From Candidatus Kaiserbacteria bacterium (GTDB taxonomy: Bacteria; Patescibacteriota; Minisyncoccia; Phycocordibacterales; UBA2100), in the NCBI GenBank assembly GCA_017134395.1, contig CP070993.1, positions 526,199-590,198 on the forward strand: a stretch of DNA of 64,000 bases, given 5' to 3'. Positions 1 to 64,000 of this stretch are shown here, in pieces. Every line of letters starts with the position of its first letter. Within the stretch, counting starts at the first letter, position 1. The notes under the pieces were generated by a model. The model was given only the letters and a program-made list of their open reading frames with translations. It did no database searches and had not been told where the DNA came from. The position numbers were made by a program, and so were the translations under genes.

Positions 1-344
1 ACATTCTCCGTACGTGCCTTTTTTGATGCGTGCGAGAGCGTCTGTGATGTTATTAAAACGTGTTTCAAGTTCAGTAACAATACCGTTATTTGTTGTCTTT
101 TCTTCAAATCGGTCTGCAAGTATTGCAGCGTCGGCTGTACCTGTTTCGTAATCGCCGTTCGTACCTTCCCAATTTCGGGGGTTCGATTGATCAACCTTTC
201 CAATATCAGAAAGTTCAATCTCAAGAACCGCCTTTTCTTGGCTGAGGCGTTCTTCTAATTTCTTCATTGTTCGTGAATCTACCATAGTGGACTACTATAC
301 ACTATTTTCTAAATCTGCAACATATCTTGACGAAATCGGTTTAA

Positions 345-1400
345 TTAGCGGACACGAACTCTATCTGCAAGTTCTGTAAGCGTTCGAGAGTCAGTTGTGA
401 TAGCGATGGCGTCATGCCCGATAAAAGCATACATTATACGGGCTACACCGTCTTCGTCATACAATATACGCACATCGATGTTGTCTATGACGGTGTCTTC
501 AAAGATGTTTGCTCCTGCTGCGATTGCTGGTTTTACAAATGATGAACGAGGACTAAAGAGAGGAAGTAAATCTTCCTCAATACTTTTTTCCCACGCGAGC
601 ATGCCTGCAAAAGCATGTCCATATGAGCGAGTGGTAAGCAAAAGGAATGGTGTATTTTCGTCAAGAACGTGGATACCGAGTACATAGTCTTCCGCGAGTG
701 TCTGTAGGAAGGTTATTGGAACTCGTGCTTGAATGGTTTCTAAAAAGTCTCTAGAACCTAGTCGTTCTATCGTTTCCTGCTCATCCTCTTCAGAAATCTT
801 TTCGGTGAGGTACAGCTCTACCATTGAACCAAGTGAGAAAAAAGTATTTCTTCGTACTGACGCGAGCAATTCTATTACATTTCGAGCTCGTACTCCGGTT
901 ACATCAACTCGCTCTTGCGCTTCGATGAAGATAAAGGATGAGGTAATTTGCTGTGTTGTAGGAGGGGCTGTATTAAGACGGTACGCATAATATGAACCTA
1001 AGGCAAATAAAGATGCAATGATAACGAATAAAATAGCTAGGAAAACAATCACCATCGTTTTTTTTGGTTCCTCTTCTATTTCTTCTCTGGGGCCGTCTTT
1101 TGCGCGTCGGTTGCTCTCCATTGCTGCAATGCGCGTTAGAGATGTTTTTTGGTCGCGCACCAGGTGTTGTATGTCATCTTTAAATGTATGAACAATCGCT
1201 TTGTTTTTTGAGGGTGCTTGCGTACGTATGCTCTCAGATTTCTGCACATCTGGCGCAGCTTTTAGAGGCTCAGGTGTTCCTTGTGTAGGTTCACTAGCTT
1301 CGTTTTTCTCCGTCGGTTTTTGGTTTTGATTCTGAGGCATGACGTTCGTTTGAAGTTGGTGGCATAACGCCCTTGTTTGATGCAAATTTTGGATCAACAT
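345..1400 (-). CDS. hypothetical membrane-anchored protein (low-complexity N-terminus, one TM helix, C-terminal extracytoplasmic domain); start uncertain because the ORF overlaps the pnp 3' end
   Basis: 351-aa ORF with a hydrophobic segment VIVFLAILFVIIASLFALGSYYAY; no family recognised; no clear SD at the candidate starts. Confidence 0.4.
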   Translation of the reverse strand: MLIQNLHQTRALCHQLQTNVMPQNQNQKPTEKNEASEPTQGTPEPLKAAPDVQKSESIRTQAPSKNKAIVHTFKDDIQHLVRDQKTSLTRIAAMESNRRAKDGPREEIEEEPKKTMVIVFLAILFVIIASLFALGSYYAYRLNTAPPTTQQITSSFIFIEAQERVDVTGVRARNVIELLASVRRNTFFSLGSMVELYLTEKISEEDEQETIERLGSRDFLETIQARVPITFLQTLAEDYVLGIHVLDENTPFLLLTTRSYGHAFAGMLAWEKSIEEDLLPLFSPRSSFVKPAIAAGANIFEDTVIDNIDVRILYDEDGVARIMYAFIGHDAIAITTDSRTLTELADRVRVR

Positions 1401-3465
1401 CTTTTATAGATAGGTTGATACGTTTCTTATCATCAATCTCTTTGATTATAACAGGAACACGCTCACCTTCTGCTATTACATCAGCGACTGAGTTAATACG
1501 GAACGGAGCCAATTCTGATATATGCACCAAGCCTTCTGTGTTTGCCCCGATACGCACGAATGCCCCGAAGTCCATTATTCGTGTTACTTCTCCGTCGAAT
1601 TTCTCCCCTGCTACGTATTCATGCGTTAGTTCCTCAATCATTTTGGCAGCTTCTTCTGCAGCACCGTTTTGTCCTGTTATAAACACAGAACCGTCATCTT
1701 CAATAGATATTTCTGTTGTTCCCGTTTGGTCTTTGATACCATTGATTGTTTTTCCTCCTGGGCCGATAACAAGACCAATTTGGTCTTCCTTGATTCGTAA
1801 TGAAATTATTTTTGGTGCGCGTGGATTAATATCAGCACGTGGCTCCGAGATTGCTTTGAGCATAACATCCATGATTTGCATTCGTGCTACCTTTGCTTGA
1901 GCAAATGCCTCAGCAAGTACAGGTACTGTTACTCCTGCTACCTTTACATCCATTTGTACTGCAGTTACACCCTCACTTGTTCCAGCTACCTTGAAATCCA
2001 TATCGCCAAAGTGGTCTTCTGGTCCTTGTATATCAGTAAGTATTTTGTAGTTCCCTTTCGTGTCACTCATCATACCCATTGCAATACCTGCTACTGGACG
2101 TTTGATGGGAACACCTGCGTCCATCAGAGCTAAGGTAGAACCACACACACTTGCTTGCGAACTAGAACCATTACTTGCCATTGTTTCAGAGACTATTCTG
2201 ATGGTATAAGGGAAATCTTCTTTGCTTGGCAATACGGGAAGAAGTGCTTTTTCAGCGAGCGCACCGTGACCTATCATTCGACGATTAAATCCACCAACAC
2301 GCCCTGTTTCTCCAACAGAGAACGGCGCGAAGTTGTAATGATGCATGTATCGTTTCTTCGAGTCTGGGAATTCAATGGTATTCATAAGCTGTGCATCGTC
2401 GGGGCCGCCAAGAGTAAGTGCGGAAAGAACGTGAGTACCACCACGGTAGAAGATACCTGTTCCATGAATAAGATCAGATATTCCTCCAGCTTGTGCGTAA
2501 AGGTCACGAATTTCGTCCATCTTCCGTCCATCTTGTCGACGATCGTTTTCAAGAGCTTCTACGTGTACGAACTTGTCCACTTGTATTTCAAAGTATGCAG
2601 CAGCGTTAGCTGCTTCTTCGGGTAGTTGTTCTTTTACTAAAGTCATCCATTCACTCTTTAATGCGTATGCTCCCTTTTCACCGAATACGTATTCCCCCAT
2701 TTTTGGTTCAACTTCATTCGAAAATAATGTTGAAACTGCTCCACTTGCCTCTTGTGTAGGAATCTCTTGCTTTTCTTTTCCAATTTCTTTTATGATACTT
2801 TTCTGCCATTCTTGGAGTGTATTGTGTACTGCAACAGCAGCGTCGAGTCCCTTAACGAGACGTTCTTCAGGAACTTCTTTTGAGCTAACTTCTACCATGT
2901 TGATATTTCCATCTTGACCACATGCTAAGAGGTCGAGAATCTCAACATCCGAAGTTCGCTGTGCGTAGGAAGGATTAATAATGAATGTCTCGTCATTTGC
3001 TACTTGCCCGATACGAACTGCACTCACTGGGCCGTCCCATGGGATGTCGGATGTACTTAATGCAAGTGATGCAGCAATAACTCCTAGCACGTCAGGATCT
3101 TCTTCGTCGATTGCTAAGACAGTTACAATTACCTGAATATCACGACGTAATGTTTGATCAAACAGTGGGCGGATGGTTCGGTCTACAACACGCGCCGAAA
3201 GCACCGCCTCTTCTGAAGGTCGCCCTTCGCGGCGCTGGAAACGACTTCCTAGGATTGCACCAGCTGCGTAGAATTTTTCTTCAAATTCTACCGATAATGG
3301 AAACCAATCCTGGCCGTCACGTTGTCCACCCATAACAGCCGTTGCCATAACAGCAGTGCTGCCATACCGTAAAATCACTGAACCACTTGCTTGGTCTGCT
3401 AAGTCTGTAAATTGAGCAGTAAGGGTTTTGCCTCCTACCTCAATTGAGTATTCTTTTTTTTGCAT
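1294..3465 (-). CDS. pnp: polyribonucleotide nucleotidyltransferase (PNPase)
   Basis: 723-aa ORF with two RNase PH-like halves plus KH and S1 domains (…GEKFDGEVTRIMDFGAFVRIG…); typical PNPase length and N-terminus. Confidence 0.95.
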   Translation of the reverse strand: MQKKEYSIEVGGKTLTAQFTDLADQASGSVILRYGSTAVMATAVMGGQRDGQDWFPLSVEFEEKFYAAGAILGSRFQRREGRPSEEAVLSARVVDRTIRPLFDQTLRRDIQVIVTVLAIDEEDPDVLGVIAASLALSTSDIPWDGPVSAVRIGQVANDETFIINPSYAQRTSDVEILDLLACGQDGNINMVEVSSKEVPEERLVKGLDAAVAVHNTLQEWQKSIIKEIGKEKQEIPTQEASGAVSTLFSNEVEPKMGEYVFGEKGAYALKSEWMTLVKEQLPEEAANAAAYFEIQVDKFVHVEALENDRRQDGRKMDEIRDLYAQAGGISDLIHGTGIFYRGGTHVLSALTLGGPDDAQLMNTIEFPDSKKRYMHHYNFAPFSVGETGRVGGFNRRMIGHGALAEKALLPVLPSKEDFPYTIRIVSETMASNGSSSQASVCGSTLALMDAGVPIKRPVAGIAMGMMSDTKGNYKILTDIQGPEDHFGDMDFKVAGTSEGVTAVQMDVKVAGVTVPVLAEAFAQAKVARMQIMDVMLKAISEPRADINPRAPKIISLRIKEDQIGLVIGPGGKTINGIKDQTGTTEISIEDDGSVFITGQNGAAEEAAKMIEELTHEYVAGEKFDGEVTRIMDFGAFVRIGANTEGLVHISELAPFRINSVADVIAEGERVPVIIKEIDDKKRINLSIKDVDPKFASNKGVMPPTSNERHASESKPKTDGEKRS

Positions 3466-3618
3466 ACGTCATTATTGCGTGATGCCTAAATTTCAGTATT
3501 ACACAATGCTTGCTCGAAATATGTGTACCACTGTGATCTAAACACCACAATTATTTATAACTACTTCGAACTCTATCAAATTCTCACTGTAACTCAAACG
3601 GTGTGTTAGACTTTTTGT

Positions 3619-4200
3619 ATGAAACAACTGGTGCACATACACGGAGGTGAATGGTTTGATTCGTACGAGGAATACTTTAAGTATCTTGAGGCGTCTGAAA
3701 TAGATGATGTAAATGTGACACCCGTTCAAAAGTGGCGGGACCGGTATGAAGAATTTCTTGGTGCTGATTGGAGTATTATTCGCCCGCATATGCCTAGTCC
3801 CAAGAATGCAAAATACCTTGAATGGAAATTGTGGTTTGAAAAGTACATTCCTTATTTAGAAGACGGAGTTACTCTTGTTGGGCACTCACTTGGTGCTACA
3901 TTTTTAGCTCAGTATCTTTCAGAGAATACTCTCCTTAAAAATATACAGAGCCTTCACTTAGTAGCACCTGCTTTTGACGGGGCTGGAGGATTCGGATTAA
4001 CAGAGATGGTTAGTAACATACAAAAGCAAGTATCAAAGGTGTACCTATATCATTCTAAAGACGATTCACTTGTTCCCTACGAAGACTCTGTACATTTATA
4101 TGAATTGTTACCAGAGGCAGAATTTCTGCAGTTTGACGAAAGAGGTCATTTTCTGACGCCAGATTTCCCAGAGCTTTTTGAAAATGTTAAAAAAGCATAA
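3619..4200 (+). CDS. alpha/beta-fold serine hydrolase (YdeN/RBBP9-like esterase)
   Basis: 193 aa, nucleophile elbow GHSLGA, small-hydrolase size. Confidence 0.7.
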   Translation: MKQLVHIHGGEWFDSYEEYFKYLEASEIDDVNVTPVQKWRDRYEEFLGADWSIIRPHMPSPKNAKYLEWKLWFEKYIPYLEDGVTLVGHSLGATFLAQYLSENTLLKNIQSLHLVAPAFDGAGGFGLTEMVSNIQKQVSKVYLYHSKDDSLVPYEDSVHLYELLPEAEFLQFDERGHFLTPDFPELFENVKKA

Positions 4201-4228
4201 GAAAAAGCGGCCGTGAGGCCGCTTTTTC
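4201..4228. terminator. bidirectional intrinsic terminator between convergent genes
   Basis: aaaaagcggccgtgaggccgcttttt: GC stem flanked by A and T runs. Confidence 0.6.
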
Positions 4229-4243
4229 TATTGAACTAAACTG

Positions 4244-4783
4244 TTATCCGGTTATTCCGGGTATTTTCCAGTTGCGATGAGCAATGAGGTATTTCTTAGG
4301 GTCTTCATCCATATCTATAAAGTCGTCACAGACTTCACGGAGTTTTGATGATGAAGATTTACCAAAGCTAATAACCTCAACTTGCGTTCCTGAATGACGT
4401 TGGAGATATTCCACAAGTGGAATAAAGTCCCCGTCACCTGTTGCAAGTATGACGGCATCGAGCTTAGGTGCCATAGTAACGGCATCAATTGCCATGCCTA
4501 CGTCCCAATCGGCCTTCTTTGCACCACCAAAAAAGATTTGTAGATCTTTCGTAATGATTTCGATACCAAGCTTTTTCATAGCCTCAAAGAAGCTTTGTTC
4601 TTCGCCTGATTCCGTAGTAACCACATAGGCACGCGCTCGTATGAGCTGGCGTCCCGCAACACTTTCTTTCAAGACATTGTCGAAATTGACTTTCGCCTTG
4701 TAGATATTCTTTGCGCTGTGGTAGAGGTTTTGAGTGTCGATGAAAACACCGACACGTTGTTCTTTATGTTTAATAACTGACAT
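4244..4783 (-). CDS. NYN/LabA-like domain protein
   Basis: 179 aa; VGVFIDTQNLYHSAK … ILATGDGDFIPLV pattern of NYN/LabA PIN-like domains. Confidence 0.7.
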   Translation of the reverse strand: MSVIKHKEQRVGVFIDTQNLYHSAKNIYKAKVNFDNVLKESVAGRQLIRARAYVVTTESGEEQSFFEAMKKLGIEIITKDLQIFFGGAKKADWDVGMAIDAVTMAPKLDAVILATGDGDFIPLVEYLQRHSGTQVEVISFGKSSSSKLREVCDDFIDMDEDPKKYLIAHRNWKIPGITG

Positions 4784-5025
4784 AAAAATAGTTTCTTAAA
4801 AAATTACACTGAGTAAAAAATTCGACCAAACATATCAACAAAATCCATTCCGGAAGAAATGTATCCATTTTGCACAATTACTTGTTAAAAGTTTTTTAAT
4901 AATACATTGCATTATTTCGAAACTTTTAACTTCGTACTTGCACCAAAATTTTCATATTTCTTCTCGAAAGCAATTTTGCTGATATGTTGTGTATGTATCA
5001 TACAGTACGACTAACCAAGAATGCA

Positions 5026-5049
5026 AAAAGTGCACAAAAGTGCACTTTT
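5026..5049. terminator. intrinsic terminator downstream of rpsO
   Basis: perfect palindrome aaaagtgcac-aaaa-gtgcactttt. Confidence 0.6.
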
Positions 5050-5076
5050 ATAGGAGAGTTCTTTTTTATTTAAAAA

Positions 5077-5343
5077 TTACTTCTTTAATCCAAGTGCTTT
5101 TACGAGCTTGCCATATACTTTTGAGTCTTTGCTCTCAAGATACTTAAGGTGCTTGCGGCGATCCGCAACCATCTGTAGAAGACCTCGACGTGAGTGGTTA
5201 TCCTTATGGTTCTTTTTAAGGTGTGAAGCGAGTTCGTCGATACGTTTACTCAAAACTGCCACTTGTGCCTCTGGAGAACCAGTATCACCATCGTGTCGTT
5301 GTCCTTTTTTTAGAGCGTTAGCTTTTTGTCGTTTTGTAAGCAT
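5077..5343 (-). CDS. rpsO: 30S ribosomal protein S15
   Basis: MLTKRQKANALKK…GLLQMVADRRKHLKYL, 88 aa, canonical S15; pnp lies 1.6 kb away on the same strand with two genes between, a loose version of the usual rpsO-pnp linkage. Confidence 0.9.
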   Translation of the reverse strand: MLTKRQKANALKKGQRHDGDTGSPEAQVAVLSKRIDELASHLKKNHKDNHSRRGLLQMVADRRKHLKYLESKDSKVYGKLVKALGLKK

Positions 5344-5496
5344 GATATACACAAAATATGCCCGGTAATTGCTGTACGAGACAACATATCCGGACGTGAG
5401 ACAAATATAGCACAGTTTATATCTATTGGCAACCCCACCCCTCTCTTTTGCGGTTTGCGGGCATTATTACTCACTACTCATGATAAACTATGCATA

Positions 5497-6432
5497 ATGA
5501 GTTCTAGTCTCGAAAATAGTAAGCAAGAGTTCCTTGAATACCTAGAAATTGAGCGAGGGCGTGCTGTGAAGACAGTTGAAAACTATGATCGATACCTTGT
5601 TCGTTTTTTTGACCACACCAAAGTAAAGAACCCGAAAGATATAACTGAAACAAAAGTACGAGAATTCAGGCTTTGGCTTAACAGGCAAGTTACCCAAAAT
5701 GGAACAACAGTAAAGCGTAGAACACAAAACTATTATTTAATTGCTATTCGTGCATTTTTAAAGTTTTTACGAAAACGCGGTATCACGAGTCTTTCTCCTG
5801 AGCGTATTGAATTAGCAAAAGTTTCTCAGCGTGATCTTGATTTAATCACACGTAAAGAACTTCAGCGTCTTCTGGCTGCGCCAATGCGGGCGTATGAAGA
5901 GAGCGAAGATGAAGCAGTTAAATTACGGGCTATTCGTGACAATGCGATGTTACAACTCTTGTTTTCAACAGGCCTTCGTGTTTCAGAACTAACCTCACTA
6001 AATAGCGATATTGATCTTTCGAAAGATGAAATGTCAGTACGCGGTAAGGGTGACAAAGTGCGTGTTGTATTCTTTTCGCCCGAAGCAAAAAAAGCAGTTC
6101 AGAGATATTTAGATGAACGAAAAGATTTAGATGAAGCCCTGTTTGTAAATATGGGTCGCAACGCGAGCGAACACAATGATTTACGTCTTACTCCAAGAAG
6201 TGTGGAACGTGCAGTCAAACACTATGCAACTCGTGCTGGCATTACAAAAACAGTTACACCGCATGGCTTACGGCACAGTTTCGCAACCGATTTATTACAA
6301 AATGGAGCCGACATTCGTAGCGTGCAGGCACTACTTGGGCACGCTAATATTGCAACCACTCAAATATACACACACGTTACGGACAAACACCTTAAGGACA
6401 TTCACAGTAAGTTTCACAATAAAGGAAAGTAA
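5497..6432 (+). CDS. tyrosine site-specific recombinase, XerC/XerD type
   Basis: C-terminal catalytic motifs HGLRHSFATDLL … LLGHANIATTQIYTHV; N-terminal SAM-like domain (FLEYLEIERGRAVKTVENYDRYL). Confidence 0.85.
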   Translation: MSSSLENSKQEFLEYLEIERGRAVKTVENYDRYLVRFFDHTKVKNPKDITETKVREFRLWLNRQVTQNGTTVKRRTQNYYLIAIRAFLKFLRKRGITSLSPERIELAKVSQRDLDLITRKELQRLLAAPMRAYEESEDEAVKLRAIRDNAMLQLLFSTGLRVSELTSLNSDIDLSKDEMSVRGKGDKVRVVFFSPEAKKAVQRYLDERKDLDEALFVNMGRNASEHNDLRLTPRSVERAVKHYATRAGITKTVTPHGLRHSFATDLLQNGADIRSVQALLGHANIATTQIYTHVTDKHLKDIHSKFHNKGK

Positions 6433-6460
6433 AACGTCGAGGATGGTATCCTCGACGTTT

Positions 6461-6811
6461 TCATTTCTCGTCATGCAATAATTTTTGTAAGTGCTCGATC
6501 ACCTCTTGTGGGCACGTACGTACATCGTTTAAGAAAGTACTCAAAACCTTTTGAACTGTTTCTGGATCTCCAGGATATGCACTTTCAAATAGTGCTTTCT
6601 CGTGTACTCCGTAAAGGTGAGACACCTCATCAAACAGTGCGTTTATTTGCATGCATTTTTCTCGCTGACGTTTAGTTAGGGTTGGTCGCGGTTTTATACC
6701 AAAGACCTTCTCAAACTCCTTACGAGATAGACGCCCGTATTTCTTCATAAGGTCTCCTTTCTTCTGGTGCGAGTGTGCCATGAAACAGAAAGGTGCACAA
6801 TGTGATAGCAT
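6461..6811 (-). CDS. hypothetical protein
   Basis: ORF only; basic N-terminus; no family recognised. Confidence 0.3.
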   Translation of the reverse strand: MLSHCAPFCFMAHSHQKKGDLMKKYGRLSRKEFEKVFGIKPRPTLTKRQREKCMQINALFDEVSHLYGVHEKALFESAYPGDPETVQKVLSTFLNDVRTCPQEVIEHLQKLLHDEK

Positions 6812-6817
6812 TCTGAC

Positions 6818-7627
6818 ATGAGAATTGTTTCATGGAATGTAAACGGACTGCGAGCAGTGCATCGAAAAGGAAACTGGAATGACGTTTTTGCACTTAAGCC
6901 TGATGTTCTTTGTTTACAGGAAATAAAAGCACAAAAAGATCAGTTGCCTGATGATGTTACCGAAGTCGATGGGTTTCATGCGTACTTTAATTCATCACAA
7001 ACAAAGAAAGGTTATGCGGGTACAGCTTTGTACTCGAAAAGGAAACCGCTAAACGTTTCATATGGTTTACCAGACGATATAACTGAGAAACATAGTTTAC
7101 TTACTGATGGATATGGAGAGCCAAACAGAGAAGGGCGCGTGATAACAGCAGAGTTTCCTGAGGTTTTCGTAGTAACAGTGTATACACCTAACACCAAAGA
7201 TGATCTTTCGCGCCTTGAATTACGCCACAAACATTGGGACCCAGCGTTTCTCGAGTACTGTGTAACATTACAAAACAAGAAACCGGTCATATTCTGTGGT
7301 GATTTGAATGTTGCACACAAACCAATTGATCTCGCACGTCCTAAGGAAAATGAGGGGAATAAAGGCTTCACAGTACAAGAACGACAAGGAGTAGATAATA
7401 TGATAGAGGAGGGTTTCATAGACACACTGCGCATGTTTTTTGCTGATACCAAGGATTTATATACGTGGTGGAGTCCATGGAACGGTGCACGAGATCGTAA
7501 TGTTGGATGGCGCATTGATTACGTATTTGTGAGTGAGCAGTTAGAAGACATAGTGCAACATGCAGATATACATCCAGATATACACGGGTCTGACCACTGC
7601 CCGGTGTCGCTAGACGTAGAAATCTAA
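6818..7627 (+). CDS. xth: exodeoxyribonuclease III (AP endonuclease)
   Basis: MRIVSWNVNGLRA…LCLQE…; C-terminal GSDHCPV motif. Confidence 0.9.
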   Translation: MRIVSWNVNGLRAVHRKGNWNDVFALKPDVLCLQEIKAQKDQLPDDVTEVDGFHAYFNSSQTKKGYAGTALYSKRKPLNVSYGLPDDITEKHSLLTDGYGEPNREGRVITAEFPEVFVVTVYTPNTKDDLSRLELRHKHWDPAFLEYCVTLQNKKPVIFCGDLNVAHKPIDLARPKENEGNKGFTVQERQGVDNMIEEGFIDTLRMFFADTKDLYTWWSPWNGARDRNVGWRIDYVFVSEQLEDIVQHADIHPDIHGSDHCPVSLDVEI

Positions 7628-7725
7628 AGGACATTTTATAAAGGACAAATGTCCTTTAGCTCTAACGGACATTTATCCACAAGGACATAGAAAATGTCCT
7701 TTATACATTGTATAATGTCCGATAG
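7625..7725. repeat. GGACAT/ATGTCC palindromic repeat module, copy A
   Basis: taaaggacatttt / ataaaggacaaatgtcctttag / ctctaacggacattt / aaggacatagaaaatgtcctttat / taatgtccgat; same block as at 10410-10511 and 11930-11997. Confidence 0.7.
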
Positions 7726-7992
7726 ATCGTTCTTTAGGATAAAGTTAAGTTCTTTTCCGTTCTTTATAGTGTCTTCATGTGTTGTAAACAAAACAAAAAA
7801 CACACACAAACTCCGTACAATATGCGTACACACGATGTGAAATCGTTTACGTATAAACAAGGAACACTTTCCTTGTTAAAACAATCAGCACGGTAGGCAC
7901 AAAAAATAAGCAAAAACCACCTCTGGGAAGCCTTGAGGATTCGCACAGAAAAAACCGCGAATCAACAAATATAGCGTATCACCCACATTATC

Positions 7993-8016
7993 GAGACCGC
8001 CTTTAGGCGGTTTTTG
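7993..8016. terminator. intrinsic terminator-like hairpin
   Basis: gagaccgcctttaggcggtttttg. Confidence 0.5.
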
Positions 8017-8022
8017 CGTACT

Positions 8023-8060
8023 AAAAATCCTCCGCTTAGTTTTCTAAGTGGAGGATTTTT
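8023..8060. terminator. intrinsic terminator downstream of cca (bidirectional hairpin)
   Basis: aaaaatcctccgcttag-tttt-ctaagtggaggattttt. Confidence 0.6.
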
Positions 8061-8064
8061 AGAG

Positions 8065-9528
8065 CTAGGATACGTGATGCTTTTTTCGAAGCGCTTCTAT
8101 TTCTTTTTCGTCCTCTTCTTCCCTTCTGTCTTTTCCTTTTTCTCCAAGTTTTTGTAACTCGTTTATTGGCAATTGAGCTAATTCAGCAGCCCTGTCTTCA
8201 AGGTATTCAGGGGTGTTTTGTTTTGGCTCATCAAGAACCTCTTCAAGAAGTGCATGGAGTATCCATCCTACTTTTGGTCCTGGCCCGTCACCTAATATTT
8301 CAATAATTTTGTCGCCATTAATTTTGAGCATAGCAACTGAAATAGGATCACGAAGCGCTTCGTCAACCATGGATTTGTATTTGCGAAAACGAAATGGTTG
8401 TTCTTTTGGCCGGCCCGTACCAATGCGATCGCAGGTGCGTAATTCAAGCAGTTCCTGAATGTGGTCAACTCCAACATTTTGTATCATTCGACGAACTGCA
8501 CTGAGAGTTATTTGGTCAGGGTCGGAGAAAAACATATGCCAACGGACGAGCTTCTCTACGTTGTGTGCAGTATCTTTTGGAAATTTCAAGTCTCTTAATA
8601 TTTTGCGTGTCATACGCGCTCCAATAACTTCGTGCCCATAGAATGTGTAATCATTTTTTACTGTGTCACGACGTCGGCTTTCTGGTTTCCCTATGTCGTG
8701 TAGTAATGCAGCAAGGCGTACATCAAAAGAATAGTTTTTGTCTGCGGCATGCTGTAGGCTGCGCATAAGGTGTTCGAACACATCGTATGAATGCGCTTGG
8801 TTTTGCTCACATCCAATACCCTCTTTGAGTTCAGGAATGATGTATTCCATTAATCCTAAGCGTTGTGCAAAAAATACTGCCTGCATCGGCGTGTCTGATG
8901 CAACGATTCGCATGAGCTCGTCTCGTACGCGTTCTTGAGAAACTTTTTCAATAAGCTGCGCATGCTCTGCTATTGCCGAGGCAGTTTTTGATTCGATTGT
9001 GAAGTTGAGCTCAGCTGCAAGGCGTATTGCACGCATCATACGTAGTGCGTCCTCTGTAAAACGATCTGTAGCTTCCCCGACAGTAACAATACGTTTTAAT
9101 CGTATGTCCTCTACCCCTTTATATGGGTCTACAAGCTCGTCGCGCGTTGGATTGTATGCTATGGCATTCATCGTGAAATCACGTCGCTGTAGGTCGTCTG
9201 TGAGATTCTTGCTAAATGTTACTTCATCAGGATGGCGCGCGTTGCTGTATGTTGATTCGATTCTATAAGGGGTCACCTCGACCACTTTGAGCGTGGGGTC
9301 GTCAGACTCCGTTTTTACACCGACAGTCCCAAAATCATTTTCATAGAAAGAATCAGGAAATATTTTTTGAATTTCCTCAGGGTTAGCGTTTGTAGTAAGA
9401 TCCCAATCTTTAGGAATCTTGTTGCGTATAAGATCGCGCGTACAACCCCCTACGAGGTATGCTTCGAAACCAGCATTCTCTAATGTCGTAACAATGGTAA
9501 GAACTTCTTGCGGTACAGAGTGTCTCAT
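8065..9528 (-). CDS. cca: CCA-adding tRNA nucleotidyltransferase (pol-beta NTase head plus HD domain)
   Basis: N-terminal GGCTRDLI… NTase motif, HD motif LLHDIGK; 487 aa. Confidence 0.85.
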   Translation of the reverse strand: MRHSVPQEVLTIVTTLENAGFEAYLVGGCTRDLIRNKIPKDWDLTTNANPEEIQKIFPDSFYENDFGTVGVKTESDDPTLKVVEVTPYRIESTYSNARHPDEVTFSKNLTDDLQRRDFTMNAIAYNPTRDELVDPYKGVEDIRLKRIVTVGEATDRFTEDALRMMRAIRLAAELNFTIESKTASAIAEHAQLIEKVSQERVRDELMRIVASDTPMQAVFFAQRLGLMEYIIPELKEGIGCEQNQAHSYDVFEHLMRSLQHAADKNYSFDVRLAALLHDIGKPESRRRDTVKNDYTFYGHEVIGARMTRKILRDLKFPKDTAHNVEKLVRWHMFFSDPDQITLSAVRRMIQNVGVDHIQELLELRTCDRIGTGRPKEQPFRFRKYKSMVDEALRDPISVAMLKINGDKIIEILGDGPGPKVGWILHALLEEVLDEPKQNTPEYLEDRAAELAQLPINELQKLGEKGKDRREEEDEKEIEALRKKHHVS

Positions 9529-9586
9529 TGCTCAATTGTAGTACACCTATTGCTATGAAGCGAATATACCGTATGATTGCCAACAC

Positions 9587-9658
9587 GCACCCGTGGTGAA
9601 ATGGATATCATTACGGTCTTCGGAACCGTCGTTGGGGGTTCGAGTCCCTCCGGGTGCA
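9587..9658 (+). tRNA. tRNA-Arg (anticodon TCG), no encoded CCA
   Basis: hand-folded cloverleaf: acceptor GCACCCG/CGGGTGC, D-stem GTGA/TCAT, anticodon stem ACGGT/ACCGT with loop CTTCGGA, T-arm GGGGG-TTCGAGT-CCCTC. Confidence 0.8.
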
Positions 9659-9723
9659 CAAATGGCCGCCCACAAAGCATTGCTTTGTGGGCGTTTGCCA
9701 TTTCCACACCCGGAGGGACTCGA
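9639..9723. repeat. ~85-bp imperfect palindrome containing the tRNA-Arg 3' end and its inverted copy around an inner hairpin
   Basis: ttcgagtccctccgggtg…cgcccacaaagca|ttgctttgtgggcg…cacccggagggactcgaa; also makes mirrored artefact ORFs on both strands. Confidence 0.75.
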
Positions 9724-9948
9724 AAAGAGTCGTCGGTATACAAGATAATGAAGCGAAGCGAAATTAGGCTTGTCGGCGACGTCGGGGCAGCGAGTACTTA
9801 GCAAGGCCGCAGCCGAGCTTAGTACTGGCGCCGAGTCCCCACTTTGTAAGAGGTCATGAAGGCGTCAGGAAAATTATTCGTGACCGAGTCCCTCCCCCAC
9901 TTCACAAAATTGCACCACGCCTAATTTGATATATAATCACTCTCACTT

Positions 9949-9977
9949 GCGGCTATATGAAACAAGCATATAGCCGC
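9949..9977. repeat. hairpin formed by a copy of the first 9-11 nt of tRNA-Gly(GCC) and its complement
   Basis: gcggctatatg-aaacaag-catatagccgc; tcaCttgcggctata here versus tcaTttgcggctata at the real tRNA 5' end (10104-10118). Confidence 0.6.
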
Positions 9978-10109
9978 GGCGTTCAGACACAATGTCTACG
10001 CAAAGCGCATTGATGTCCCCCGATTTCACGTTCTTGTAAGCGAGCTTCCAGAAACATGAAATCGGAGCACATCTTTCTGCAAAATGCAGAAGCGCTCTGC
10101 TCTTCATTT

Positions 10110-10180
10110 GCGGCTATAGTTTAGTGGTATGACACGTCCTTGCCAAGGATGAGACGGGAGTTCGATTCTCCCTAGCCGCA
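10110..10180 (+). tRNA. tRNA-Gly (anticodon GCC), no encoded CCA
   Basis: acceptor GCGGCTA/TAGCCGC, anticodon stem CGTCC/GGATG with loop TTGCCAA, T-arm GGGAG-TTCGATT-CTCCC. Confidence 0.9.
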
Positions 10181-10181
10181 C

Positions 10182-10228
10182 AAATACACAGAAAGACTAG
10201 GTTCTCGCCTAGTCTTTCTGTGTATTTA
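10182..10228. terminator. hairpin immediately after tRNA-Gly
   Basis: aaatacacagaaagactagg-ttctcg-cctagtctttctgtgtattt (20-bp arms). Confidence 0.6.
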
Positions 10229-10350
10229 GGCATTGTGCATAGAGAATCGAAAGACGGAAGCCTGCGTGCCTAAGCACGAGTAAGGGCTGAGTCCGGCCTG
10301 GAGCACTTAGTAGAATTAAGCCTGAAAGGCGCAAATTATACTTAGTGACT

Positions 10351-10372
10351 GGAGGCGATTCTCCCTAGAAAA
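10351..10372. repeat. partial direct copy of the tRNA-Gly(GCC) T-arm and 3' end
   Basis: ggaggCGATTCTCCCTAGaaaa shares the 13-mer cgattctccctag with tRNA-Gly 10163-10175. Confidence 0.6.
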
Positions 10373-10409
10373 CTGACCAATTCTGGCCAGTTTATACTCG
10401 GAAGGTTTT

Positions 10410-10511
10410 TTAAAGGACAAAATTTGTTGATAACTCTGGGGATAGGTGGATAAAGGACATTTCTAACGGACATAAAAATGTCCGTTATCCCCAAAAATGT
10501 CCTTTATCAAC
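10410..10511. repeat. GGACAT/ATGTCC palindromic repeat module, copy B
   Basis: taaaggacaaaattt … ataaaggacatttctaacggacataaaaatgtccgttat … aaaaatgtcctttatc. Confidence 0.7.
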
Positions 10512-10608
10512 AGACTTATGAACAGTTTTATCTTATTTGTGCACATTTGTGTTTCATAAGAAACAATATGAACTTTTCCTAGTATTAGAGCCATTTAACT
10601 CTTCCACA

Positions 10609-10628
10609 TGTTTTCACGTGAAAACATA
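10609..10628. repeat. TTTCACGTGAAA palindromic unit (copy 1)
   Basis: atgttttcacgtgaaaacat, a 20-bp palindrome with a CACGTG core. Confidence 0.7.
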
Positions 10629-10747
10629 GAGAAGATTTAGGACAAGAATGGATGTTGAGGGTGTGAAACAAGCGGGTTCAAAATGACATATTTTCTCTAT
10701 TTTTGCACGTTTGGCCCTAGTTAGTGTGACTTACTGTACTTATTAGT

Positions 10748-10764
10748 ATTTCACGTGAAACTAT
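10748..10764. repeat. TTTCACGTGAAA palindromic unit (copy 2), abutting the 3' end of the K+ channel gene
   Basis: atttcacgtgaaactatg. Confidence 0.7.
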
Positions 10765-11549
10765 GAAGTGAGTGAAGAATGCTTGTGTTTAACTGGCTCA
10801 CCACAGTGTTTACATCGGATTGCGTCGATATCATGAGCGCTTAAGCCACAATTTGGGCATGTATAGTGCACTTTTGCCCCATGAAATATAGTTCTCGTAA
10901 GTTGCAAAAAGAGGGTAATACCTATAAGCATAGCCACCACAGAGAGCATTTTGCCCCACGGTCCTGCAGCTGTGACGTCACCATAGCCAGTTGTTGTAAG
11001 GGTGGAAACAGTGAAGTATAGTGCATCAAGGTAGGAATTTATATGTGGATTGAATTGTGCTTCAGCAACAAAGACTATGGCTGTCATTATTGCGAGAAAC
11101 ACAAAGAAGTTGAGTAGACTTTCAAGAGTTGCGCTGTATTGGTAGATAGTTTTGCTCTCTTTTTTGGCTAAATTCACCAAGTAGTAGGTGCGAAGGATCT
11201 TGAGTGAGCGCAAAACTCGCAAAAGTGCCAAGTTTCCTACCAAAAGTGGTGCAAAGAGTGAGACAATGACTAAAATATCTATTACGCTAAAGACGTTAAA
11301 GACAAACGAGAGCCTTCGGGGTGAAATCCATAAGCGCGCAAGATACTCTAAGAGGAAAAGAGTACCAAATACAATTTCCAGCACCTTCGTGAAAGAATGT
11401 CCTGGATTTGCAGCTTCTAATAGGAAAATGCCAAAAACTGCTACGTTTAAGAGGATAAGCACCCGGTTAAAGATAATGCTTTTACGAGTGCGCTTGTGAA
11501 AGAGAGTAGTGAGTTGCTTTTTTACTTTGGGAAAAGAACTTTTCTTCAT
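10761..11549 (-). CDS. voltage-gated-type (6TM) potassium channel with C-terminal zinc-ribbon
   Basis: K+ selectivity filter TLTTTGYGDVT; S4-like LALLRVLRSLKILR with arginines at every third position; C-terminal CPNCG…CKHCG. Confidence 0.85.
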   Translation of the reverse strand: MKKSSFPKVKKQLTTLFHKRTRKSIIFNRVLILLNVAVFGIFLLEAANPGHSFTKVLEIVFGTLFLLEYLARLWISPRRLSFVFNVFSVIDILVIVSLFAPLLVGNLALLRVLRSLKILRTYYLVNLAKKESKTIYQYSATLESLLNFFVFLAIMTAIVFVAEAQFNPHINSYLDALYFTVSTLTTTGYGDVTAAGPWGKMLSVVAMLIGITLFLQLTRTIFHGAKVHYTCPNCGLSAHDIDAIRCKHCGEPVKHKHSSLTS

Positions 11550-11562
11550 TACAATATGCTAG

Positions 11563-11580
11563 CATAGTTTCACGTGAAAT
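11563..11580. repeat. TTTCACGTGAAA palindromic unit (copy 3) in the 32-bp divergent intergenic region
   Basis: catagtttcacgtgaaat directly upstream of the yraN ATG, next to palindrome atgctagcat. Confidence 0.7.
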
Positions 11581-11581
11581 C

Positions 11582-11968
11582 ATGAGTAGAAACAAAGATA
11601 TTGGGAATACTGGAGAGCACATAGCCGCACGTTTTTTAGAGACGAAGGGGTTTTCTATTTTAGGTAAGAATTACAGCAAGAAATGGGGTGAACTCGACAT
11701 TATTGCTAAGAAAGAAGGAGTAGTGCATTTTGTGGAAGTAAAAACAATTTCACGTGAAACTCAAAACATAGTTTCACGTGAAAATAATTCTGCGTATAGA
11801 GCGGAAGAGAATATGCATAAGAAAAAGATAGAGCGTTTACATAGGGCTATTCAGAGTTATATAGAGGAGTTCAATGTAAAAGAGGATTGGCAGTTAGATT
11901 TAGTGACTGTAGTTCTTTTTATAAAGGACAAAAAAGCTGAGTGTCGATTTGTAGAAAATGTCCTTTAG
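11582..11968 (+). CDS. yraN: YraN-family (UPF0102) endonuclease-like protein
   Basis: EHIAARFLETKGFSILGKNY…GELDIIAKKEGVVHFVEVK; contains an in-frame tandem insertion of the palindromic unit. Confidence 0.75.
   Translation: MSRNKDIGNTGEHIAARFLETKGFSILGKNYSKKWGELDIIAKKEGVVHFVEVKTISRETQNIVSRENNSAYRAEENMHKKKIERLHRAIQSYIEEFNVKEDWQLDLVTVVLFIKDKKAECRFVENVL
11747..11785. repeat. two tandem TTTCACGTGAAA units (copies 4 and 5) inside the yraN coding sequence
   Basis: atttcacgtgaaactcaaaacatagtttcacgtgaaaat, translated in frame as ISRETQNIVSREN. Confidence 0.75.
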
Positions 11969-11997
11969 ATTATAAAGGACATTCTTACGGACATTTT
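11930..11997. repeat. GGACAT/ATGTCC palindromic repeat module, copy C (overlaps the yraN 3' end)
   Basis: ataaaggacaaaaaa … gaaaatgtcctttagattataaaggacattcttacggacatttta. Confidence 0.7.
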
Positions 11998-12150
11998 AAA
12001 TAGAGAATTCAGTGCTGCACAAGATAATAAAGAGACTCAGACCTATGATCTAATATATTGGAAGAATGAAGAAATGTGTGCAATAATGCCCCCGACCCAA
12101 AAGCACTCATTGTTTCATTAGTGTTCGTAACTGAATGGGTCATACGCTAT

Positions 12151-12224
12151 CGGGGCGTAGCATAGTGGTAGTGTACTCGCTTTGGGAGCGAGCGGTCCGA
12201 GTTCGATTCTCGGCGCCCCGACCA
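12151..12224 (+). tRNA. tRNA-Pro (anticodon TGG) with encoded CCA
   Basis: acceptor CGGGGCG/CGCCCCG, anticodon stem CTCGC/GCGAG with loop TTTGGGA, T-arm CCGAG-TTCGATT-CTCGG, 3' ACCA. Confidence 0.9.
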
Positions 12225-12236
12225 AAATCTTAAAGT

Positions 12237-12260
12237 CCATGCGCAGCATGGGCTTTTTAG
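12237..12260. terminator. intrinsic terminator after tRNA-Pro
   Basis: cccatgcgcagcatggg followed by cttttt. Confidence 0.6.
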
Positions 12261-12535
12261 ATTCTAATTTGTATATCTGCAGTAGAGAAACTTGACAGTA
12301 TTATGGCTGGCAGTATCTTATATATATGCACGTGAACATACATAAGATTATATTTCTGAATCTGATTGGTCTCAGCGAGGCATCTGTGTGGGTACGAGTA
12401 TAAATATAAAAAATTTTAAACTCAAGCACCCGCACAAAGCGGGCTTTTTGTTTGGTTTTTCAGTCAGTGTATATAACGTTTTGGTATGTACTGACTGGGG
12501 AAGCAATGAGGCTTTTTCAGAAAAAGGAGGTCAAT

Positions 12536-12721
12536 ATGACCGAAAGAGAACGACATTCGGAGGACCCCGTCCTAACCACCAATGGGATTGATGGTATGAG
12601 TGAGGGGGATGAATTGGACAAACCCAACGAAAATACTGCGCCTGTAGTACATAAATTGGGATGGGATCCGGAAGAGCCGGGTGAGAATCTTTCAGACAAA
12701 CGCTGTCGTTTAGGCGGCTGA
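12536..12721 (+). CDS. small acidic hypothetical protein (61 aa)
   Basis: strong SD AAAGGAGG 6 nt before the ATG; followed by a terminator at 12730-12768; sequence MTERERHSEDPVLTT…. Confidence 0.45.
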   Translation: MTERERHSEDPVLTTNGIDGMSEGDELDKPNENTAPVVHKLGWDPEEPGENLSDKRCRLGG

Positions 12722-12729
12722 ACCTTCTG

Positions 12730-12768
12730 CGAGCGTGGCGGAGACATCTCTGTCACGCTCGTTTTATA
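12730..12768. terminator. intrinsic terminator
   Basis: gcgagcgtg-gcggagacatctctgtc-acgctcg plus tttt. Confidence 0.6.
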
Positions 12769-13945
12769 TTGGGAAGTAGGGGAGTAGGTTTGGTACAGTA
12801 GTTTCTCCAAACTCCTGTACACGATTTTCAAAGTCACCGATATTTAGAAAGGATAAGAGAGTATTTCCGGTGTGTATTTGCAGACTTCTATCAATATGCG
12901 AAAGAGTGAGCGCACGCAAGTCGCGCTCTGCTGTAGTATTTCCTACACTGCTGGTCACAATAATTCCAACCAATTTGTTCCATTGGTTCATTACTGCTCC
13001 GCCTGAGGACCCACCTTGAGCAACGATTGTCCCACCAAGTGATAGAATATCGATGAGAGCTTCTGAGAACGTATACACTTTCTGTATTTCTACTGTTGTC
13101 GATACCGGCCAGAGGCCTCGTTGTAAGAGCGCGCTACCTAGAAAGCCTGCTGGATAACTAGCGAGTAATACAGGATCATTCATTGTGGTAACTGCTTCTC
13201 GTGTGTCGAACGATACGAAAGGAAAAGTGAGCGGCTTTTCAGTCCCGTCTGTAGTACCAGTTATGTAGAGAAGCGCCCAATCATGTTCTCCAGTTCCTGT
13301 TGGTGTCTCCAATTGTAAATCTTTGCCATGATTTTGTGCCCACATATACGGGAAAGTAAGTATCTCAGCAGTGTATTTTGTTTTGGCGGGGGATCCAGAG
13401 CGTATAACACACGAAATAATGGCGTTAGGGTGCTCTTTCACTAGCAAATATTGTGCCACATGTGCGTTGGTAAGAATTACTCCTCGTGGATCGATTATAA
13501 TCCCGCTACCTATTGCGCCAGATACAGACGAACCAGGTGTGCTAGCACAGAGTATGTTTACTAAGGCAGGGGAGGAGACAGTATTTACAACTTCTAAAGG
13601 AAGCGGTGGAGTTTCGTAAAATGAAGGTGTCGGAGTCGGTGCCTCTATGATTGGCGAAGTGACTATAATTTCTGATTCGATAATTATTTCGGGAGTGATC
13701 TCTACGCCAGCTGGCAGATTTATATGCTCCGACTCTATTTGTGGCTCTTGTAATACAGCAGGTTCTTCAATTAGCTCTTCATCAACTACAAGAGTCGCAC
13801 TTTGCTCTATTGAGCTTATTACGGCACCTTGTTGCGTGTATCCAGGTATAAACGTAGAAACGGCTAATAACGTAGCAGTGGCTACACTGGCTAGGAATAG
13901 ATAGATTGTAGTAATAAGGCTCTCTAACATGCCGATAGCATACAC
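12764..13945 (-). CDS. trypsin-like (S1 family) serine protease with N-terminal membrane anchor
   Basis: catalytic His context ILTNAHV, serine motif GGSSGGAV, N-terminal TM/signal segment. Confidence 0.75.
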   Translation of the reverse strand: MYAIGMLESLITTIYLFLASVATATLLAVSTFIPGYTQQGAVISSIEQSATLVVDEELIEEPAVLQEPQIESEHINLPAGVEITPEIIIESEIIVTSPIIEAPTPTPSFYETPPLPLEVVNTVSSPALVNILCASTPGSSVSGAIGSGIIIDPRGVILTNAHVAQYLLVKEHPNAIISCVIRSGSPAKTKYTAEILTFPYMWAQNHGKDLQLETPTGTGEHDWALLYITGTTDGTEKPLTFPFVSFDTREAVTTMNDPVLLASYPAGFLGSALLQRGLWPVSTTVEIQKVYTFSEALIDILSLGGTIVAQGGSSGGAVMNQWNKLVGIIVTSSVGNTTAERDLRALTLSHIDRSLQIHTGNTLLSFLNIGDFENRVQEFGETTVPNLLPYFPI

Positions 13946-14090
13946 GTGCTTGAGCTTGAGAGCCAGTCTGGTAGTATGTGCCTTGTCCTAATAAGACATG
14001 TGGGCGTAGTTACGTGCAAAATAACTATCCCACAACAGCCTTGCTGTTGTAGATTCGGGTAGTGGACACAGTAGAAGGGTAGAGATAATT

Positions 14091-14161
14091 GCGGGTGTAG
14101 TTAAGTGGTATAACAACAGCCTTCCAAGCTGTGGTCGGGAGTTCGATTCTCCCCACCCGCA
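14091..14161 (+). tRNA. tRNA-Gly (anticodon TCC), no encoded CCA
   Basis: acceptor GCGGGTG/CACCCGC, anticodon stem ACAGC/GCTGT with loop CTTCCAA, T-arm GGGAG-TTCGATT-CTCCC. Confidence 0.9.
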
Positions 14162-14571
14162 CATTAGAAGACAGCTACATTGATTTCAGAGAAGACCCTT
14201 GTAACTAGCGGTGGATTTCACTGGAATGTTCGAGTGTATAAGACAGTACGTACGTGGTGCTCGTAATATGTAGAGCTAGAGCCTTTTGAAAGTTCGAGAA
14301 GTTGCCAACTCTTGGGGGCATTGCTGTTCGTATACTGCTATTCCAATGGTAGCTCGTTCTCATCTTTGTCTTTCCACGGCCACGAATTCTCTCGTTCCAT
14401 GCGTTCATATTCACGCGTACACAGCAAAAAGTACTGTTCAAGTTCTGGTGGCAAGTTGCTCTCATTTTCCATAGAGACATGATACCGCATTAATTCTATT
14501 TCGATATTTTTCAGCAACTAATAAAGAAAACCCAGTCACCGTTAAGTGTCTGGGTTTTATGGCGGAGCCAA

Positions 14572-14808
14572 TTAGGATTGGCTTTTCGAGCCGCGTTCAA
14601 TGCCGAGCAGAGTGATTGCATCGCACACTGATGACTCATCGTACATCTCGCAAGCGTCATTGATTGCTGAGACGTGAATGAAGCCATTCGGACTAACTTC
14701 CAAGACGAGCTTTTGGTAAGCAGGACTCGTCCTGACTTCAGCGTCCCAACCATCCTTGAATTTTTTGAGATTTTGCAACGCTTGCTCCGGTGAAACCGAG
14801 CATGTCAT
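14572..14808 (-). CDS. small hypothetical protein (78 aa)
   Basis: internal Met with SD AAAGGAGAA 6 nt upstream; terminator hairpin 14527-14558 downstream; no family recognised. Confidence 0.45.
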   Translation of the reverse strand: MTCSVSPEQALQNLKKFKDGWDAEVRTSPAYQKLVLEVSPNGFIHVSAINDACEMYDESSVCDAITLLGIERGSKSQS

Positions 14809-15132
14809 GACATTCTCCTTTTGGTTGCTGATAGCAAGTGCCGAGCGTTCAATCAGCAGCGGCTGGCAACAACCAAATAAATGCGTGTAGAGACTACCAT
14901 ATAACCCAAAAAAATACCATGTTTTACATACCAACTGCCTCTGTTCCCTATGTTTTGGTTCGGGGTTTGTGGATGAGCCTTGAAACAGCATCAATGGCTT
15001 CCGATGAAGTAACCGCAGCCACTAATTCCTCGAAGTCTAAATTTGTCACCTGCTGTGGTCTTCGAGAAGTGGCTCGACCTTGTGCACATATATAACAAAA
15101 GACTGGGCAAAAATCCAGTCTTTTGTTATATA

Positions 15133-15160
15133 AAAACCCCCGCTCGTGCGGGGGTTTTTA
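15133..15160. terminator. bidirectional intrinsic terminator downstream of hup
   Basis: aaaaacccccgctcgtgcgggggttttt. Confidence 0.8.
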
Positions 15161-15177
15161 TTTAAATAGGAAGAAAA

Positions 15178-15456
15178 TTATGCTCCCTTAACTGCGTCCT
15201 TAAGTGCCTTAGCTGCGCGGAACTTAGGTACTCGCATTGCTGCGATCTGGATAGATTCACCAGTTCGCGGGTTGCGTCCTGTTCGTGCTGCTCGCATCTT
15301 AGCTTCGAAGATACCCAATCCTGCGATTGATACTTCGTCACCGCTCTTAAGACCATCTACGATACCGTCGATGATAGCTTCAACAGCGCGTTCTGCGTCT
15401 GCTTTTGTACCTCCGAGTACATCGTGTACTTTGTCTGCAAGTGCTGCTTTATTCAT
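15178..15456 (-). CDS. hup: DNA-binding protein HU
   Basis: MNKAALADKV…GLGIFEAKMRAARTGRNPRTGESIQIAAMRVPKFRAAKALKDAV, canonical HU arm. Confidence 0.92.
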   Translation of the reverse strand: MNKAALADKVHDVLGGTKADAERAVEAIIDGIVDGLKSGDEVSIAGLGIFEAKMRAARTGRNPRTGESIQIAAMRVPKFRAAKALKDAVKGA

Positions 15457-15545
15457 AGTATTTTTATTATTGTGATAAAAGCGACCTTATGTCTCAAAGC
15501 ATTATATAGAGCGGTCTATTTTGTGCAATAGGAAGAGGGTACTTA

Positions 15546-16394
15546 CTATTTATCAAAATTCTTTCGATATAAACTTTTTTTGTACGTTCCGAGCACAGAA
15601 ATATGCTTGGTGTGGTCTTCTAATTCCTCAAGAGCCTCTTTAAGAGGTGACTCGTCTGCCTTTCCAAGACATTCAAGGTAGAAGTGAGCTTCTTTATGGC
15701 GTTGCATAGGAACAAAGCTTTCTAGCTTTATGATGTTTATTTCATGTTTAGCAAAAGAACCGAGAGATTCGTATAGTGCTGCTGGATTGTCTAGCACGTC
15801 GTATACAATACTGGTTATGCAATCACCATTTAGTGGCTTATCTACAGGGTTTTTTGTCAGTATAAGAAATCGCGTGACGTTATCGTTGGAATCTTGCATA
15901 TTCTCTTGCAGAACATGGACTGTGTCATATAGGGTTGCTGCGTATACTGAAGCAAGTGCTGCATAGGCCTTATTTCCAGTATCAGAAATGAAGGAAACAG
16001 CTTTAGCGGTGTCCCCATACGGAACTGGCTCTATATTAAGAGATCGTAAATTTTTTGTACATTGTGAAAGCGCTTCACGATGACTATACACTTGTTTTAC
16101 GTCTTTGAGCGAAGTTCCCTTTAAAGCTATAAGAGCATGACGAATAGGTAGAAAATGCTCAGCGATGACTGTCAAGCCGCTTTTTGGCAACAAATGATGT
16201 AAATCTGCAACACGCCCTGCTGTTGAATTTTCAATAGGAAGAAGCGCGTGAGTCGCTTCCGCGTTCTTAACTGCTTCGATAACTGCATCAAACGTAGGGT
16301 AGCCAACACGCCCTGCTGTAGGGTCATATTCTGCAGCAGCAATACTCGAATAGGAACCTTCGACACCTTGATAGGCTATTTTTAGGTTCTGCAT
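15546..16394 (-). CDS. pheA: prephenate dehydratase (PDT plus ACT domains)
   Basis: IAYQGVEGSYS N-terminus, ESRP-like motif (FLILTKNPVD), C-terminal ACT-like segment. Confidence 0.8.
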   Translation of the reverse strand: MQNLKIAYQGVEGSYSSIAAAEYDPTAGRVGYPTFDAVIEAVKNAEATHALLPIENSTAGRVADLHHLLPKSGLTVIAEHFLPIRHALIALKGTSLKDVKQVYSHREALSQCTKNLRSLNIEPVPYGDTAKAVSFISDTGNKAYAALASVYAATLYDTVHVLQENMQDSNDNVTRFLILTKNPVDKPLNGDCITSIVYDVLDNPAALYESLGSFAKHEINIIKLESFVPMQRHKEAHFYLECLGKADESPLKEALEELEDHTKHISVLGTYKKSLYRKNFDK

Positions 16395-16403
16395 ACAGTG
16401 GAA

Positions 16404-17933
16404 TTAACGCGCAAACTCGATTGAGCGACTTTCACGGATAACGTTGATCTTCACTTCTCCTGGATAATTGAGTTCGTTCTCTATTTTTAGCGCGATATCT
16501 CGGGCTAGTGTCCGTGCTTCCGTGTCAGTAACTTCTTCTGGTTTCACAAAGATACGTACTTCACGCCCAGCGGATATAGCATAACTTTTATCAATACCTG
16601 GGAAGCTATTTGCAACAGCCTCAAGTTCTTCCAGTCGTTTTATGTAGTTTTCTACCGTATCACGTCGTGCTCCAGGGCGTCCAGCTGAGATAGCATCGGC
16701 AACTTGTACGATGTAGCTTTCAGGGTTTGAGTACGGATACTCTTCGTGATGCGCTTCCATTGCTTTTATAACTTCTGGGTCAACATTAAACTTGGCAAGA
16801 ATACGTCGTCCAATTTCTACGTGGGTACCGGTTACTTCATGGTCAACTGCCTTGCCAATATCGTGTAAAAGGGCACCGGCGCGTGCGACTTGTACATCTG
16901 CACCAACTTCTTCTGCGATGATAGCAGCAATATGTGCCATTTCAGTTGAGTGAATAAGTACGTTTTGCCCGTAACTTGTACGGAAATGTAGTCGTCCTAA
17001 TACAATAAGTAGTTTTGGATCAAGATTATGTACTCCTACTTCGTAGGCTGCTTCTTCACCACGTTTTTTGATGATGACGTTGATTTCTTCACGTGCTTTT
17101 TCAACAGTATCTTCAATTTTTGCAGGCTGAATACGTCCATCAATCATGAGATTTTCAAGAGCAACGCGAGCAACTTGCCGACGTATTGGATCGAATGATG
17201 AAATCGTGATAGCACCAGGTGTGTCATCAACAATAACGTCTACTCCAGTTGCTCGTTCAAATGCGCGGATGTTTCGTCCTTCCTTGCCAATGATTTTACC
17301 CTTAATTTCCTCATTAGGAAGCATAACCGTGGTTGAAAGCACGTCTGCTTGCAGGTTATTACCTACACGATGGATGGCTGTGGTGATAATATCTTGCGCT
17401 TTTCGTTCGTATTTTTCTATACCTTCCCGTTCCAGTTTTTGTAGACGAACATGTAAATCTTCCTCGTGAGTCGATTCAACTTGCTTTAACAATTCGCTTT
17501 TTGCTTCTTCTACTGAGAGTCCAGCAGTTTTTTGAAGAGCATCTTCCCGTTCAGCAAGCTTTTTTTCAGCTTCTTCACGTAATTCTTTTACGCGTTCAGC
17601 CTTCGTTTTCATTTCTTCGTGATCTTCATCGAGATCACCTTGCCGTTTATCAAGGAGTTCTTCTTTGCGAATAAGGCGATCTTCAGTTTTCTTAAGATCA
17701 CCTTCCTTTTCTTTTAATTCACCTGTACGTTCAGCGATTATTTTATCGGATTTTTTCTCCGCGTCTTCCGTGATGCGCTTGGCATCTTCTTTAGCCTCAA
17801 GCATCATTTGCTTGATTTGTAGCTCCATTGAGCCACGTTTACCGAGGGATACTATCCAACGTAGAAAGTATCCGAACCCAGTACCGAATGCTGCTGCGAG
17901 GAGCAACAGCATGAGTATTACTTTTAATGACAT
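16404..17933 (-). CDS. rny: ribonuclease Y
   Basis: N-terminal TM helix, long coiled-coil, KH domain, HD domain (LLHDIGKAVDHE), 509 aa. Confidence 0.92.
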   Translation of the reverse strand: MSLKVILMLLLLAAAFGTGFGYFLRWIVSLGKRGSMELQIKQMMLEAKEDAKRITEDAEKKSDKIIAERTGELKEKEGDLKKTEDRLIRKEELLDKRQGDLDEDHEEMKTKAERVKELREEAEKKLAEREDALQKTAGLSVEEAKSELLKQVESTHEEDLHVRLQKLEREGIEKYERKAQDIITTAIHRVGNNLQADVLSTTVMLPNEEIKGKIIGKEGRNIRAFERATGVDVIVDDTPGAITISSFDPIRRQVARVALENLMIDGRIQPAKIEDTVEKAREEINVIIKKRGEEAAYEVGVHNLDPKLLIVLGRLHFRTSYGQNVLIHSTEMAHIAAIIAEEVGADVQVARAGALLHDIGKAVDHEVTGTHVEIGRRILAKFNVDPEVIKAMEAHHEEYPYSNPESYIVQVADAISAGRPGARRDTVENYIKRLEELEAVANSFPGIDKSYAISAGREVRIFVKPEEVTDTEARTLARDIALKIENELNYPGEVKINVIRESRSIEFAR

Positions 17934-18145
17934 ATGTTTTTATGCCCACTTATCTTACTTGTATGCTTTTTTGTTGGAGTGCTTCGGTTCTTGTAGAGAG
18001 GAATTACGGGAGGTTCACTTGCACAAAAGAGTCAAAACGCGTCAGAAAGCGGGGAAATTTACTGAAAATGATTAAATTACAACCAGTACGTATGAGAATA
18101 CCAGAAATTTGACAATACGCAAAAAGAAAAGCATATCGTACATAT

Positions 18146-18174
18146 AAAAACGGCGACCAAAGGTCGCCGTTTTT
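18146..18174. terminator. intrinsic terminator downstream of clpP
   Basis: aaaaacggcgaccaaaggtcgccgttttt. Confidence 0.8.
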
Positions 18175-18191
18175 ATAAGAGGTAAAGAAAC

Positions 18192-18794
18192 TTACGCAAG
18201 TACTTTATCGATTATCCCGTACTTCTTTGCTTCGTCTGCAGTCATAAAGAAGTCACGGTCGACGTCTTTATCAATTTGTGCAAGTTTTTGCCCAGTGTTT
18301 TTCGCAAGGATTTTATTTAGAGATTCACGAAGACGTAAAATGTGACGTGCGCTAATTTCAATGTCAGTTGCTTGTCCTTGTGCACCTCCCATTGGTTGGT
18401 GAATCATTACTTCTGAGTTTGGTAGCGCAAAACGTTTACCTTTCGCTCCGGCACTGAGTAATACTGATCCCATTGAAGCTGCCATTCCAACACAGATAGT
18501 CGAGACATCTGGCTTGATGTGTTTCATGGTGTCGAGAATAGCAAGTCCTGCACTTACATGACCTCCGGGAGAGTTTATGTAGAGTGCGATGTCTGCCTTC
18601 GGGTCTTCAGATTGCAGAAAAAGAAGTTGCGCAATAATTAAGTTGGCAACATGGTCGTCGATACCACCACCTAGAAAGATTATACGTTCCTTAAGTAGAC
18701 GAGAGTATATATCGTATGCACGTTCACCGTATTGGCCTTTCTCTATAACCATCGGTACGAGTTGTGCGCTTGGTGTGTTATTTTCATTGTTCAT
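18192..18794 (-). CDS. clpP: ATP-dependent Clp protease proteolytic subunit
   Basis: [29 protein letters not shown] … active-site [11 protein letters not shown]…. Confidence 0.93.
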
Positions 18795-18887
18795 ATTCGC
18801 GAAATATACCACGAGTCGGGCACAACTCAAACAAATACTCAATAAAGTAAACGCCTCAGTGACTGAGGCGTTTACTATTTCTGTGGC

Positions 18888-19973
18888 TTATTTACTGCTC
18901 CCAAAGGATTCAAAGTATTTGAATACCATTTCGTTGCGTTTTGTTGTTTCGGTGTAGATTCTAATGTTCTGTTCGTCTGCTTGTGGGTACGCCTGCTTTA
19001 TGTGATCGACTTCTTTTTGAACGTCTTCTTCATCTGGAGTTATTTTTTGTTCTTTAGAGATGGTATTTAGTATGAGCTGCAATTTTCCGCGTTTTTCTGC
19101 CTCAGGTTCCCAGTCCTTATGCAGTTCTTCAATAGTTTTACCAACGTTCTTTAGGTAATCTTCAAGTTTTGTTCCAGTTTGTGCAACTTCTGACTCCATC
19201 TGCATTTGAATACGTTGTATTTCTTGGTCAACCAACAGTTTTGGCAATTCTATCTTTGAATCAGCAATAATTTTCTCAACAGTTTCGATACGTTTCTTTT
19301 CGATTCCGCGAAGTTTCTTTTCTTCGAGGATGTTTTCCTTAACTTTTGCTTCGAAGTCTGCGACAGTTTTAAAGTCACCAAGTTTCTGTACAAATTCTTC
19401 GTTTAATTCAGGTAGGTCTTCATCTTTTATTTCTTCTGGAACTTTTGGTTGATCAGTACCGTCACTTTTTTGTTTTTCGTACGCATCTACCTGTGCTCGC
19501 TGGCGACGGATATGATTAAGAGTCTCCGTTAACTCTTTATCGGTAACTTCAAACTTTTCTTCCTTACTGAATATACTTTTAGCTATTTTTGTATAATCAG
19601 CGAGCTTAATCTCAGGCATAACGGCAGTAGTGGCAGTAAATTCAAGGGGGTTACCAACTGCTAGTTTTGTAATCTGTATTTGAGGAGAACCAATAGCATC
19701 TATTTTTTCTTCAACTACAATTTGAGGGTATACATCAGCAAGCGCCATGTTTGCGGCTTTCTCCATAACTTTACTGTCTCCAATGTGCCCTACAAGCATA
19801 TCTTCAGGTACATGACCCTTACGAAAACCAGGAACCTCTACGTTTGCGCCCAATTTCTTGAGGGCCTTCTTTCGATACTCTGCGATTACTTCAGCGGGTA
19901 CGGTAGCTGATATTTCATATTCAGAGCCGTCTAATTTTTTAGTTTTTACATCTGTATATTGTGTGTTTGTCAT
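18888..19973 (-). CDS. tig: trigger factor
   Basis: ribosome-binding N-domain, PPIase-like middle and C-terminal domain; tig-clpP adjacency as in many bacteria. Confidence 0.9.
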   Translation of the reverse strand: MTNTQYTDVKTKKLDGSEYEISATVPAEVIAEYRKKALKKLGANVEVPGFRKGHVPEDMLVGHIGDSKVMEKAANMALADVYPQIVVEEKIDAIGSPQIQITKLAVGNPLEFTATTAVMPEIKLADYTKIAKSIFSKEEKFEVTDKELTETLNHIRRQRAQVDAYEKQKSDGTDQPKVPEEIKDEDLPELNEEFVQKLGDFKTVADFEAKVKENILEEKKLRGIEKKRIETVEKIIADSKIELPKLLVDQEIQRIQMQMESEVAQTGTKLEDYLKNVGKTIEELHKDWEPEAEKRGKLQLILNTISKEQKITPDEEDVQKEVDHIKQAYPQADEQNIRIYTETTKRNEMVFKYFESFGSSK

Positions 19974-20006
19974 GCGCGTGAGTGTATCAGCTGTTAAACG
20001 ACAATG

Positions 20007-20075
20007 CAAAACCGCCCAGTCGTAGTTTTGGTCGATAGAAATCTCTATTTCTCAAAACTACGACTGGGCGGTTTT
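20007..20075. terminator. long hairpin (22-bp arms) between tig and the upstream gene
   Basis: aaaaccgcccagtcgtagtttt … aaaactacgactgggcggttttt. Confidence 0.6.
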
Positions 20076-20099
20076 TACCTCACTCAGATACTCTTATAT

Positions 20100-20453
20100 C
20101 TAGAGTTCTAACTCGAGTGATTCGAGATCAGCTTCGAGTTGCGCTTCGAATGCAGCGGTATCAAATGTACCTAAATCATTCTCAATTTGCACTGGTTCGT
20201 CGCTTGGTGCCGCTATATCTTCATTAAGGTTCTCTTCAAGAATTGCATCTTCGTTGGGTGCAGTATCTATACCTCTAAGAGAATCCCAGAAGTACAAACC
20301 GCCAAATACAAGGAGGATAACGATTATGATGATACCTACAAGAGGGCCAGTGCCACCTGATTTACCAGGTGTTTCTGTAACTGGCACATCTGTTTGCACT
20401 GGTTGTTCGGTTGGCTTCTGTGCTGGGGGAGTGTTGTTGTATTGTTCTTCCAT
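20100..20453 (-). CDS. hypothetical single-pass membrane protein with acidic C-terminal tail
   Basis: TM segment LVGIIIIVILLVFGGLYFW; no family recognised. Confidence 0.4.
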   Translation of the reverse strand: MEEQYNNTPPAQKPTEQPVQTDVPVTETPGKSGGTGPLVGIIIIVILLVFGGLYFWDSLRGIDTAPNEDAILEENLNEDIAAPSDEPVQIENDLGTFDTAAFEAQLEADLESLELEL

Positions 20454-20474
20454 ACGTTACGTTTATTAGAGTGA

Positions 20475-21419
20475 TTATTCAGTTTCGTCTGAATCATCAG
20501 CTGGGTTAGTAATGTCTTTTATTGCTCGTGTAGCATCTTTAAGTGCACTGTGCGCTTCTTTTACCAATTCTGTTGCACCACGCACTGCTTCCTTCATTGA
20601 ATCGAGGTGGTCCCGTGGAGTATCTGACTCAAGTGCCTCGGTAAATATAGTTCGAGCATTAGCTACTGCACTCGATGCTTCGCTAATTGCTTGCTCTGCT
20701 TCTACAGCGGCAGTCGTTGCAAATGCCGTATCAACTCCATCTGCATCTAGTTGTGCAAGTTTGTTGTGTATACGGTCTAGGATGCCGGTAAAACTATCCA
20801 GTGCCCCCCCAAGGCGTCCGAGGATGCCTTCTAGTTGACCTTTGATTCGGTTTCCAGCTTCACTTTTAATCTCGGCCTTTAATTCGCCACGTTGTTCGCG
20901 GATTTCTTCACGGAGATTTGCTGCACGTCCACGGAATTCGTCTCGTTTTTGTAATGCCTCTTCTCGCATTGTCTCTCGTTCTGCGCGCGCTGCTTCCAAT
21001 ATTGTTTGTCGTTCCTCTGGTGTATCAGCTGCATCAAGCGCTTCTTTTATTTCGCTTTTGCGTGCCTCGAATTCTTCTTTCGCACCATCTCGCATTTCTT
21101 TGCCTTCATTAGTAAGTTCTTTACGCGTTTCAATAACGCGATTTTGAAATGCGTCTCTCTTTTCCTCAATTATATTGCGTATATCCTCGTTCTCTTCTTT
21201 TACTTCCTCCCTGTTTGCACGAAACGCTTCTCGTGCCTCTTTGGTGTCAGCTTGTAGTGATCTGAATGGAATGGGTTTTCCATCTGGGCTATTTATTCTA
21301 TCTGTTGCAGGAGCAGGGAAAGCCTCTTGCGCCGAAACAACTTGTACACCAGCAACAAATGCCAATGTAACAATTATTGCAAGCGTAACAGCAACCGATA
21401 ATGAATGAGTGTTTGTCAT
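20475..21419 (-). CDS. hypothetical secreted coiled-coil protein (E/K/R-rich)
   Basis: signal-peptide-like N-terminus LSVAVTLAIIVTLAFVAGVQVVSAQE; heptad-like charged repeats. Confidence 0.45.
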   Translation of the reverse strand: MTNTHSLSVAVTLAIIVTLAFVAGVQVVSAQEAFPAPATDRINSPDGKPIPFRSLQADTKEAREAFRANREEVKEENEDIRNIIEEKRDAFQNRVIETRKELTNEGKEMRDGAKEEFEARKSEIKEALDAADTPEERQTILEAARAERETMREEALQKRDEFRGRAANLREEIREQRGELKAEIKSEAGNRIKGQLEGILGRLGGALDSFTGILDRIHNKLAQLDADGVDTAFATTAAVEAEQAISEASSAVANARTIFTEALESDTPRDHLDSMKEAVRGATELVKEAHSALKDATRAIKDITNPADDSDETE

Positions 21420-21492
21420 AAGATGTATATATTAATAATTTGTAACGTACAGAAAATATGCGACGGGAGCCGCTTTTCTTACTGTATATGGT

Positions 21493-21527
21493 AACACCCC
21501 CTGCTCGCGTAGCGAGCAGGGGGTGTT
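21493..21527. terminator. intrinsic terminator downstream of ppa
   Basis: aacaccccctgctcgc-gtag-cgagcagggggtgtt. Confidence 0.8.
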
Positions 21528-21558
21528 AATTGAGCTTTGATAAGCGTTTTATTGTTAT

Positions 21559-22089
21559 CTACTTCTCAAACTTCTCTTTATAGAGAGCAATTCCTTCAGT
21601 AATTGCTTTTTTCGCGGCTTTCGCTCCTTCAATACCGTTCACTTCTACCTCTTTATCTTGGAGTTTCTTGTATGTTCCAAAAAAGTGTTCGATTTCTTTC
21701 AAGGTATGTGGATTAACGTCAGCTTTGTCTTGCACGGCGTCCCAGCGCGGGTCTTCTGTTGGCACTGCGATAACTTTGTCATCGTTGTCACCACCATCAA
21801 TCATCTTCAGGAGTGCTACTGGCCGTACGCGAGCTAATATTCCCGGGTATAGAGGATGTGTTGTAAGGACGATAACGTCAAGTGCATCGTCGTCGTGCCA
21901 ATATGTTTGCGGTACGAACCCGTAATCAAATGGGTAGTCTTGTGCTGTGTGCATGACTCGATCGAGTGCAATCATGCCTGTCTCTTTGTCGATTTCGTAC
22001 TTATTTTTTGAACCGCGGTTGATCTCAATAATAACGTTTGCTTCATTAGGAGTGTTTTCACCTGCGGATACATCGTGCTGAAGGTTCAT
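21559..22089 (-). CDS. ppa: inorganic pyrophosphatase (family I)
   Basis: DYPFDYGFVPQTYWHDDDALDVIVL…, 176 aa. Confidence 0.92.
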   Translation of the reverse strand: MNLQHDVSAGENTPNEANVIIEINRGSKNKYEIDKETGMIALDRVMHTAQDYPFDYGFVPQTYWHDDDALDVIVLTTHPLYPGILARVRPVALLKMIDGGDNDDKVIAVPTEDPRWDAVQDKADVNPHTLKEIEHFFGTYKKLQDKEVEVNGIEGAKAAKKAITEGIALYKEKFEK

Positions 22090-22138
22090 AGTAGTAGTTT
22101 AGTTAGTTTTGTTAAAGATATTTACTAGAATAACGTAC

Positions 22139-23455
22139 TTATTCCTTTCCTGCTTCCTTTTCTGTGTCAGTATCTGCTTCTTCGTTTACTTCTTCTGTTT
22201 CGTCTTCTGGAGCTTCTTTTTTCTCCTCCTGTTCCTCAACTGCCTCTTCCTTGTGATTTTCAACTTCTTCCACTGCTTCTTTTGTTTCGGCTGGGGCTGG
22301 TATTTCAACTTCTCCGTCCTCATCAGTTTCAGCGAGTGCTTCTCCTTTGGCTGATTTAATATCAATACCCCAACCAGTAAGTTTAGCGGCAAGACGTACG
22401 TTTTGCCCACCACGACCGATTGCAAGTGATTGCTGGTCCTCGGTTACTTCAACAGCAGCACGTTTCTCTTCTTCAGAAATCTCTACTGAAAGAATTTCTG
22501 CTGGTGAGAGTGCGCGCTCGATAAATTCACGCGTGTCTTCTGCCCATTCAATGATGTCTATTTTTTCTCCGCCGAGTTCACTTGTTACGGTAGAAACACG
22601 CACTCCTCTTTGTCCAACAAGTGAACCAACAGGATCAATGTGATCATCGTGCGTTACTACGGCAATCTTAGAGCGAGAACCAGCTTCACGTGCAACTTCT
22701 TTTATTTCTATTGTTCCATTTGCAAGTTCTGGAGACTCAAGTTCGAATAAACGTACTAAGAACTGCGGGTGGGAACGTGACAACTTTAAGAATGTCCCGC
22801 GAGGGCTTTCATCTACTTTGTATAAAAGAGCGCGAATCCGCTCACCTTGACGGTATCGCTCACCGGGGATTTGTTCTTCGTACGGTAAGATGCCAGTTGC
22901 GCGCCCGAGGTCTACATAGAGGTTTCCACGTTCAAATCGTTGTACGTGTCCTGAAACTACCTGACCTTCATGTTCACCAAACTCTTCTATAATAGATACT
23001 TTTTCAGCTTCACGAATCTTCTGCATAATGACCTGCTTAGCTGTTTGTGCTGCAATGCGGCCAAAGTCTTCTTGTGCTTCAAGAGGGAAATCTACTTCGT
23101 CATCAAGTTCAACTCCTTTCTTAATGAGGCGAGCATCTTCAATCATGATGTGATGTTCTGGATTGAAACGAGTTCGGTCGTCGTCTGCCGCCACTTCTTC
23201 TGGCTCTTCTCCCTCCACATCTTCTGGGCGAACAAGCGTTTCGTCTACGACGATCTTTATCTGCTTAAATTCCACATCTCCAACTTCAGTGTTGAATGCA
23301 GCACGAATAATCTGACCACGTTTTCCGTACTCTTTTTTATATGCCGCCGCAAGAGCCATCTCGATAGCGCTAATGACCTTCTCGCGTGGAATGCCTCGGT
23401 CTTCTTCTAGCTCACCAAGGACTGAATTAATTACTTTTAAATCAAATAAACTCAT
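22139..23455 (-). CDS. nusA: transcription termination/antitermination factor NusA with acidic C-terminal extension
   Basis: N-terminal domain MSLFDLKVINSVLGELEE…, S1 and two KH domains, C-terminal E-rich tail. Confidence 0.92.
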   Translation of the reverse strand: MSLFDLKVINSVLGELEEDRGIPREKVISAIEMALAAAYKKEYGKRGQIIRAAFNTEVGDVEFKQIKIVVDETLVRPEDVEGEEPEEVAADDDRTRFNPEHHIMIEDARLIKKGVELDDEVDFPLEAQEDFGRIAAQTAKQVIMQKIREAEKVSIIEEFGEHEGQVVSGHVQRFERGNLYVDLGRATGILPYEEQIPGERYRQGERIRALLYKVDESPRGTFLKLSRSHPQFLVRLFELESPELANGTIEIKEVAREAGSRSKIAVVTHDDHIDPVGSLVGQRGVRVSTVTSELGGEKIDIIEWAEDTREFIERALSPAEILSVEISEEEKRAAVEVTEDQQSLAIGRGGQNVRLAAKLTGWGIDIKSAKGEALAETDEDGEVEIPAPAETKEAVEEVENHKEEAVEEQEEKKEAPEDETEEVNEEADTDTEKEAGKE

Positions 23456-23676
23456 AGTTTTTTAGGTTACCACACTGATTTTTGTAAAAAGAAAGACCGG
23501 CACAAGCCGGACTATTCATAAACAGTATGTGCTACGCAGTATACCTACTGCTTGTAATCAAGTCAATACTACTGAGGTCTTGCATAAAGGTGCTTCTACA
23601 CAGTAAAAAAGGGCTTTAAATGCGGCATTTGGTATACTTACATACAAGAGGGTGCAGTAAGCACTCGTGTTATCAC

Positions 23677-25422
23677 ATGTACATTAATGACGAACAACTT
23701 CGTGAATTTTTAAGCGACTCAGGACTTGTTTCGCAGAAAAAATTCGATAACGCTGTAAAAACAGCGACAGAAAAAAGCATTACGGTGAGTGAAGTGTTGG
23801 TTTCAGAAGGAGAGATTTCTGAAGACGATTTGCGACGCTCGCACGCGTACGTACTTGGTATTCCTTTTGTTAATTTGTCTGATTCAAAACCAGATCTTAA
23901 TACTCTGGCTCTTATTCCAGAACCTATTGCGCGACGTAATAATATTGTTGCGTTTAGGCAAGAAGAGAACAATTTGGAAGTTGCCATGCTTGATACGGAT
24001 GATTTGGCAGCGATTGATTTCGTAAAGAAGAAGACGCAGCTTAAGATTCTGCCGCGACTTACTGACGCTGCATCAATTAAACAGATGCTTCGCTTGTACC
24101 AAAAGACACTTCGCGACGAATTGGGAGATGTAATTACGCGTGAATCACAAACGCTTGAAAAGTTTGGAAAATTACAACCAGAGAACGAAAAGGATTTACG
24201 AAAACTTGCAGAAGGAGTTCCTGCTGTACGAGTGCTTGATTCATTACTGCGCCACGCAATTGTACAAAATGCATCTGACATACATATAGAGCCACAAGAA
24301 GACGCGCTGTTAGTTCGCTATCGTATTGATGGAATTTTGCATGACGCTATGTCACTGCCAAGTAGTGCCACTGCTTCGATTACTGCACGTGTAAAAATTT
24401 TGGCCAACTTACGGTTGGATGAAAAAAGACTCCCTCAAGATGGGCGGTTCAGAATGGAGACAGATGGCGATAGGGTGTCATTCCGTGTTTCAGTGCTACC
24501 GACGTATCATGGAGAAAAAACAGTTATGCGATTGTTGCGCGAAGACGTTTCTGGATTCACATTAGAATCTCTTGGCTTTCATGGTGAGGGGCTTGAACGC
24601 TCACATGATGCTACTAGAAAGAAAACTGGGTTGATTCTTGTTACAGGCCCAACCGGTTCTGGTAAGTCAACAACTCTCTATACTATGTTGGATATTTTAA
24701 ATACTGCAGACGTCAATATTTCAACAGTTGAAGATCCGATTGAGTATCAGATGAAGCGCATAAACCAAACACAAGTTCGACCAGACATTGGATTCACATT
24801 CTCTACAGGGCTTCGGTCACTCGTCCGGCAAGACCCTGATATTATTATGGTTGGTGAAATTCGAGACCGCGAAACTGCGGCGTTAGCCATTAATGCAGCA
24901 CTTACTGGCCACCTTGTGCTTTCAACGCTTCACACCAATTCAGCAGCTGGCGCAGTGCCACGTCTTATTGATATGGGGGTAGAGCCTTTTTTACTTGCAT
25001 CAACATTGCAAGTAGTTATTGGCCAACGACTTGTTCGTACACTGTGTAACGATAGAGAAGAATACAAACTATCCGCCGCCGAAATTAGGGGTCTGGAAGA
25101 GATGGCCGACTTAGGGGCCGTACTGAAGGCATTAAAAGAAGAAGACATTGTTTCCCAAAAAAGTACATTTAAAAATGTTTCTCTTTCAAAAGAAAAGCCA
25201 ACAAAAGAATGTGAGACGGGTTACAGTGGACGAAAGGGAATTCAAGAAGTACTGCCGGTGACAGAAGGAATTAAAAAAATGATTCTTTCAGGGTCTTCAG
25301 CTGATGCTATTGAAGATCAGGCACGAAAAGAGGGGATGCTTACCATGCTTGAGGATGGTATTTACAAAAGCGCATCAGGAACGACGAGTCTTGCCGAAGT
25401 ACTTCGTGTGGTAAGTGAATAA
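23677..25422 (+). CDS. pilB: type IV pilus assembly / type II secretion ATPase (PilB/GspE family)
   Basis: Walker A GPTGSGKST, GspE N-domain, Asp and His boxes; 581 aa from the Met at 23677. Confidence 0.9.
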   Translation: MYINDEQLREFLSDSGLVSQKKFDNAVKTATEKSITVSEVLVSEGEISEDDLRRSHAYVLGIPFVNLSDSKPDLNTLALIPEPIARRNNIVAFRQEENNLEVAMLDTDDLAAIDFVKKKTQLKILPRLTDAASIKQMLRLYQKTLRDELGDVITRESQTLEKFGKLQPENEKDLRKLAEGVPAVRVLDSLLRHAIVQNASDIHIEPQEDALLVRYRIDGILHDAMSLPSSATASITARVKILANLRLDEKRLPQDGRFRMETDGDRVSFRVSVLPTYHGEKTVMRLLREDVSGFTLESLGFHGEGLERSHDATRKKTGLILVTGPTGSGKSTTLYTMLDILNTADVNISTVEDPIEYQMKRINQTQVRPDIGFTFSTGLRSLVRQDPDIIMVGEIRDRETAALAINAALTGHLVLSTLHTNSAAGAVPRLIDMGVEPFLLASTLQVVIGQRLVRTLCNDREEYKLSAAEIRGLEEMADLGAVLKALKEEDIVSQKSTFKNVSLSKEKPTKECETGYSGRKGIQEVLPVTEGIKKMILSGSSADAIEDQARKEGMLTMLEDGIYKSASGTTSLAEVLRVVSE

Positions 25423-25425
25423 TAT

Positions 25426-26634
25426 ATGAAGTTCACCTACAAAGCAGAACGAGATGGGGAGACGTACACTGACACTATTGAAGCAACTGATAGGTTTGAG
25501 GTGTATAGACATGTGAGAGCAGAGGGGGGAACGGTGATTTCGGTTACCTCGGAAGCACAAAACAACTGGAGTCTTACGTATTGGAATTCTAAATTTTCGA
25601 CAGTAAAAGAGCACGACAAAATTGTGTTCGCATCAAACCTTGCAGCCATGATTTCAGCCGGACTTCCGATATCGCGTGCGCTTTCAGTTGCAGAGAGACA
25701 GGCAAAAAACCCCAAACTAAAAAGCGTTATCTTGCATGTGCGTGGGGATATTCAAAAGGGCGGCACGTTTCATGAGGCGCTTGGTAGATTTCCTAATATA
25801 TTTTCTAAATTATTTGTCGCAATGGTTCGCGCAGGTGAAGAGTCAGGAACACTCGATGAGGCACTTACGACAGTTGGAAACCAACTTCAACGCTCATACG
25901 AACTGAAGAAAAAAATTAAAGGAGCACTTATTTATCCAAGTATTATTGTAGTGGCTATTGTTGGTATTGGTTTTCTGATGATGACTGAAGTAGTACCAAC
26001 ACTTTCGAAGACATTTACAGAATTAGGAGCTGATCTCCCCAAGGCAACGCAGGCGATTATTAATGTGAGTGATTTTTTGGTGAATTACACACTCCTTGTA
26101 CTACTTGGCGTTTTGGGTTCTGTTGCAGGGGTATATGGAATTTTACGAACAGCTGGTGGTCAGCGTGGCAGAGATAAGATTCTCCTAACGACTCCTTTAA
26201 TTGGTGAGCTTGTGAAAGAAATTAATGCAGCACGAACTGCACGGACATTTGCTTCGCTCCTAGCGGCTGGGGTAGATATTCTTACTGCACTTCAAATTAC
26301 TGGCGAAGTTGTACAAAACCACTATCACAAAGATGTGCTTAAAGCAGCAGCAGAAAAAGTTCAAAAGGGAGGGCAGCTTTCGGATACATTTATGAAACGA
26401 GAAGATCTCTACCCGCCGCTTATGGGTGAGATGATAGCAGTAGGTGAAGAGACAGGTGCACTTGCTGACATGCTTTTACGTGTAGCTACTTTTTACGAAG
26501 GCGAGGTTGAACAAAAAACAAAAAATATGTCGACAATTATTGAACCATTTCTCATGTTAATCATTGGTGTGACTGTCGGGTTCTTCGCAGTTGCGATGAT
26601 AGGACCTATTTACTCTCTCTCTGAGGCTTTCTAA
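25426..26634 (+). CDS. pilC: type IV pilus inner-membrane platform protein (PilC/GspF family)
   Basis: two GspF repeats, 3 TM helices, 402 aa, immediately downstream of pilB. Confidence 0.9.
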   Translation: MKFTYKAERDGETYTDTIEATDRFEVYRHVRAEGGTVISVTSEAQNNWSLTYWNSKFSTVKEHDKIVFASNLAAMISAGLPISRALSVAERQAKNPKLKSVILHVRGDIQKGGTFHEALGRFPNIFSKLFVAMVRAGEESGTLDEALTTVGNQLQRSYELKKKIKGALIYPSIIVVAIVGIGFLMMTEVVPTLSKTFTELGADLPKATQAIINVSDFLVNYTLLVLLGVLGSVAGVYGILRTAGGQRGRDKILLTTPLIGELVKEINAARTARTFASLLAAGVDILTALQITGEVVQNHYHKDVLKAAAEKVQKGGQLSDTFMKREDLYPPLMGEMIAVGEETGALADMLLRVATFYEGEVEQKTKNMSTIIEPFLMLIIGVTVGFFAVAMIGPIYSLSEAF

Positions 26635-26656
26635 CCCAAAAAATAATATTGATTGG

Positions 26657-26680
26657 TAACATACTGATGCATCAGTATGT
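26657..26680. promoter_or_regulatory. perfect 24-bp palindrome (candidate operator) between pilC and the pilin genes
   Basis: aacatactgatg|catcagtatgtt; core ACTGATGCATCAGT shared with 37029-37049 and 37498-37518. Confidence 0.55.
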
Positions 26681-26738
26681 TTGAGTTCTCAGCAACGAGT
26701 GTACACGTGTATTCAACAGTACGGTACAATACTAAGTA

Positions 26739-27200
26739 ATGAAGTCGAATGTTCTTTATATACGAGGGGTAGGACTGCTAGAGATTGTAGTAGGAGTATC
26801 ACTCCTTACCACGGTTTTTGTAGGAATGTTTGGCGTGTTACAGCTCGGAACTCGGCTTGCGACAGATAATAAATCTCGTACCGGAGCACTCGCACTTGCG
26901 ATTGAGAGAATGGAATACATACGTAGCCTCGATTACGATGATATCGGGACGGTTGGTGGAGACCCTTCAGGTGCCCTCTTGGTGAGTGTACCAATTACAC
27001 TGAATAACATTGCGTACACACAACGCACGTATATTGTATATGTAGATGATCCCAAAGATGGTTCCGGTGGCTCAGATTCAAATGGTATAACCGATGACTA
27101 CAAGAGGGTAAAAGTTGAGGTGTCATGGGTGGGTCCAAAAAATAATGTACGAGAGACTACGTTAGTGAGTGATATTTCATCGCTATTAATAGAATCATAG
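26739..27200 (+). CDS. prepilin-type (pseudopilin-like) protein
   Basis: N-terminus MKSNVLYIRGVGLLEIVVGVSLL resembles a class III signal with Glu at +5; 153 aa. Confidence 0.6.
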   Translation: MKSNVLYIRGVGLLEIVVGVSLLTTVFVGMFGVLQLGTRLATDNKSRTGALALAIERMEYIRSLDYDDIGTVGGDPSGALLVSVPITLNNIAYTQRTYIVYVDDPKDGSGGSDSNGITDDYKRVKVEVSWVGPKNNVRETTLVSDISSLLIES

Positions 27201-27201
27201 T

Positions 27202-27798
27202 ATGAAATATTACGCATCACAGCGCGGATTTACTTTATTAGAAGCAGTTGTATTACTGGGCGTGTTTGTTTTGATTGTCGGCGCTATTGTTTCTTCACTA
27301 CGGTATGTCTATCGAGGTCAGCGGTTTGCTTTTGAACAAGCTGATGCGACGCGTTCAGCTCGAACTGGTATTGAACGCGCGGTGCAAGATTTACGCGAAG
27401 CATCAGATGCAGACAATGGCGCGTATCCTATTGTATCGATGGCAACAAGCAGCGTTTCTTTCTATAGTGACTACGACAATGACAATAAAATTGAACAGAT
27501 TCGGTATTTTATAGATGGGACAGATTTCAAAAAAGGAATTATAGAATCTAGTGGAGACCCTCCTGTGTACAATGGGGGAAGTGAGGTGGTGACAACTATT
27601 GCAACTGAGGTTCGTAATAATGTAATCGGTACACCTATGTTTACTTACTATGATAAGAGTGGGGTATTTATGAATGACTATACTGATATCGACCAACTGG
27701 CTTTTGTGACGCTACGACTTGTTGTTAATCTGCACCCAGAACGCGCGCCTGATGATTTTGAGCTCAGAAGTAGCGCCGCACTCCGTAACATTAGATAA
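27202..27798 (+). CDS. type IV pilin-like protein
   Basis: canonical prepilin signal RGFTLLEAVVLLGVFVLIVGAI. Confidence 0.75.
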   Translation: MKYYASQRGFTLLEAVVLLGVFVLIVGAIVSSLRYVYRGQRFAFEQADATRSARTGIERAVQDLREASDADNGAYPIVSMATSSVSFYSDYDNDNKIEQIRYFIDGTDFKKGIIESSGDPPVYNGGSEVVTTIATEVRNNVIGTPMFTYYDKSGVFMNDYTDIDQLAFVTLRLVVNLHPERAPDDFELRSSAALRNIR

Positions 27799-27799
27799 T

Positions 27800-29218
27800 A
27801 TGAAACATTCTTCACAAAAGGGAATCGTAATTATTTTAGTGCTGGTGTTTGCAGCAGTATTTGGATTGTCAGTTTCTGCTCTCACAAGTTTTATATTTAG
27901 CCAGGCGCAATTAGGGGCTGGAAAAGAAGTGCGCGAACAGGCGCTGAATATAGCCGAAGCAGGTCTTGAATACTATCATTGGTTCCTTACTCACAACCCT
28001 GGAGATACCCAAGACGGAACTGGAGGCCTCGGGCCGTATGTACACACCTATTCTGATCCAGAAACCGGTGAAATAGGTTCGTTTAGTTTAGATATTGTTG
28101 GAAATGAGTCTTGTGGAATACTGCAGTCAATAGACGTCACATCAACTGGCACCGTGAATTCCGACCCCAAATTTACTCGAACTGTTTTTGGGAGACATGC
28201 TGCTCCTTCTGTTGCTGAATACTCGTACATTATCGGGGACGACGTATGGGCTGGTGCTGATCGTGAAATTACCGGACCCTATCATTCAAATGGAGGCATA
28301 CGGATGGATGGGACCAACAACTCAGTGGTAACGAGTGCTGTCTCAACGTGGTCTCAGAGTTTCAACTGCAACGGTGGGAGTGCATCCCCGGGCGTGTGTG
28401 GTGACGGGCCAAATTCTACGCTCTGGCGATACCCTGCTTCTGAGTTGAGCTTTAGTGATATAGAGGCTAATTTCTCGAGTATAAAAACAGCAGCAATTGC
28501 GGATGGTATTTATCTTGCGCCATACGGCTCAACTGAAACCTACATCTTTAATCCTTACGGAGGTCCAACAGACACTGCGGCTGATGGGTACCACTTGATT
28601 TTTAATGCAGATGGAACAGTTGATATATATCAAGTTACCAGCACGACAGGATATTGGGGGTATCTTTCGGGCATTGGGTACACAGCCGATTACCATATTA
28701 TAAGTGGAGAGTCTTTTATAGAGCGACGTACAGTACCTACAGATTGTTCAGTTATCTTTGTTGAAGATAAAGTATGGATTGAAGGAACAGTAAAAGGAAA
28801 AGTAACAGTCATAGCAGCAGATTTGGTGAATTCTGGATATGATCCAGATGTAATTATCTCTGGTGATATTGATTACTCTGTACAAGATGGTTCAGATGGC
28901 CTTACTGTCATCAGTGAATTTGGTATCTACCTACCGAGAGACTCCGCTGATACACTTTCAATACACGGTATTTTTGTCGCACAAGGAGATAGATTTGGTC
29001 GACCATATTATAGCGGTAGTTTAAAGACGCAATTAACAATAAAAGGATCTATTGTGTCGAGTCAACGAGTAGGAACTTCTTGGTCATCAGGATCTACTAT
29101 TATTTCAGGTTACCAGAATCGGGATAGCATATATGATCGACTACAGACAACAAACCCGCCTCCATTTACGCCATCGAGGACGCTCATTCCTGAATATATT
29201 CTTTGGCAAGAACTGTAG
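27800..29218 (+). CDS. large pilus-associated protein (minor pilin/PilX-like N-terminus, big C-terminal domain)
   Basis: N-terminal hydrophobic helix QKGIVIILVLVFAAVFGLSV; pilin-operon context; Gly/Ser/Thr-rich C-terminal domain. Confidence 0.5.
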   Translation: MKHSSQKGIVIILVLVFAAVFGLSVSALTSFIFSQAQLGAGKEVREQALNIAEAGLEYYHWFLTHNPGDTQDGTGGLGPYVHTYSDPETGEIGSFSLDIVGNESCGILQSIDVTSTGTVNSDPKFTRTVFGRHAAPSVAEYSYIIGDDVWAGADREITGPYHSNGGIRMDGTNNSVVTSAVSTWSQSFNCNGGSASPGVCGDGPNSTLWRYPASELSFSDIEANFSSIKTAAIADGIYLAPYGSTETYIFNPYGGPTDTAADGYHLIFNADGTVDIYQVTSTTGYWGYLSGIGYTADYHIISGESFIERRTVPTDCSVIFVEDKVWIEGTVKGKVTVIAADLVNSGYDPDVIISGDIDYSVQDGSDGLTVISEFGIYLPRDSADTLSIHGIFVAQGDRFGRPYYSGSLKTQLTIKGSIVSSQRVGTSWSSGSTIISGYQNRDSIYDRLQTTNPPPFTPSRTLIPEYILWQEL

Positions 29219-29236
29219 CGTGGTACAATCATTTCT

Positions 29237-29989
29237 ATGAAATCGGTGATTTGTAATTGGAAAATGAATCCTGCAACTTTTGCTGAGGCGAAGAAACTCT
29301 TTGATGCAACGAAAACACTTGCAGCTTCTGTAAAGAAAGTAGATATCGTTGTCGCCCCACCTGTTGTTTTCTTACGAGAGCTTGCAAAAGGGTACAGAGG
29401 CACTCGTGTGGAATTTGGAGCACAGAATATTTCAACCGAAAGTGAAGGGTCGCATACTGGTGAAACCGCTGCTGCACAAGTACGAGATGCTGGGGCAACG
29501 CATGTGATTATAGGTCATGCAGAGCGCCGTGCACTGGGCGAGACTGATGAACAAGTTGGCAAAAAAGTACTCACGGCACTTGAAAATAAAATGGATGCCA
29601 TAATTGCAGTCGGCGAAAGTGAACGCGACATACATGGGGAGTACGTACAGGTAGTTCGGAATCAAATCGTCACTGCACTACGAGAAATTCCTGCAGCGAG
29701 ATTTAAAAATGTAACCATAGCATATGAACCTATATGGGCAATTGGGGCGCCAACTGCACCTGACGCAAACGAAGTGCATCAAATGATGTTATTAGTTCGA
29801 AAGACGGTACGCGATGCGTTTGGAGATAAAGCACTTAAAGCAGTACGTGTTGTGTACGGAGGGGCGGTAAATGAAGATAATGCTGAGGGCATATTACGTG
29901 TTCCAGATCTCGACGGTGTATTAGTGGGTCGGGCAAGCCTTGATCCAGCACGGTTGAAAGTTATAGTACAAGCGGCACAAAGCGCATGA
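29237..29989 (+). CDS. tpiA: triosephosphate isomerase
   Basis: CNWKMN…, IIGHAERR, YEPIWAIG…. Confidence 0.92.
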   Translation: MKSVICNWKMNPATFAEAKKLFDATKTLAASVKKVDIVVAPPVVFLRELAKGYRGTRVEFGAQNISTESEGSHTGETAAAQVRDAGATHVIIGHAERRALGETDEQVGKKVLTALENKMDAIIAVGESERDIHGEYVQVVRNQIVTALREIPAARFKNVTIAYEPIWAIGAPTAPDANEVHQMMLLVRKTVRDAFGDKALKAVRVVYGGAVNEDNAEGILRVPDLDGVLVGRASLDPARLKVIVQAAQSA

Positions 29990-31092
29990 ATGTAGAATGG
30001 ATAGATGAACAGAATGATTTAGCTGGCAAAGTGGTGCTAGTCCGTGCTGGGCTAAATACTCCTATAGAAAAAGGAGTGGTTCGGACTGATTTTCGAATAC
30101 GAAAAGCTATCCCGACACTACGTTTTCTTAGAGACCAGGGTGCTCGGGTAATTGTAATTGCACACATTGGGCGCGATAAAAACGAAACACTCCAGCCTGT
30201 TGCAGATGCGCTTAATGAATATTTTCCAGTAAGGTTTCAAGAAAGAAAAGATCTAGATGTTTCTACATTACAAAATGGTGACATCACGTTGCTTGAAAAC
30301 CTACGACAAGATAATCGTGAAGTAGCTGGTGATGAAACTCTCGCACAGGAACTCGCAGCGCTTGCTGATGTTTTTGTACAAGATGCATTTTCAGTGTGTC
30401 ATCGGAACCATGCGAGTATTGTTGGGATACCAAAATACATCAAAAGTTATGGTGGTTTGTTAGTGAGGGAAGAAACTGAGAAATTAGCGAGTGTTCTCCA
30501 ACCAGAACATCCTGCACTTTTCATTTTAGGAGGTGCGAAGTTTGGGACAAAAGAACCACTCATTCGGAAATTTATGGGAGTCTATGATTCTGTCTTTATC
30601 GGTGGTGCACTACAAAACGAGCTACTCGCTGCGCGCGGAATAGAGGTAGGGGCGTCGGTTATCGATGATGGTGAAGTTGCCAAAGATATTTTAGAAAATG
30701 AAAAAGTAGCTGATGTGCACGATGTTATTGTTGAGCATGTTGATGGAAGTTCTGAAACGCTTTCAATAAACCAAATAGGTAACGAAGACACGATTGTTGA
30801 TATAGGAGAGGGCACGATGCAGAATTTTGTTGCAACGTTTAATACATACAAAACTATTGTGTGGAACGGACCACTTGGCTGGTACGAAAAGGGGTACATC
30901 AGTGCGACAAAAACATGTGCACAGACACTTGCATTAAGTAGCGCAACGACAGTTGTTGGAGGTGGAGACACCATCGCACTTATTCAAAAAGAAAAGTTAG
31001 AAAATGAGTTTGACTTTGTTTCAACAGGAGGTGGGGCAATGTTGGAGTTTTTGCTCAAAGGAACGCTTCCCGGGCTTGAAGTACTGAAATAA
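29986..31092 (+). CDS. pgk: phosphoglycerate kinase
   Basis: VRAGLNTP…, two-lobe PGK with GGGA…; 4-bp overlap with tpiA. Confidence 0.9.
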   Translation: MNVEWIDEQNDLAGKVVLVRAGLNTPIEKGVVRTDFRIRKAIPTLRFLRDQGARVIVIAHIGRDKNETLQPVADALNEYFPVRFQERKDLDVSTLQNGDITLLENLRQDNREVAGDETLAQELAALADVFVQDAFSVCHRNHASIVGIPKYIKSYGGLLVREETEKLASVLQPEHPALFILGGAKFGTKEPLIRKFMGVYDSVFIGGALQNELLAARGIEVGASVIDDGEVAKDILENEKVADVHDVIVEHVDGSSETLSINQIGNEDTIVDIGEGTMQNFVATFNTYKTIVWNGPLGWYEKGYISATKTCAQTLALSSATTVVGGGDTIALIQKEKLENEFDFVSTGGGAMLEFLLKGTLPGLEVLK

Positions 31093-31102
31093 GAAACACT
31101 CT

Positions 31103-31522
31103 TTACAGAGAGTCTTTTATTTTTGCTGCGATTTTCTCGGCGATAGTGGTCAATGTTTCGCTACTTGGATTTCCCTCTTTTCCTTCGAGTAATATTTTTG
31201 AAGTGATGTCTTCGTGATCTTCTGTTGGTATAAGATGTACGTGTGTATGTGGTACGTCCCATCCTGCGATGACCAGACCCATCTTTTTTGGTTTCAGCGC
31301 ATTTTCGATTGCTCCAGCAAGAATGTGTGTAGCTTGCATGACATGCATATATACTTCGATCGGGAGTTTTTCAAAATTTGGCTCGTGTACTTTTGGTACA
31401 ACAAGTAAGTGACCTGGGCGGATTGGATGGATATCCATAAATGCCAATACGGTTTCATTTTCGTACACTTTATACGAGGGCAGTTCATCTCTAACTATTT
31501 TACAAAAAATACATTCTTCCAT
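31103..31522 (-). CDS. HIT-family (histidine triad) hydrolase
   Basis: CIFCKIV…; histidine triad HTHVHLIP. Confidence 0.85.
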   Translation of the reverse strand: MEECIFCKIVRDELPSYKVYENETVLAFMDIHPIRPGHLLVVPKVHEPNFEKLPIEVYMHVMQATHILAGAIENALKPKKMGLVIAGWDVPHTHVHLIPTEDHEDITSKILLEGKEGNPSSETLTTIAEKIAAKIKDSL

Positions 31523-31544
31523 TAGTGCAGTATAATCCAAACAC

Positions 31545-33272
31545 ATGACTAAATCCAAAGCATACACAGTACGAAAAAAACCGAGCGAAACAGTACGGAA
31601 AGCACTCAAAGAATTTCCAGATTTTGTACAGGAAATTTTGGCAGCTCGGGGTATAAAAACACATAAAGCTGCACAAGATTTTTTTAATCCAAACTACGAT
31701 GAACAAGTATATGATCCATTCCTTTTGCACGACATGGATGTTGCTGTTACACGGATCATAAAAGCAATCGATAATAACGAACATATTGCTATCTACAGCG
31801 ATTTTGACGCAGACGGTATTCCCGGTGGTGCGCTGTTACACGACGTATTCAAAAAGATTGGCTACGAGCGTTTCACAAACTATATCCCACACAGAGACAC
31901 AGAAGGGTATGGTTTTCATAAGGAGGCAGTCGATACTCTCTTAAAGAAGGAAGTATCGCTTATTATAACGGTGGATGTCGGCATTACGAATGGTGAAACG
32001 GTTACGCATGCCAATACATTAGGAGTCGATGTTATTGTTACTGACCATCATATTCCTAGTAAAACACTGCCTGATGCAGTTGCTGTTGTGAACCCGCAAC
32101 GCGAAGATGAAACATACCCATTTCGGTTTTTTTGCGGGACAGGTGTGGCGTTCAAATTAACTCAGGCACTTTTTATTCGGGCGCGAGAGCAAGACAAAGA
32201 CTGGGTTAAAGATGTTCCGGAAGGGTGGGAAAAATGGTTGCTCGATTTAGTTGCTATCGCGACTGTTGGTGACATGGTTCCGCTTGTCGGTGAAAACAGA
32301 ACATTGGTGCACTACGGACTGACTGTGTTGCACAAATCACGACGACCAGGAATTACTGCACTATGTCGTAAGTTGGGTATCGGGCAGGCGTACATTACAG
32401 AAGATGACATCGGATTTTCTATTGCGCCACGAATTAATGCAGCTTCGAGAATGGGAACTCCTGAATTAGGATTTCGATTGCTTACGACTGTTGATGGTGC
32501 AGAAGCCGCAGACGTCGCGCGCGAGTTAGAATCTCTTAACAATAAACGTAAAGGAAGTGTTGCGAGTATTACGAAAGAGTTAAAGAAACGTTTTGAAGAA
32601 AATTCAGATGGAGCAGTTCTTGTTGCAGGAAATCCAAATTGGAATCCAGCATTACTTGGGCTTGCTGCTAACTCTCTTGTAGATACGTATGGAAAGACGG
32701 CGTGCTTATGGGGACGGGAAGGCACCGGAAGTATCAAAGGGTCATGTCGTGGGAACGGAAACGTAAATGTCGTAGATATGTTTAATCACGCAAGTCATAC
32801 TCTTGTACAATTTGGCGGACACGAACATGCGGGAGGTTTTTCTGTTGATGCAGACAAAGTGCACATTATGGAGGATGCTTTTAACAGTGCGTACAAGGAA
32901 CTTTCAAAAGGGGTCAAACTGTTAGTGCCAGAAGCTGATGCTGTTTTGCCGCATGCGTCATTACGCGAAACGCATAAAGTACTTTCACAATTTGCTCCGT
33001 TTGGTATGGGGAATTCCAAACCAGTATTTGTATATAAAAGTGCTCTTGTACGTTCGTTGAAACAATTTGGAAAAGAAGAGGCACATATAGAATTACATCT
33101 GGCAGCTGATGAATTTGAGAATACTGTTCGAGCGATTGCGTTCTTTAAAAACCCACAATCATTTTCACGAACCCCAGAACAAGATCGTGTCGTTGACGTT
33201 CTGTGCACTATAGAGCTCTCACGTTTTGCTGGTCGCGTAAATCTTGAGCTACGCATTGTGGATATTGTGTAA
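31545..33272 (+). CDS. recJ: single-stranded-DNA-specific exonuclease RecJ (DHH/DHHA1)
   Basis: IAIYSDFDADGIPGGALL, DHH motif VIVTDHH, DHHA1 GGHEHAGG. Confidence 0.85.
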   Translation: MTKSKAYTVRKKPSETVRKALKEFPDFVQEILAARGIKTHKAAQDFFNPNYDEQVYDPFLLHDMDVAVTRIIKAIDNNEHIAIYSDFDADGIPGGALLHDVFKKIGYERFTNYIPHRDTEGYGFHKEAVDTLLKKEVSLIITVDVGITNGETVTHANTLGVDVIVTDHHIPSKTLPDAVAVVNPQREDETYPFRFFCGTGVAFKLTQALFIRAREQDKDWVKDVPEGWEKWLLDLVAIATVGDMVPLVGENRTLVHYGLTVLHKSRRPGITALCRKLGIGQAYITEDDIGFSIAPRINAASRMGTPELGFRLLTTVDGAEAADVARELESLNNKRKGSVASITKELKKRFEENSDGAVLVAGNPNWNPALLGLAANSLVDTYGKTACLWGREGTGSIKGSCRGNGNVNVVDMFNHASHTLVQFGGHEHAGGFSVDADKVHIMEDAFNSAYKELSKGVKLLVPEADAVLPHASLRETHKVLSQFAPFGMGNSKPVFVYKSALVRSLKQFGKEEAHIELHLAADEFENTVRAIAFFKNPQSFSRTPEQDRVVDVLCTIELSRFAGRVNLELRIVDIV

Positions 33273-33309
33273 GTACTATCAGTACTAAGTGAGGTACTAT
33301 AATTCGTAT

Positions 33310-34311
33310 ATGAAAAGTTTTTCTAAAAAAGAAGCGTTTGTAGCTGGGTGGGAAAGTTTTAAGGAGCGTCCATTTTTTATCATTGGGTTATTTCTTATTA
33401 CTACTATCATTTCTATTATTACTGGCCTCATTGCTGACGAAGTTTCAGATGGTGTTATTGGTGCCACAGTAAATGTCGCTGACTTTGCAATACAAACCAT
33501 TATTGGAATGGGCTCAACCCTGATACTTTTGCGATTATATGACAGAGTTGAAACTGACTATACAGACTTACTAGAGCCGCTTCACTTATTTTGGAAATAT
33601 CTCGTCGCATCAATTCTTGTATTGTTAGTTGTGGCGTTTGGACTCATTCTCTTTATTGTTCCAGGTATTGTTGCCGGTGTTGCACTTTTGTTTGCATCGT
33701 ACCTTATTATTGATCGCGATCTTGGACCTGTTGAGGCAATGAAAGAAAGCCTTCGCATCACCAATGGACACCGTTGGAATATCGTACTTTTCTTATTGCT
33801 CGCATTGGGACTTAATATTCTCGGGGCACTTTTCTTTGGAGTTGGTTTGCTCGTAACCATTCCTGTTTCAGCACTTGCAATGGTGCATGTGTATCGATGG
33901 TTGCTTAACCCGCCAACTGAAATAGGAATTGAAGTTTCACTTTTGGTTAAGATCGTTACCGTTCTTTCTATTACAGTTATCTTTATTGGAACGGCCCTTT
34001 TGATTTTTGGGATTGTGGATGGGTTTCTGAACGATTCGGAGTTACGAGATACACAACGTCGTTCAGATTTGTCGCAAATTAAATTAGCATCCGAAATGTA
34101 CTTTGGTACATACAATACGTTCCCAGAATCAGTAGAAGTATTAGTGCCCGACTTTATGTCTCAAGTTCCTGTTGACCCAATCACAGGTATACCGTACGAA
34201 TATGTTCTTCGTGAAGGAGGTGCAGATTTTGAAGCATGCACTATTTTAGAAAATGATGAATCTGGAGGGATACATTGTGAATTCGGTTTAGAATTTGGAG
34301 CTAATAAATAG
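33310..34311 (+). CDS. polytopic membrane protein with C-terminal pseudopilin (GspG-like) domain
   Basis: ~6 TM helices followed by …FLNDSELRDTQRRSDLSQIKLASEMYF…PVDPITGIPYEYV, the GspG/pilin signature, without a prepilin cleavage motif. Confidence 0.5.
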   Translation: MKSFSKKEAFVAGWESFKERPFFIIGLFLITTIISIITGLIADEVSDGVIGATVNVADFAIQTIIGMGSTLILLRLYDRVETDYTDLLEPLHLFWKYLVASILVLLVVAFGLILFIVPGIVAGVALLFASYLIIDRDLGPVEAMKESLRITNGHRWNIVLFLLLALGLNILGALFFGVGLLVTIPVSALAMVHVYRWLLNPPTEIGIEVSLLVKIVTVLSITVIFIGTALLIFGIVDGFLNDSELRDTQRRSDLSQIKLASEMYFGTYNTFPESVEVLVPDFMSQVPVDPITGIPYEYVLREGGADFEACTILENDESGGIHCEFGLEFGANK

Positions 34312-34374
34312 CACGCACTTGCGAGTGTAGTGAGACGTTCGACAGTGCAAAGAGCACTGGGTATACTTATCCGC

Positions 34375-34782
34375 ATGGATAAAATCATTTGCTATACAGA
34401 CGGTGCTTCACGCGGAAACCCAGGACTGGCTTCAGCAGGGGCCGTTATTTTCCAGGGAGAGAAAGTAGTAGCAGAGATTCGTTCACCTCTTGGTGTGCGG
34501 ACAAATAACTGGGCTGAGTACGAGGCGGTGGTACAAGTATTACAGAAAATTAAAGACTTAGACCTTTCAGACAGAAGTATAGAAATACGAATGGATAGTA
34601 AACTTGTTGCCGAACAACTCTCAGGTAATTGGAAGATTAAGAAAGATACGCTCCGTGAGCAATACAACAAAATTCAAGATATTTTACAGAGCGGATTTGG
34701 CGACGTTGCATACACTCATGTTCGACGAGAAAAAAACACCTACGCAGACAGATTGGCAAACGAAGCGCTAGATGCGCAGTAA
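34375..34782 (+). CDS. rnhA: ribonuclease HI
   Basis: ICYTDGASRGNPGLASAGAVI … YTHVRREKNTYADRLANEA. Confidence 0.85.
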   Translation: MDKIICYTDGASRGNPGLASAGAVIFQGEKVVAEIRSPLGVRTNNWAEYEAVVQVLQKIKDLDLSDRSIEIRMDSKLVAEQLSGNWKIKKDTLREQYNKIQDILQSGFGDVAYTHVRREKNTYADRLANEALDAQ

Positions 34783-34784
34783 GT

Positions 34785-36224
34785 ATGCATCGATTTCTCC
34801 CCGTACTCTTCGGGGCGTTTGCCTTAGGAATTGCAGTCAGATCATTTTATGAATTTGGATTGACTTTCGTAGGGCTCTTTGTTTTGAGTGCTCTTAGCCT
34901 ATTGTTTGTTTCACGGCGCAGACTCTTCGTGGTATGTGCAATAGCCCTTTTGTTCTTTGCGCTTGGTGTTGGACGTATGCACGTTGCGGTACCGGTTACG
35001 ATTACGAACATAGAGGTACACACAGAAGACATTGTTGTATTTGAAGGAGTGGTTATAAAAGAACCAGATATTCGAGATACCTACACCAATATAGTTGTCG
35101 CACGCACTGATACAAAACAAAAAGTACTTGTACGGATAACTCCATTTGAAGAGGTTCACTACAAAGACGAAGTCGCGATACGAGGAATCCTTGAAGCACC
35201 TGAAAATTTTGAGGGCGAAGGAGGCAGGATTTTTAATTACAGAGCGTATTTAGCAAAGGATGCTATTTACAGCATCGCTCCGTTTCCTGAATTTGAAGTA
35301 CTTACGAGTAATTCAACACCAACAGGTTTACTTCTCACGCTCAAAGGGGCGTACTTAGCATCTCTCAAGAGTGTTCTTCCCGAGCCTTCAGCGGCACTCG
35401 CTGGTGGAATTACTGTAGGTGAGAGGCGTTCATTAGGCGATGAGCTCACGCAAGATTTTCGCGATACGGGGCTCATACATATTGTAGTGCTCTCTGGTTA
35501 CAATATTGCCATTGTGGTGCTGTTCATTGTAGCGATGCTTTCGTTTCTACCGCCCAAGCCGAGACATCTCGTTGCTATAGGTGGTATTTTTGTATTTACT
35601 ATCCTCGTCGGTGCTTCAGCGACTGTCGTGCGTGCCGCAATAATGGGAAGCATCGCGTCGTTGGGGGTTGTCGCGGGTCGTACCTATGCGGCACTCTACA
35701 CGCTCGTGCTTGCCGGATTTGCTATGCTGCTGTGGAATCCGTATCTATTAATATATGACCCATCATTTCAGCTCAGTTTCGTAGCAACTGCTGGGCTGTT
35801 ACTTGGAGTTCCGATACTTTTACCGTATCTCCATTTCGTACCCGAAAACTATGCATTGAAGGACATTTTTGCAGCTACCATTGCAACGCAAATCGCCGTA
35901 CTTCCGTTACTGGTGTACATGATAGGGGATGTTTCATTGGTAGCAGTACTCGTTAATCTTCTCGTACTTCCTACAATACCGTTGGCGATGCTCTTTGTGT
36001 TTTTAACTGGTGTAGTAGGAATGGTATACCAACCATTTGCACTTTTGTTTGGGTTTATCGCCCATGCGTTCTTATCGTATGTCATTTTACTCGTAGAGTT
36101 TTTTGCTGACGTTCCATTTGCGGTTGTTAGTCTGCCGACTTTTTCTTTTGTATTTGTGCTTGCTGCATACGGGCTACTGACTGCACTCGTGTGGTATATA
36201 CAAAGAAAAAACGACCCAGCATAG
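34785..36224 (+). CDS. comEC: ComEC/Rec2 competence channel protein, membrane (N-terminal/competence) part only
   Basis: ~10 TM helices, competence-domain motif GLIHIVVLSGYNIAIV; no metallo-beta-lactamase domain in this ORF. Confidence 0.75.
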   Translation: MHRFLPVLFGAFALGIAVRSFYEFGLTFVGLFVLSALSLLFVSRRRLFVVCAIALLFFALGVGRMHVAVPVTITNIEVHTEDIVVFEGVVIKEPDIRDTYTNIVVARTDTKQKVLVRITPFEEVHYKDEVAIRGILEAPENFEGEGGRIFNYRAYLAKDAIYSIAPFPEFEVLTSNSTPTGLLLTLKGAYLASLKSVLPEPSAALAGGITVGERRSLGDELTQDFRDTGLIHIVVLSGYNIAIVVLFIVAMLSFLPPKPRHLVAIGGIFVFTILVGASATVVRAAIMGSIASLGVVAGRTYAALYTLVLAGFAMLLWNPYLLIYDPSFQLSFVATAGLLLGVPILLPYLHFVPENYALKDIFAATIATQIAVLPLLVYMIGDVSLVAVLVNLLVLPTIPLAMLFVFLTGVVGMVYQPFALLFGFIAHAFLSYVILLVEFFADVPFAVVSLPTFSFVFVLAAYGLLTALVWYIQRKNDPA

Positions 36225-36299
36225 AATTAACTACACTGAGCCACTTCGTCTACCTGATACTTTTTGCACGATAAAGTTGACGCGCGTTCCTGTATTTAA

Positions 36300-36893
36300 T
36301 TATGTATTTGCAAAACGTTGTGTTGCAACATCCCAATTGAGATTTTTGAGGAACGCCTCAACATGTTGAGCCTTTTCTGCAGGTAAATAATCAATCATGT
36401 ATGCGTGTTCCCACATGTCTGCAGTAAGAAGTATATCTACGTCCGCGAGCATGCCAAGCTCGTGGTCTGCCGTCCACCATACATGAGGAGTATTACTACT
36501 TTTGTCCCACCCGAGTGTTGTCCATCCAGAACCGCGGCTCATGGCAACACTCTTAAAGTGTGTAATGAAGTCCTCCCAACTTCCGTATTTTTCGGCAACT
36601 GCTGTTTCAAGTGCAGTGCCACGGGGTTCATCTGTTTTTCCACCTACCCACTGTGAAAAGTAGAGTTCGTGCATGCGCATACCATTAAATTCGAATCCTA
36701 AACGACGACGGACTGACTCAATAGCAAATGCATATTTTTCAGAATCTTCTTTAGTAAGATCTGCTATTTGTTCTCGTAGAAGGTTGATGTGTTTCACATA
36801 CCCATTGTACAAGCCAACATGCACTTCTAATTGTTTTTCTGAGATCCCTTCCATTTCTGGGAAATTAAATGTTTGAGTTTCGTATGCGTGCAT
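36300..36893 (-). CDS. sodA: Fe/Mn superoxide dismutase
   Basis: C-terminal DMWEHAYMIDY metal-ligand motif, N-terminal helical-hairpin His region, ~197 aa. Confidence 0.85.
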   Translation of the reverse strand: MHAYETQTFNFPEMEGISEKQLEVHVGLYNGYVKHINLLREQIADLTKEDSEKYAFAIESVRRRLGFEFNGMRMHELYFSQWVGGKTDEPRGTALETAVAEKYGSWEDFITHFKSVAMSRGSGWTTLGWDKSSNTPHVWWTADHELGMLADVDILLTADMWEHAYMIDYLPAEKAQHVEAFLKNLNWDVATQRFANT

Positions 36894-37020
36894 ATAAGTA
36901 TAACTAAGTGCTAATTGCACGCATCATACCACGCACTTCTTGATACACCATCATAGAACGGATGAGCGCAGTGACCTCATCCCTCGTCTTTTATTAAGTT
37001 TTTTTGTGCACACGTATATA

Positions 37021-37049
37021 TTGCAAATGTGCTGATGCATCAGTACATT
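37021..37049 (+). promoter_or_regulatory. sigma70-like promoter (TTGCAA-17-TACATT) with a near-perfect 26-bp palindrome (candidate operator) spanning the spacer and -10; the ATG of the downstream regulator is at the predicted +1
   Basis: ttgcaa atgtgctgatgcatcag tacatt; palindrome aaatgtgctgatg|catcagtacattt. Confidence 0.5.
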
Positions 37050-37055
37050 TAGTTC

Positions 37056-37493
37056 ATGGCGCTTGTATCGAAAAAAGTTTTTTCTGCAGAAACGCGAAAA
37101 CGTATTCGCCGGCAATTTATCGAGTTGTTTGCACGACAGAAAACGCGTAAAGATATAGCTACTGTTCTTGACCAACTTTTGACCGACACCGAGCGCTTGA
37201 TGCTGGCAAAACGCATTGTGCTTATACTTATGCTACAAAACAAAAGTTCGTACTACGAGATACGTGAAGCACTTGGCGTCAGTACCGACACGTCTGCACG
37301 ATGGCATGCATTACTTGAGGAAGGCGAGCTCGATGCGATTGTTAAAACACTCAAGCAGAAAAAAGCTCGCGAACACTTGCTCGATACGGTAGAAATTATT
37401 TTGCGCAGTGGTATGCCACCTATTGCAGGAAGAAATCGGTACTCACGGACATTTCAACTTATAGCTGAAGTAAAGCAGGAGAAGCGTTGGTAA
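37056..37493 (+). CDS. TrpR/YerC-YecD-like helix-turn-helix DNA-binding protein
   Basis: 145 aa; LLTDTERLMLAKRIVLILMLQNKSSYYEIREALGVSTDTSARW resembles TrpR-family HTH proteins. Confidence 0.55.
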   Translation: MALVSKKVFSAETRKRIRRQFIELFARQKTRKDIATVLDQLLTDTERLMLAKRIVLILMLQNKSSYYEIREALGVSTDTSARWHALLEEGELDAIVKTLKQKKAREHLLDTVEIILRSGMPPIAGRNRYSRTFQLIAEVKQEKRW

Positions 37494-37497
37494 TAAC

Positions 37498-38373
37498 ATG
37501 CTGATGCATCAGTACATTCGGGAATATAGGAAAAAAATTACCGTTGCACTTATCGGTGTACTTTTTGTGGGCGTAGTGAGTATTTGGTATCCGATTCTTA
37601 GCACCGAAAGCAAAAGAATTCTGACTGTTTCATTTCTTGATGTGGGGCAGGGTGATGCTATTTTTATTGAAACTCCAAGTGGGCGGCAAATTCTGGTTGA
37701 TGGAGGAAAAGATAATAGAGTATTGCATCAACTCAATGACGCTATGCCATTTTGGGATAGGTCGATTGATGTTGTTGTTGCGACACATCCTGATGCCGAC
37801 CACATAGGCGGACTAATAGAAGTACTTAAACGTTACCGTGTTGATACGTTTGTTCACTCAGGTGTGGCACACGATACAGAAGAGAATACGGCACTGGCAT
37901 CTTTGGTTGCCGAAAAAGATGTCCGCTCTGTTCTTGCAAAGAGAGGTCAAGTTTACGATTTCGGAGACGGAACTACTATTACCATATTGTTTCCTGACAG
38001 ACCGGTAAGTGCTCTTGAATCAAATGCAGCATCTATTATTGCACAGGTCACCTTTGGCAAGCATTCGTTCCTGCTTACGGGGGACTCCCCAAAAATGATA
38101 GAAGAGTACCTACTTTCTTTAGGAGGCGATCAATTGCAGAGTACTGTACTTAAAGTAGGGCACCATGGTTCCAAGACATCAAGTTCTCCTCTGTTTGTTG
38201 GGTTTGTAGCACCAGAGTATGCGGTGCTGTCCCGTGGCTGTGATAATAGGTACGGACATCCGCATGAAGAAGTTATAGCTGTATTGAATAGTTTTGAGAT
38301 TGCCACATTCGATACCTGTGATGATGGACGAGTTACGTTTACCAGTAACGGGCAGATCCTACAGATCAAGTGA
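37498..38373 (+). CDS. ComEC C-terminal metallo-beta-lactamase domain as a separate ORF with one N-terminal TM helix
   Basis: SFLDVGQGDAIFIETP…HPDADHIGG…VGHHGSKTSSS (MBL motifs); the first 21 nt of the ORF are the shared palindrome atgctgatgcatcagtacatt. Confidence 0.8.
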   Translation: MLMHQYIREYRKKITVALIGVLFVGVVSIWYPILSTESKRILTVSFLDVGQGDAIFIETPSGRQILVDGGKDNRVLHQLNDAMPFWDRSIDVVVATHPDADHIGGLIEVLKRYRVDTFVHSGVAHDTEENTALASLVAEKDVRSVLAKRGQVYDFGDGTTITILFPDRPVSALESNAASIIAQVTFGKHSFLLTGDSPKMIEEYLLSLGGDQLQSTVLKVGHHGSKTSSSPLFVGFVAPEYAVLSRGCDNRYGHPHEEVIAVLNSFEIATFDTCDDGRVTFTSNGQILQIK

Positions 38374-38374
38374 T

Positions 38375-38403
38375 TTGACAAATTGTACTTTCGTGCAATA
38401 ATC
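38375..38403 (+). promoter_or_regulatory. near-consensus sigma70 promoter TTGACA-17-ATAATC
   Basis: ttgaca aattgtactttcgtgca ataatc, 26 nt upstream of the SD/ATG of the 38429 gene. Confidence 0.6.
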
Positions 38404-38428
38404 TTTCTGTCTGAACAAGGAGAAGCAG

Positions 38429-38824
38429 ATGAAAGTTCTTTTTTTCGTTATCGGTATGCTTTTGAGCATCTCAACAGTGTTTGCTGAGGAGTTTGGGTGG
38501 GTAGAAACAGCCGATGATTTCTGGGTGAATGAAATCGGGTGCAGCGTTTCGCTCAATCCAATCAGTTATCGCTGGGAATTTGGCTATGAGCAAACCTTGA
38601 TTACCCGAGAAATTAACTCCGGAAGATTCCAGTATGGGGATGAAGAATCTTTTCAAGAGTTTCTTAGCCAATGCGGAACATTTGATGTCCTGCAGCAGCT
38701 CCAGGAGGATTGGAAGAAGGAAAATCAAAAGCCACCTGATTCACCGCACCAACAAAAAAGGCCGGAACGTTACGTTCCGGCCTTCTTCTTTTTCAATTTG
38801 CTTAAATCAATCCAGCGGCTTTGA
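38429..38824 (+). CDS. small secreted hypothetical protein
   Basis: signal peptide MKVLFFVIGMLLSISTVFAEE; SD AAGGAG; the ORF tail reads through the shared terminator. Confidence 0.5.
   Translation: MKVLFFVIGMLLSISTVFAEEFGWVETADDFWVNEIGCSVSLNPISYRWEFGYEQTLITREINSGRFQYGDEESFQEFLSQCGTFDVLQQLQEDWKKENQKPPDSPHQQKRPERYVPAFFFFNLLKSIQRL
38755..38794. terminator. bidirectional intrinsic terminator shared by the convergent rpmB and 38429 genes
   Basis: aaaaaaggccggaacg-ttac-gttccggccttcttcttttt. Confidence 0.75.
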
Positions 38825-39044
38825 GTGTTTTGTACACACCATTTTTGTTGATAGTTTTGATTGCTTTGGTTGAGATAACCGCGGTTACCTTTTTGCCAAG
38901 TTCGGGTACGAAGAAAGTTTTCTTTTGCAGGTTAACAAATCGACGTTTCTTTCCGCCATGGTTAAATTGCGTCGCACGCGTACGGTTACTGTAGCGTCCG
39001 CCTACTTGAGATTTCTTTCCTGTCACCACACATTCCTTTGCCAT
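38802..39044 (-). CDS. rpmB: 50S ribosomal protein L28
   Basis: MAKECVVTGKKSQVGGRYSNRTRATQFNHGGKKRRF…, ~80 aa. Confidence 0.85.
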   Translation of the reverse strand: MAKECVVTGKKSQVGGRYSNRTRATQFNHGGKKRRFVNLQKKTFFVPELGKKVTAVISTKAIKTINKNGVYKTLKAAGLI

Positions 39045-39087
39045 ATTGGTCGCCATGCTACCATAGGGGTACTTAATAGGCAATGAT

Positions 39088-39714
39088 ATGGGAGCAGATA
39101 TACTTTTTCTTATAGCGATTTTAATTGTGTCGGTGGTTATTCATGAGGTGTCTCATGGGTTTGTTGCTAATTGGCTTGGGGATCCAACTGCGCGATTAGA
39201 AGGGCGACTTACGCTTAACCCGGTGAGTCACATCGATCCTATGGGTTCAATAGTCCTTCCCGCGATTCTGGCACTTTCTAGTTCGCCATTTCTTTTTGGA
39301 TGGGCAAAGCCAGTACCGTATAATCCCTACAACTTACAGCGCGGAGGTAGGTGGGCTGAGGCGTTAGTTGCAGGCGCGGGTCCAGCAGCGAACGTACTCA
39401 TTGCATTACTGTTTTCAGTACTCATTAGACTAGACGTATTACCTGCTGCTGCAGCGAGTCTTGCTGTGTCAATAGTGTTTCTCAATATACTTCTTGCACT
39501 ATTTAATTTGCTCCCTATCCCACCACTTGATGGATCTAAGGTGTTTCCTCAGTTATTGCCGCCTAGTCTCGCCTTTCAATACCACCGTCTACGCATGGTT
39601 CTTGAGCAGAACCTCTTTCTTGGGTTTGGTGTGGTGATTGTGTTTATTTTGCTGTTCGGTTCGTGGTTGGCATCGCTAATCACTGTCATTACTCGATTTT
39701 TAATTGGCGCTTAG
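39088..39714 (+). CDS. membrane zinc metalloprotease, site-2-protease/M50-like (COG1994 type)
   Basis: HEVSHG (HExxH) in TM1, NPVSHIDP motif, 5-6 TM helices, 208 aa. Confidence 0.65.
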   Translation: MGADILFLIAILIVSVVIHEVSHGFVANWLGDPTARLEGRLTLNPVSHIDPMGSIVLPAILALSSSPFLFGWAKPVPYNPYNLQRGGRWAEALVAGAGPAANVLIALLFSVLIRLDVLPAAAASLAVSIVFLNILLALFNLLPIPPLDGSKVFPQLLPPSLAFQYHRLRMVLEQNLFLGFGVVIVFILLFGSWLASLITVITRFLIGA

Positions 39715-39715
39715 T

Positions 39716-40969
39716 ATGTTTGAAAAAATAAAAGGGATGTTCAATGAACCTTCGGTGCAAGAAGAAGAGCCCCTTATTGTTGTTGACGAAAATACTGGAG
39801 AAATTCCTGTGGCGAGCTCACCGACGGGGGATAGTTTGAATGCTGTGCGAGAACGTATTGCAGCGTCACAAACTGCAGAGCTGCCCCAAACAATGAATCG
39901 AACAACACCAGAAGATGACCCAGTTGCTGCAGCTATGGCGAGTATTACAAATGACAATAGAGAGGCTGAGGTAAGCGGACCGATTGTTCCAGAAATTCCA
40001 CCAAGTGAAACAACATTACCGAAGAATTTTGAGATGCATACTCCACCAGCTTCACCTCGACAACCAATACGCGTCCAGTCAGTTGAAGCAGAGCCTTTGG
40101 CAAGTGACAAGCCAAAAGAAGCTGGAGACCATGAGCACCTTGCAGCAATGGCTGGTATGCGTGAGGGGGCTGCACAAAATGTAGGTGTAGGAGCATCTCG
40201 GCTCAGTATTGATTTGGGTTCATTAGACGCACCATTGTCAATACCTACCAAAGAGACGATTGGCGCAAATGGTGCAGAACCAATAAAGGAAGAACTAACC
40301 ATTAAAAAAGCAATAAAAGAAGAGGAATCAGTTAATCAACGAGGCACTTCTGAGATTGAAGCAACATTAGCTGCTATTAGAGGGGGAGGTGTCCATGAAA
40401 AAACTCCTGCGAACGAGAACATTCCTGACCTGCCAGTTGCAGAAGTTTCTACTGAAACGATAGAAACACCAATAGCAAAGAAAAATACACAAGTAACTTC
40501 AATATCTGTGGAAGAAGTTGCCCCTGTTGAGAGTAACGATGCAAAAAAACCAGTAGCAGAGGAAGCTGAAGAAGAGGTTGTGCTGAACCATCTTGAAACA
40601 AAACAAGAAGAAACTGCAAAGGCAGAGAGTTCACCAGCTGGCGGAGAAGAAGATAACCTCACTGTAATTGAAATACCAACAGCTGAGGAGACAACAACGA
40701 TAGAATCGGGATTGCTACCACCTACAGAGCAAGAGGTAGATCGCATATTAGGGGAGGCACAAGAGGAAATTGATGATAAAAGAAAAGAGGAAATCAAAGA
40801 AGCGTTAGCACTCTATATAGCAAGCGATATTAAGCTAAGAGAGCTTTTAGATGGCGTGGTAACAGAGGATAAAAGACCATTGATTGAAATAGTAAAAGGA
40901 GCTGGCCATGCATCGGCACAAAAACAAGGACTTGCGAAGGCACTTAATCAAATGCGAAAAGCTGCTTAA
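39716..40969 (+). CDS. hypothetical acidic, low-complexity protein (E/T/P/A-rich) with a conserved-looking C-terminal ~60 aa
   Basis: ORF only; compositionally biased. Confidence 0.4.
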   Translation: MFEKIKGMFNEPSVQEEEPLIVVDENTGEIPVASSPTGDSLNAVRERIAASQTAELPQTMNRTTPEDDPVAAAMASITNDNREAEVSGPIVPEIPPSETTLPKNFEMHTPPASPRQPIRVQSVEAEPLASDKPKEAGDHEHLAAMAGMREGAAQNVGVGASRLSIDLGSLDAPLSIPTKETIGANGAEPIKEELTIKKAIKEEESVNQRGTSEIEATLAAIRGGGVHEKTPANENIPDLPVAEVSTETIETPIAKKNTQVTSISVEEVAPVESNDAKKPVAEEAEEEVVLNHLETKQEETAKAESSPAGGEEDNLTVIEIPTAEETTTIESGLLPPTEQEVDRILGEAQEEIDDKRKEEIKEALALYIASDIKLRELLDGVVTEDKRPLIEIVKGAGHASAQKQGLAKALNQMRKAA

Positions 40970-41045
40970 ACACTAAAGAGCTGTTGCATTTAAGAGGTCA
41001 GCGTAGTATATTTTGCGCACTGCCTATTCGGGCGGCTTTCAATAT

Positions 41046-41462
41046 ATGTCAACAATTAACCAATTGGTTCGAAAGAAACGAAAAAGTGTTGCTCGAAAGA
41101 GCAAGACTGTGGCTCTTCGACGTGGGTTTAACAGTTTGAAAAATAAGCCATCTCGATACGCGTCTCCATTCAAGCGAGGAGTGTGTACTAAGGTAACAAC
41201 AAAAACTCCACGTAAGCCAAACTCAGCTATTCGTAAAATTGCTCGTGTACGTCTTACAAACGGAATGGAAGTTACTGCATACATCCCTGGTGAAGGACAC
41301 AACCTACAAGAACACTCCGTAGTAATGATTCGTGGTGGTCGTGTGAAGGATATTGGTGTACGGTACACCGTTGTTCGTGGGCGACTTGATGCCGAAGGTG
41401 TTGGAAAGCGACGAAGCGGACGATCAAAGTACGGTAATAAGAAACCGAGAGACAACGAATAA
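41046..41462 (+). CDS. rpsL: 30S ribosomal protein S12
   Basis: [13 protein letters not shown]…[16 protein letters not shown]…. Confidence 0.95.
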
Positions 41463-41465
41463 TAT

Positions 41466-41936
41466 ATGCGACGACCACTAAAGAAAAAGCACGTTATTGT
41501 AGAGGACTCTGTATATGGGTCAGTTAAAGTAACCAAGCTCATTAACTACATTATGGAGCGAGGGAAGAAGGATACTGCACGAAAGATTGTGTACTCAGCC
41601 TTTGAAGAACTAAAAGGAAAGGACGGGAAAGAAGATCCGATAGCACTTTTTGAGACTGCTATTAAAAACGTTGCACCACTTATGGAAGTGCGCTCACGCA
41701 GGGTTGGTGGTGCAAACTACCAGGTTCCACGCGAAGTTCGTCCAGAGCGACGTCTTGCACTTGCACTTCGATGGATTGTGGAAGCAGCTCGCGCAGGAAA
41801 AGGAAACGATATGTACCAACGTCTTGCTGATGAAATCCGCAAAGCTGCTACTGAAGAAGGAGAAGCAGTGAAGAAGCGTGAAAACACACACAAGATGGCA
41901 GATGCTAACAAGGCTTTTGCTCACTTTGCTTGGTAG
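41466..41936 (+). CDS. rpsG: 30S ribosomal protein S7
   Basis: MRRPLKKKHVI…RRVGGANYQVPREVRPERR…. Confidence 0.95.
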   Translation: MRRPLKKKHVIVEDSVYGSVKVTKLINYIMERGKKDTARKIVYSAFEELKGKDGKEDPIALFETAIKNVAPLMEVRSRRVGGANYQVPREVRPERRLALALRWIVEAARAGKGNDMYQRLADEIRKAATEEGEAVKKRENTHKMADANKAFAHFAW

Positions 41937-41969
41937 CATCTCTCTATTCTCGGCACATTGCTTTGTCGA

Positions 41970-42028
41970 AAGCCCAAAAGTTTTATTTACCGTATGCTCG
42001 ATACGGCTCACAAAACTTTTGGGCTTTC
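41970..42028. terminator. long hairpin right after rpsG (16-bp outer arms, inner hairpin)
   Basis: aaagcccaaaagtttt…ccgtatgctcgatacgg…aaaacttttgggcttt. Confidence 0.55.
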
Positions 42029-42262
42029 TTCGTGCACTGCACTCAAGAATAGCAAGATGCACTGTATCATTTTATTTTTCACGCGCGCCTTGTATTGCAT
42101 TTCATTTGAGAAACTTTTTACTTACATCTACTAGAGGAGATCAAAATTAGAGTCCACCAAAAACAAAAACATCCAATTAATCGGATGTTTCTAAGGACTT
42201 GTCTATTTTTTTGTGATACATTGTTCGCAGTTGTATAGAATTCCAATGAAAGGAAGGGAAAT

Positions 42263-42625
42263 ATGTTCGGAAGAAAGCAGCAAAAGGTTTCCGAAGTACC
42301 CAATGTTTGGGGAGGGTATATTTCTATGTTTCGTCCTGAAATCATGGAAGTTGCTTCGCAAATGAGCAGAAAGCTTTACCCACGAATCAAACAAGGGTTT
42401 AGTATTCAAACTCGATACATCTCCTGGAATGGCAAAGTGGAGCTTTACATCGGAGATGAAGTACTTGCGCGTGTCGTTGTGGAGGGAGAATGCAGCACTC
42501 CATCTACAATGATCGTAGAGACCAATCTGTCTTCAGAATACGAGGCCTTATTTCGTGAAGCAATGAGATTTCGGGGACCGAAACTTGTATTCTGTCTGAA
42601 GAAAAGATTGGATGAGCTGTCCTGA
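42263..42625 (+). CDS. hypothetical protein (120 aa) inserted between rpsG and fusA
   Basis: SD AGGAAGGG before the ATG; own terminator 42626-42660; no family recognised. Confidence 0.5.
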   Translation: MFGRKQQKVSEVPNVWGGYISMFRPEIMEVASQMSRKLYPRIKQGFSIQTRYISWNGKVELYIGDEVLARVVVEGECSTPSTMIVETNLSSEYEALFREAMRFRGPKLVFCLKKRLDELS

Positions 42626-42660
42626 AAAGAGGCGACACTTCGGTGTCGCCTCTTCACTTT
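42626..42660. terminator. intrinsic terminator
   Basis: aaagaggcgacac-ttcg-gtgtcgcctcttcactttt. Confidence 0.75.
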
Positions 42661-42764
42661 TAGTTCATTTTAAGGTACTCTTGTGCCACGCCGTTTTTGG
42701 GCGTTTTTATTTTATTGTAGATTTCTACAACGTATACAACTATTAATTATTTAACTTATAAAGT

Positions 42765-44906
42765 ATGGCTCGTAAACTTCCACTAGATAAACTCCGAAAC
42801 TTCGGAATCGTTGCTCACGTTGACGCTGGTAAAACAACAACCAGTGAGCGTGTTCTCTTTTACACAGGAATGAGCCACAAGATTGGTGAAGTGCACGATG
42901 GAGAGACGGTCACTGACTGGATGGAGCAAGAACGAGAACGTGGTATCACTATTACTGCAGCCGCTATTTCATGTGACTGGCAGCCTACCTACGACAGAGA
43001 AGACGAAAGCAAGAAGCACGCATTTAACATCATCGACACTCCAGGTCACATCGACTTCACCGCAGAAGTAAAGCGTTCTATGCGCGTGCTCGACGGAGCA
43101 GTTGTTGTGTTCGATGCTGTTGCCGGAGTTGAACCACAGTCAGAAACAAACTGGCGATATGCTGAGGAAGCAAACGTGCCACGTATTTGTTTTATTAACA
43201 AACTAGACCGAACAGGCGCTTCATTCGAACGTTCATACCAGAGTGTTCTCGACAGACTTTCAAATAAGGCAATTCGTGCACAGCTCCCTATTGGAGAAGA
43301 AGAAAACCACGAAGGGGTTGTCGACCTCCTTTCAATGAAATCATTCCGTTTCGAAGGGAACATGGGCATGGACATCATAGAAGGAGACGTGCCAGAAAAT
43401 ATGGTTGCAGATGCTGAAAAGTATCGAGGCGAATTAATCGAAAAAATTGTTGAGCAAGACGAGGAAGCGATGAACGCATACCTTGAAGGTAACGAACCAT
43501 CGTACGAAGAACTGAAAGCATTGCTCCGTAAGGCAGTTATCGCAAACGAAGTATTTCTTGTGTACTGTGGGTCAGCTTTGAAGAATAAAGGAGTACAATT
43601 GGTACTTGATGCCGTTGTCGACTACCTCCCGTCACCACTTGATCTTCCTCCAGTAACTGGAACAGACCCAAAAACAGGAGAAGAGGTAAGCCGAGCACCA
43701 AGTGATGAAGAACCGCTTGCTGCGCTGGCTTTCAAGCTACAAACAGACCCGTTCGTCGGGCAACTTACATTCTTCCGAGTGTATTCAGGAGTATTTAAAT
43801 CTGGTTCATACGTATATAACGCATCAACTGGAAGCAAGGAGCGTGTGGGACGTATTGTGCGTCTTCAGGCTGACAAGCGAGAAGAAGTTGAAGAAGTATA
43901 CACGGGAGAAATTGCAGCCGCTGTTGGTCTAAAGGACACAAAAACAAGCCATACACTCTGTGATGAGGCGAATCCTATTGTTCTTGAAGAAATGACATTC
44001 CCAGAACCTGTGGTTGCCGCAAGAATTGAACCAAAGACGAAACAAGACCAAGAGAAGATGGGTATTGCCCTTAACAAACTCTCAGATGAAGACCCGACTT
44101 TTAAAGTGTCGACTGACACAGAAACAATGGAAACAATTATTGCTGGAATGGGTGAGCTTCACCTAGAAATTCTTGTAGACCGTATGAAGCGAGAATTCAA
44201 CGTTGAAGCAGATCTTGGTAAGCCACAGGTTGCTTACCGAGAAACAATCCAGGGAACAAACGAAGCAGAAGTGAAATACATCAAGCAAACTGGTGGTCGC
44301 GGACAGTACGGACACGTTAAGTTGCGCATCAAGCCACTTGAGGCGGTTGATCCTGAAGCAAAAGTACCTAAGAACATTGACCGAGAAGACCACTTCGAAT
44401 TTGTTAACAACATTAAGGGGGGTGTTATTCCAAGCGAGTACATACCTGCTATTAAGAAGGGTATTAAAGAGGCTATGGAACGAGGAATCGTTGCAGGATA
44501 TGCAATGGTAGATATCTCGATAGATCTATTCGATGGCTCGTTCCATGATGTTGACTCATCAGAAATTGCCTTCAAAATTGCTGCATCACAAGCATTTCAA
44601 GAAGTTGCCAAAGGAGCACAGCCAGTATTGCTCGAACCTATTATGAAGGTCGAAGTCACCACACCAGAGCAGTTTATGGGAGATGTAAACGGAAATCTGA
44701 ACTCTATGCGGGGACAGGTAGAGGGTATGGATGATCGTGGTAATGCAAAAGTTATTACAGCAAAAGTGCCACTTTCTGAGATGTTTGGGTACACAACCAC
44801 ACTGCGGTCTATGACCGAAGGACGAGCGAATGCAACTATGGAGTTCTCACACTACGCTGTGGTTCCACACAACGTAGCAGAAGAAATCAAAACTGCTCGT
44901 TCGTAG
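42765..44906 (+). CDS. fusA: elongation factor G
   Basis: [20 protein letters not shown]…, 713 aa, five-domain EF-G. Confidence 0.96.
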
Positions 44907-44928
44907 AACAAATAGTATATAATCAAAT

Positions 44929-44969
44929 TAAAAGGCCCAGAAAGAAAGTTTCTTTCTGGGCCTTTTGCA
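44929..44969. terminator. bidirectional intrinsic terminator between fusA and the convergent lipoprotein gene
   Basis: aaaaggcccagaaagaaa-gttt-ctttctgggcctttt. Confidence 0.8.
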
Positions 44970-44984
44970 ACGTGCTTAGCAGCC

Positions 44985-45518
44985 TTAGAGCGGGCTGCCT
45001 GGCGGTGTTGTTGTGCCACCGCTGACCGTATTGTTGATGGTTGTCGTTGGTCCGGTAACTGTTGGGTTTGCCGTCGCGGCCCCGCCAGCACCACCGGTTG
45101 CAGTGTTTGTGTTGGTGTTTGAGCCGCCAGTGCCAGTCGCCGTAGCGTTACCGCCTTCGGCCGAAGCATTGGAGTTGACGACAGTGTTATCGCTCTGACT
45201 CGATATTGCGTTACCGATGATCTTCGCTGCAACAACTGGCGTTACAATCGTACCGACGCCTTCAATGACCTGACCAACAACAGATTTACCACCGAATGAT
45301 GCCGTATAGACCGGCTTACACGGGCCTGATGTTCTGGTCCTGCAGACCCAGACGGTTGCCGTTGTCACCGTGGGCGATGCACCGCTGCCAGGTGACGTAC
45401 TGTACCTGTCGATTTGTTGCTGCCCATCCGGTGCTGGTGGGTGCCAGACCTCATGGGTGCCTGCAGAACATGCTGCAAGAAATCCCGTAAGAACAGCAAT
45501 CAAAAGAGCATTTCTCAT
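44985..45518 (-). CDS. putative lipoprotein, low-complexity (G/T/N/A-rich) secreted protein
   Basis: lipobox-like LTGFLAACSAG; locally GC-rich relative to flanks; sits antisense between fusA and tuf. Confidence 0.5.
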   Translation of the reverse strand: MRNALLIAVLTGFLAACSAGTHEVWHPPAPDGQQQIDRYSTSPGSGASPTVTTATVWVCRTRTSGPCKPVYTASFGGKSVVGQVIEGVGTIVTPVVAAKIIGNAISSQSDNTVVNSNASAEGGNATATGTGGSNTNTNTATGGAGGAATANPTVTGPTTTINNTVSGGTTTPPGSPL

Positions 45519-45882
45519 ATCTTATCCCTTTTTCTGTACAGATCGGAATTAATCTGTAGAACTCTAATTTTTACGAACTATGACCACAATGCTATATAAG
45601 CGGAGATATGTCAATAATTTGCAATTAAACTGCCCATATCGAATATCGCACATATATGTGATACTTATACGAAGTAGTGTGAGGTGGTGTTTTATAGAGC
45701 GGCTTTTCTGCTTGACTCGACACATGGTTTTGCTACCATGTGCCCACGCGTGTTGCGCGCTTTTTTATATTGCGTGCAGAGTGTGTAATTAATAATGCGA
45801 TTGCACAATGTAGGGAAGCTTCTCGCGCCTCTACATTGGGTAATCGTCGGGATATATTCCCACTAATAATAAACGTAATTTT

Positions 45883-47079
45883 ATGGCAGAAGCATTTGAC
45901 CGTTCAAAGCCTCACCTAAACGTTGGAACAATTGGTCACGTCGACCACGGAAAGACAACGCTTACCGCGGCTATTTTGAACTCACTTCATCTTTCAGGTC
46001 AGACTGTAAAGATGAAGAAAATCGATGAAATCGATAACGCTCCAGAAGAAAAGGAGCGAGGTATTACAATCGCTCTATCTCACAACGAGTACGAGACAGC
46101 AGATCGTCACTATGCGCACATTGACGCGCCTGGTCACGCCGACTACATTAAAAACATGATCACTGGTGCCGCACAGATGGACGGTGCTATTCTTGTGGTA
46201 GCCGCAACTGACGGTTTGATGCCACAGACACGTGAGCACATTCTTCTTGCAAAGCAGGTAGGTGTTCCACGAATCATTGTCTTCTTGAACAAGACAGACA
46301 TGCCTGATGTTGACGAAGAAATGATTGAACTCGTTGAAGAGGAAATCCGCGAAGACCTTACAAAGTACGGTTTTGATGGTGAGAACACACCATTCATCCG
46401 TGGTTCAGCTCTTAAGGGATCTGAAGCGACTGATGTAAACGACGAATGGGTACAAAAGATCCTTGAGCTTACAAAGTCTATGGACGAGTACTTTGAAGTA
46501 CCAAAGCGAGAGACTGACAAGCCATTCCTTATGCCTATTGAGGACGTATTCTCAATCGAAGGACGCGGTACAGTTGTTACCGGTCGTATCGAACAAGGTA
46601 AAGTGAAAATTGGTGAAGAAGTTGAAATCGTTGGTATTAAAGAGACTACAAAGACAACAATCACTGGTATTGAAATGTTTAACAAGCAACTTGAAGAGGG
46701 TCTTGCAGGAGACAACGCAGGAATCCTACTTCGTGGTACAAAGAAAGAAGATGTACACCGAGGGCAAGTTCTTGCAGCAAGCGGTTCGATTACACCCCAC
46801 ACAGAGTTTGAAGCGGAAGTATACGTACTTTCAAAGGAAGAAGGTGGACGTCACACTCCATTCTTCTCAGGGTACAAGCCGCAATTCTACATGCGAACCA
46901 CAGACGTAACTGGAGAGGTAACACTTCCAGACGGAACTGAAATGGTTATGCCAGGAGACACTGCAACCTTTAAAGTGAAGCTTGTAGGACCTATTGCTCT
47001 TGACGAACAAATGAAGTTCACTGTTCGTGAAGGTGGACGTACAGTTGGTGCTGGTGTACTAACAAAGATAGTTGCCTAA
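45883..47079 (+). CDS. tuf: elongation factor Tu
   Basis: [14 protein letters not shown]…, 398 aa. Confidence 0.97.
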
Positions 47080-47141
47080 CAACTAACGTAGCTAAAAACT
47101 TGCAATAAACACAACTACACAGTATTGTGTGCGAACGTTCT

Positions 47142-47495
47142 ATGACAGTAACAGAGAAAAAAACAAAAAAAGCAGCAGCAAAGGGAGGCGCAGAGCGTCT
47201 TCGAATACGGGTTCGTGCATACGAACACAAGCTGCTGGATGTATCAGTGAAACAAATCATCGATACCGCATTTCGTTTTGAGGCTGAAGTTCGAGGTCCT
47301 GTGCCACTTCCTACAGAAATTAAGAAGTACACAGTAAACCGTTCAACTTTTGTCCACAAAGACGCGCGAGAACAATTCGAGATGCGCGTACATAAACGAT
47401 TGATTGAAATCCTACATCCAAATCCTAAAGTTATTGAGGCGCTTACAAACATCAGTTTGCCAGCAGGAGTCTCAATTGACGTTAAGATGGTGTAA
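47142..47495 (+). CDS. rpsJ: 30S ribosomal protein S10
   Basis: RLRIRVRAYEHKLLDVSVKQII…PLPTEIKKYTV. Confidence 0.9.
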   Translation: MTVTEKKTKKAAAKGGAERLRIRVRAYEHKLLDVSVKQIIDTAFRFEAEVRGPVPLPTEIKKYTVNRSTFVHKDAREQFEMRVHKRLIEILHPNPKVIEALTNISLPAGVSIDVKMV

Positions 47496-47520
47496 TAATT
47501 CTCTGCGAAAGCTACTATAC

Positions 47521-47548
47521 AAAAAACCGCCCCCAGGGGCGGTTTTTT
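47521..47548. terminator. intrinsic terminator immediately after rpsJ
   Basis: aaaaaaccgcccc-cagg-ggcggtttttt. Confidence 0.75.
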
Positions 47549-47591
47549 GTATGCAACATATTAATCCCGTAAATTTCTGTAGTTAAAGCGA

Positions 47592-47627
47592 TTAAACCAC
47601 CAAAACGCATGCGTTTTGGTGGTTTAA
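47592..47627. repeat. perfect 36-bp palindrome between rpsJ and rplC
   Basis: ttaaaccaccaaaacgca|tgcgttttggtggtttaa. Confidence 0.7.
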
Positions 47628-47761
47628 CTTGCATCATAAAAATCTTCATGTATACTCTTTGAGTCTTAAAAGACGGCTACGTCCCCTTGAGAGTGTTCTC
47701 ATGAGGAACCAATGGCACTAAGCGAGCTGCTCAGTGTTATTGAGTAGCATTTTTTATACCC

Positions 47762-48370
47762 ATGAAATTCATTCTTGCAACAAAACAGAAGATGACTCAG
47801 ATATTCGATGAAACAGGAAAGGTATTTCCTGCAACTGTTGTAAGTGCTGGTCCGGTTACCGTTACTCAAGTAAAGAACGCAGACGTAGATGGTTACGAAT
47901 CTGTACAGATCGGTTTTGGTGAAGAAAAAGAAAAGAATTTAAAGAAGGCACAAAAAGGACACTTTGGAGATCTTGGATCTTTCAAAACACTTCGTGAGTT
48001 CCGCGTACCAAATGGTGAAGTACAAAAAGGAGATGTTATTGACGCTACTGCTTTTGAAATAGGCGACAAGGTTACGGTCAGTGCTATCAGTAAAGGTAAG
48101 GGAAACCAAGGTGTGGTAAAGCGCCATAACTTTGCAGGAGGAAACCGAACTCATGGTAACAAGCACTCAGAGCGACGTCCTGGTTCTATTGGTTCTACTG
48201 GTCCTCAGCGCGTGTTGAAGGGTCTAAAAATGATGGGGCGCATGGGTAGCGATCGTGTTACCGTGAAGAACTTGAAGGTTCTACAAATCGACAAAGATAC
48301 CAACACATTGGTAATTTCAGGGGCAATTCCTGGTCGCCCTGGAACATTAATTGAGATTCATCACGCATAG
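47762..48370 (+). CDS. rplC: 50S ribosomal protein L3
   Basis: canonical L3. Confidence 0.95.
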   Translation: MKFILATKQKMTQIFDETGKVFPATVVSAGPVTVTQVKNADVDGYESVQIGFGEEKEKNLKKAQKGHFGDLGSFKTLREFRVPNGEVQKGDVIDATAFEIGDKVTVSAISKGKGNQGVVKRHNFAGGNRTHGNKHSERRPGSIGSTGPQRVLKGLKMMGRMGSDRVTVKNLKVLQIDKDTNTLVISGAIPGRPGTLIEIHHA

Positions 48371-48373
48371 CCT

Positions 48374-49060
48374 ATGAAATCAGATATTTACACACAAGAA
48401 GGAAAGAAGAAGGGCAGTGTTGAATTACCAGCATCAGTATTTGAAGCTGCATGGAAGAGTTCACTTGTACACCAAGTGGTAGTAGGAATGCAGGCAAACG
48501 CACGTACTCCAATTGCTCACACAAAGATTCGTAGTGAAGTAAAAGGTGGTGGAAAGAAACCTTGGAAACAAAAAGGAACTGGACGAGCACGACATGGTTC
48601 AAGCCGAAGTCCTATTTGGAGGGGTGGTGGAGCAACATTTGGTCCACGAAACGATAAGATTTTCGCAAAGAAGATCAACCGAAAGATGCGAACACAGGCA
48701 CTCTACAGCGTGCTTTCTCGAAAAGTTAAGGAAGGACAAGTGCTTTTTGTAGACTCACTTACTTTTGAGGCGCCAAAGGCATCACAAGCACATACGGTGA
48801 TTGCTAACCTTGCAGGTGTATCAGGGTTTGAAACTTTAGCATCAAAGAAGCACAATACAGCACTGATTGTTCTTGCAGAAAAGAACGTAAACATACAAAA
48901 GAGCTTCAGTAACTTTGGTAACATAAAGGTTGGACTTACAGAAAACCTCAACACAGTAGATGCGTTGAAGTACAAGAGTTTGATTATCGTTTCACCAGAG
49001 GAAAGTATTAAAGCACTTGAGGAGCGAGCAGAAATATCTCGTATAAATGAAACAGAATAG
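48374..49060 (+). CDS. rplD: 50S ribosomal protein L4
   Basis: canonical L4. Confidence 0.93.
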   Translation: MKSDIYTQEGKKKGSVELPASVFEAAWKSSLVHQVVVGMQANARTPIAHTKIRSEVKGGGKKPWKQKGTGRARHGSSRSPIWRGGGATFGPRNDKIFAKKINRKMRTQALYSVLSRKVKEGQVLFVDSLTFEAPKASQAHTVIANLAGVSGFETLASKKHNTALIVLAEKNVNIQKSFSNFGNIKVGLTENLNTVDALKYKSLIIVSPEESIKALEERAEISRINETE

Positions 49061-49063
49061 CGT

Positions 49064-49477
49064 ATGGCATCATTATTTGGAAAAAAAGAAGAAGAAAAGA
49101 ATCCGCCAGCTGGCGGAGAGGAAGCTACACCGGTAGTTGAGGCAACCAAAAAAGAAACAAAGGCTGTAACGCACAAGGCTGTTGTTGATGGAAAAGAAGA
49201 CATTGCACGTGTATTGGCTCAACCACGTATGACAGAGAAAGCTACGCTTGGTATCGATAAGGGCGTATACGTATTCAATGTTGCACCTGATACAAACAAG
49301 AAGCAGATTAAGGAAGCCATCAAACTTGTATACAAGGTTGATCCGGTTAAGATTCATGTGACTACAATCCGTCGTAAGAGTGTTCGAAATTCACGCACTG
49401 GAATGAAGGGAGTAAAATCAGGAGGCAAAAAAGCCTACGTGTACCTTAAAAAGGGTGACACAATTTCACTAATGTAA
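49064..49477 (+). CDS. rplW: 50S ribosomal protein L23 (with N-terminal extension)
   Basis: …VLAQPRMTEKATLG…VYVFNVAPDTNKKQIKEAI…. Confidence 0.9.
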   Translation: MASLFGKKEEEKNPPAGGEEATPVVEATKKETKAVTHKAVVDGKEDIARVLAQPRMTEKATLGIDKGVYVFNVAPDTNKKQIKEAIKLVYKVDPVKIHVTTIRRKSVRNSRTGMKGVKSGGKKAYVYLKKGDTISLM

Positions 49478-49479
49478 GT

Positions 49480-50322
49480 ATGAAAAAGCATAAGCCAATA
49501 ACACCAGGTCGTCGCGGGATGACACGAGTTTCATACAAAGCTAAAGTTACGGTAAGTAAGCCTCTAAAGGCACTTACTAAAGGAATGAAGCGTGGAGTAG
49601 GACGAAACTCAGCAGGACGCATTACTACTCGACACAAAGGTGGTGGACACAAGCGCCGATGGCGAGAGATTGACTTCAGGTACGATAAGATTGGAATTCC
49701 AGCTAAAATCGAGACTGTTGAATACGATCCAAACCGAACTGCATACATTGGTCTCGCACTTTACGCAGATGGAGAACGACGTTACGTTGTTATCCCCAAG
49801 TCTGTAGAGGTAGGACACGAGTTCCTTATCGCAGAAGATGCACCGGTAAAGCCTGCAGGACGTCTACCATTAGGAAAGATTCCAATTGGAACATTCATCT
49901 ATAATATTGAAATAAAGCCAAATGGCGGTGCAAAATTGGCACGTTCTGCTGGAAACTATGCAGAAGTTATTGCTCACGACGCAGGATACACTCAAATCAA
50001 GATGCCTTCGTCAGAAGTTCGAAAAATATTGAGTACGGCATGGGCATGCATTGGTGAAGTTTCAAACGATGAACACAAGCTTGTAACTATCGGAAAAGCT
50101 GGGCGTGCACGACACATGGGACGCCGTCCAACAGTTCGTGGTGCTGCCATGAACGCCGTAGATCACCCACATGGTGGTGGTGAAGGTAAAGCAGGACGTG
50201 GACACCGTCGCGCACGAAGTAAGTGGGGTAAGCCTACAGGAAAGGGGCAGAAGACTCGAAAAGCAAAGAAATACTCAAACACACTTATTGTTCGTCGCCG
50301 AAAGGTTGGCAAAAAGCGATAA
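49480..50322 (+). CDS. rplB: 50S ribosomal protein L2
   Basis: canonical L2 (…HPHGGGEGK…). Confidence 0.95.
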   Translation: MKKHKPITPGRRGMTRVSYKAKVTVSKPLKALTKGMKRGVGRNSAGRITTRHKGGGHKRRWREIDFRYDKIGIPAKIETVEYDPNRTAYIGLALYADGERRYVVIPKSVEVGHEFLIAEDAPVKPAGRLPLGKIPIGTFIYNIEIKPNGGAKLARSAGNYAEVIAHDAGYTQIKMPSSEVRKILSTAWACIGEVSNDEHKLVTIGKAGRARHMGRRPTVRGAAMNAVDHPHGGGEGKAGRGHRRARSKWGKPTGKGQKTRKAKKYSNTLIVRRRKVGKKR

Positions 50323-50323
50323 T

Positions 50324-50357
50324 AAAAAAACCGACAGCTCTGCTGTCGGTTTTTTTA
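50324..50357. terminator. intrinsic terminator directly after rplB
   Basis: aaaaaaaccgacagc-tctg-ctgtcggttttttt. Confidence 0.8.
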
Positions 50358-50360
50358 TTC

Positions 50361-50407
50361 AGATAAAGTAAAAGGCCTCACGAATACATTCGCGAGGCCT
50401 TTTTTAG
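50361..50407. repeat. direct repeat unit 1 (contains a terminator hairpin)
   Basis: agataaagtaaaaggcctcacgaatacattcgcgaggccttttttag; ~90% identical to 51069-51116. Confidence 0.8.
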
Positions 50408-50429
50408 CGCTTAGGAACTTTTGAGATAG

Positions 50430-50990
50430 TTACCAATACGCGAACGGATCTTGCCATTCGGGGTATTTCTCATCAAGCCAAGCCAGAGCTTGTTTCCAAC
50501 ACCCACTCTCTTTGTGCTTACCTATATCTTCGTAAGTACCTGGAATTGAACGTATGACCTTTGCGCTTTCGGTATTTTGAATTGCAAAAAGGTCATTGGT
50601 CGGCAAGGTCCGATCTATAATTATTGTCGAACAGGGGACACCTTCATCTCCGCCAAGCATGTTATTGTATGGGCGAAAGCGTGTCAGTAATGTCGTGTGA
50701 TATTCTGGTGAACGATCACCGACATTTACATTAACTTCACCTCGACAACGATGCTGGTCGTCGAAGAGGCCTTTGGTTTCCCACCCTTTTTCCTCATGAG
50801 GTATCGTACCTATTGTCCAGCCATGAGGCAGAGAATGGCAATAAACATGACCGCCTGCTTTTTCGAGAACAAAACCCGCAGCCTGCATTTTTTTGAAATG
50901 TTCGTCAGGAAAACGATACGGTTCTCTTTCAGCTCGCCGTGGGGCAAGTTCGAAATAGACATAGTTAAGATCAATGTACTCATTAGGCAT
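50430..50990 (-). CDS. hypothetical protein (186 aa, His/Cys/Trp-containing, enzyme-like) antisense inside the S10 operon
   Basis: strong SD AGGAGG 6 nt before the ATG; no family recognised. Confidence 0.55.
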   Translation of the reverse strand: MPNEYIDLNYVYFELAPRRAEREPYRFPDEHFKKMQAAGFVLEKAGGHVYCHSLPHGWTIGTIPHEEKGWETKGLFDDQHRCRGEVNVNVGDRSPEYHTTLLTRFRPYNNMLGGDEGVPCSTIIIDRTLPTNDLFAIQNTESAKVIRSIPGTYEDIGKHKESGCWKQALAWLDEKYPEWQDPFAYW

Positions 50991-51068
50991 AGTAACCTCC
51001 TGTGGTTATTTCCTAAAATTAGAGTACAGCTTTTGACTATTTTAAGCAATGCTATTTCGAATTTAAGA

Positions 51069-51116
51069 AGATAAAAAGTAAAAGGCCTCACGAATACATC
51101 CGTGAGGCCTTTTGGA
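51069..51116. repeat. direct repeat unit 2 (contains a terminator hairpin)
   Basis: agataaaaagtaaaaggcctcacgaatacatccgtgaggccttttgg. Confidence 0.8.
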
Positions 51117-51128
51117 GTTTGAAGGTGT

Positions 51129-51344
51129 TTATTTATTTAGAGACTTAAGCTCTGCGCGATACTCATTCAAACGTTCTTGCAGCTCAATTTCTTGTTGCCC
51201 TGCAGCCTCTTCGATAGCTTCTTCAACCCGACCGATTGCGAGTAGAACCGCAAATTTGCAATCGAAAAGATCACGTTCATGGTCGCCTGCTTTTTCGGGT
51301 TCAATGGTGGTACCATCTCTAGAAACAGTGTAGCGAGTTTCCAT
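51129..51344 (-). CDS. small acidic hypothetical protein (71 aa)
   Basis: SD AAAGGAG 7 nt before the ATG; METRYTVSRDGTTIEPEKAGDHERDLFDCKF…; ends just before repeat unit 2. Confidence 0.5.
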   Translation of the reverse strand: METRYTVSRDGTTIEPEKAGDHERDLFDCKFAVLLAIGRVEEAIEEAAGQQEIELQERLNEYRAELKSLNK

Positions 51345-51440
51345 GTACAAGCTCCTTTCTGTACAAGGCACATTCAAGGTACCAAAACTCATAGTATGCT
51401 GCATATATATTTCCGCAAGGGGCGCAGGAGCACAATAAGA

Positions 51441-51469
51441 TTGACTTATCGGCCAATTTCGCATAGTAT
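51441..51469 (+). promoter_or_regulatory. sigma70-like promoter TTGACT-17-TAGTAT upstream of rpsS
   Basis: ttgact tatcggccaatttcgca tagtat; restarts rightward transcription after the antisense cassette. Confidence 0.5.
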
Positions 51470-51553
51470 ATGCGGCACGCCACTGAGGCGGCTTTTTATT
51501 GCAAAGCGAGAGGAGCTCACAAGCCTCTCTGTACAGGCAATATATCCAACAAT

Positions 51554-51883
51554 ATGACACGATCAATAAAAAAAGGACCTTACGTCGACGCTAAGTTGAT
51601 GAAAAAAATTACCGGAAAAACTCCAGAAGATAGTGGGGTAATTAACACGTGGGCACGTGGAAGTGATATCGCACCAGAAATGGTAGGGTTTACATTTGGT
51701 GTACACAACGGACGAAAGCACATTGATGTGCTCGTTACTGACGATATGGTAGGACACAAACTTGGTGAATTTTCACCAACTAAGACGTTCCACCGACATG
51801 GAGGTAAGATGCAGAAGGAGCTTGAGGTAAAGAAGAAAGAAGCTGAAGTAACTGCAGCAAAAGCTGCGAAAGCAGCAGCATAA
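51554..51883 (+). CDS. rpsS: 30S ribosomal protein S19 (with C-terminal K/A-rich extension)
   Basis: [12 protein letters not shown]…[17 protein letters not shown]. Confidence 0.93.
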
Positions 51884-51891
51884 TACGTAGT

Positions 51892-52221
51892 ATGAAAGCA
51901 TTTTTGAAAAATTACTCACAATCACCACGCAAGGTACGCCTTGTAGCTGATTTGATACGTGGAAAAGATGCGCAACACGCACGTGCTATTTTGTCATTTA
52001 TGGACAAAAAATCAGCACCTGACCTTAAAAAGCTTCTTGAATCAGCACTTGCAAACGCTGTAGACCAAAAAAAGAATACAGAAGATTTGATAGTAAAAGA
52101 AATATTTGTTGATTCAGCAGGAGGAGCACTACGTCGTTGGCGTCCACGTGCTTTCGGCCGCGCTGCACCATTTCGCCGTCGTTCAAGTAAAATAACCCTT
52201 CAATTAGGGGAAAAAGAATAA
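51892..52221 (+). CDS. rplV: 50S ribosomal protein L22
   Basis: canonical L22. Confidence 0.93.
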   Translation: MKAFLKNYSQSPRKVRLVADLIRGKDAQHARAILSFMDKKSAPDLKKLLESALANAVDQKKNTEDLIVKEIFVDSAGGALRRWRPRAFGRAAPFRRRSSKITLQLGEKE

Positions 52222-52222
52222 T

Positions 52223-52891
52223 ATGACACACACTGTACATCCATATGCCCACCGTTTAGGAATTATTCGCGACTGGAAGTCACGATGGTTTGGAACAAGT
52301 GCGAAACAATACCGCGAGAATCTTCGTGTAGACACATTGGTACGTACATATCTTACAAAGCGACTACGTGGGCTCTATGTAACTGCTCTTGAAATTGAGC
52401 GAGGCGAAAAAGAGCTTCGTCTAAACATCAAAACGTCACGTCCTGGTATGGTTATCGGACGCTCAGGAGAGGGTACACAGAAGCTTCTTGTTGATATTAC
52501 CAAGCAACTACGAAAACTTCGCCTCGGTGATGATATGCCAAAGGTAAAGATTGACGTTGAAGAAGTACGTTCGCCAGAATCTCACGCTGCTATCGTTGCG
52601 TACATGGTTGCTGAAGGGCTCGAAAAACGAATGCCGCATCGTCGTATCTTAAAGCAAACAGTTGAAAAGGTTATGGCTAACCGAGACGTTAAAGGAGTAC
52701 GTATTGCACTTGCCGGACGACTTGGAGGAGCTGAAATGGCACGTCGTGAAGAAATTAAGCGCGGACGAATTCCACTGCAGACATTCCGAGCAGACATCGA
52801 TTACGCAAAAGAAAAGGCCTATCTTCCATACGGTATCGTTGGAATTAAGGTGTGGGTATACCGCGGAGATATTTTCGAAGACACTAAATAG
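52223..52891 (+). CDS. rpsC: 30S ribosomal protein S3
   Basis: canonical S3 (KH domain). Confidence 0.95.
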   Translation: MTHTVHPYAHRLGIIRDWKSRWFGTSAKQYRENLRVDTLVRTYLTKRLRGLYVTALEIERGEKELRLNIKTSRPGMVIGRSGEGTQKLLVDITKQLRKLRLGDDMPKVKIDVEEVRSPESHAAIVAYMVAEGLEKRMPHRRILKQTVEKVMANRDVKGVRIALAGRLGGAEMARREEIKRGRIPLQTFRADIDYAKEKAYLPYGIVGIKVWVYRGDIFEDTK

Positions 52892-52902
52892 ATTGAGCGC
52901 GT

Positions 52903-53322
52903 ATGTTATTTCCTAAAAAAGCAAAATACCGAAAGTGGCAAACTGGCCGCAAAAATGCCAAGAAACTTGCACGTCCTGAAACACGTGGAGTAGAGGTAGC
53001 TTTTGGTGCATACGGCCTTAAGGCAATGGGGCAAGCACGTATTACCTCAAACCAAATCGAGGCATCACGAAAGGTCATTACACGTACTATTGGAAAGCTT
53101 GGAAAGATGTGGATTCGCATCTTCCCAGATCGACCGTTTACTCAAAAAGCGGCTGAAGTAGGTATGGGTAAGGGAAAGGGTGACCCACAAGGGTACGTGA
53201 CTGATGTTCGAGCTGGACGAATTTTGTTTGAAGTTGATGGTGTCTCAGAAGAAGTGGCACGCGTTGCTCTGCGTAAGGCGAGCATGAAGATGCCAATCAA
53301 AACTAAGATTGTGGCCCGATAA
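52903..53322 (+). CDS. rplP: 50S ribosomal protein L16
   Basis: MLFPKKAKYRKWQTGR…. Confidence 0.95.
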   Translation: MLFPKKAKYRKWQTGRKNAKKLARPETRGVEVAFGAYGLKAMGQARITSNQIEASRKVITRTIGKLGKMWIRIFPDRPFTQKAAEVGMGKGKGDPQGYVTDVRAGRILFEVDGVSEEVARVALRKASMKMPIKTKIVAR

Positions 53323-53327
53323 TTTGT

Positions 53328-53519
53328 ATGAAAGATTTAAAGAAAAAAAGTGATAAAGATTTAGAGAAGCTTATACGTGAAAAGCGTGAGGAGTTACGTG
53401 AGTTCCGCTTTAAGAGTGCTGGCTCACGTACACGGAATGTCCGGGAAGGGCGCAATACACGAAAAGAAATTGCACAAATTTTGACTGAACTTACACTTCG
53501 GACTAAAGTAGCAAAATAA
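53328..53519 (+). CDS. rpmC: 50S ribosomal protein L29
   Basis: MKDLKKKSDKDLEKLIREKREELREFRFK. Confidence 0.9.
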   Translation: MKDLKKKSDKDLEKLIREKREELREFRFKSAGSRTRNVREGRNTRKEIAQILTELTLRTKVAK

Positions 53520-53521
53520 TT

Positions 53522-53788
53522 ATGGAAGATACAAACACACAAAAAGCAGGAAAGACATTGCGCGGCACCGTAGTAGGTGTTGAGATGAAAGATACTGCGA
53601 AAGTAGCCGTTGCTCGATACGTAAAGCATCCTAAGTACAAGAAGTTCATCAAGCAGGTGAAGAAGTTCTTGGTGCATGATCCAGAAAATACTGCTTCAGT
53701 GGGGGACAAGGTAGTTATTCGTGAATCACGACCAATATCAAAGCGTAAAAACTTTGTGCTCGAGAGCAACGAAAGCACAACTAAGTAA
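53522..53788 (+). CDS. rpsQ: 30S ribosomal protein S17
   Basis: …LRGTVVGVEMKDTAKVAV…. Confidence 0.93.
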   Translation: MEDTNTQKAGKTLRGTVVGVEMKDTAKVAVARYVKHPKYKKFIKQVKKFLVHDPENTASVGDKVVIRESRPISKRKNFVLESNESTTK

Positions 53789-53793
53789 CATAT

Positions 53794-54165
53794 ATGATTC
53801 AACCGCAAACAATAGTAAAAATCACCGATAACTCAGGAGGTAAAATTGCCCGCGTTTTCAAAGTACTCGGTGGATCAAAACGACGGTACGCACGTATTGG
53901 AGATGAGGTGGTTATTGCTGTACAAAGTGCAGAACCACGAAAGCAGGTAAAGAAGAAAGATGTACTGCGCGCTGTTGTAGTACGACAAGTACAGCCGTTT
54001 CGTCGTCGCGATGGTTCATACATTCGCTTTGACGAAAACGCTGTAGTGATTGTTGAAAAAGGAAAGAAAGAACCAAAGGCAAACCGTGTATTTGGTCCTA
54101 TTCCTCGAGAGATTTCAGAACGTGGTTATCAGAAAATCGTGTCGCTTGCACCTGAAGTAGTATAG
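53794..54165 (+). CDS. rplN: 50S ribosomal protein L14
   Basis: MIQPQTIVKITDNSGGK…. Confidence 0.95.
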   Translation: MIQPQTIVKITDNSGGKIARVFKVLGGSKRRYARIGDEVVIAVQSAEPRKQVKKKDVLRAVVVRQVQPFRRRDGSYIRFDENAVVIVEKGKKEPKANRVFGPIPREISERGYQKIVSLAPEVV

Positions 54166-54168
54166 ATT

Positions 54169-54483
54169 TTGAATATGAAGATTAAAAAAGGAGACAAAGT
54201 AATAGTTATCGCAGGGAAAGACAAAGGAAAGTCTGGGGCGGTACTTCGCGCACTTCCACGAGAAGACAAGGTGATTGTTGAGGGTGTAAACGTTGCTAAG
54301 CGTCACCAAAAAGCACGTCGCGGAGGAGAAAGTGGACAAATTATCGACAAAACACTTCCCGTACACATTTCAAACGTTGCGCTCGCCGACCCTAAGGGTG
54401 GAAAGCCAACTCGAATTGGCATTGAACGCAAAGACGGAAAGCGTGTACGAGTTGCTAAGAAGAGTGGAACAGTAATAAAGTAA
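54169..54483 (+). CDS. rplX: 50S ribosomal protein L24 (start may be the Met at 54175)
   Basis: [19 protein letters not shown]…. Confidence 0.92.
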
Positions 54484-54484
54484 T

Positions 54485-55027
54485 ATGGAAACACTAGCTG
54501 AAAAACAAACAAATATGTTCAAAGCGCTTAAAGAGCGTTTTGGATACAAGAGCATTATGCAAACACCAAAGCTCGATAAAATCGTTATCTCTGCAAAGGT
54601 TGGTTCAATGAACGACAAAAACAAGATTGCACTTGTCGTTGATCGTCTTGCAAAAATTACCGGACAGCAGCCAAAAGCAAACCCTGCTAAGAAGTCAATT
54701 GCTACGTTCAAATTACGAGAAGGAACTATTATTGGGTACTCTGTAACGCTGCGAGGACAACGAATGCGTAATTTCCTCGACAAACTCATTCATGTTGCAC
54801 TTCCTCGAACACGTGACTTCCGCGGATTAGAGGTAACTGCAATTGATGAGATGGGCAATTACACTATTGGTATTAAAGAACACACTATTTTCCCAGAAAC
54901 TTCTGATGAAGATCTTCGAGACGTATTTGGACTTGGTGTGACACTTGTCACAACCGCAAAAACAAAAGAAGAAGCAGAAGCATTCTTGCGAGAAATCGGA
55001 CTTCCTCTAAAGAAAACAGCAGAATAA
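54485..55027 (+). CDS. rplE: 50S ribosomal protein L5
   Basis: canonical L5. Confidence 0.95.
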   Translation: METLAEKQTNMFKALKERFGYKSIMQTPKLDKIVISAKVGSMNDKNKIALVVDRLAKITGQQPKANPAKKSIATFKLREGTIIGYSVTLRGQRMRNFLDKLIHVALPRTRDFRGLEVTAIDEMGNYTIGIKEHTIFPETSDEDLRDVFGLGVTLVTTAKTKEEAEAFLREIGLPLKKTAE

Positions 55028-55097
55028 ACTAAAAACCGACTCTTAGGGTCGATTTTTTATATCTACGTAGGTACTTAGCGCTGATTACATACAAGAG

Positions 55098-55137
55098 TCA
55101 TAAACCATCAGAATGCAGGCATTCTGATGGTTTATGA
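55098..55137. repeat. near-perfect 40-bp palindrome in the rplE-rpsZ gap
   Basis: gtcataaaccatcagaatgc-ag-gcattctgatggtttatgag (17-bp perfect arms). Confidence 0.7.
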
Positions 55138-55190
55138 GACACTGTCGTGCTTAATCATTAAGGCGTGTATTTCCACTCTCGTTACCTTTA

Positions 55191-55219
55191 TTGACTTTGT
55201 ATACCACCTCAGGTAATAT
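55191..55219 (+). promoter_or_regulatory. sigma70-like promoter TTGACT-17-TAATAT inside the spc cluster, ~220 nt upstream of rpsZ
   Basis: ttgact ttgtataccacctcagg taatat; the leader has several small hairpins (tgacctttaatcaaaaggtca, ctacaaagactctttgtag, cgtttaggaacg). Confidence 0.5.
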
Positions 55220-55444
55220 GCTCGCACCTGAAGAAGGTCACAGTTTCATGCGTGCAAGAAGGATTGCACAAAACACAGCTACAAAGACTCTTTGTAGCCA
55301 ACATGAGTGACCTTTAATCAAAAGGTCAATTTTAAATAAGGAACAGAGTTTTACGAAGTAAAACGACAATTCCGAATTTATGCCGCGCACTTCGTGACGT
55401 TTAGGAACGTTAGTGCAGCCGGCTAAAAAGAACATATCAATATT

Positions 55445-55631
55445 TATGGCAAAGAAATCAATGATTGCGCGAGCACAAAAGACACCGAAATTCCTTTCGC
55501 GTGTTGTTCGCCGTTGTTTCAAGTGTGGACGCCCACGAGGCTACATGCGTGCTTTTGACCTGTGTCGTATCTGCTTCCGAGAAGAGGCACTAGAAGGACA
55601 CATCCCCGGAATTAAGAAATCATCATGGTAG
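55445..55631 (+). CDS. rpsZ: 30S ribosomal protein S14 type Z (zinc-binding)
   Basis: [12 protein letters not shown]…[23 protein letters not shown] (C-x-x-C … C-x-x-C), 61 aa. Confidence 0.93.
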
Positions 55632-56020
55632 GCGACCCGATAGGAGACTTCATAGTGCGTTTAAAGAACGCCGGCGCAGTAAAGCACGAAGGTGTGGCAC
55701 TTCCGCATTCTAAGATGAAAATGGCTGTTGCTGAAGTTCTTAAGAATGCTGGATTCATCAAGTCTGTTGAAAAGCAAGGAAAGAAGATTCGAAAGACTAT
55801 TCATGTTGAACTTATGTATAAAGAAGATGGAACACCACGTATTACAGAAGTGAAGCGTGTTTCAAAGCCGGGACGTCGTGTATACAAAGGAGCAGATGAA
55901 ATTTTTCCTGTGCGTTACGGTAAAGGAATGCTCGTGCTCTCAACACCAAAAGGTATTTTGACAGATTCACAGGCACGAAAGGAGCGAGTTGGAGGAGAGG
56001 CGTTATTTGAAATTTGGTAA
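55625..56020 (+). CDS. rpsH: 30S ribosomal protein S8
   Basis: canonical S8. Confidence 0.95.
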
Positions 56021-56021
56021 T

Positions 56022-56558
56022 ATGAGTCGAATTGGTAAACAAGCTATTGTTATTCCTGCGGGAGTCGAAGTATCTATCACAGATAATGTTATTTCAGTGA
56101 AGGGTAAAGGAGGAGAACTGCAAAAAAATCTTCACGATGACGTTTCTATTGTGGTAGATGGAGAGGCAGTTGTGGTGACTCCCAAGAACGAGACACGAGC
56201 TGCTCAAGCTCTCTGGGGAACATTCTCTTCTCATATGCGAAACATGATTGACGGTGTGAACACACCTTTTGAAAAAAAGCTCCTCGTAGAAGGAGTTGGT
56301 TTCAAGGTAGATTTGAGCGGTTCAAAACTTGTACTGAACGTTGGATTCTCGCATCCAATAGAAATGATAGTTCCTGATGGGTTAGACGTGTCTGTTGAAA
56401 AGAACGAAATAACTATCAAAGGAGCAAACAAAGAAACTGTTGGTCAGTTCGCTGCTAACGTGCGAGCAAACAAAAAGCCAGAACCGTACAAAGGGAAAGG
56501 TATTCGTTACCATGATGAAGTGGTTCGTCGAAAGGAAGGTAAGCGCGCAACCGCATAG
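56022..56558 (+). CDS. rplF: 50S ribosomal protein L6
   Basis: MSRIGKQAIVIPAGVEVS…. Confidence 0.95.
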   Translation: MSRIGKQAIVIPAGVEVSITDNVISVKGKGGELQKNLHDDVSIVVDGEAVVVTPKNETRAAQALWGTFSSHMRNMIDGVNTPFEKKLLVEGVGFKVDLSGSKLVLNVGFSHPIEMIVPDGLDVSVEKNEITIKGANKETVGQFAANVRANKKPEPYKGKGIRYHDEVVRRKEGKRATA

Positions 56559-56571
56559 AGCATAATTACGT

Positions 56572-56919
56572 ATGGATACTCAAATTAAAACATTACGACG
56601 AACACGACGAAAGAATCGCATCCGAGCGAAGGTTGTAGGAACTGCAACTCGTCCACGTCTTGCAATGTACCGTTCAAACCGACAGGTAACTGCACAACTC
56701 ATTGATGACGAAGCCAACGTAACAATCGCTTCAGTGAGCACAGCAAACCAAAAAGGCGCTACTCCAAAGGAAAAGTGTGTTGCAGCAGCTGGTGCGTTAG
56801 CTGAGGCAGCAAAAGCAAAGAAAATTACTTCAGTAGTTTTTGACCGAGGAGGGTATCTTTACACTGGTAACATTAAAGCCTTTGCTGACGCGGCACGTGA
56901 GGCAGGCCTTACATTTTAA
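56572..56919 (+). CDS. rplR: 50S ribosomal protein L18
   Basis: canonical L18. Confidence 0.93.
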   Translation: MDTQIKTLRRTRRKNRIRAKVVGTATRPRLAMYRSNRQVTAQLIDDEANVTIASVSTANQKGATPKEKCVAAAGALAEAAKAKKITSVVFDRGGYLYTGNIKAFADAAREAGLTF

Positions 56920-56924
56920 ATAGT

Positions 56925-57539
56925 ATGACTGACGATATTAAAAAAACAGAAGAAGGTGAAGCAGTAGTTGCAAAGACTGATGCAGCACCAGCTACAGATC
57001 CAAAAGCTGCAGCGCCAACAGCACGTACTGGAGGAGCACCTCGAGGAGGTCGCGGACCACAGCGTAGCGGTGGACGCCGCCCACAACGTGGAGAGAGAGG
57101 AGACAGAACTCCAGAATTCGCACAGAAGATTATTGGTATTCGTCGAGTAACTCGTGTTATGGGTGGAGGTCGCCGATTTAGTTTCTCTGTAGCTATGGTT
57201 ATAGGAGATAAAAAGGGACGTGTTGGTGTTGGAACTGGTAAAGCAGGAGACACAGCATTGGCAATTGAAAAAGCTATACGAGATGCCAAGAAGAACATGA
57301 TTACTATTGCACGTACTGAAACAAATAGTCTTCCACATAATACAGAAGCAAAATATGGTTCAACAGTAATCGAAATTCGTCCAGCGCAGGGTCGCGGACT
57401 CGTTGCAGGAGCTTCTGTTCGAACAGTACTTGAGCTCGGTGGTGTCACAGATGTTACAACAAAGATTCTTTCACGAAGTAAAAACAAGACAAACATTGCA
57501 CGAGCTGCAGTAGTTGCGCTTCTAAAGCTAGAAAAATAA
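56925..57539 (+). CDS. rpsE: 30S ribosomal protein S5 with N-terminal low-complexity extension
   Basis: …GGRRFSFSVAMVIGDKKGRVGVGTGKAGD…. Confidence 0.93.
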   Translation: MTDDIKKTEEGEAVVAKTDAAPATDPKAAAPTARTGGAPRGGRGPQRSGGRRPQRGERGDRTPEFAQKIIGIRRVTRVMGGGRRFSFSVAMVIGDKKGRVGVGTGKAGDTALAIEKAIRDAKKNMITIARTETNSLPHNTEAKYGSTVIEIRPAQGRGLVAGASVRTVLELGGVTDVTTKILSRSKNKTNIARAAVVALLKLEK

Positions 57540-57543
57540 GCAT

Positions 57544-57999
57544 ATGACTGGATTACATTCACTTACAAAAAGTACAAGCCAAAAAACAAAGCAACGAATC
57601 GGTCGCGGTGGTAAACGTGGTAAAACAAGTGGTCACGGACACAAGGGGCAAAAGCAACACGGACGTCACGGTATTCGACCAGAGATGCGTGACATGATTA
57701 AGAAGCTTCCAAAGTTGCGTGGACACGGTGTAAACCGCTCTCGCACTGTAAACAGTAGTCGTGTTTCTAATACTCCTGTAAACCTTTCACAGCTTGAAGA
57801 AGTATTTGCAGCAGGCGATACAGTCACTCCAACTACTCTTGTAGAAAAGAAAGTAGTTTCAAACCGCGCTGGGAAAGCACCGCAAATAAAGATTCTTGGA
57901 CGAGGAACACTTTCTAAAAAACTTACAATCGAAAACTGTACAGCTTCTGAGACAGCAATAAAGGCAATCGAAGCTGCAGGGGGGAGCATAAAAGCCTAA
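57544..57999 (+). CDS. rplO: 50S ribosomal protein L15; no L30 gene between rpsE and rplO
   Basis: …GRGGKRGKTSGHGHKGQKQ…. Confidence 0.93.
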   Translation: MTGLHSLTKSTSQKTKQRIGRGGKRGKTSGHGHKGQKQHGRHGIRPEMRDMIKKLPKLRGHGVNRSRTVNSSRVSNTPVNLSQLEEVFAAGDTVTPTTLVEKKVVSNRAGKAPQIKILGRGTLSKKLTIENCTASETAIKAIEAAGGSIKA

Positions 58000-58005
58000 C
58001 CGCGT

Positions 58006-59280
58006 ATGATTGGAGTATTTTTCCAAAAACTAAAACTTATAGTCAGAGACGAATCGCTACGGAATCGCGTTTTGTTTATGCTTGGTGCGTTGATTCTCTT
58101 TCGTATTCTTGCAACTATCCCGATTCCGGGAGTGGACATTGCACGTCTTGATCAATTTTTTGCAAACAACCAATTCCTAGGCCTATTGAACATTTTCTCA
58201 GGAGGTGGGCTTTCTAACCTTTCCATTGTAATGCTTGGTGTAGGTCCATTTATTACTGCATCAATCATAATGCAGCTTATGACTGTGCTTTCGCCAAAAA
58301 TGAAGGCAATGTACCAAGAAGAAGGAGAAGCAGGGCGTGTTAAGTTTACACAGTTCTCACGATATCTCACTGTTCCTCTTGCTTTCATGCAAGGATTCGC
58401 TTTCCTTACCTTGCTCCAGCAAAACGGTATCGTACCTCCGTTGGAGTTCGCTGCGATGATGACGAACGTTATGGTTATCGCAACTGGATCACTTCTTCTT
58501 ATGTGGCTCGGAGAACTTATCACCGAATTTGGTATCGGCAACGGAGTTTCATTGATTATTTTCGCGGGTATCGTTGCAACTCTACCAAGTACAGTAAGTC
58601 AACTTATTTTTACATTCGATATTTCACAAATACCATTGTACTTAGGATTTGCAGTTGCTGCTGTTGCAGTGGTTGCTGGAGTAGTATTTATTACTGAGGC
58701 AGAACGGCCAATTCCTATCACCTATGCACGGCAGACTCGTGGTGCAAAACAGTCAGGTGGTATTTCTACTTACTTACCATTACGAGTAAACCAAGCAGGT
58801 GTTATCCCAATTATTTTCGCACTTTCGATTCTTCTGTTCCCACAGGTGCTCGCGGCATTCTTTGTGAATAGCGCATTCCCAATTATTGCAACCATTGCAA
58901 CAGCCATTACAAACGGACTTACAAACCAGATTATTTACGGAAGTCTGTACTTTGCTATGGTCTTCTTCTTCACCTACTTCTACACTGCAATGACATTCGA
59001 CCCGAATCGAATTGCTGACAACCTTCAAAAAAGTGGCGCATTTATCCCAGGAGTTCGACCAGGAAGTCATACGTCAGAGCACGTAGGGAACATTTTGACG
59101 CGAATTACCCTTGTTGGAGCGCTCTTTCTTGGTGGTATTGCCGTACTTCCTATTGTTATGCAAGGAATCACTGGTATCACGACACTAACTATCGGTGGAA
59201 CCGCACTTCTTATTGCGGTATCTGTAGTTCTTGATATCGTGAAGCGTGTTGAGGCACAGGTTTCTGTCCGCGAATACTAA
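58006..59280 (+). CDS. secY: preprotein translocase subunit SecY
   Basis: 10 TM helices, 424 aa, follows rplO. Confidence 0.95.
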   Translation: MIGVFFQKLKLIVRDESLRNRVLFMLGALILFRILATIPIPGVDIARLDQFFANNQFLGLLNIFSGGGLSNLSIVMLGVGPFITASIIMQLMTVLSPKMKAMYQEEGEAGRVKFTQFSRYLTVPLAFMQGFAFLTLLQQNGIVPPLEFAAMMTNVMVIATGSLLLMWLGELITEFGIGNGVSLIIFAGIVATLPSTVSQLIFTFDISQIPLYLGFAVAAVAVVAGVVFITEAERPIPITYARQTRGAKQSGGISTYLPLRVNQAGVIPIIFALSILLFPQVLAAFFVNSAFPIIATIATAITNGLTNQIIYGSLYFAMVFFFTYFYTAMTFDPNRIADNLQKSGAFIPGVRPGSHTSEHVGNILTRITLVGALFLGGIAVLPIVMQGITGITTLTIGGTALLIAVSVVLDIVKRVEAQVSVREY

Positions 59281-59398
59281 TCTCTTTTATATTTTTCAAA
59301 ACGCCCGGTTGCTAGCAGCTGGGCGTTTTGAGTTATGTAGACCTGTGGTGTAGAAAAAATAAGCTGGATTCTAGCGTTTGCTTTGATACACTCTTTGC

Positions 59399-59989
59399 AT
59401 GTATGGAAAGAAACAGGTGCTTGTTATTGCAGGTCCCACGGCAAGCGGAGAGAGTACATTTACTCGCGAGCTCATAGATTCTTTTGATAATTTTACTAAG
59501 TTGATTTCAGCAACTACGCGAAAACCGCGTTTAAATGAACAACATGGTGTTGATTATTATTTCTTTACTAAAGAGGAATTCTTTAAGGAGGTTGAGGCTG
59601 GCAATATCATTGAGCACACGCATGTAGCAAACAGAGATGCCTATTACGGTGCGTATAAACCAGACCTCGACGCGAAACTCATTAAACATCTCAATGTCAT
59701 AGCAAATACTGATCCGAAGGGCGCTAAATTCTTTAAAGATAATTACGGGGCTACAACAATTTTTTTACGACCAAAATCTTTAGAAGTTATTGAGGACAGG
59801 TTACGACGGCGTGATCCAGATATTACCGAAGAGGAAGTACAGAAGCGTGTTTTGAGTGCCAAAAAAGAAATAGAGGAAGCAGAGGGGCGTTTCGACCATA
59901 TTGTATGGAATACAGACGGGGAGTTTGCTGACACCATATTTAATGTGGTTGAGATTTTGAAGCAAGAAGGCTATAGTGTCCCGGAATAA
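59399..59989 (+). CDS. guanylate kinase-family protein with non-canonical P-loop (GPTASGES)
   Basis: GMK signatures ATTRKPRLNEQHGVDYYF; Walker-A Lys replaced by Glu. Confidence 0.7.
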   Translation: MYGKKQVLVIAGPTASGESTFTRELIDSFDNFTKLISATTRKPRLNEQHGVDYYFFTKEEFFKEVEAGNIIEHTHVANRDAYYGAYKPDLDAKLIKHLNVIANTDPKGAKFFKDNYGATTIFLRPKSLEVIEDRLRRRDPDITEEEVQKRVLSAKKEIEEAEGRFDHIVWNTDGEFADTIFNVVEILKQEGYSVPE

Positions 59990-59994
59990 CTAAT

Positions 59995-60564
59995 ATGCAT
60001 CTGAAAAATATAGTAATTATTTCTGGGCCATCTGGTGCTGGCGAGGACTCTGTTATTGAAGGTCTGAGTGAGCACGTAACAGTGAATCGAGTAATAACTA
60101 CTACGACACGAAGTCCAAGAGAGGGAGAGAGTGATGGCGAGGATCATTACTTTATTTCGAAAGAGGATTTTGAGGAACGTATCGAAAGTGGCTCAATGAT
60201 AGAATGGGCAAAACAATACAATGGGAACTTTTATGGTGTTACAAAAGAAGAGCTGCAACGAGTAAATGATCTAGATGGAGTTGGAGTATGGAAAATTGAA
60301 TATCAAGGAGTTATTACTGCAAAGAAACTTTTCCCAGACATAATATCCATATTTCTCATGGCGGAGTCACTTGAGGTGTTAGAAGACCGTATAAGGGCCC
60401 GTTCTGATGTTTCAGAAGAGTTTATAGCTGAGCGTATGAAATATACGCAAGAGTGGCTCAAACACGCTGATATATACGATTATTCACTTATTAATAAACA
60501 AGGACTGTTACACGAGACTATACAGGAGGTCGTGGACATTCTTCGTAAAGAACAGTATCTTTAA
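59995..60564 (+). CDS. guanylate kinase-family protein, second paralog, with non-canonical P-loop (GPSGAGED)
   Basis: TTTRSPREGESDGEDHYF; Walker-A Lys replaced by Glu and Ser/Thr by Asp. Confidence 0.7.
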   Translation: MHLKNIVIISGPSGAGEDSVIEGLSEHVTVNRVITTTTRSPREGESDGEDHYFISKEDFEERIESGSMIEWAKQYNGNFYGVTKEELQRVNDLDGVGVWKIEYQGVITAKKLFPDIISIFLMAESLEVLEDRIRARSDVSEEFIAERMKYTQEWLKHADIYDYSLINKQGLLHETIQEVVDILRKEQYL

Positions 60565-60571
60565 GCACGTT

Positions 60572-61168
60572 ATGAATGAAACAAAAGCAAAGACAGTTCT
60601 TTTTTTCGGACCTTCAGGTGCAGGAAAAGGGACACAGGTAGAACTATTAAAAGAGCATCTTGCAAAAAAGTCAGACAGAAAAATTGTGTACATTGAAATG
60701 GGAGGGCTGTTGCGTGCAATGGTTGCCCGAGGTGACCTAACTGGCAAGTTAACACATGAAATTATTTCAAACGGTAAACTCATGCCCAGTTTTATGCCGA
60801 TATACTTACTAACTCAGTACCTCGTAGATAACTTTACTGGCGAAGAACATATTGTTGCAGATGGCGTTACGAGACGAGAAGGACAGGCAAAGGCGTTTGA
60901 TGACGCGATGGCATTTTACGGACGTGAAGATTACGAAGTTGTTTTGATGGAACTTTCTCCTGAGGTGGCACTTGAGCGATTGCTTGCCCGCGGACGTAAC
61001 GATGATTCTGAAGAAAAGATACAGCGGCGAATTGATTGGTACAATAAAGATGTACTTCCCGCACTTGATGTAATGAAAGAAAGAGGACGTACAATTCACA
61101 GAATTGACGGTGCTCCAGAAGTTGAGGAAGTACATAAAGAAATTTTAAAAGCATTACAGCTTGCATGA
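60572..61168 (+). CDS. adk: adenylate kinase (short, no zinc lid)
   Basis: FFGPSGAGKGTQ canonical P-loop; position after secY as in spc operons. Confidence 0.85.
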   Translation: MNETKAKTVLFFGPSGAGKGTQVELLKEHLAKKSDRKIVYIEMGGLLRAMVARGDLTGKLTHEIISNGKLMPSFMPIYLLTQYLVDNFTGEEHIVADGVTRREGQAKAFDDAMAFYGREDYEVVLMELSPEVALERLLARGRNDDSEEKIQRRIDWYNKDVLPALDVMKERGRTIHRIDGAPEVEEVHKEILKALQLA

Positions 61169-61920
61169 TAATCCGAACGGAAACAGATCGAGATAACTTA
61201 CGAGAAGGAGGGCGACGCCTTGCTACTATATTACGCAAAGCGTCAGAAAAAGCTGTAGCAGGTGTATCCTTAAAAGATATTGACTCATATATTCTCTCTC
61301 TTATAGAAGAATACGGTGACACACCGTCATTTACTGGTTACGGAGAGCCGCCATTTTCTGGCGTATTTTGTTTGTCAGTAAACGATGGGATTGTGCATGG
61401 TATTGCGAACGAATACGAACTTATTGAAGGGGATCTGCTAAAAATCGATGGAGGTATTTGGCACGAAGGATTGTGTACTGATTCAGCGATTACTATTGGA
61501 ATCGGTACTATCGCAAAAGAAGATCAGGAACTTATATGGGCAACGAAAGAAGCACTTAATGCACAAATTAGAGTTGCGGTAGCAGGAAATACCATTGGAG
61601 ATATCGGTCATGCCGCTGAGGAGATAGCAAAAAAGCACGGATACGGATTTCCAAAAGAGTTAGGTGGTCACGGCGTTGGCCTTCAAGTACATGAGCCTCC
61701 GTTTATTGCAAACTACGGAAAGAAGGGTACTGGCGAAGTATTAAAAGCAGGTGATGTGCTTGCACTCGAGCCGATGTTTGCCAGAGGTTCTGGAAAGATA
61801 CGTCTTGCCAACGACGGATGGTTGTATGAAATGGTAGACGGTTCACAAAGTGCTCACTTTGAACATTCAATTATTGTTGGGGAAATAGAGGCAGAAGTGT
61901 TGACAGTCGAAAACGAATAA
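61165..61920 (+). CDS. map: methionine aminopeptidase type I
   Basis: pita-bread fold metal ligands (D…D…H…E…E pattern), 251 aa, follows adk. Confidence 0.9.
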   Translation: MIIRTETDRDNLREGGRRLATILRKASEKAVAGVSLKDIDSYILSLIEEYGDTPSFTGYGEPPFSGVFCLSVNDGIVHGIANEYELIEGDLLKIDGGIWHEGLCTDSAITIGIGTIAKEDQELIWATKEALNAQIRVAVAGNTIGDIGHAAEEIAKKHGYGFPKELGGHGVGLQVHEPPFIANYGKKGTGEVLKAGDVLALEPMFARGSGKIRLANDGWLYEMVDGSQSAHFEHSIIVGEIEAEVLTVENE

Positions 61921-61945
61921 ACGTACAGCGCGGTATAATATCGAT

Positions 61946-64000
61946 ATGCCGCACATGGAAGGGTCAACACCTGATGTATCCTCAACAGAACCCGTTGAGC
62001 GTTTTCGCACACCAGAGGAAGAACTTGCGTACTTACGCGAACGGGTGCGTATAAAAGAAACTGAACTTGAAGGAGAAAAGTCAGGCTTCGAGAAAGACAG
62101 AATTGCAAAAAGAGAAATTATTAAATATCACGATACCCCGGCCGAAGATGTTCTACACGAACGATACCAAACGTCAGAAAGTCATATATTACGCGAAAAA
62201 CTACGTCTCGAACCCGAAGAGCATGATGTACAGATTGATGAGCTTTTGAAAATGGTGGCAGATAAGGGTATTAAAAATACTCTCGCAGTGGTAAGTAAGA
62301 TGGGTAGTGCACATCTTGAAGATGATTTACATCGAGCGCTTGTTCAGTATGTTGCTGAAGGATTTTCAACACAGGGAGTACGGAAAGGCTCTGAAGACTG
62401 GAAAGCGTTACACATGGTCCTCTATGAGGTTTCGCTTCCAGCCCAAACTGCAAACGACAAAAATAATCAAAACCAAGATCTCGAAAAACTTCTTGCATCC
62501 ATGGAGCAATTTTATGCTGGGATGCTGAGTGTTATGGGAAAGGGAAAACTCCAGAAAAAAGATATTTTTTCTGTTGAGATTGCAGTGCATCAAGGAAGCG
62601 AAGAGGCGATTTTTTATGTTGGGGTACCACGCAAAAAAAGAGATTTGTTTGAACGACACCTTATTTCCATATTTCCTAACGCTCAAATCGAAGAAGTGCG
62701 CAGTGATTACAATATTTTCAGTTATGGAGGAGTTCACGCTGGGGCATATGGTGTTCTCGAAAGAAGTCCGGTGTATCCAATAAAAGAATACAAAGAATTT
62801 GTGCACGATCCACTAAACATCGTACTTTCAGCATTCAGCAAGCTTAAAAAACATGGAGAAGGAGCGGCTATTCAATTTATTATTGGCGACGACGGAGATT
62901 CATATAACCGCCAATATAAAAAGGTAGTTGATTATCTTCGCGATGGAAAAGAAGCAAAAAAGGCAATACGTCATGGAACATCACCATTTCGTGAAGCAGT
63001 AGACGCGCTTGGTGAGAATCTTGTTGATATAGCGATGAATCGCTCAAAGAATACGATAAACGATAAAGCAGTTGATCAAATGACTCTCGAGACAATCACT
63101 AAGAAGGTTAATAGTCGTATTGTTCCAGTAAACATTCGTATACTTGCTTCAGCACAAGAAGAGGGTCGTGCGGAGGACATTATTGAAAACATTGCATCAA
63201 CATTTAACCAATTCGAAGAAGCGCAGGGTAATGCAATCAAATTTATCCACGAACGTGGCGCAGCATTACGGAAATTCATGCACGCATTCACTTTCCGGAC
63301 ACTCAACTTTAAAAGACTACAGCCGCTTTCTCTTACGGAACTGACATCCATGTACCATCTTACGGGACAAGGAGTTTCAACATCGCGTGAACTTAAACAA
63401 ACACGTGCAAAACATGTTTCAGCTCCTATTGAAGTATCTGCAGACGAAGACGACGAAGAGCCAGTACAAAAGGCACCTTACGTACCAACTCCTGCACCTG
63501 TTGACCAACATAAAGAAGAAGTAGTTGCCCCAGCCCCAATGGCGAATACACAAAAAAGACGTGGTGTAATACTCGGAAAGAACACGTTTGGCGGTACTGA
63601 TACGATGGTCAAGTTCTTAGCGGAAGACCGTATGCGTCACTTCTACGAAATTGGACAAACGGGAACAGGTAAAACAAACCTGATGAAGAATATGATCATT
63701 CAAGATATTAAGAACGGAGAGGGGTGCTGTTACATTGATCCACATGGTTCAGATATTGTTGATATTTTGGCAGCTATTCCACCTGAAAGACACGACGATG
63801 TTATCTATTTCGACCCAAGTTACACAGAACGCCCGATGGGTCTTAACATAATGGAATATAATCCAGATTTTCCTGAGCAGAAAACGTTTGTAGTAAACGA
63901 AATATTCAGTATTTTTGAAAAACTTTTCTTGGCAAAATCACCTGAGTCGCTTGGCCCGATGTTTGAGCAGTACTTCCGTAACGCTGCACTTTTGGTGCTT
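61946..64000 (+). CDS. large P-loop NTPase (TraD/VirD4/HerA-like ATPase domain) with ~550-aa unique N-terminal region; 3'-truncated by the window edge
   Basis: open frame from the ATG at 61946 to the window end with no stop; Walker A YEIGQTGTGKTN followed by CCYIDPHGSDIV…VIYFDPS; absent from the ORF track only because it is incomplete. Confidence 0.6.
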   Translation, partial: MPHMEGSTPDVSSTEPVERFRTPEEELAYLRERVRIKETELEGEKSGFEKDRIAKREIIKYHDTPAEDVLHERYQTSESHILREKLRLEPEEHDVQIDELLKMVADKGIKNTLAVVSKMGSAHLEDDLHRALVQYVAEGFSTQGVRKGSEDWKALHMVLYEVSLPAQTANDKNNQNQDLEKLLASMEQFYAGMLSVMGKGKLQKKDIFSVEIAVHQGSEEAIFYVGVPRKKRDLFERHLISIFPNAQIEEVRSDYNIFSYGGVHAGAYGVLERSPVYPIKEYKEFVHDPLNIVLSAFSKLKKHGEGAAIQFIIGDDGDSYNRQYKKVVDYLRDGKEAKKAIRHGTSPFREAVDALGENLVDIAMNRSKNTINDKAVDQMTLETITKKVNSRIVPVNIRILASAQEEGRAEDIIENIASTFNQFEEAQGNAIKFIHERGAALRKFMHAFTFRTLNFKRLQPLSLTELTSMYHLTGQGVSTSRELKQTRAKHVSAPIEVSADEDDEEPVQKAPYVPTPAPVDQHKEEVVAPAPMANTQKRRGVILGKNTFGGTDTMVKFLAEDRMRHFYEIGQTGTGKTNLMKNMIIQDIKNGEGCCYIDPHGSDIVDILAAIPPERHDDVIYFDPSYTERPMGLNIMEYNPDFPEQKTFVVNEIFSIFEKLFLAKSPESLGPMFEQYFRNAALLVL

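Follow-up and report, generated by a model that had tools for sequence, protein, structure and literature searches.

Half-site arrays around cca, tRNA, yraN and xth genes of Patescibacteria: candidate operators of a winged-helix protein encoded beside ftsK and recA

Described systems and a candidate binding protein

Owing to its flexible linker, AraC recognizes half-sites that face the same way or opposite ways and whose distance varies, and the BlaI/MecI/CopY and ArsR-type repressors, LexA, and the Avd/S23 (23S rRNA intervening-sequence) proteins are further described systems that each resemble, in part, the one considered here. Patescibacteria (CPR bacteria) cannot be grown alone, and almost nothing is known of their gene regulation and chromosome organization. 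We analyzed a 64-kb stretch of a Candidatus Kaiserbacteria chromosome (hereafter, the window), in which a half-site with the consensus t(a/c)TAA(a/c)GGACA(t) occurs 16 times in three clusters; it represents a cis-element kept in dozens of diverged Patescibacteria genomes. As judged from sequence, the clusters are most likely arrays of ~10-nt recognition sites for a sequence-specific Patescibacteria protein, and the likeliest binder would be a 250-300 aa winged-helix (wHTH) protein, a link that we infer from promoter footprints and gene neighbourhood.

The promoter of this candidate's gene is the second conserved locus of the motif. The gene is always divergent from ftsK-orf-recA, and the gene order was invariant in the genomes examined (recA<-orf<-ftsK<->wHTH->PG-binding protein). 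In 9/10 genomes, drawn from distant lineages, half-site arrays, or TGTCC-N10-GGACA as a palindrome that encloses TATA(T/A)AAT, lie 5-10 nt before the wHTH start codon, the bracketed TATAAT box itself being 6-7 nt from the ATG. The motif thus occupies the candidate's own promoter across lineages and overlaps core promoter elements, as is expected of an autoregulated operator. The regulator ORF itself carries 6-9 half-sites, located on conserved peptide motifs. Neither the window nor any of the cca loci described below contains the gene, and its presence in the window organism is presumed from relatives.

The candidate comes from a large unannotated family (at least 1684 members, with nearly all of the 120 listed lacking a name), and its predicted architecture is unusual: the AF2 model contains a confident N-terminal Avd-like four-helix bundle (residues 28-118) and a confident C-terminal winged helix (residues 192-268), joined by a disordered linker of 50-100 aa. 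Using Foldseek, the best matches of the bundle were 2gsc, 2rld and 4dwl (Avd), while the winged helix matched ArsR, CopR and BlaI-type domains. TIGR02436 and PF05635 matched the bundle weakly, and none of the family models run on the candidate protein reached its threshold. Although the Avd/S23 proteins are thus its best fold matches, they are stand-alone bundles of ~110 aa with no wHTH, and we know of no Avd/S23 protein that is fused to a DNA-binding domain or has a defined DNA motif. The bundle might be pentameric, by analogy with Avd and given the five chains (A-E) of 2gsc and 2rld among the matches; a pentamer stoichiometry behind the cluster sizes was rejected, as the sizes are not multiples of five.

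The likeness to BlaI/MecI/CopY and ArsR-type repressors lies in the C-terminal domain, whose matches to the BlaI, CopR and ArsR wHTH domains are weak, and in the inverted repeat that brackets the TATAAT of the candidate's own gene; the xACAT..ATGTx core of the half-sites resembles TACA/TGTA, the box type of BlaI and CopY. Unlike these repressors, the candidate has an Avd-like bundle at its N-terminus instead of their dimerization module, and its putative half-sites come in arrays of 4-9, free in orientation and spacing, and occur also inside ORFs. Its predicted linker likens it to AraC, from which it differs in fold and family, and in that a higher oligomer is suspected rather than a dimer. 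As to LexA, ftsK is SOS-inducible in E. coli, and a presumably autoregulated factor with sites adjoining recA and ftsK is reminiscent of the SOS system. However, no S24 peptidase domain was detected in the candidate, its second target is a tRNA/cca/yraN/xth hub and not a repair regulon, and the Gram-positive-type LexA box, GAAC-N4-GTTC, was found neither in the window nor, at 10 loci, in front of ftsK, recA or the regulator gene. For Patescibacteria, Sanchez-Osuna et al. (2017, as cited in PMC8565304) have described a LexA network.

Half-site clusters in the window

The first-pass annotation had reported a GGACAT/ATGTCC module at three loci of the window. The module is real, its positions had been given to within a few bases, and the neighbouring genes (xth, tRNA-Gly, the K+ channel gene, yraN and tRNA-Pro) had been assigned correctly (Table 1); an exact-protein look-up of YraN returned no record. 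The DnaA boxes of clusters 1 and 2 and the parS cores between the clusters had escaped that annotation. AAAGGACA occurs 13 times in the window compared to 2.8 expected, a number reached in 0/100 shuffles, with 10 of the 13 copies inside the three clusters, and ACGGACAT occurs 7 times compared to 1.5 expected, with 4 copies inside them. Of the 90 GGACA/TGTCC pentamers found across the 64 kb, 16 are packed into 303 bp. Pairs of cores 0-20 nt apart all fall in the clusters, except for one pair in the Int ORF (6381) and a chance pair at 36503, and no paired half-sites were seen in intergenic DNA of the window outside the three clusters. The conserved block that all three loci had been said to share, TAAAGGACATT(T)CT(A/T)ACGGACAT, is complete in clusters 2 (10451-10473) and 3 (11973-11994) and only partial in cluster 1.

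Table 1. Positions of the half-site clusters and associated features in the window
Feature	Position	Strand	Remarks
Tyrosine recombinase (Int ORF)	5326-6432		neighbour of the clusters
xth	6818-7627
Cluster 1	7625-7724		7 half-sites; after the xth stop
Cluster 1 half-sites	7625-7634(+), 7639-7648(+), 7649-7658(-), 7663-7672(+), 7679-7688(+), 7694-7703(-), 7715-7724(-)
Perfect DnaA box TTATCCACA	7673-7681	(+)	in cluster 1; sole perfect box in 64 kb
Promoter-like TAGAAA-17-TATAAT	7688-7716	(+)	in cluster 1; consensus match only
Single half-site AGGACATA	9104-9111	(-)	inside cca
tRNA-Gly(gcc)	10110-10181
Cluster 2	10411-10512		5 half-sites; nested palindrome, flanked by tRNA-Gly(gcc) and the 3' end of the K+ channel gene
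Cluster 2 half-sites	10411-10420(+), 10451-10460(+), 10464-10473(+), 10478-10487(-), 10497-10506(-)
DnaA-like boxes of cluster 2	10425-10433(-), 10445-10453(-), 10485-10493(+), 10504-10512(+)		one mismatch each; interleaved with half-sites
TTTCACGTGAAA palindromes (parS core)	10612, 10749, 11568, 11748, 11772		five perfect; between clusters
K+ channel gene	10761-11549	(-)
yraN	11582-11968
Cluster 3	11922-11994		4 half-sites; yraN 3' end
Cluster 3 half-sites	11922-11931(+), 11958-11967(-), 11973-11982(+), 11985-11994(+)		first two in the yraN last codons/stop, last two downstream
tRNA-Pro	12151-12224

The half-sites of cluster 1 are kept in a Kaiserbacteria relative, L036, though the non-coding DNA around them diverges. 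The perfect DnaA box of this cluster is sandwiched by two half-sites (TAACGGACAT-TTATCCACA-aGGACAT), and the promoter-like element beside it holds one half-site in its spacer, while another overlaps the end of its -10 box. This element faces a 280-nt conserved non-coding stretch (7730-8015); nhmmer run with the putative sRNA (7726-8020) found a match in L036 only, leaving a widely conserved RNA at this position unsupported. Reading the half-site itself as a promoter -10 element (TATAAA-GGACA) was also rejected, because TCTAAA or TCTAAC takes the place of TATAAA in half of them. In the window, cluster 2 lies upstream of no annotated gene, and promoter-like sites for tRNA-Pro are found ~65-160 nt downstream of cluster 3.

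Several half-site pairs could fold into hairpins of 7-10 bp (e.g., 7639-7658 and 10464-10487), and stop codons precede clusters 1 and 3, features that would suit palindromes acting in RNA, as terminators or other hairpins of the xth, tRNA-Gly and yraN transcripts. We consider such a role highly improbable. The stems are not followed by T-tracts, and a terminator scan found no G+C-rich stem-loop with a T-run in the clusters. Searching Rfam at gathering and permissive thresholds, four tRNAs alone passed, the matches in the clusters being to miRNA models at chance level. The sites also lie upstream of genes and within ORFs. Moreover, the orthologous arrays of other genomes are often pure direct repeats (eight half-sites in one orientation in L125; likewise L046 and L106) with spacing that ranges from 0 to ~20 nt, and thus no structure is conserved.

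Conservation of the arrays at the cca/tRNA/yraN/xth hub

According to the first-pass annotation, a lack of further copies and of conservation of the block in related genomes would point to a local duplication; clearly, the opposite was found. In 93 of the 101 Patescibacteria loci examined, half-site arrays sit at syntenic places near cca, tRNA-Arg/Gly/Pro, yraN and xth. Across 89 cca loci, half-site density is 0.80 per kb compared to 0.12 expected, and peaks within cca (+400..500), between cca and xth (+1700..2100) and around the tRNA genes and yraN, and in an unbiased count of 9-mers in 45 cca-xth gaps, the top-ranking strings were TAAAGGACA (30/45) and TGTCCTTTA (28/45). Half-sites come in groups of 4-9, and their number, order and spacing vary. 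Some genomes that possess the regulator, such as L110, have few half-sites at the cca hub.

When genomes were scanned with the two-site block, the overall number of loci was close to chance, and about 13 of them were in Patescibacteria. Multi-site clusters were found in Patescibacteria only, and each belonged either to the cca/tRNA/yraN/xth hub or to the ftsK-recA/regulator promoter, the two kinds of putative target locus; the other ~37 loci were single matches, at the number that chance predicts. A scan of viral sequences yielded mostly collagen-like coding repeats, and a single viral contig (L181), whose array looks genuine, has no homologues of the regulator or of the hub genes. When the literature was searched for the motif strings, or for studies of CPR origins or regulons, primers or unrelated papers came up.

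Most relatives carry 2-9 half-sites at a loop motif of cca, the same motif on which the single cca half-site of the window sits (V-E-D-I in the window, Q-K-D-I-K-D-K in relatives). At this loop, K-D is encoded AAGGAC in 62/83 cases, while outside the loop these genes use that spelling in 7/39 cases (p=3.6e-9), and K-G-H inside cca is spelled AAAGGACAT in 21/30 cases. The half-site is maintained within the cca reading frame through synonymous-codon selection, providing a case of putative binding sites preserved inside coding sequence by codon choice.

Parts of the hub do vary between genomes. As the first-pass annotation had hinted for the channel-yraN segment, the K+ channel gene occurs only in the window and in its closest relative, L036, and yraN and the tRNA-Gly, tRNA-Arg and tRNA-Pro genes differ in order or orientation. 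In addition, fragments of tRNA 3' ends surround the tRNA genes, 43 loci keep a tyrosine recombinase gene alongside, and in L009, L021 and L031 the array has been inserted or expanded in frame within cca. All of these would be in line with the clusters being MITE/REP-like repeat copies, or the termini or attachment sites of an element with which the channel-yraN segment arrived, perhaps acted upon by the recombinase. We nevertheless find this very unlikely, as the arrays are syntenic even where cca proteins are only 50-60% identical and also where the channel gene is lacking. Only the 10-nt half-site is common to the copies, which have no fixed length, termini or target duplications, and neither a defined unit with terminal inverted repeats nor many dispersed copies were found, the motif being confined to two loci per genome. 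As for a Xer/dif-type system, the number and spacing of the half-sites are unlike the 11-6-11 core of dif, arrays persist without an adjacent recombinase gene (in the same L009, L021 and L031), and the ftsK locus has no such gene; the recombinase may nevertheless bind the arrays. The proposal of a mobilized unit flanked by two copies finds no support in the form given: the arrays are ancestral to the locus, being present in genomes without the channel gene.

The module had been likened at first to either a multi-site operator or a small dispersed repeat family. The former is favoured by syntenic conservation of non-coding arrays in dozens of diverged genomes and by the palindrome over the -10 box of the wHTH gene, while the latter is unsupported, given clustered matches at only two kinds of locus and the lack of constant length, termini and target duplications. 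With a probability of roughly 60%, we propose that the arrays are operators for an autoregulated, probably multivalent, winged-helix factor encoded beside ftsK-recA. The four-helix bundle of this factor would oligomerize, and each of its flexibly tethered winged helices would read one half-site; half-sites could consequently be used in either orientation, 0 to ~20 nt apart and in groups of 4-9. Bound to both half-sites of its own promoter, the protein would mask the TATAAT box between them, leading to autorepression (we infer both the oligomeric state and the repression). The arrays of the window would likewise occupy the promoter-like site of cluster 1 and the DNA ahead of tRNA-Pro, and at the DnaA boxes that they adjoin or overlap (clusters 1 and 2), the factor and DnaA may compete or cooperate. 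The position of cluster 2, upstream of no annotated gene, the many sites within ORFs, and arrays bigger than ordinary operators would fit a nucleoid, centromere or origin protein equally well.

DnaA boxes, parS cores and a possible origin

Perfect DnaA boxes number 103 over 948 kb, compared to 7.2 expected, and are concentrated at two syntenic spots flanking cca (-500..0 and +1500..2000); a perfect box is present at the syntenic xth/cca 3' gap in 30/83 loci. A composite of DnaA box and half-site recurs: 26 of 115 boxes are followed by a half-site at a distance of 3-4 nt, and often a further one precedes the box by 1-2 nt. In both L036 and the window the arrangement is symmetric (DnaA boxes, > > < <, DnaA boxes). 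The parS core is present in 65 copies at the cca loci, compared to 0.9 expected, all beside or inside cca and yraN. Along the locus, a negative GC skew becomes positive both in the window and in 11/18 long loci, a change that is confounded by the conserved divergent gene orientation and read from stretches too short to place an origin. Furthermore, TGTCC is common to the half-site and the TTGTCCACA-type boxes of some loci.

Such features raise the possibility that the hub is a replication origin, or an origin-linked DnaA-assembly region, in which the GGACAT sites serve a DnaA-gating regulator or are themselves lineage-specific low-affinity DnaA sites. We regard this as possible but unlikely. 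Searches by motif regex and by tblastn with an approximate E. coli DnaA query found no dnaA within 10 kb at any locus or, for the window, within 52 kb. Genes of the window mainly switch strand at 23.5 kb and not at 8-12 kb, an AT-rich unwinding element or DnaA-trio was not identified at the hub, and the motif recurs at the ftsK/regulator promoter, where DnaA boxes are mostly absent. Read as aTGTCCTTT, the half-site matches just 4-5/9 DnaA-box positions and is missing the CACA end, compared to the 7-8/9 positions and CCACA of a DnaA box. Likewise, the GGACAT sites are dissimilar to the 16-bp parS palindrome, tGTTtCACGTGAAAca.

In abutting or overlapping DnaA boxes at fixed short distances, the half-sites resemble those of CtrA (Caulobacter Cori), Spo0A (0A-boxes, B. 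subtilis oriC), MtrA and HP1021, and the presence of the motif at the ftsK-recA promoter would also suit a cell-cycle regulator. Unlike these regulators, the candidate has no response-regulator domain, its motif and protein are unrelated to theirs, and the hub is only a putative origin. A more elaborate version, which we also hold to be doubtful, would see the cca-tRNA-yraN-xth hub as the origin and centromere of Paceibacteria-type CPR chromosomes, situated away from dnaA, with the bundle-wHTH protein gating DnaA access and coupling initiation to segregation and repair via sites at its own and the ftsK-recA promoters. The interlocking DnaA boxes, parS sites and half-sites form a conserved landmark, one that could locate the CPR origin or centromere and thereby aid genome curation and metagenomic estimates of replication rate. 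Within this landmark, the cluster 2 module is near-identical in the window and in L036, and the DnaA boxes of L036 are nearer to consensus.

Half-site arrays at a conserved gene hub

The three GGACAT clusters claimed in the first-pass annotation were seen on reading positions 7000-12600, where its gene calls around them also proved correct, and all three are built from one short element, a half-site of about 10 nt with a GGACA core (TGTCC in reverse). All sixteen sites conform to (C/A)TAA(A/C)GGACA(T/A)TT. Across the arrays examined, here and in relatives, spacings are 12-14 nt in direct repeats, 0, 2, 6 or 7 nt in GGACA..TGTCC pairs and 10-17 nt in TGTCC..GGACA pairs. The window contains 13 copies of AAAGGACA where 2.8 are expected, 10 of them inside the clusters, and 7 of ACGGACAT where 1.5 are expected (4 inside). 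Elsewhere in the 64 kb, the only cores lying 20 nt or less apart are a pair in a recombinase ORF (6381) and a chance pair (36503). Cluster 1 overlaps a promoter-like site directed into a non-coding stretch, and promoter-like sites of tRNA-Pro lie just downstream of cluster 3; cluster 2 is upstream of no annotated gene in the window, and its module lies between tRNA-Gly(gcc) and the yraN start in most relatives.

Table. Features in and around the half-site clusters (window positions)
Feature	Position (strand)	Content	Setting
Tyrosine recombinase, Xer-like	5326-6432 (+)	start probably near 5498
GGACA core pair	6381-6400		last recombinase codons
Cluster 1	7625-7724	seven half-sites	3' of xth
Perfect DnaA box	7673-7681		inside cluster 1
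Promoter-like site	7688-7716	TAGAAA-17-TATAAT	overlapped by cluster 1
Non-coding stretch	7730-8015 (+)	~280 nt	cluster 1 to cca 3' end
Intragenic half-site	9104-9111		cca
tRNA-Arg trailer	9634-9900	inverted copy 9697-9724; T-arm copy 9885-9895
tRNA-Gly 5' fragment	9949-9977	hairpin
tRNA-Gly(gcc) trailer	10156-10375	inverted copy ~10245; T-arm copy 10356-10368
Cluster 2	10411-10512	five half-sites	between tRNA-Gly(gcc) and K+ channel gene 3' end
parS-like palindrome	10550-10565	TGTTTCATAAGAAACA	adjoins cluster 2
parS cores (10612-11783)	10612-10623, 10749-10760, 11568-11579, 11748-11759, 11772-11783	TTTCACGTGAAA
K+ channel gene	10761-11549 (-)	Ion_trans + C-terminal zinc ribbon
Cluster 3	11922-11994	four half-sites	overlaps last yraN codons, upstream of tRNA-Pro
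tRNA-Pro 3'-like fragment	~12088-12103

We scanned one genome per species (596 Gb) for TAAAGGACAT-N4-6-ACGGACAT and obtained 50 loci, about the chance number for 596 Gb; some 13 were from Patescibacteria, and multi-site clusters were confined to these. Ten loci shared the window neighbourhood of pnp, NYN, cca, yraN, xth and four tRNAs (tRNA-Arg(tcg), tRNA-Gly(gcc), tRNA-Pro(tgg) and tRNA-Gly(tcc)). In the closest, Candidatus Kaiserbacteria NORP88 (L036; protein identity 78-80%), all three modules were kept almost base for base, and the non-coding DNA around them had diverged. Scanning metagenomes with cca as the anchor brought in 80 more loci. The order of this hub is remarkably constant: rny, tRNA-Gly(tcc), a trypsin-like protease, tRNA-Pro, yraN, parS, a DnaA box, tRNA-Gly(gcc), tRNA-Arg and cca, followed by half-sites with a DnaA box, xth, recombinase, rpsO, NYN and pnp. 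Over 89 loci (948 kb), half-site density was 0.80 per kb against 0.12 expected, with peaks within cca (+400..500), 250-650 nt past the cca stop and in the tRNA/yraN region; clustered cores were present in 93 of 101 CPR loci. The position matrix reads t(a/c)TAA(a/c)GGACA(t), and an unbiased count in 45 cca-xth gaps ranked TAAAGGACA, TGTCCTTTA and TGTGGATAA, the last a DnaA box, as the top 9-mers. We regard the clusters as putative conserved protein-binding arrays with high confidence (a probability of roughly 0.85).

The earlier proposal that the modules are a mobile repeat or bracket a mobilised unit did not hold up: the arrays are syntenic and ancestral, have only the half-site in common and occur at two loci only. 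Rearrangement does take place in the hub, where yraN and the tRNA genes change position between genomes, and the K+ channel gene, found in the window and L036 only among 94 related loci, is a lineage-specific insertion.

Three other identities were considered. RNA hairpins or terminators were rejected, since the clusters have no T-runs, conserved structure or Rfam match, and many arrays are purely direct. LexA boxes were rejected as well, the motif GAAC-N4-GTTC being absent from the window and from the DNA upstream of ftsK, recA and the candidate binder gene in 10 loci. Recombinase sites are improbable, as arrays remain where no recombinase gene is adjacent.

Several neighbouring features are recorded here in their own right. 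The non-coding stretch beside cluster 1 is strongly conserved in L036 (pieces ACACACACAAACTCCG and GCGAATCAA.AAATATAGCGTATCACCCA) and terminates at GAGACCGCCTTTAGGCGGTTTTT, a terminator. It resembles a small RNA that has escaped annotation, putatively driven by the promoter-like site in cluster 1; it had no Rfam match, and nhmmer matched L036 only. The Xer-like recombinase gene keeps its place near xth, cca and rpsO in 43 related loci, which suggests that its product is a housekeeping enzyme encoded within the hub; its last codons contain the core pair. The tRNA-Arg and tRNA-Gly(gcc) trailers have the same arrangement, a perfect hairpin followed by an inverted copy of the tRNA 3' end and, 190-245 nt further, a direct 11-13 nt copy of the T-arm, with ..CTTAGT(G)ACTGG.G.CGA.TC.CC. 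in common. These and the other tRNA fragments may be what is left of inverted duplications that have decayed; such an origin would account for the differing orientation of these tRNA genes from genome to genome.

Half-sites inside the cca reading frame

The CCA-adding enzyme of many relatives has a loop with the sequence ..SKGH..GQKDIKDK..; in L009, L021 and L031 this loop is extended by an insertion of 45-50 aa in which KGH and NVLY abound. The loop's K-D was coded AAG-GAC in 62 of 83 cases versus 7 of 39 where that context recurs outside the loop in these genes (Fisher p = 3.6e-9), and K-G-H was coded AAAGGACAT in 21 of 30 against ~11% expected from codon usage. Given these biases, the intragenic half-sites are maintained at the nucleotide level, under selection as DNA. 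The window cca retains one.

A second array locus with a candidate binding protein

Four of the Patescibacteria matches from the genome scan had no cca context; in each of them the array sat between an ftsK-orf-recA operon and a divergently oriented ORF of 250-300 aa without a Pfam family, and the identical neighbourhood was found in six further genomes. Directly 5' of the ATG of this ORF, which encodes a predicted winged-helix protein that we call the regulator, Paceibacteria carry TGTCC-(t/g)ATATATAAT-GGACA-(g/a)ATG, and L028, L046 and L005 carry TGTCCTTTATATAAAGGACA and further sites. In both arrangements a -10 box lies 6-7 nt from the start codon with a half-site on either side, each matching the window half-sites exactly, and 9 of 10 genomes have such a bracketed box, which by its layout would be the classical footprint of an autoregulated repressor. 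The regulator ORF itself contains 6-9 sites, on the conserved peptide motifs VTDI, LRTLG, SDI, MSFL, KGH and IKDIK. In L131 and L133-L137, ftsK and recA are always separated by a conserved ORF of 117-145 aa, which gave a weak Glucodextran_B-like match, and the regulator gene is always followed by one for a protein of 1060-1240 aa that contains a PG_binding_1 domain.

The regulator family comprises at least 1684 proteins at E <= 1e-3; among the 120 members listed, nearly all lack a name or are called 'hypothetical', and where a source is named it is mostly Paceibacterota, Nomurabacteria or Minisyncoccia. HMM matches were weak. In an AlphaFold model, residues 28-118 form a four-helix bundle predicted with confidence, and a disordered linker (~120-190) connects it to a winged helix (192-268). 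Foldseek matched the bundle to Xcc0516 (2gsc), BT_0352 (2rld), with five chains (A-E) each, and the diversity-generating-retroelement protein Avd (4dwl), and the C-terminal domain to ArsR, CopR, BlaI and Z-alpha-type winged helices. Avd is a pentamer. If the bundle is oligomeric, its flexibly tethered winged helices would recognise half-sites whichever way these point and over a range of spacings, and the protein would gain affinity from arrays. Neither the window nor any cca locus encodes a family member; in one 560-kb contig, the regulator gene lies ~78 kb from the hub. The full explanation, with the regulator as candidate binder, is one that we favour at somewhat better than even odds.

An operator array with a winged-helix factor is a known kind of system. 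The literature searched contains no account of the motif, of the protein family or of an origin in CPR bacteria, and the way the protein is built, the restriction to two loci, the presence of sites within ORFs and their interlocking with DnaA boxes and parS are not known from earlier systems.

Seven direct TGTCCTTTA(T/C) sites, spaced at 12-14 nt, also occur in a 1.2-kb non-coding gap of a viral contig (L181, IMGVR_UViG_3300031227_004534, 3504-3589) in which neither the regulator nor any hub gene has a homologue. The contig may come from a phage that infects these bacteria and exploits the host factor, or the sites may be unrelated iterons.

DnaA boxes and parS cores at the hub

The first-pass annotation overlooked the sole perfect DnaA box of the window, inside cluster 1, four one-mismatch boxes within 90 bp in cluster 2, and, within a span of 1.2 kb, five perfect copies of the palindrome TTTCACGTGAAA, which we take to be the core of the parS consensus. 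Among the related loci, perfect DnaA boxes number 103 against 7.2 expected and are concentrated at two syntenic spots flanking cca. In 26 of 115 boxes TGTCCTTTA follows after 3-4 nt, and AAGGACA often precedes these boxes; L036 has a central half-site palindrome with three boxes per side. The parS core occurs 65 times over 89 loci against 0.9 expected. One window core lies 3 nt 5' of the yraN ATG and two lie in the yraN ORF (VSRE.. peptides); in relatives, cores are also found within cca, and one overlaps the yraN start codon, which is why the protein begins MFHVK.. there. The hub could be the replication origin or the centromere, where the GGACAT factor would modulate DnaA, but we consider this unlikely. 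No dnaA gene lies in the window, or within 10 kb in any locus. GC skew is negative on entering the locus and positive on leaving it, a signal confounded by the conserved divergent gene orientation.

The parS-like palindrome next to cluster 2 has a changed centre and is kept base for base in L036. In two other Patescibacteria (L033 and L035), cca carries in-frame insertions coding ..VSRE(T).. (alignment columns 74-130), parS written into the enzyme, which parallel the GGACAT insertions of L009, L021 and L031.

Follow-up and report, generated by a model that had tools for sequence, protein, structure and literature searches.

A palindrome at a tRNA-Arg gene joins it to a recurrent module linked to tRNA 3′ ends in Patescibacteria

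We show that an 85-bp palindrome at the end of a tRNA-Arg gene, in the 64,000-nucleotide (64 kb) stretch of DNA analysed here (the window), marks where that gene meets one copy of a recurrent module associated with tRNA 3′ ends. The module is an apparently undescribed, small folded DNA or RNA unit that lies behind many Patescibacteria tRNA genes, and a literature search found no description of such a module. Two copies of the 3′ end of whichever tRNA it accompanies, one inverted and one direct, always frame it. We propose, with a probability of about 0.5, that the modules are small (130–230 nt) non-autonomous insertion elements that target the segment of tRNA genes from the T-loop to the 3′ end. 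Alternatively, the modules may act as cis-acting or tRNA-like RNAs.

The palindrome at tRNA-Arg

The tRNA-Arg gene (anticodon TCG) occupies positions 9587–9659 of the forward strand, ending at 9659 or 9658 (ARAGORN; Rfam tRNA model, 59.7 bits). CCA is not encoded, and the discriminator A is position 9658. An 18-mer from this gene, TTCGAGTCCCTCCGGGTG, occurs exactly twice in the 64 kb, at 9639–9656 (+) and at 9707–9724 (−). There are no further matches in the window with up to three mismatches allowed, and none of 100 dinucleotide shuffles contained two matches. A previous, sequence-only reading had described an inverted copy of the last 19 nt of the tRNA at 9706–9723. The copy is real and exact, but those coordinates are off by one, and the string is 18 nt long and ends 2–3 nt short of the tRNA end.

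The palindrome is also longer than that reading saw. Its arms, 9639–9666 and 9697–9724, are 28 nt each and 89% complementary, and they include seven trailer bases (AAATGGC/GCCATTT). The left arm, which we call A (9639–9666, +), runs from T-loop position 54 to the tRNA 3′ end plus 7 trailer nt (CAAATGGC). The right arm, A′ (9697–9724, +), is the inverted copy of A and contains the exact 18-mer at 9707–9724. Read as GAGGG-ACTCGAA, it corresponds to the 3′ T-stem strand and the T-loop in reverse complement. We rejected the idea that A′ is a direct copy of the tRNA 5′ strands, since a direct copy would read GGGGG-TTCGAGT.

The interval between the inverted copies is itself a hairpin, as had been proposed, with a perfect and terminator-like 13-bp stem (9667–9693, +; arms 9667–9679 and 9681–9693) followed by TTTGCCATTT. 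The suggested folding of the tRNA and its trailer returned a strong structure for 9587–9740 (−88.8 kcal/mol, z = −9.1). In this predicted fold, and likewise in that of 9587–9912, the palindrome displaces the acceptor and T arms. Both of the mirrored open reading frames previously ascribed to the symmetry are present (9553–9804 on the minus strand, 83 aa, and 9577–9801 on the plus strand, 74 aa). They are produced by the palindrome and can be regarded as spurious, because neither has a Pfam match and both overlap the tRNA.

Is this simply a terminator? Long perfect hairpins with A-run and T-run shoulders are the ordinary intergenic style of this genome, with at least 20 in the 64 kb, and the tRNA-Gly and tRNA-Pro genes have hairpins of their own in the same style. 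The earlier suggestion of a terminator or processing signal suits the inner 13-bp hairpin with its TTTGCCATTT tail (5 T in 10), which a consensus terminator scan does not call, but it leaves the outer arms unexplained. The feature as a whole is not the stem, loop and tail of a terminator: its 28-nt arms copy the tRNA and run into the module.

A module framed by copies of the tRNA end

Operationally, we define the module by the order A, hairpin, A′ ending in TCGAA, conserved core and A2, located downstream of a tRNA gene and co-oriented with it. A is the tRNA from T-loop position ~54–56 to the 3′ end, plus a few trailer nucleotides. The hairpin between A and A′ is strong and usually terminator-like. 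A′ always spans the T-loop and the 3′ T-stem strand, and only sometimes the acceptor strand and the trailer. The core is conserved and about 100 nt long. In class 1 it forms a three-way junction with the motifs GAA-(N)G-N-C-GGAG, CGAG-N-C-N-GGG and GGTCGCG...CGTGACC, and a second core class carries RTACTG and a CTGTAAG loop. A2 is a direct copy of A, and the pairing of A′ with A2 closes the fold of the module.

The tRNA-Arg locus has this order (9639–9666, 9667–9693, 9697–9724, 9725–9884 and 9885–9895), and so does a second copy at the tRNA-Gly gene of the window. The covariance model R1, built from 12 copies, identifies a class-1 three-way-junction core with a 65-nt insertion at 9709–9904 (+; 30.4 bits, E = 8.5e-8). 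The match begins at 9709, and A′ doubles as the 5′ strand of the closing helix, P1. The MFE fold of 9660–10109 pairs 9712–9722 with 9885–9895 (z = −8.2). The sequence-only reading had advised a search for partial tRNA copies farther along, and direct copies are indeed found, at 9885–9895 and 10356–10368 in the window and in 41 cases in relatives. At tRNA-Arg there are two partial direct copies that the reading lacked. A2-2 (9885–9909, +) is the 3′ strand of P1 and opens with CGAGTCCCTCC (9885–9895), identical to tRNA positions 9641–9651 at 11 of 11 nucleotides. It is preceded by a conserved GTGAC, and it continues as diverged sequence to CACAAAA, where the tRNA trailer has CACAAAT. A2-1 (9832–9842, +) is a degenerate copy of the T-loop/T-stem segment (CGAGTCCCCAC, 82%) at the end of a first core unit, and the sequence before it, GGGCAGCGAGTACTTAG...GCTTAGTACTGGCGC, is similar to the Pro/Gly-type cores of loci L011 and L001. 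The module as a whole looks like about 1.5 decayed tandem units. Its A′ is unusually long and pristine, with a decayed core (9725–9884) and a decayed A2 (9885–9895). Beyond A2 lies an 11-bp hairpin (GCGGCTATATG/CATATAGCCGC; 9949–9977, +), evident in the sequence and in the MFE fold. In most modules of relatives a hairpin lies directly 3′ of A2, and by analogy this one may be the displaced original terminator of the tRNA.

The tRNA-Gly gene (GCC; 10110–10181, +; ARAGORN and Rfam) lies 450 nt downstream and is followed directly by a perfect, terminator-like 20-bp hairpin (10182–10227, +). Its module, at 10236–10375 (+), has a class-1 core that scores 88.5 bits with R1, a value inflated because this copy is a seed member of the model. 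A′ is GAGAATCGAA at 10242–10251, and A2 is CGATTCTCCCTAG at 10356–10368, which matches the tRNA at 13 of 13 positions. A hairpin with A/T shoulders (10370–10393, +) comes directly after this A2. There are no open reading frames in 9660–10109 or 10182–10400.

In the window and 160 related Paceibacteria loci together, R1 matches 77 copies, two in the window and 75 in relatives. Two complete genomes, CP174359.1 and CP066682.1, are among those sampled, through loci L006 and L009. Of these, 71 lie less than 500 nt, and mostly 25–85 nt, downstream of a tRNA-Arg, Gly or Pro gene on the same strand; given the space that these regions take up, about six would be expected. At 23 of the 25 base pairs the 57 copies compared show compensatory changes, and 91% of cells are paired, although these pairing counts are inflated by the fitting of the alignment (A3) to the model. 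The covariation score is 0.587, against 0.176 in shuffles (reached in 0 of 500) and about 0.05 in slid controls. Helix 1 has compensatory changes in all 8 pairs across tRNA types, and the inverted arms vary with the tRNA, reading ACTCGAA or ATTCGAA for Arg and AATCGAA with a specific T-stem for Gly and Pro. G-U pairs outnumber A-C pairs by 63 to 33 overall and by 31 to 12 in the inner helices, an excess that points to folding of the tRNA-sense strand.

The direct repeats can be seen independently of the model. For 437 tRNAs we searched for copies of the last 18 nt and found 41 direct and 6 inverted copies downstream and none upstream; the middle 18 nt of these tRNAs gave no copies at all. The direct copies, at 41 of the 437 tRNAs of relatives, sit 52–365 nt downstream. 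The repeats run from tRNA position 53–56 to 0–4 nt past the tRNA end, and many are exact over 19–23 nt. The shared trailer bases are weak evidence for duplication at the DNA level, because a CAAA trailer is common to tRNAs here. A class-1 module is present at only about 16% of these tRNAs. In about half of the modules a T-run terminator separates it from the tRNA, which argues against obligatory co-transcription.

Searches against known families returned little. At the gathering threshold, only tRNA models of Rfam match the window, and a search of 9400–10900 with Rfam 15 at E ≤ 10 gave nothing credible, the only tmRNA match scoring 7 bits. Six loci with intact modules, searched at E ≤ 0.5, yielded only tRNAs and noise. 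Neither ARAGORN nor Rfam finds a tRNA or tmRNA, permuted forms included, on either strand of 9660–10109. In the 160 loci the modules have no linked transposase, integrase or reverse transcriptase, and no free or circular form of the module was seen. The only recombinase gene nearby, for a tyrosine recombinase (5326–6432), was considered as the integrase of the element and rejected, as it is a syntenic core gene that is present with or without modules. A scan of IMG/VR viral contigs for the core pattern gave ten matching stretches, all at 17 bits or less and none beside a tRNA, and the two that we inspected (L166 and L167) look like chance matches. A blastn search of both trailers against phages and plasmids found no match.

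Turnover in relatives and the origin of the modules

The order of the CCA-enzyme gene, tRNA-Arg, tRNA-Gly and tRNA-Pro is conserved in relatives, and the interval is free of genes. The proposal of an integration scar is partly supported: a direct repeat of the tRNA 3′ end does lie downstream, but the locus is not the border of an island or variable region. It had also been suggested that an identical palindrome at the same tRNA in related genomes, with conserved flanks on both sides, would speak for a pure terminator; the comparison gave neither of the expected outcomes. Genome and metagenome scans gave best relatives with 79% and 77% amino-acid identity, too distant for a strain-level pair of empty and occupied sites. 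The closest, L001 (79% in a flanking gene), has no palindrome and a different terminator at this tRNA, yet a decayed module is present there. The more distant loci L022, L107, L150 and L153 carry analogous palindromes made from their own tRNA sequences.

Modules also differ between relatives. The tRNA-Pro of L001 has a pristine module where the window has none, and the tRNA-Gly modules of the two are of differing subtypes, with the window Gly core being 74% identical to the L001 Pro core. The flanks beyond tRNA-Pro, compared in search of an empty site, could not be aligned between the window and L001. In L151, CGATTCCCCGCTCCCCGACAA occurs in three exact copies that separate two cores of different subtype, and every copy has a terminator of its own behind it; arrays are likewise found in L158, L107, L066, L056 and L150. 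Relative to L042, with which it shares 79% nucleotide identity, L158 has an extra unit of ~230 nt. This unit lies between tRNA-Gly and an older unit shared by both loci, it is bounded by repeats that are identical at 19 of 19 positions, and the A2 of the older unit is decayed. The difference could equally be a deletion between direct repeats. In L013, the tRNA-Pro and tRNA-Gly modules share 89% of aligned core columns from GAATCGAA to GTTGTAG, barring one 57-nt insertion, and their P1 arms are tRNA-specific; this likeness could reflect gene conversion. With the exception of L013, copies within a genome are generally not near-identical (mean core identity 53%), and so there is no sign of a recent burst. 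L027 and L160, at 90% nucleotide identity, have kept the junction motifs while every hairpin arm has been replaced, a pattern that looks like purifying selection on a function.

We find that insertion elements fit best, because the modules are patchily present and form tandem arrays with the newest unit by the tRNA, and because one related genome has an extra unit bounded by exact repeats. Such an element would enter a tRNA gene at the T-loop and, in the manner of an att site, would either duplicate the stretch between the T-loop and the 3′ end or bring a copy of it along. Each element would bring its own terminator and thereby leave the tRNA gene intact, with new units landing next to the tRNA and older ones pushed downstream. 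The inverted copy A′ and the covarying fold suggest that the active form is single-stranded, either ssDNA or RNA of the tRNA-sense strand. The A′:A duplex would stand in for the double-stranded target, much as the folded CTXphi attP and integron attC do, and if a single strand were exchanged during integration, the order A, A′, A2 would be precisely the outcome. On this view the long perfect palindrome of the window would have arisen secondarily, when A′ was extended or homogenised against the neighbouring tRNA end. More tentatively, we speculate that the modules are protein-less, tRNA-homing mobile elements of 130–230 nt, whose folded single-stranded att site is capped by a three-way junction and which are mobilised by a host recombinase or an RNA-level step. 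A possible alternative is a riboswitch-like device on the 3′ side of the tRNA that governs how the upstream tRNA folds, with strand invasion starting at the T-loop.

Several rival explanations have to be weighed against the insertion element. Could the module act as RNA? An unlikely answer is a cis-acting switch or checkpoint on tRNA maturation, in which A′ pairs either with A, leaving the tRNA misfolded, or with A2, closing the core. The core would then be a ligand- or protein-binding domain that chooses between the pairings, with the T-loop complement TCGAA as a toehold for strand invasion. Such a switch accounts for the equality of A2 and A, for the way A′ tracks each tRNA, for the constant downstream place on the same strand, and for the conserved unpaired junction nucleotides and strong covariation of the core. 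It is in keeping with the G-U bias towards the sense strand, with the junction motifs kept by L027 and L160 as their arms turn over, with the lack of a separate terminator between A and A′ in L022, L107 and L150, and with the prediction that A:A′ in the window is thermodynamically better than the cloverleaf. However, where the terminator ahead of the module is a canonical A-run, stem and T-run, as in about half of the copies, A′ would rarely be co-transcribed. A device found at so few of these tRNAs, and gained and lost at orthologous ones, is hard to see as a checkpoint; tandem arrays of identical units of 88 nt or ~200 nt are hard to square with regulators, and A2 or A′ is decayed in many copies, both of those in the window included. 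We think it quite unlikely that the module is instead an independent gene for a tRNA-derived small RNA, a tRNA-like molecule whose acceptor/T-stem stack has been copied from the neighbouring tRNA. Its parts would be an acceptor complement, a small hairpin, a T-stem complement, the core, a T-stem and an acceptor strand, so that a domain of ~100 nt replaces the T-loop, and it would be processed by RNase P, RNase Z and the CCA-adding enzyme. The type-(b) copies L031, L092, L160, L027, L066, L018 and L150 do give a cloverleaf-like outline, running from acceptor complement through a GC hairpin (CTGC or TGGG loop) to T-stem complement. The fold is backed by covariation, and A2 ends like a tRNA with the discriminator (and CCA where encoded), followed by a terminator. 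Against this, the acceptor complement is wholly absent in many copies (for example the window Gly module, the L001 Pro module and L006), and pairing does away with the T-loop, the chief element by which the tRNA elbow is recognised. The space between the terminator and A′ is too short for a promoter; no consistent −10 box is found there, and a generic scan performs at chance level. Patchy distribution and decaying copies also count against such a gene, and ARAGORN and Rfam do not see the modules as tRNA- or tmRNA-like.

Three explanations remain. The fused attL and attR arms of larger, integrase-borne elements, phages or integrative elements (a CIME-like scar of integration and excision), would produce direct repeats from the T-loop to the tRNA end, tandem accretion and an element-carried terminator, as in T-loop-type att sites. 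We nevertheless regard this as improbable. Deletions that arose independently would not all end in one covarying fold from A′ to A2, shared by dozens of species and four tRNAs. An inverted core copy is foreign to a double-stranded attP and to classical integration, none of the copies seen had cargo or an integrase (inserts reach about 600 nt at most, in L053), and the pattern scan of IMG/VR found none. Two further readings have very little to recommend them. One is a long bidirectional terminator or processing palindrome that is unrelated to any module and owes its growth to chance or to template-switch 'correction' of a quasipalindrome. Palindromes are known to lengthen by template switching, which probably accounts for an A′ that is longer and cleaner in the window than in L001; the inner hairpin also has the form usual for terminators here, a long perfect stem. 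As a complete explanation, we disfavour it: the right arm ends in TCGAA and gives way to a core recognised by the model, a matching direct copy follows after 160 nt, further tRNAs and genomes show the same frame, built in each case from the sequence of the tRNA concerned, and the outer arms lie outside the T-run and add nothing to termination. The other, a remnant of a tail-to-tail inverted tRNA duplication, seems just as remote. It would be an intermediate of the in-place flips of single tRNAs that this neighbourhood displays, in which 83 of 427 tRNAs are individually flipped with gene order kept, and an aborted or decayed one would leave a partial inverted copy beside the tRNA. Yet A′ always halts at the T-loop and is followed by the conserved core rather than the rest of the tRNA, A2 is left unexplained, and flips show no significant association with modules (odds ratio 1.67, p = 0.13).

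Relation to known systems and significance

The 3′ ends of tRNA genes are classic landing sites for integrases, and to our knowledge the elements that use them carry their own recombinase. Williams reportedly described, in 2002, a T-loop class of tRNA att sites with direct repeats that run from the T-loop to just beyond the tRNA end. The modules resemble such sites, used by tyrosine-integrase elements (e.g. ssrA- and tRNA-linked islands), in their 18–23 bp direct repeat from the T-loop past the tRNA end, in the restoration of the tRNA gene on insertion, and in arrays with the newest unit by the tRNA. Direct repeats bound both inserts of the window, with identity at 11 of 11 positions between 9641–9651 and 9885–9895 and at 13 of 13 for 10356–10368. 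The modules differ in that the insert is only 130–230 nt, without an integrase or cargo, and in that they have an inverted core copy and a covarying three-way junction, the att copy being a strand of the closing helix. No integrase and cargo between the repeats, and no full-length relative, was found in the window, the 160 loci or viral contigs.

Folded single-stranded recombination sites are known from CTXphi, whose attP(+) is used by XerCD, and from integrons, whose attC is used by IntI. In these systems, as in the module, a single strand that contains an inverted copy can fold on itself and form a target-like duplex: the module has two inverted core copies, and both A′:A2 and A:A′ pair. By analogy with the published mechanisms, a single strand exchange would give a target, an inverted and a target copy, the order A, A′, A2, and the branched terminal structure of the module recalls the variable terminal structure of attC. 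That said, the target would be a tRNA gene rather than dif or attI, no cassette ORF is seen, and the module core has a conserved junction sequence unlike the attC loops. MITEs, REPINs, Correia, RUP and BOX elements are comparable in being non-coding, about 100–200 nt long, folded into long hairpins, patchy and sometimes tandem. The modules, in contrast, keep strictly to tRNA 3′ ends and to the orientation of the tRNA, the sequences of their inverted termini come from the specific target tRNA instead of being constant in the family, and their copies within a genome are not near-identical. There is no short fixed target-site duplication; the duplicated segment is 18–23 nt of the target tRNA.

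The inner 13-bp hairpin with its T-rich tail and the 20-bp tRNA-Gly hairpin resemble rho-independent (bidirectional) tRNA terminators, whereas the outer arms copy 18–28 nt of the tRNA and run, outside the stem and T-run, into the core. Likewise, A′:A2 corresponds to the acceptor stem of the neighbouring tRNA stacked on its T stem and ends with the discriminator, as tRNA-like domains and minihelices do (the tmRNA TLD, viral TLS and YrlA). In the module, however, the T-loop sequence is paired in P1, so that there is no cloverleaf with a T-loop; the core takes its place and there is no D-loop partner. The acceptor part is often absent, and tRNA and tmRNA models are blind to the module.

Paceibacteria (Patescibacteria) have tiny genomes with little room for junk. 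The modules explain unannotated tracts of 0.2–0.6 kb beside tRNA genes in these genomes, and they yield spurious mirrored open reading frames. They also create long palindromes, which may affect assembly and replication near what seems to be the origin. If mobile, the modules would rank as the smallest known insertion elements that target tRNA genes, and folded single-strand att sites would no longer be limited to dif and integrons. As RNA devices, they would represent a new way to couple a structured RNA to a tRNA.

The palindrome behind tRNA-Arg

The gene for tRNA-Arg(TCG) lies on the plus strand at 9587-9659. The segment that begins in its T-loop and reaches the last-but-one acceptor base, TTCGAGTCCCTCCGGGTG (9639-9656), has a single further exact occurrence in the 64 kb, which is inverted and located at 9707-9724; two matches were found in 0 of 100 shuffles. 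The sequence-only reading had reported such an inverted copy as part of an 85-bp palindrome. The copy is real, although its coordinates were one base off and the exact string is 18 nt long, not 19. The complementarity also extends further than was noted, with arms of 28 nt (9639-9666 and 9697-9724, 89% complementary) that reach 7 bases into the trailer and flank a perfect 13-bp hairpin (9667-9693). When the tRNA and its trailer are folded as RNA, as that reading had proposed, the palindrome displaces the acceptor and T arms (-88.8 kcal/mol, z = -9.1). The mirrored ORFs it described on both strands do exist; they have no Pfam match and are artefacts.

We use A for the tRNA segment from the T-loop to the 3′ end with a few trailer nucleotides, A′ for its inverted copy and A2 for its direct copy. 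The A′ of tRNA-Arg reads GAGGG-ACTCGAA and is a genuine reverse complement of the 3′ strand; direct copying of the 5′ strand, which would give GGGGG-TTCGAGT, is rejected. Two direct copies had been missed, CGAGTCCCTCC at 9885-9895 and a degenerate one at 9832-9842. The spacer at 9660-10109 (450 nt) is gene-free and strongly structured (z = -8.2), and in its MFE fold the inverted copy at 9712-9722 pairs with the direct copy at 9885-9895. The same arrangement is found behind tRNA-Gly(GCC) (10110-10181). Here a perfect 20-bp hairpin follows directly (10182-10227), then A′ as GAGAATCGAA (10242-10251), the complement of this tRNA's own T-loop and T-stem, a structured stretch, and A2 as CGATTCTCCCTAG (10356-10368), a direct copy of the T-loop and T-stem with the first acceptor bases.

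Long perfect hairpins are ordinary in this genome, with at least 20 in the 64 kb, and the window holds 34 inverted pairs of at least 14 nt within 120 nt. Intergenic hairpins of 16-32 bp, often perfect and with A-run/T-run shoulders, are common (e.g. 20008-20075, 41968-42028 and 55098-55137); these are presumably bidirectional terminators. None of the four tRNA genes in the window encodes a full CCA (stretches inspected: 9657-9666, 10180-10187, 12221-12230 and 14160-14166). The bases that come next are CAAAT at Arg and Gly(GCC), CCAAAAT at Pro (CC, then A-rich) and CATTAG at Gly(TCC).

Upstream of tRNA-Arg and divergent to it, only 58 nt away, lies the gene for the CCA-adding enzyme (8065-9528, minus strand), whose relatives are Patescibacteria labelled Paceibacteria, Kaiserbacteria or Parcubacteria. 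Our comparison set consists of 80 genome and 80 metagenome loci around this gene (L001-L160); the closest relatives share 79% (genome) and 77% (metagenome) protein identity, no identical protein was found, and comparisons are therefore above strain level. Because the order CCA gene, tRNA-Arg, tRNA-Gly(GCC), tRNA-Pro, tRNA-Gly(TCC) is conserved, the spacer does not mark the boundary of a variable island. Single tRNA genes are flipped in place among relatives (e.g. L006, L008, L003, L009, L011 and L057; window region 9587-14162), with the order Arg, Gly, Pro, Gly retained. Relative to the CCA-enzyme gene, 83 of 427 tRNAs have the flipped orientation; L006 has all three flipped, each on its own, and tail-to-tail Gly/Arg pairs 11-48 nt apart occur in several genomes.

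The neighbourhood has a further feature. Four DnaA-box-like 9-mers (TTATCAACA, TTATCCACC, TTATCCCCA and TTATCAACA again) are arranged symmetrically within 88 nt at 10425-10512, and the repeated motif AAAGGACA/TGTCCTTT forms inverted pairs there and at 7625-7711, the latter adjoined by a perfect TTATCCACA at 7673. Cumulative GC skew over positions 1-12000 has its minimum at about 5-10 kb. This region is probably the replication origin, directly next to the tRNA genes. In L158 the tRNA-Gly module is likewise followed by a similar motif, GTGGATAAAGGACA.

A recurrent module at tRNA 3′ ends

How general is this arrangement? Among 437 tRNAs, allowing at most 2 mismatches and counting only copies outside any tRNA, the last 18 nt of the tRNA recur 41 times in direct orientation downstream (median +141 nt), 6 times inverted downstream and never upstream; the first 18 nt recur 5 times and the middle 18 nt never. 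The direct repeats start inside the T-loop (tRNA position 53-56), end 0-4 nt past the tRNA and are in many cases exact over 19-23 nt. From tRNA to repeat the order is fixed: a strong hairpin, A′, a conserved core and A2. A′ consists of the inverted T-loop and 3′ T-stem strand, with the TCGAA end in every case. Upstream of it there is either an ordinary A-run/stem/T-run terminator, or an acceptor complement that mirrors the tRNA acceptor strand and trailer to give a long palindrome (L013-Gly, L075); in L092 and L160 a small GC hairpin separates the acceptor and T-stem complements. In the window an inner hairpin of terminator type occurs together with a contiguous A′ (18+7 nt), and analogous palindromes, each from its own tRNA sequence, are found in L022, L107, L150 and L153.

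The first-18-nt copies are the sole non-3′ fragments found. They are direct, lie 30-63 nt upstream of their own tRNA, mostly Pro, and are located at L007 2175-2192, L044 446-463, L054 1889-1906, L066 2735-2752 and L061 2744-2761. Some tRNA-Pro genes also carry direct repeats of another kind (L020 2748-2898, exact over 32/32 nt; L007 1949-2118; L044 7-414; L051), which run from about position 40-47 in the variable region with a period of 80-153 nt, without A′ or core. These may be a separate class of integration or duplication.

RNAalifold on 12 aligned copies gives 25 pairs, 18 with compensatory changes. The class-1 fold consists of P1, the A′:A2 helix; a junction GAA-(N)G-N-C and then GGAG / hairpin / CGAG, with possible tandem G-A pairs; a third helix, GGTCGCG...CGTGACC, stacked directly on P1; and variable hairpin tips. 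R1, a covariance model of this core built from the same number of copies, finds 75 more in the 160 loci, or 77 with the two in the window. The latter are the Gly copy (88.5 bits, a seed member) and the Arg copy (9709-9904, 30.4 bits, E = 8.5e-8), with no further R1 match in the window. Nearly all copies (71 of 77) have a tRNA on the same strand less than 500 nt upstream, in most cases at 25-85 nt, and the class-1 module is present at only about 16% of these tRNAs. In an alignment of 57 copies, which was itself fitted to R1 and should be read with that caveat, 91% of cells are paired, 23 of 25 pairs show double changes, and the alignment scores 0.587 for covariation, compared with 0.176 for shuffles (0/500) and about 0.05 for slid controls. 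G-U pairs exceed A-C pairs (63:33 in total, 31:12 within the inner helices), which points to the tRNA-sense strand as the one that folds. The palindrome behind tRNA-Arg is shown to be the tRNA-proximal edge of one copy of this module, which recurs in association with tRNA 3′ ends and covaries.

A second, unrelated core occupies the same A / A′ / A2 frame in L018, L042, L048, L053, L107 and L150, in the order A′-GAA, long hairpin, RTACTG, short stem with a CTGTAAG loop, A2. Neither core has a match in Rfam 15. In L107 (4400-4800, minus strand) the second core is repeated in tandem as three identical 88-nt units, with T-arm-like hairpins, TTCGAATCC-CGCC-AGGATTCGAA, where they join, and in L150 (300-640) two identical units of about 200 nt. 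Possible remnants in the window are TTTGTAAGAG (9843-9852) and TCTTGTAAGC (10033-10042).

Insertion and turnover

Behind tRNA-Pro in L151, CGATTCCCCGCTCCCCGACAA occurs in three exact copies, each followed by its own terminator, that separate two cores of different subtype; arrays are also found in L158, L107, L066 and L056. Compared with L042 (79% nucleotide identity), L158 has one extra unit of about 230 nt between tRNA-Gly and a shared older unit. Its bounding repeats are 19/19 identical and the A2 of the older unit is decayed. This fits insertion at the tRNA-proximal copy, though L042 may instead have lost the unit through deletion between direct repeats.

Between the window and its closest relative, L001, a pristine tRNA-Pro module is present in L001 only, and the Gly modules are of different subtype, the window Gly core being 74% identical to the L001 Pro core. 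At tRNA-Arg, the terminator of L001 is a different one, its A′ is short (CGGGACTCGAA), and both its core and its A2 have decayed (35 bits). An A′ that is extended and pristine is thus peculiar to the lineage of the window. We infer that palindrome correction or gene conversion extended or homogenised it against the neighbouring tRNA end.

Cores within a genome are usually dissimilar (mean identity 53%). In L013 the Pro and Gly modules, on opposite strands, have 89% of aligned core columns in common; the shared stretch runs exactly from GAATCGAA to GTTGTAG, one 57-nt insertion aside, and the P1 arms are tRNA-specific, which indicates transposition or gene conversion. A comparison that bears on selection acting on the core is that of L027 (2200-2592) and L160 (1-357). 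At 90% nucleotide identity in the flanking DNA, they retain the junction motifs and acceptor complement, and every trailer or module hairpin arm is unrelated sequence of the same shape. The arms replaced are those of the terminator, small GC hairpin, P2 and P3, and they are hypervariable or swapped. The largest insert seen in the frame, about 600 nt between tRNA-Arg and module in L053 (430-1335, minus strand), holds degenerate tRNA 3′-end copies and, read by eye, an apparent opposite-strand reading frame of about 65 aa.

What the modules may be

In the window, no ORF lies within the module-bearing intervals (9660-10109 and 10182-10400). With a probability of about 0.5, we interpret the modules as small non-autonomous insertion elements that target tRNA genes between the T-loop and the 3′ end, in the manner of T-loop-class att sites, and bring along a replacement terminator. 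More speculatively, and by analogy, the fold and the presence of an inverted copy suggest that the active form is single-stranded. An A′:A duplex would imitate the double-stranded target, as the folded single strand of CTXphi attP or integron attC does, and integration via single strand exchange would predict exactly the observed order A - A′ - A2. No associated enzyme was found; the tyrosine recombinase at 5326-6432 was considered and rejected, since its gene is conserved and syntenic and occurs in 51 of 80 long loci. Phages and plasmids yielded no copies of the module, nor did a pattern scan of IMG/VR.

A cis-acting switch, with A′ pairing in turn with the 3′ half of the tRNA and with A2, would account for the pairing partners and is nonetheless doubtful, as terminators lie between the tRNA and A′ in about half of the copies. 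That the modules are genes for tRNA-derived small RNAs is unlikely, and it is quite improbable that they are scars left by integrase elements of the classical kind. We see very little chance that the palindrome is a mere overgrown terminator. Its origin as a remnant of an inverted tRNA duplication, tied to the in-place flips, is equally remote, the flips showing no significant association with modules (OR 1.67, p = 0.13).

The combination was not found in Rfam 15 or in full-text searches of the literature, although such searching cannot prove novelty. Its parts have known counterparts in att repeats at tRNA genes, folded att sites, MITE-like hairpins and terminators. As a whole, namely protein-less, with tRNA-specific inverted and direct target copies around a conserved three-way junction, the combination does not resemble known systems.

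Follow-up and report, generated by a model that had tools for sequence, protein, structure and literature searches.

parS is the centromere-like DNA that bacteria use to separate their chromosomes after replication, and ParB dimers load there. Replication origins (oriC) commonly adjoin dnaA, but this adjacency is not obligatory. The consensus chromosomal parS is TGTTTCAC-GTGAAACA (10.1101/724823). A half-site base, A, separates parS from Noc sites, and the outer G contributes to ParB/Noc discrimination (10.1101/724823). In Pseudomonas aeruginosa, the GTTTCAC heptamer is a parS half-site variant enriched at ParB ChIP-seq peaks (PMC5961200). Our search of the literature returned no report of a ParB for the lineage studied here and nothing relevant on parS or oriC in Patescibacteria. 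We analyzed a 64-kb stretch of DNA from an uncultured Kaiserbacteria member of this group (hereafter the window), in which five copies of one palindrome lie in and around yraN, and compared it with related loci.

Five parS-like palindromes in and around yraN

The window was searched with the 12-mer core TTTCACGTGAAA, and the related loci were scored for the 16-mer GTTTCACGTGAAAC at up to 2 mismatches. Exactly five exact copies of the core are present, all inside 10612-11783 (Table 1), and no sixth copy at up to one mismatch occurs in the 64 kb (0.43 expected). None of 100 shuffled sequences reached five copies. A first-pass annotation had reported five palindromes in 1.2 kb at a density beyond chance, and these counts bear it out. 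Its account of their setting also holds: copy 2 adjoins the stop codon of the minus-strand channel ORF, copy 3 shares the divergent spacer with a second palindrome, ATGCTAGCAT, and copies 4 and 5, spaced 24 bp, encode I56-S-R-E-T60 and V64-S-R-E-N68, yielding the in-frame duplicated peptide ISRETQNIVSREN. That annotation did not recognize the motif as parS, and two further elements, a decayed sixth site and a conserved half-site, were absent from it. parS itself is well known, and the motif is ordinary once recognized.

The central 12 bp of all five sites match the middle of the parS consensus base for base. CACGTG forms the centre of 5/5 sites, and the parS-type inner A is found in 10/10 half-sites. 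Departures from the 16-mer (2–4 mismatches per site) all fall at outer positions, and none of the five matches the 14- or the 16-mer in full. The outer G (half-site position 1) is present in 4/10 half-sites, an outer A like that of Noc-binding sites (NBS) occurs in three, and each of copies 2–5 contains one full GTTTCAC heptamer. The extra-T variant of site 1 was seen again in relatives L001, L002 and L013. Two other assignments were rejected: a Noc-binding site would have a CCCGGG centre, which these palindromes lack, and a restriction-site explanation does not fit the frequency of CACGTG, which is not avoided (22 copies vs ~11 expected).

Table 1. Features of the yraN locus, in coordinates of the 64-kb window
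Feature	Coordinates	Strand	Description
Candidate origin box cluster A	7625..7703	.	Five TGTCC[G/T]TTA 9-mers and a perfect DnaA box, TTATCCACA, at 7673-7681, the only perfect one in the window
Candidate origin box cluster B	10411..10512	.	Five TGTCC[G/T]TTA 9-mers interleaved with four DnaA-box-like 9-mers (TTATCAACA, TTATCCACC, TTATCCCCA, TTATCAACA)
Putative decayed parS	10550..10565	.	TGTTTCATAAGAAACA; differs at 3 positions and lacks the central CACGTG; in L002 the aligned sequence is an intact TTTCACGTGAAA
parS-like site 1	10608..10627	.	ATGTTTTCACGTGAAAACAT; perfect 20-bp palindrome; 12-bp core exact at 10612-10623; one extra T per arm relative to canonical TGTTTCAC
Putative parS half-site	10661..10668	.	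GTGAAACA (reverse complement TGTTTCAC); invariant in the window, L001 and L002 (three species)
parS-like site 2	10747..10762	.	TATTTCACGTGAAACT; exact core at 10749-10760; matches the 16-mer with 2 mismatches; adjoins the stop codon of the channel gene
Voltage-gated K+ channel-like gene	10761..11549	-	Ion_trans and C-terminal zinc ribbon (Pfam, NCBIfam)
Promoter-like element for yraN	11527..11555	+	TTGGGA-17-TACAAT, consensus match; within the 5′ end of the channel ORF
parS-like site 3	11566..11581	.	AGTTTCACGTGAAATC; exact core at 11568-11579; in the 32-bp divergent spacer (11550-11581), immediately 5′ of the yraN ATG
yraN (UPF0102 nuclease family)	11582..11968	+	Pfam PF02021, 3.6e-19; two in-frame parS-like sites
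parS-like site 4	11746..11761	.	Exact core at 11748-11759; inside the yraN CDS at nt 166, codons 56-60, ISRET
parS-like site 5	11770..11785	.	Exact core at 11772-11783; inside the yraN CDS at nt 190, codons 64-68, VSREN; low-confidence (likely disordered) YraN loop
Box cluster C	11922..11981	.	Three TGTCCTTTA 9-mers across the yraN stop; C-terminal ENVL-stop is GAAAATGTCCTTTAG

Conservation of the cluster in relatives

The comparison set comprised 80 related Patescibacteria loci (1.17 Mb; YraN 44–68% identical), with OZ244961.1 and OZ253947.1 as complete relatives. Because these loci are phylogenetically related and partly syntenic, the counts and p-values given here overstate independence. 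Exact 12-mers number 82 in the relatives, and all are confined to the interval from −2856 to +196 relative to the start of yraN; none lies downstream of yraN in the 1.17 Mb. The 16-mer, at up to 2 mismatches, gave 182 matches, 11 of them perfect. Nearly all (176/182) fall within −3000 to +400 of yraN, with 119 in the 48 kb from −200 to +400, 57 in the 194 kb from −3000 to −200, and 6 in the other 927 kb. The density of parS-like sequences is 2.5 per kb at the locus vs 0.0065 per kb elsewhere. The cluster is present in 68/80 loci, with copies in arrays of 4–6, and the larger conserved block around it is xerC/D-xth-cca-tRNA-yraN. Pooling the flanks of all sites gave the consensus tG-TTTCAC·GTGAAA-Ca, which is canonical parS. 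The upstream sites of the relatives carry the outer G in 74/120 half-sites and a T before this G in 49/120.

Deep positional conservation is also seen within the yraN reading frame. An exact copy occurs at nt 166 in 17 relatives, at nt 190 in 6, and at nt 193–196 in 2 more. The YraN protein of the window is 100% identical to a Ca. Kaiserbacteria protein, and orthologues across the group share [V/I]SRE. The codons that hold this peptide correspond between orthologues, as does the DNA that encodes it, which contradicts the earlier suggestion of a lineage-specific 13-aa insertion. The Ser-Arg-Glu codons in yraN are TCACGTGAA in 35/58 cases, vs 2.3% expected from local codon usage, and the remaining encodings are mostly one-base variants of TCACGTGAA. 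This codon excess indicates that selection acts on the DNA. Read in one frame, GTT TCA CGT GAA AC gives Val/Ile-Ser-Arg-Glu-Thr/Asn. In the AlphaFold model of YraN (mean pLDDT 84.8; residues 60–69 below 50), the first peptide starts at the last residues of the β-strand following the catalytic E-V-K motif, and from ~residue 58 the chain forms a poorly constrained loop that holds the entire second peptide. DNA and protein constraints can coexist here, since the in-gene sites fall largely in this loop.

The channel gene was found in only 4/81 loci (the window, L001, L002 and L013), vs 68/80 for the cluster. It is a passenger that entered the older spacer with parS-like sites between the cca/tRNA genes and yraN, and does not belong to the probable centromere. 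The first-pass annotation had considered a transcription-factor site bracketing the channel; a protein-binding site is indeed most likely, and it is the bracketing that these counts disprove. A search of the 580-bp non-coding stretch for structured RNA with Rfam returned tRNAs only.

A probable parS cluster and competing readings

We consider it probable, at roughly 0.8, that the five palindromes are a cluster of chromosomal parS sites at which ParB would load, a judgement drawn from the match to the parS core, the clustering and its restriction to this locus, the positional conservation, the codon-level selection on the DNA and the origin-like setting. Following the established ParABS model, ParB would recognize TTTCAC·GTGAAA, close as a CTP-dependent clamp and slide onto the flanking DNA. 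The closely spaced sites would give a single partition complex beside the replication origin, which ParA would segregate and which might recruit SMC. We infer binding by ParB, since neither the window nor the 80 loci encode one; clamp loading and a segregation function at this locus are likewise presumed. More speculatively, ParB occupancy of the site before the yraN start may affect transcription of yraN and of the channel gene.

Alternatively, the palindromes could be an operator with a mere resemblance to parS, at which a dedicated transcription factor or the YraN protein controls yraN and, in this genome, the divergent channel gene. We regard this as unlikely. Copy 3 fills the divergent spacer just past the promoter-like TACAAT, ~5–17 nt beyond the predicted yraN transcription start (a start inferred from the consensus match). 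This spacer copy overlaps promoter space, as the first-pass annotation had expected in placing a promoter or regulatory site over the repeats. Although 33/82 exact copies in the relatives sit at −150 to −1 of the yraN start, others reach ~1 kb from it in the window and 2.9 kb in the relatives, and still others are found at fixed codons within yraN. Group-wide, the motif keeps a tight linkage to a single gene, but this linkage is part of the xerC/D-xth-cca-tRNA-yraN block with its origin-like features and need not mean regulation of yraN. An operator would also agree with the lack of a nearby ParB; it would require that the perfect 16-bp parS sequences in the relatives, and flanks that give the parS consensus, be a coincidence, which is improbable.

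The window and the 80 loci were scanned by regular expression for three signatures: box II of ParB, the Walker A motif of ParA, and a DnaA signature. The only matches were dnaA in L062 and L069 and a spurious 92-aa ORF antisense to yraN, and no ParB or ParA gene was found in the window or within 10 kb of yraN (80 loci, 1.23 Mb in total). Consistently, an HMM built from 120 ParBs gave a best E-value of 0.31 against all six-frame ORFs of the window and loci. Among the upstream ORF families of the relatives (HTH, TrmB-like), none is ParB-like by eye and none matches this HMM. Named matches in a database search with a consensus ParB came only from Firmicutes and Pseudomonas and are uninformative on the group studied here.

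These results bear on a second alternative, in which the lineage is ParB-less and another origin-associated factor binds the parS-like palindromes for origin organization or replication control, not ParABS. The sampled DNA amounts to ~2–3% of each relative's genome, and one randomly placed ParB per genome would put ~2 in the sample; the zero found is weak evidence of loss because so few are expected. The ParB-specific outer positions are relaxed in the window sites, as another binder might allow, but the canonical 16-mer is kept perfect in many relatives, which is hard to explain without a co-evolved protein. Also in favor of a different factor, a second 9-mer, TGTCC[G/T]TTA, is ~100-fold enriched at the locus and, in almost every relative, clusters together with the palindromes. 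On balance, we judge this alternative unlikely.

The idea of a REP/MITE-like mobile palindrome that spread locally and invaded yraN, also raised in the first-pass annotation, can be practically dismissed: copies 2 (reverse strand), 3 and 5 have an extra CATAG flank, and copies 2 and 3 make up an inverted repeat, perfect over 18 bp, with the channel ORF between its arms, which suggests local duplication or gene conversion, but the flank shows no conservation in the relatives, the rest of the 64 kb contains no dispersed copies, the flanks of the relatives (927 kb) hold just the 6/182 parS-like matches given above, neither terminal repeats beyond the palindrome nor target duplications were found, and the in-gene positions are orthologous across genomes at the YraN identities of the comparison set.

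Origin-like context

The probable parS cluster lies in an origin-like context. DnaA boxes at up to one mismatch number 15 in the window, and 4/15 fall within 10425-10512 (88 bp), ~100 bp from site 1. Box cluster B is within a non-coding block of ~130 bp that L001 and L002 also conserve. Similar DnaA-box clusters occur in L001, L002, L013 and L052 and are absent from most other relatives. As at box cluster C, copies of the 9-mer occur at +340 to +430 of yraN in the relatives. Over the relatives in aggregate, GC skew changes from negative to positive (−0.045 at −10 to −5 kb, +0.029 at +2 to +10 kb). It is higher on the right than on the left in 31/36 loci (paired t-test across related loci, p = 2.6e-7), and strand bias is small (0.40 vs 0.48). 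In the window, GC skew is negative at 1–5 kb and positive from ~5 kb, with a dip at 16–24 kb where the genes are on the minus strand.

The intergenic DnaA-box cluster of the window and the aggregate skew change of the relatives are both features of oriC. The window, which spans −11.5 kb to +52 kb of yraN, contains no dnaA and no adjacent dnaA/dnaN. dnaA lies 3.7 kb (L069) and 8 kb (L062) downstream of yraN, and two complete chromosomes have yraN at distances of 17 and 27 kb from the start of the record. The switch in gene strand near 23.5 kb was rejected as an origin, as no DnaA boxes are found there. We also rejected TGTCCTTTA as a variant DnaA box read through changed DnaA contacts: the RDHTTV region, the DNA-contact motif of E. 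coli DnaA, is kept in DnaA domain IV of L062 and L069.

Collectively, the locus looks like a replication origin. We tentatively suggest that cca-tRNA-yraN could be a dnaA-unlinked origin of Paceibacteria-type Patescibacteria, in which a DnaA of variant specificity or another origin factor may bind the undescribed TGTCC[G/T]TTA, arranged in 2–4 clusters over ~5 kb, with parS embedded, partly in the yraN frame. If so, a small block would contain the cis elements that replication and segregation require, and this in bacteria for which genetic tools are lacking. Three aspects are possibly new: a centromere of uncultured ultra-small bacteria whose position, in yraN and just ahead of it, is fixed and easy to locate; the retention of two sites in coding frame across deep divergence, with a DNA signal dictating the peptide; and origin-like features and a conserved 9-mer within the same few kilobases. 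Should origin and centromere be confirmed, the locus would be a starting point for Patescibacteria replicating vectors and metagenomic replication-rate estimates, on which our literature search found nothing.

Comparison with known systems

The Noc-binding site (TATTTCCC-GGGAAATA) has the same length, symmetry and TTT/AAA arms as the present palindromes and differs from them in its centre, which is CACGTG here and not CCCGGG. The closest match is with the chromosomal parS of Bacillus subtilis Spo0J/ParB and Caulobacter crescentus ParB, with which the central 12 bp are identical. Like chromosomal parS, the sites are few, palindromic and clustered (in ~1.2 kb near the origin-like region), some lie in coding sequence, and relatives of this genome have perfect 16-mers at orthologous places. 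In contrast to canonical parS, the outer positions are relaxed in the window, where copies 2–5 have one G-bearing half per site and copy 1 has an additional T per arm. The setting also differs from that of known chromosomal parS: the cluster does not adjoin parAB or dnaA and is instead anchored on the cca-tRNA-yraN block, where the yraN frame holds two sites at fixed positions group-wide.

As in the four origin-proximal sites of Streptococcus pneumoniae (PMC4488948) and parS1-4 of P. aeruginosa (PMC5961200), the array is made up of closely placed sites that differ in quality, with half-sites nearby. Unlike those arrays, the present one belongs to an uncultured Patescibacteria member with a genome of roughly 0.69 Mb, is more tightly spaced (24 bp between sites 4 and 5), and is interleaved with a second conserved 9-mer. 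The surrounding region resembles the bipartite oriC of B. subtilis and Helicobacter pylori in that adjacent intergenic regions hold 2–3 clusters of short, asymmetric boxes, with DnaA-box-like 9-mers, a GC-skew sign change and probable parS alongside. It differs from them in that its clusters flank cca, tRNA genes and yraN rather than dnaA, and the dominant box is TGTCC[G/T]TTA rather than TTATCCACA.

Five parS-like palindromes around yraN

Exact matches to the palindromic 12-mer TTTCACGTGAAA were found at five positions in a whole-window search, and allowing up to one mismatch revealed no further match anywhere in the 64 kb. With 0.43 copies expected and five copies in none of 100 shuffles, the density is non-random, as the first-pass annotation had proposed; the window search and the ORF table also bore out its copy positions and surrounding anatomy. 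Copy 2 adjoins the stop codon of a minus-strand ORF, and copy 3 lies within the 32-bp spacer ahead of the yraN ATG. Within yraN, copies 4 and 5 are read in frame and yield ISRETQNIVSREN (residues 56–68).

Sequence comparison places the 12-mer at the centre of the canonical chromosomal parS site, the centromere-like site for ParB. The parS consensus is TGTTTCAC-GTGAAACA, with a 14-bp core GTTTCACGTGAAAC (10.1101/724823), and GTTTCAC alone is a half-site variant for which ParB ChIP-seq peaks in P. aeruginosa are enriched (PMC5961200). Copy 1, a perfect palindrome of 20 bp, has one extra T in each arm; copies 2–5 have one full GTTTCAC arm and another in which A or T replaces the outer G. Compared with the full 16-mer, the five sites carry 2–4 mismatches, at outer positions only. 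The motif is real, non-random and best read as parS. We assign a probability of about 0.8 to a parS array at an origin-proximal centromere, its palindromes being ParB sites predicted from their sequence and conservation.

Coordinates of features in the window
Feature	Position	Strand	Remark
Xer-type recombinase gene	5326-6432		~5 kb from putative origin
9-mer cluster 1	7625-7703
Perfect DnaA box TTATCCACA	7673-7681		only one in window
tRNA-Gly(GCC)	10110-10181
20-bp inverted repeat, 6-nt loop	10182-10227		perfect; immediately 3' of tRNA-Gly
CGATTCTCCCTAG repeat	10340-10368		T-arm-like stretch
9-mer cluster 2	10411-10506
DnaA-box cluster	10425-10512		four box-like 9-mers within 88 bp
Decayed sixth parS-like site	10550-10565		same spacer
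Copy 1	10612 (start)
Invariant parS half-site	10661-10668		same spacer
18-bp inverted repeat	10748-10765, 11563-11580		copies 2 and 3 with CATAG flanks
Copy 2	10749 (start)
Channel gene	10761-11549	minus
Palindrome ATGCTAGCAT	11556-11565		beside copy 3
Copy 3	11568 (start)
yraN	11582-11968	plus
Copy 4	11748 (start)
Copy 5	11772 (start)
9-mer cluster 3	11922-11981		overlaps yraN stop codon
Further 9-mer copy	43930
Two guanylate-kinase-family genes	59399-60564		196 and 189 aa

Conserved positions in related Patescibacteria

Scanning the YraN alignment against one genome per species yielded 80 loci that add up to 1.17 Mb. They come without exception from Patescibacteria of Paceibacteria type, with YraN identities of 44–68%. 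All 82 exact 12-mers lay from −2856 to +196 relative to the yraN start, 33 in the 150 bp before yraN and 25 within it; none was found downstream of yraN in these 1.17 Mb. Searching for the 16-mer with up to two mismatches gave 182 matches: 119 in 48 kb at −200 to +400, 57 in 194 kb at −3000 to −200, and six in the other 927 kb. Eleven matches were perfect, and 68 of the 80 loci had at least one match. The pooled flanks, tG-TTTCAC/GTGAAA-Ca, reproduce the parS consensus. These conserved positions indicate that the window cluster exemplifies an old parS array whose position has been conserved.

A dedicated operator for yraN is improbable: the relatives keep perfect canonical 16-mers, and copies lie inside the gene and as far as ~1 kb from its start in the window and 2.9 kb in relatives. 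Neither ParB nor ParA genes were found in the window or any of the 80 loci, and a database search with a consensus ParB gave Firmicutes, Pseudomonas and unnamed hits; the relatives' DNA sampled amounts to a few per cent of each genome, so the missing ParB there is weak evidence. A different origin factor, in a lineage without ParB, is slightly less probable again, since the retained canonical 16-mer is hard to reconcile with it. The REP/MITE-like element suggested at first is scarcely credible, as the old, position-conserved array excludes a dispersed mobile palindrome, no dispersed copies were found in the 64-kb window, and the in-gene positions are orthologous.

The sites within yraN

The ORF after copy 3 encodes a UPF0102/YraN protein (Pfam, NCBIfam), 100% identical to a Candidatus Kaiserbacteria MAG database entry on a 687,746-bp contig. 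Relatives have their in-gene copies at nt 166 in 17 loci, at nt 190 in six and at nt 193–196 in two, the first two positions coinciding with those in the window. Many YraN homologues have [V/I]SRE[T/N] there. The supposed lineage-specific insertion did not hold up, as orthologues have the peptide and the same, not unrelated, DNA codes for it. Classical YraN proteins are without the 15–20-residue stretch that follows the catalytic E-V-K motif.

Of 58 SRE tripeptides in these genes, 35 use TCACGTGAA, against 2.3% predicted by local codon usage, and most of the others are one base off. The AlphaFold model of YraN has a pLDDT of 84.8 overall and below 50 at residues 60–69, a loop with the second coded peptide. 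In our reading, the selected feature is the DNA signal, and the YraN protein tolerates the coded peptide.

Origin-like features of the locus

With up to one mismatch, 15 DnaA-box matches were found in the window. Four cluster ~100 bp from site 1, in a ~130-bp non-coding block kept in three species, and clusters of similar kind occur in two relatives' loci (L013 and L052). The perfect box lies 2.8 kb from this cluster and adjoins one of the clusters of an asymmetric 9-mer, TGTCC[G/T]TTA, found 14 times in the window, where 1.06 copies are expected. The window and the 80 loci together contain 373 copies of the 9-mer, of which 363 lie at −5000 to +600 of yraN; its density near cca–yraN is ~100 times that elsewhere. 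Relatives have 2–4 clusters, in both orientations; in the window, the 9-mer of the third cluster encodes the C-terminal ENVL. The 9-mer could serve as an origin or initiator box. DnaA of relatives retains the RDHTTV region, which makes DNA contacts in E. coli DnaA.

Mean GC skew over the loci stayed below zero in almost all 1-kb bins between −10 and −2 kb and above zero in all those from 0 to +9 kb; this change of sign at the locus supports an origin here. Far-flank skew was −0.045 on the left and +0.029 on the right, and the right-hand value was the higher one in 31 of 36 loci (p = 2.6e-7, paired t); gene-strand bias was similar (0.40 vs 0.48). As the loci share ancestry and some synteny, the statistics across them overstate independence. 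In the window, skew was negative at 1–5 kb, then positive save at 16–24 kb. dnaA, not found in the 64-kb window, follows yraN at distances of 3.7 and 8 kb in two relatives, and in two complete chromosomes 17 and 27 kb separate yraN from the start of the record. We infer that the locus lies at or beside the replication origin, where parS is expected.

The channel gene and locus layout

ORF clustering defined a conserved block of an xerC/D-like recombinase, exonuclease III, the CCA-adding enzyme (minus; 67 of 81 loci), tRNA genes, yraN and tRNA-Pro. The minus-strand ORF beside copy 2 encodes a voltage-gated K+ channel-like protein that carries a zinc ribbon (Pfam, NCBIfam) and was found only in the window and three relatives (L001, L002 and L013), so it sits in a spacer already bearing parS sites. 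The proposal of sites bracketing this gene must be given up; the seeming bracketing is a by-product. The 18-bp inverted repeat is perfect and runs near-exactly from channel stop to start. Neither it nor the CATAG flank (copies 2, 3 and 5) is kept in relatives, and both probably reflect local duplication or gene conversion. The placement of the repeat around a rare gene points either to an insertion at parS sites or to gene conversion between them. The palindrome ATGCTAGCAT, kept in L002 (9976-9986), may contain overlapping divergent −10 elements of yraN and the channel gene.

The recombinase, a tyrosine recombinase, scores as XerA-type (NCBIfam, 244 bits, above cutoff) and belongs to the conserved block in 30 loci, an unusual setting for the gene of a chromosome-dimer resolvase. 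The 3' end of tRNA-Gly, CGATTCTCCCTAG, recurs 193 bp downstream; this repeat, kept in L002, gave no report from Rfam or ARAGORN. It could be what is left of a tRNA, the scar of an old integration, or a small RNA. The 20-bp inverted repeat probably forms a transcription terminator or a processing hairpin. Elsewhere, the guanylate-kinase-family genes adjoin in tandem after a ribosomal protein operon.

Predicted partition and comparison with known systems

In ParABS systems, ParB nucleation, CTP clamps, spreading and the action of ParA and SMC are established. By analogy, ParB dimers would nucleate on the five or six sites, close into CTP-dependent clamps and then spread, forming a partition complex on which ParA and SMC would act. 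A promoter-like TTGGGA-17-TACAAT lies just before the parS site at the yraN start, and we speculate that this site couples yraN and channel transcription to ParB occupancy.

No account of ParB, parS or oriC for these bacteria turned up in the literature searched. Of greater interest is the block around the sites, which may be their origin region with an undescribed 9-mer box. Read as parS, the palindromes themselves are a known kind of element, new in their lineage and unusual conserved setting. The Noc site, TATTTCCC-GGGAAATA, departs from parS at half-site positions 1 and 6 (10.1101/724823); the inner base at the CACGTG centre is parS-type in all ten half-sites of the window.
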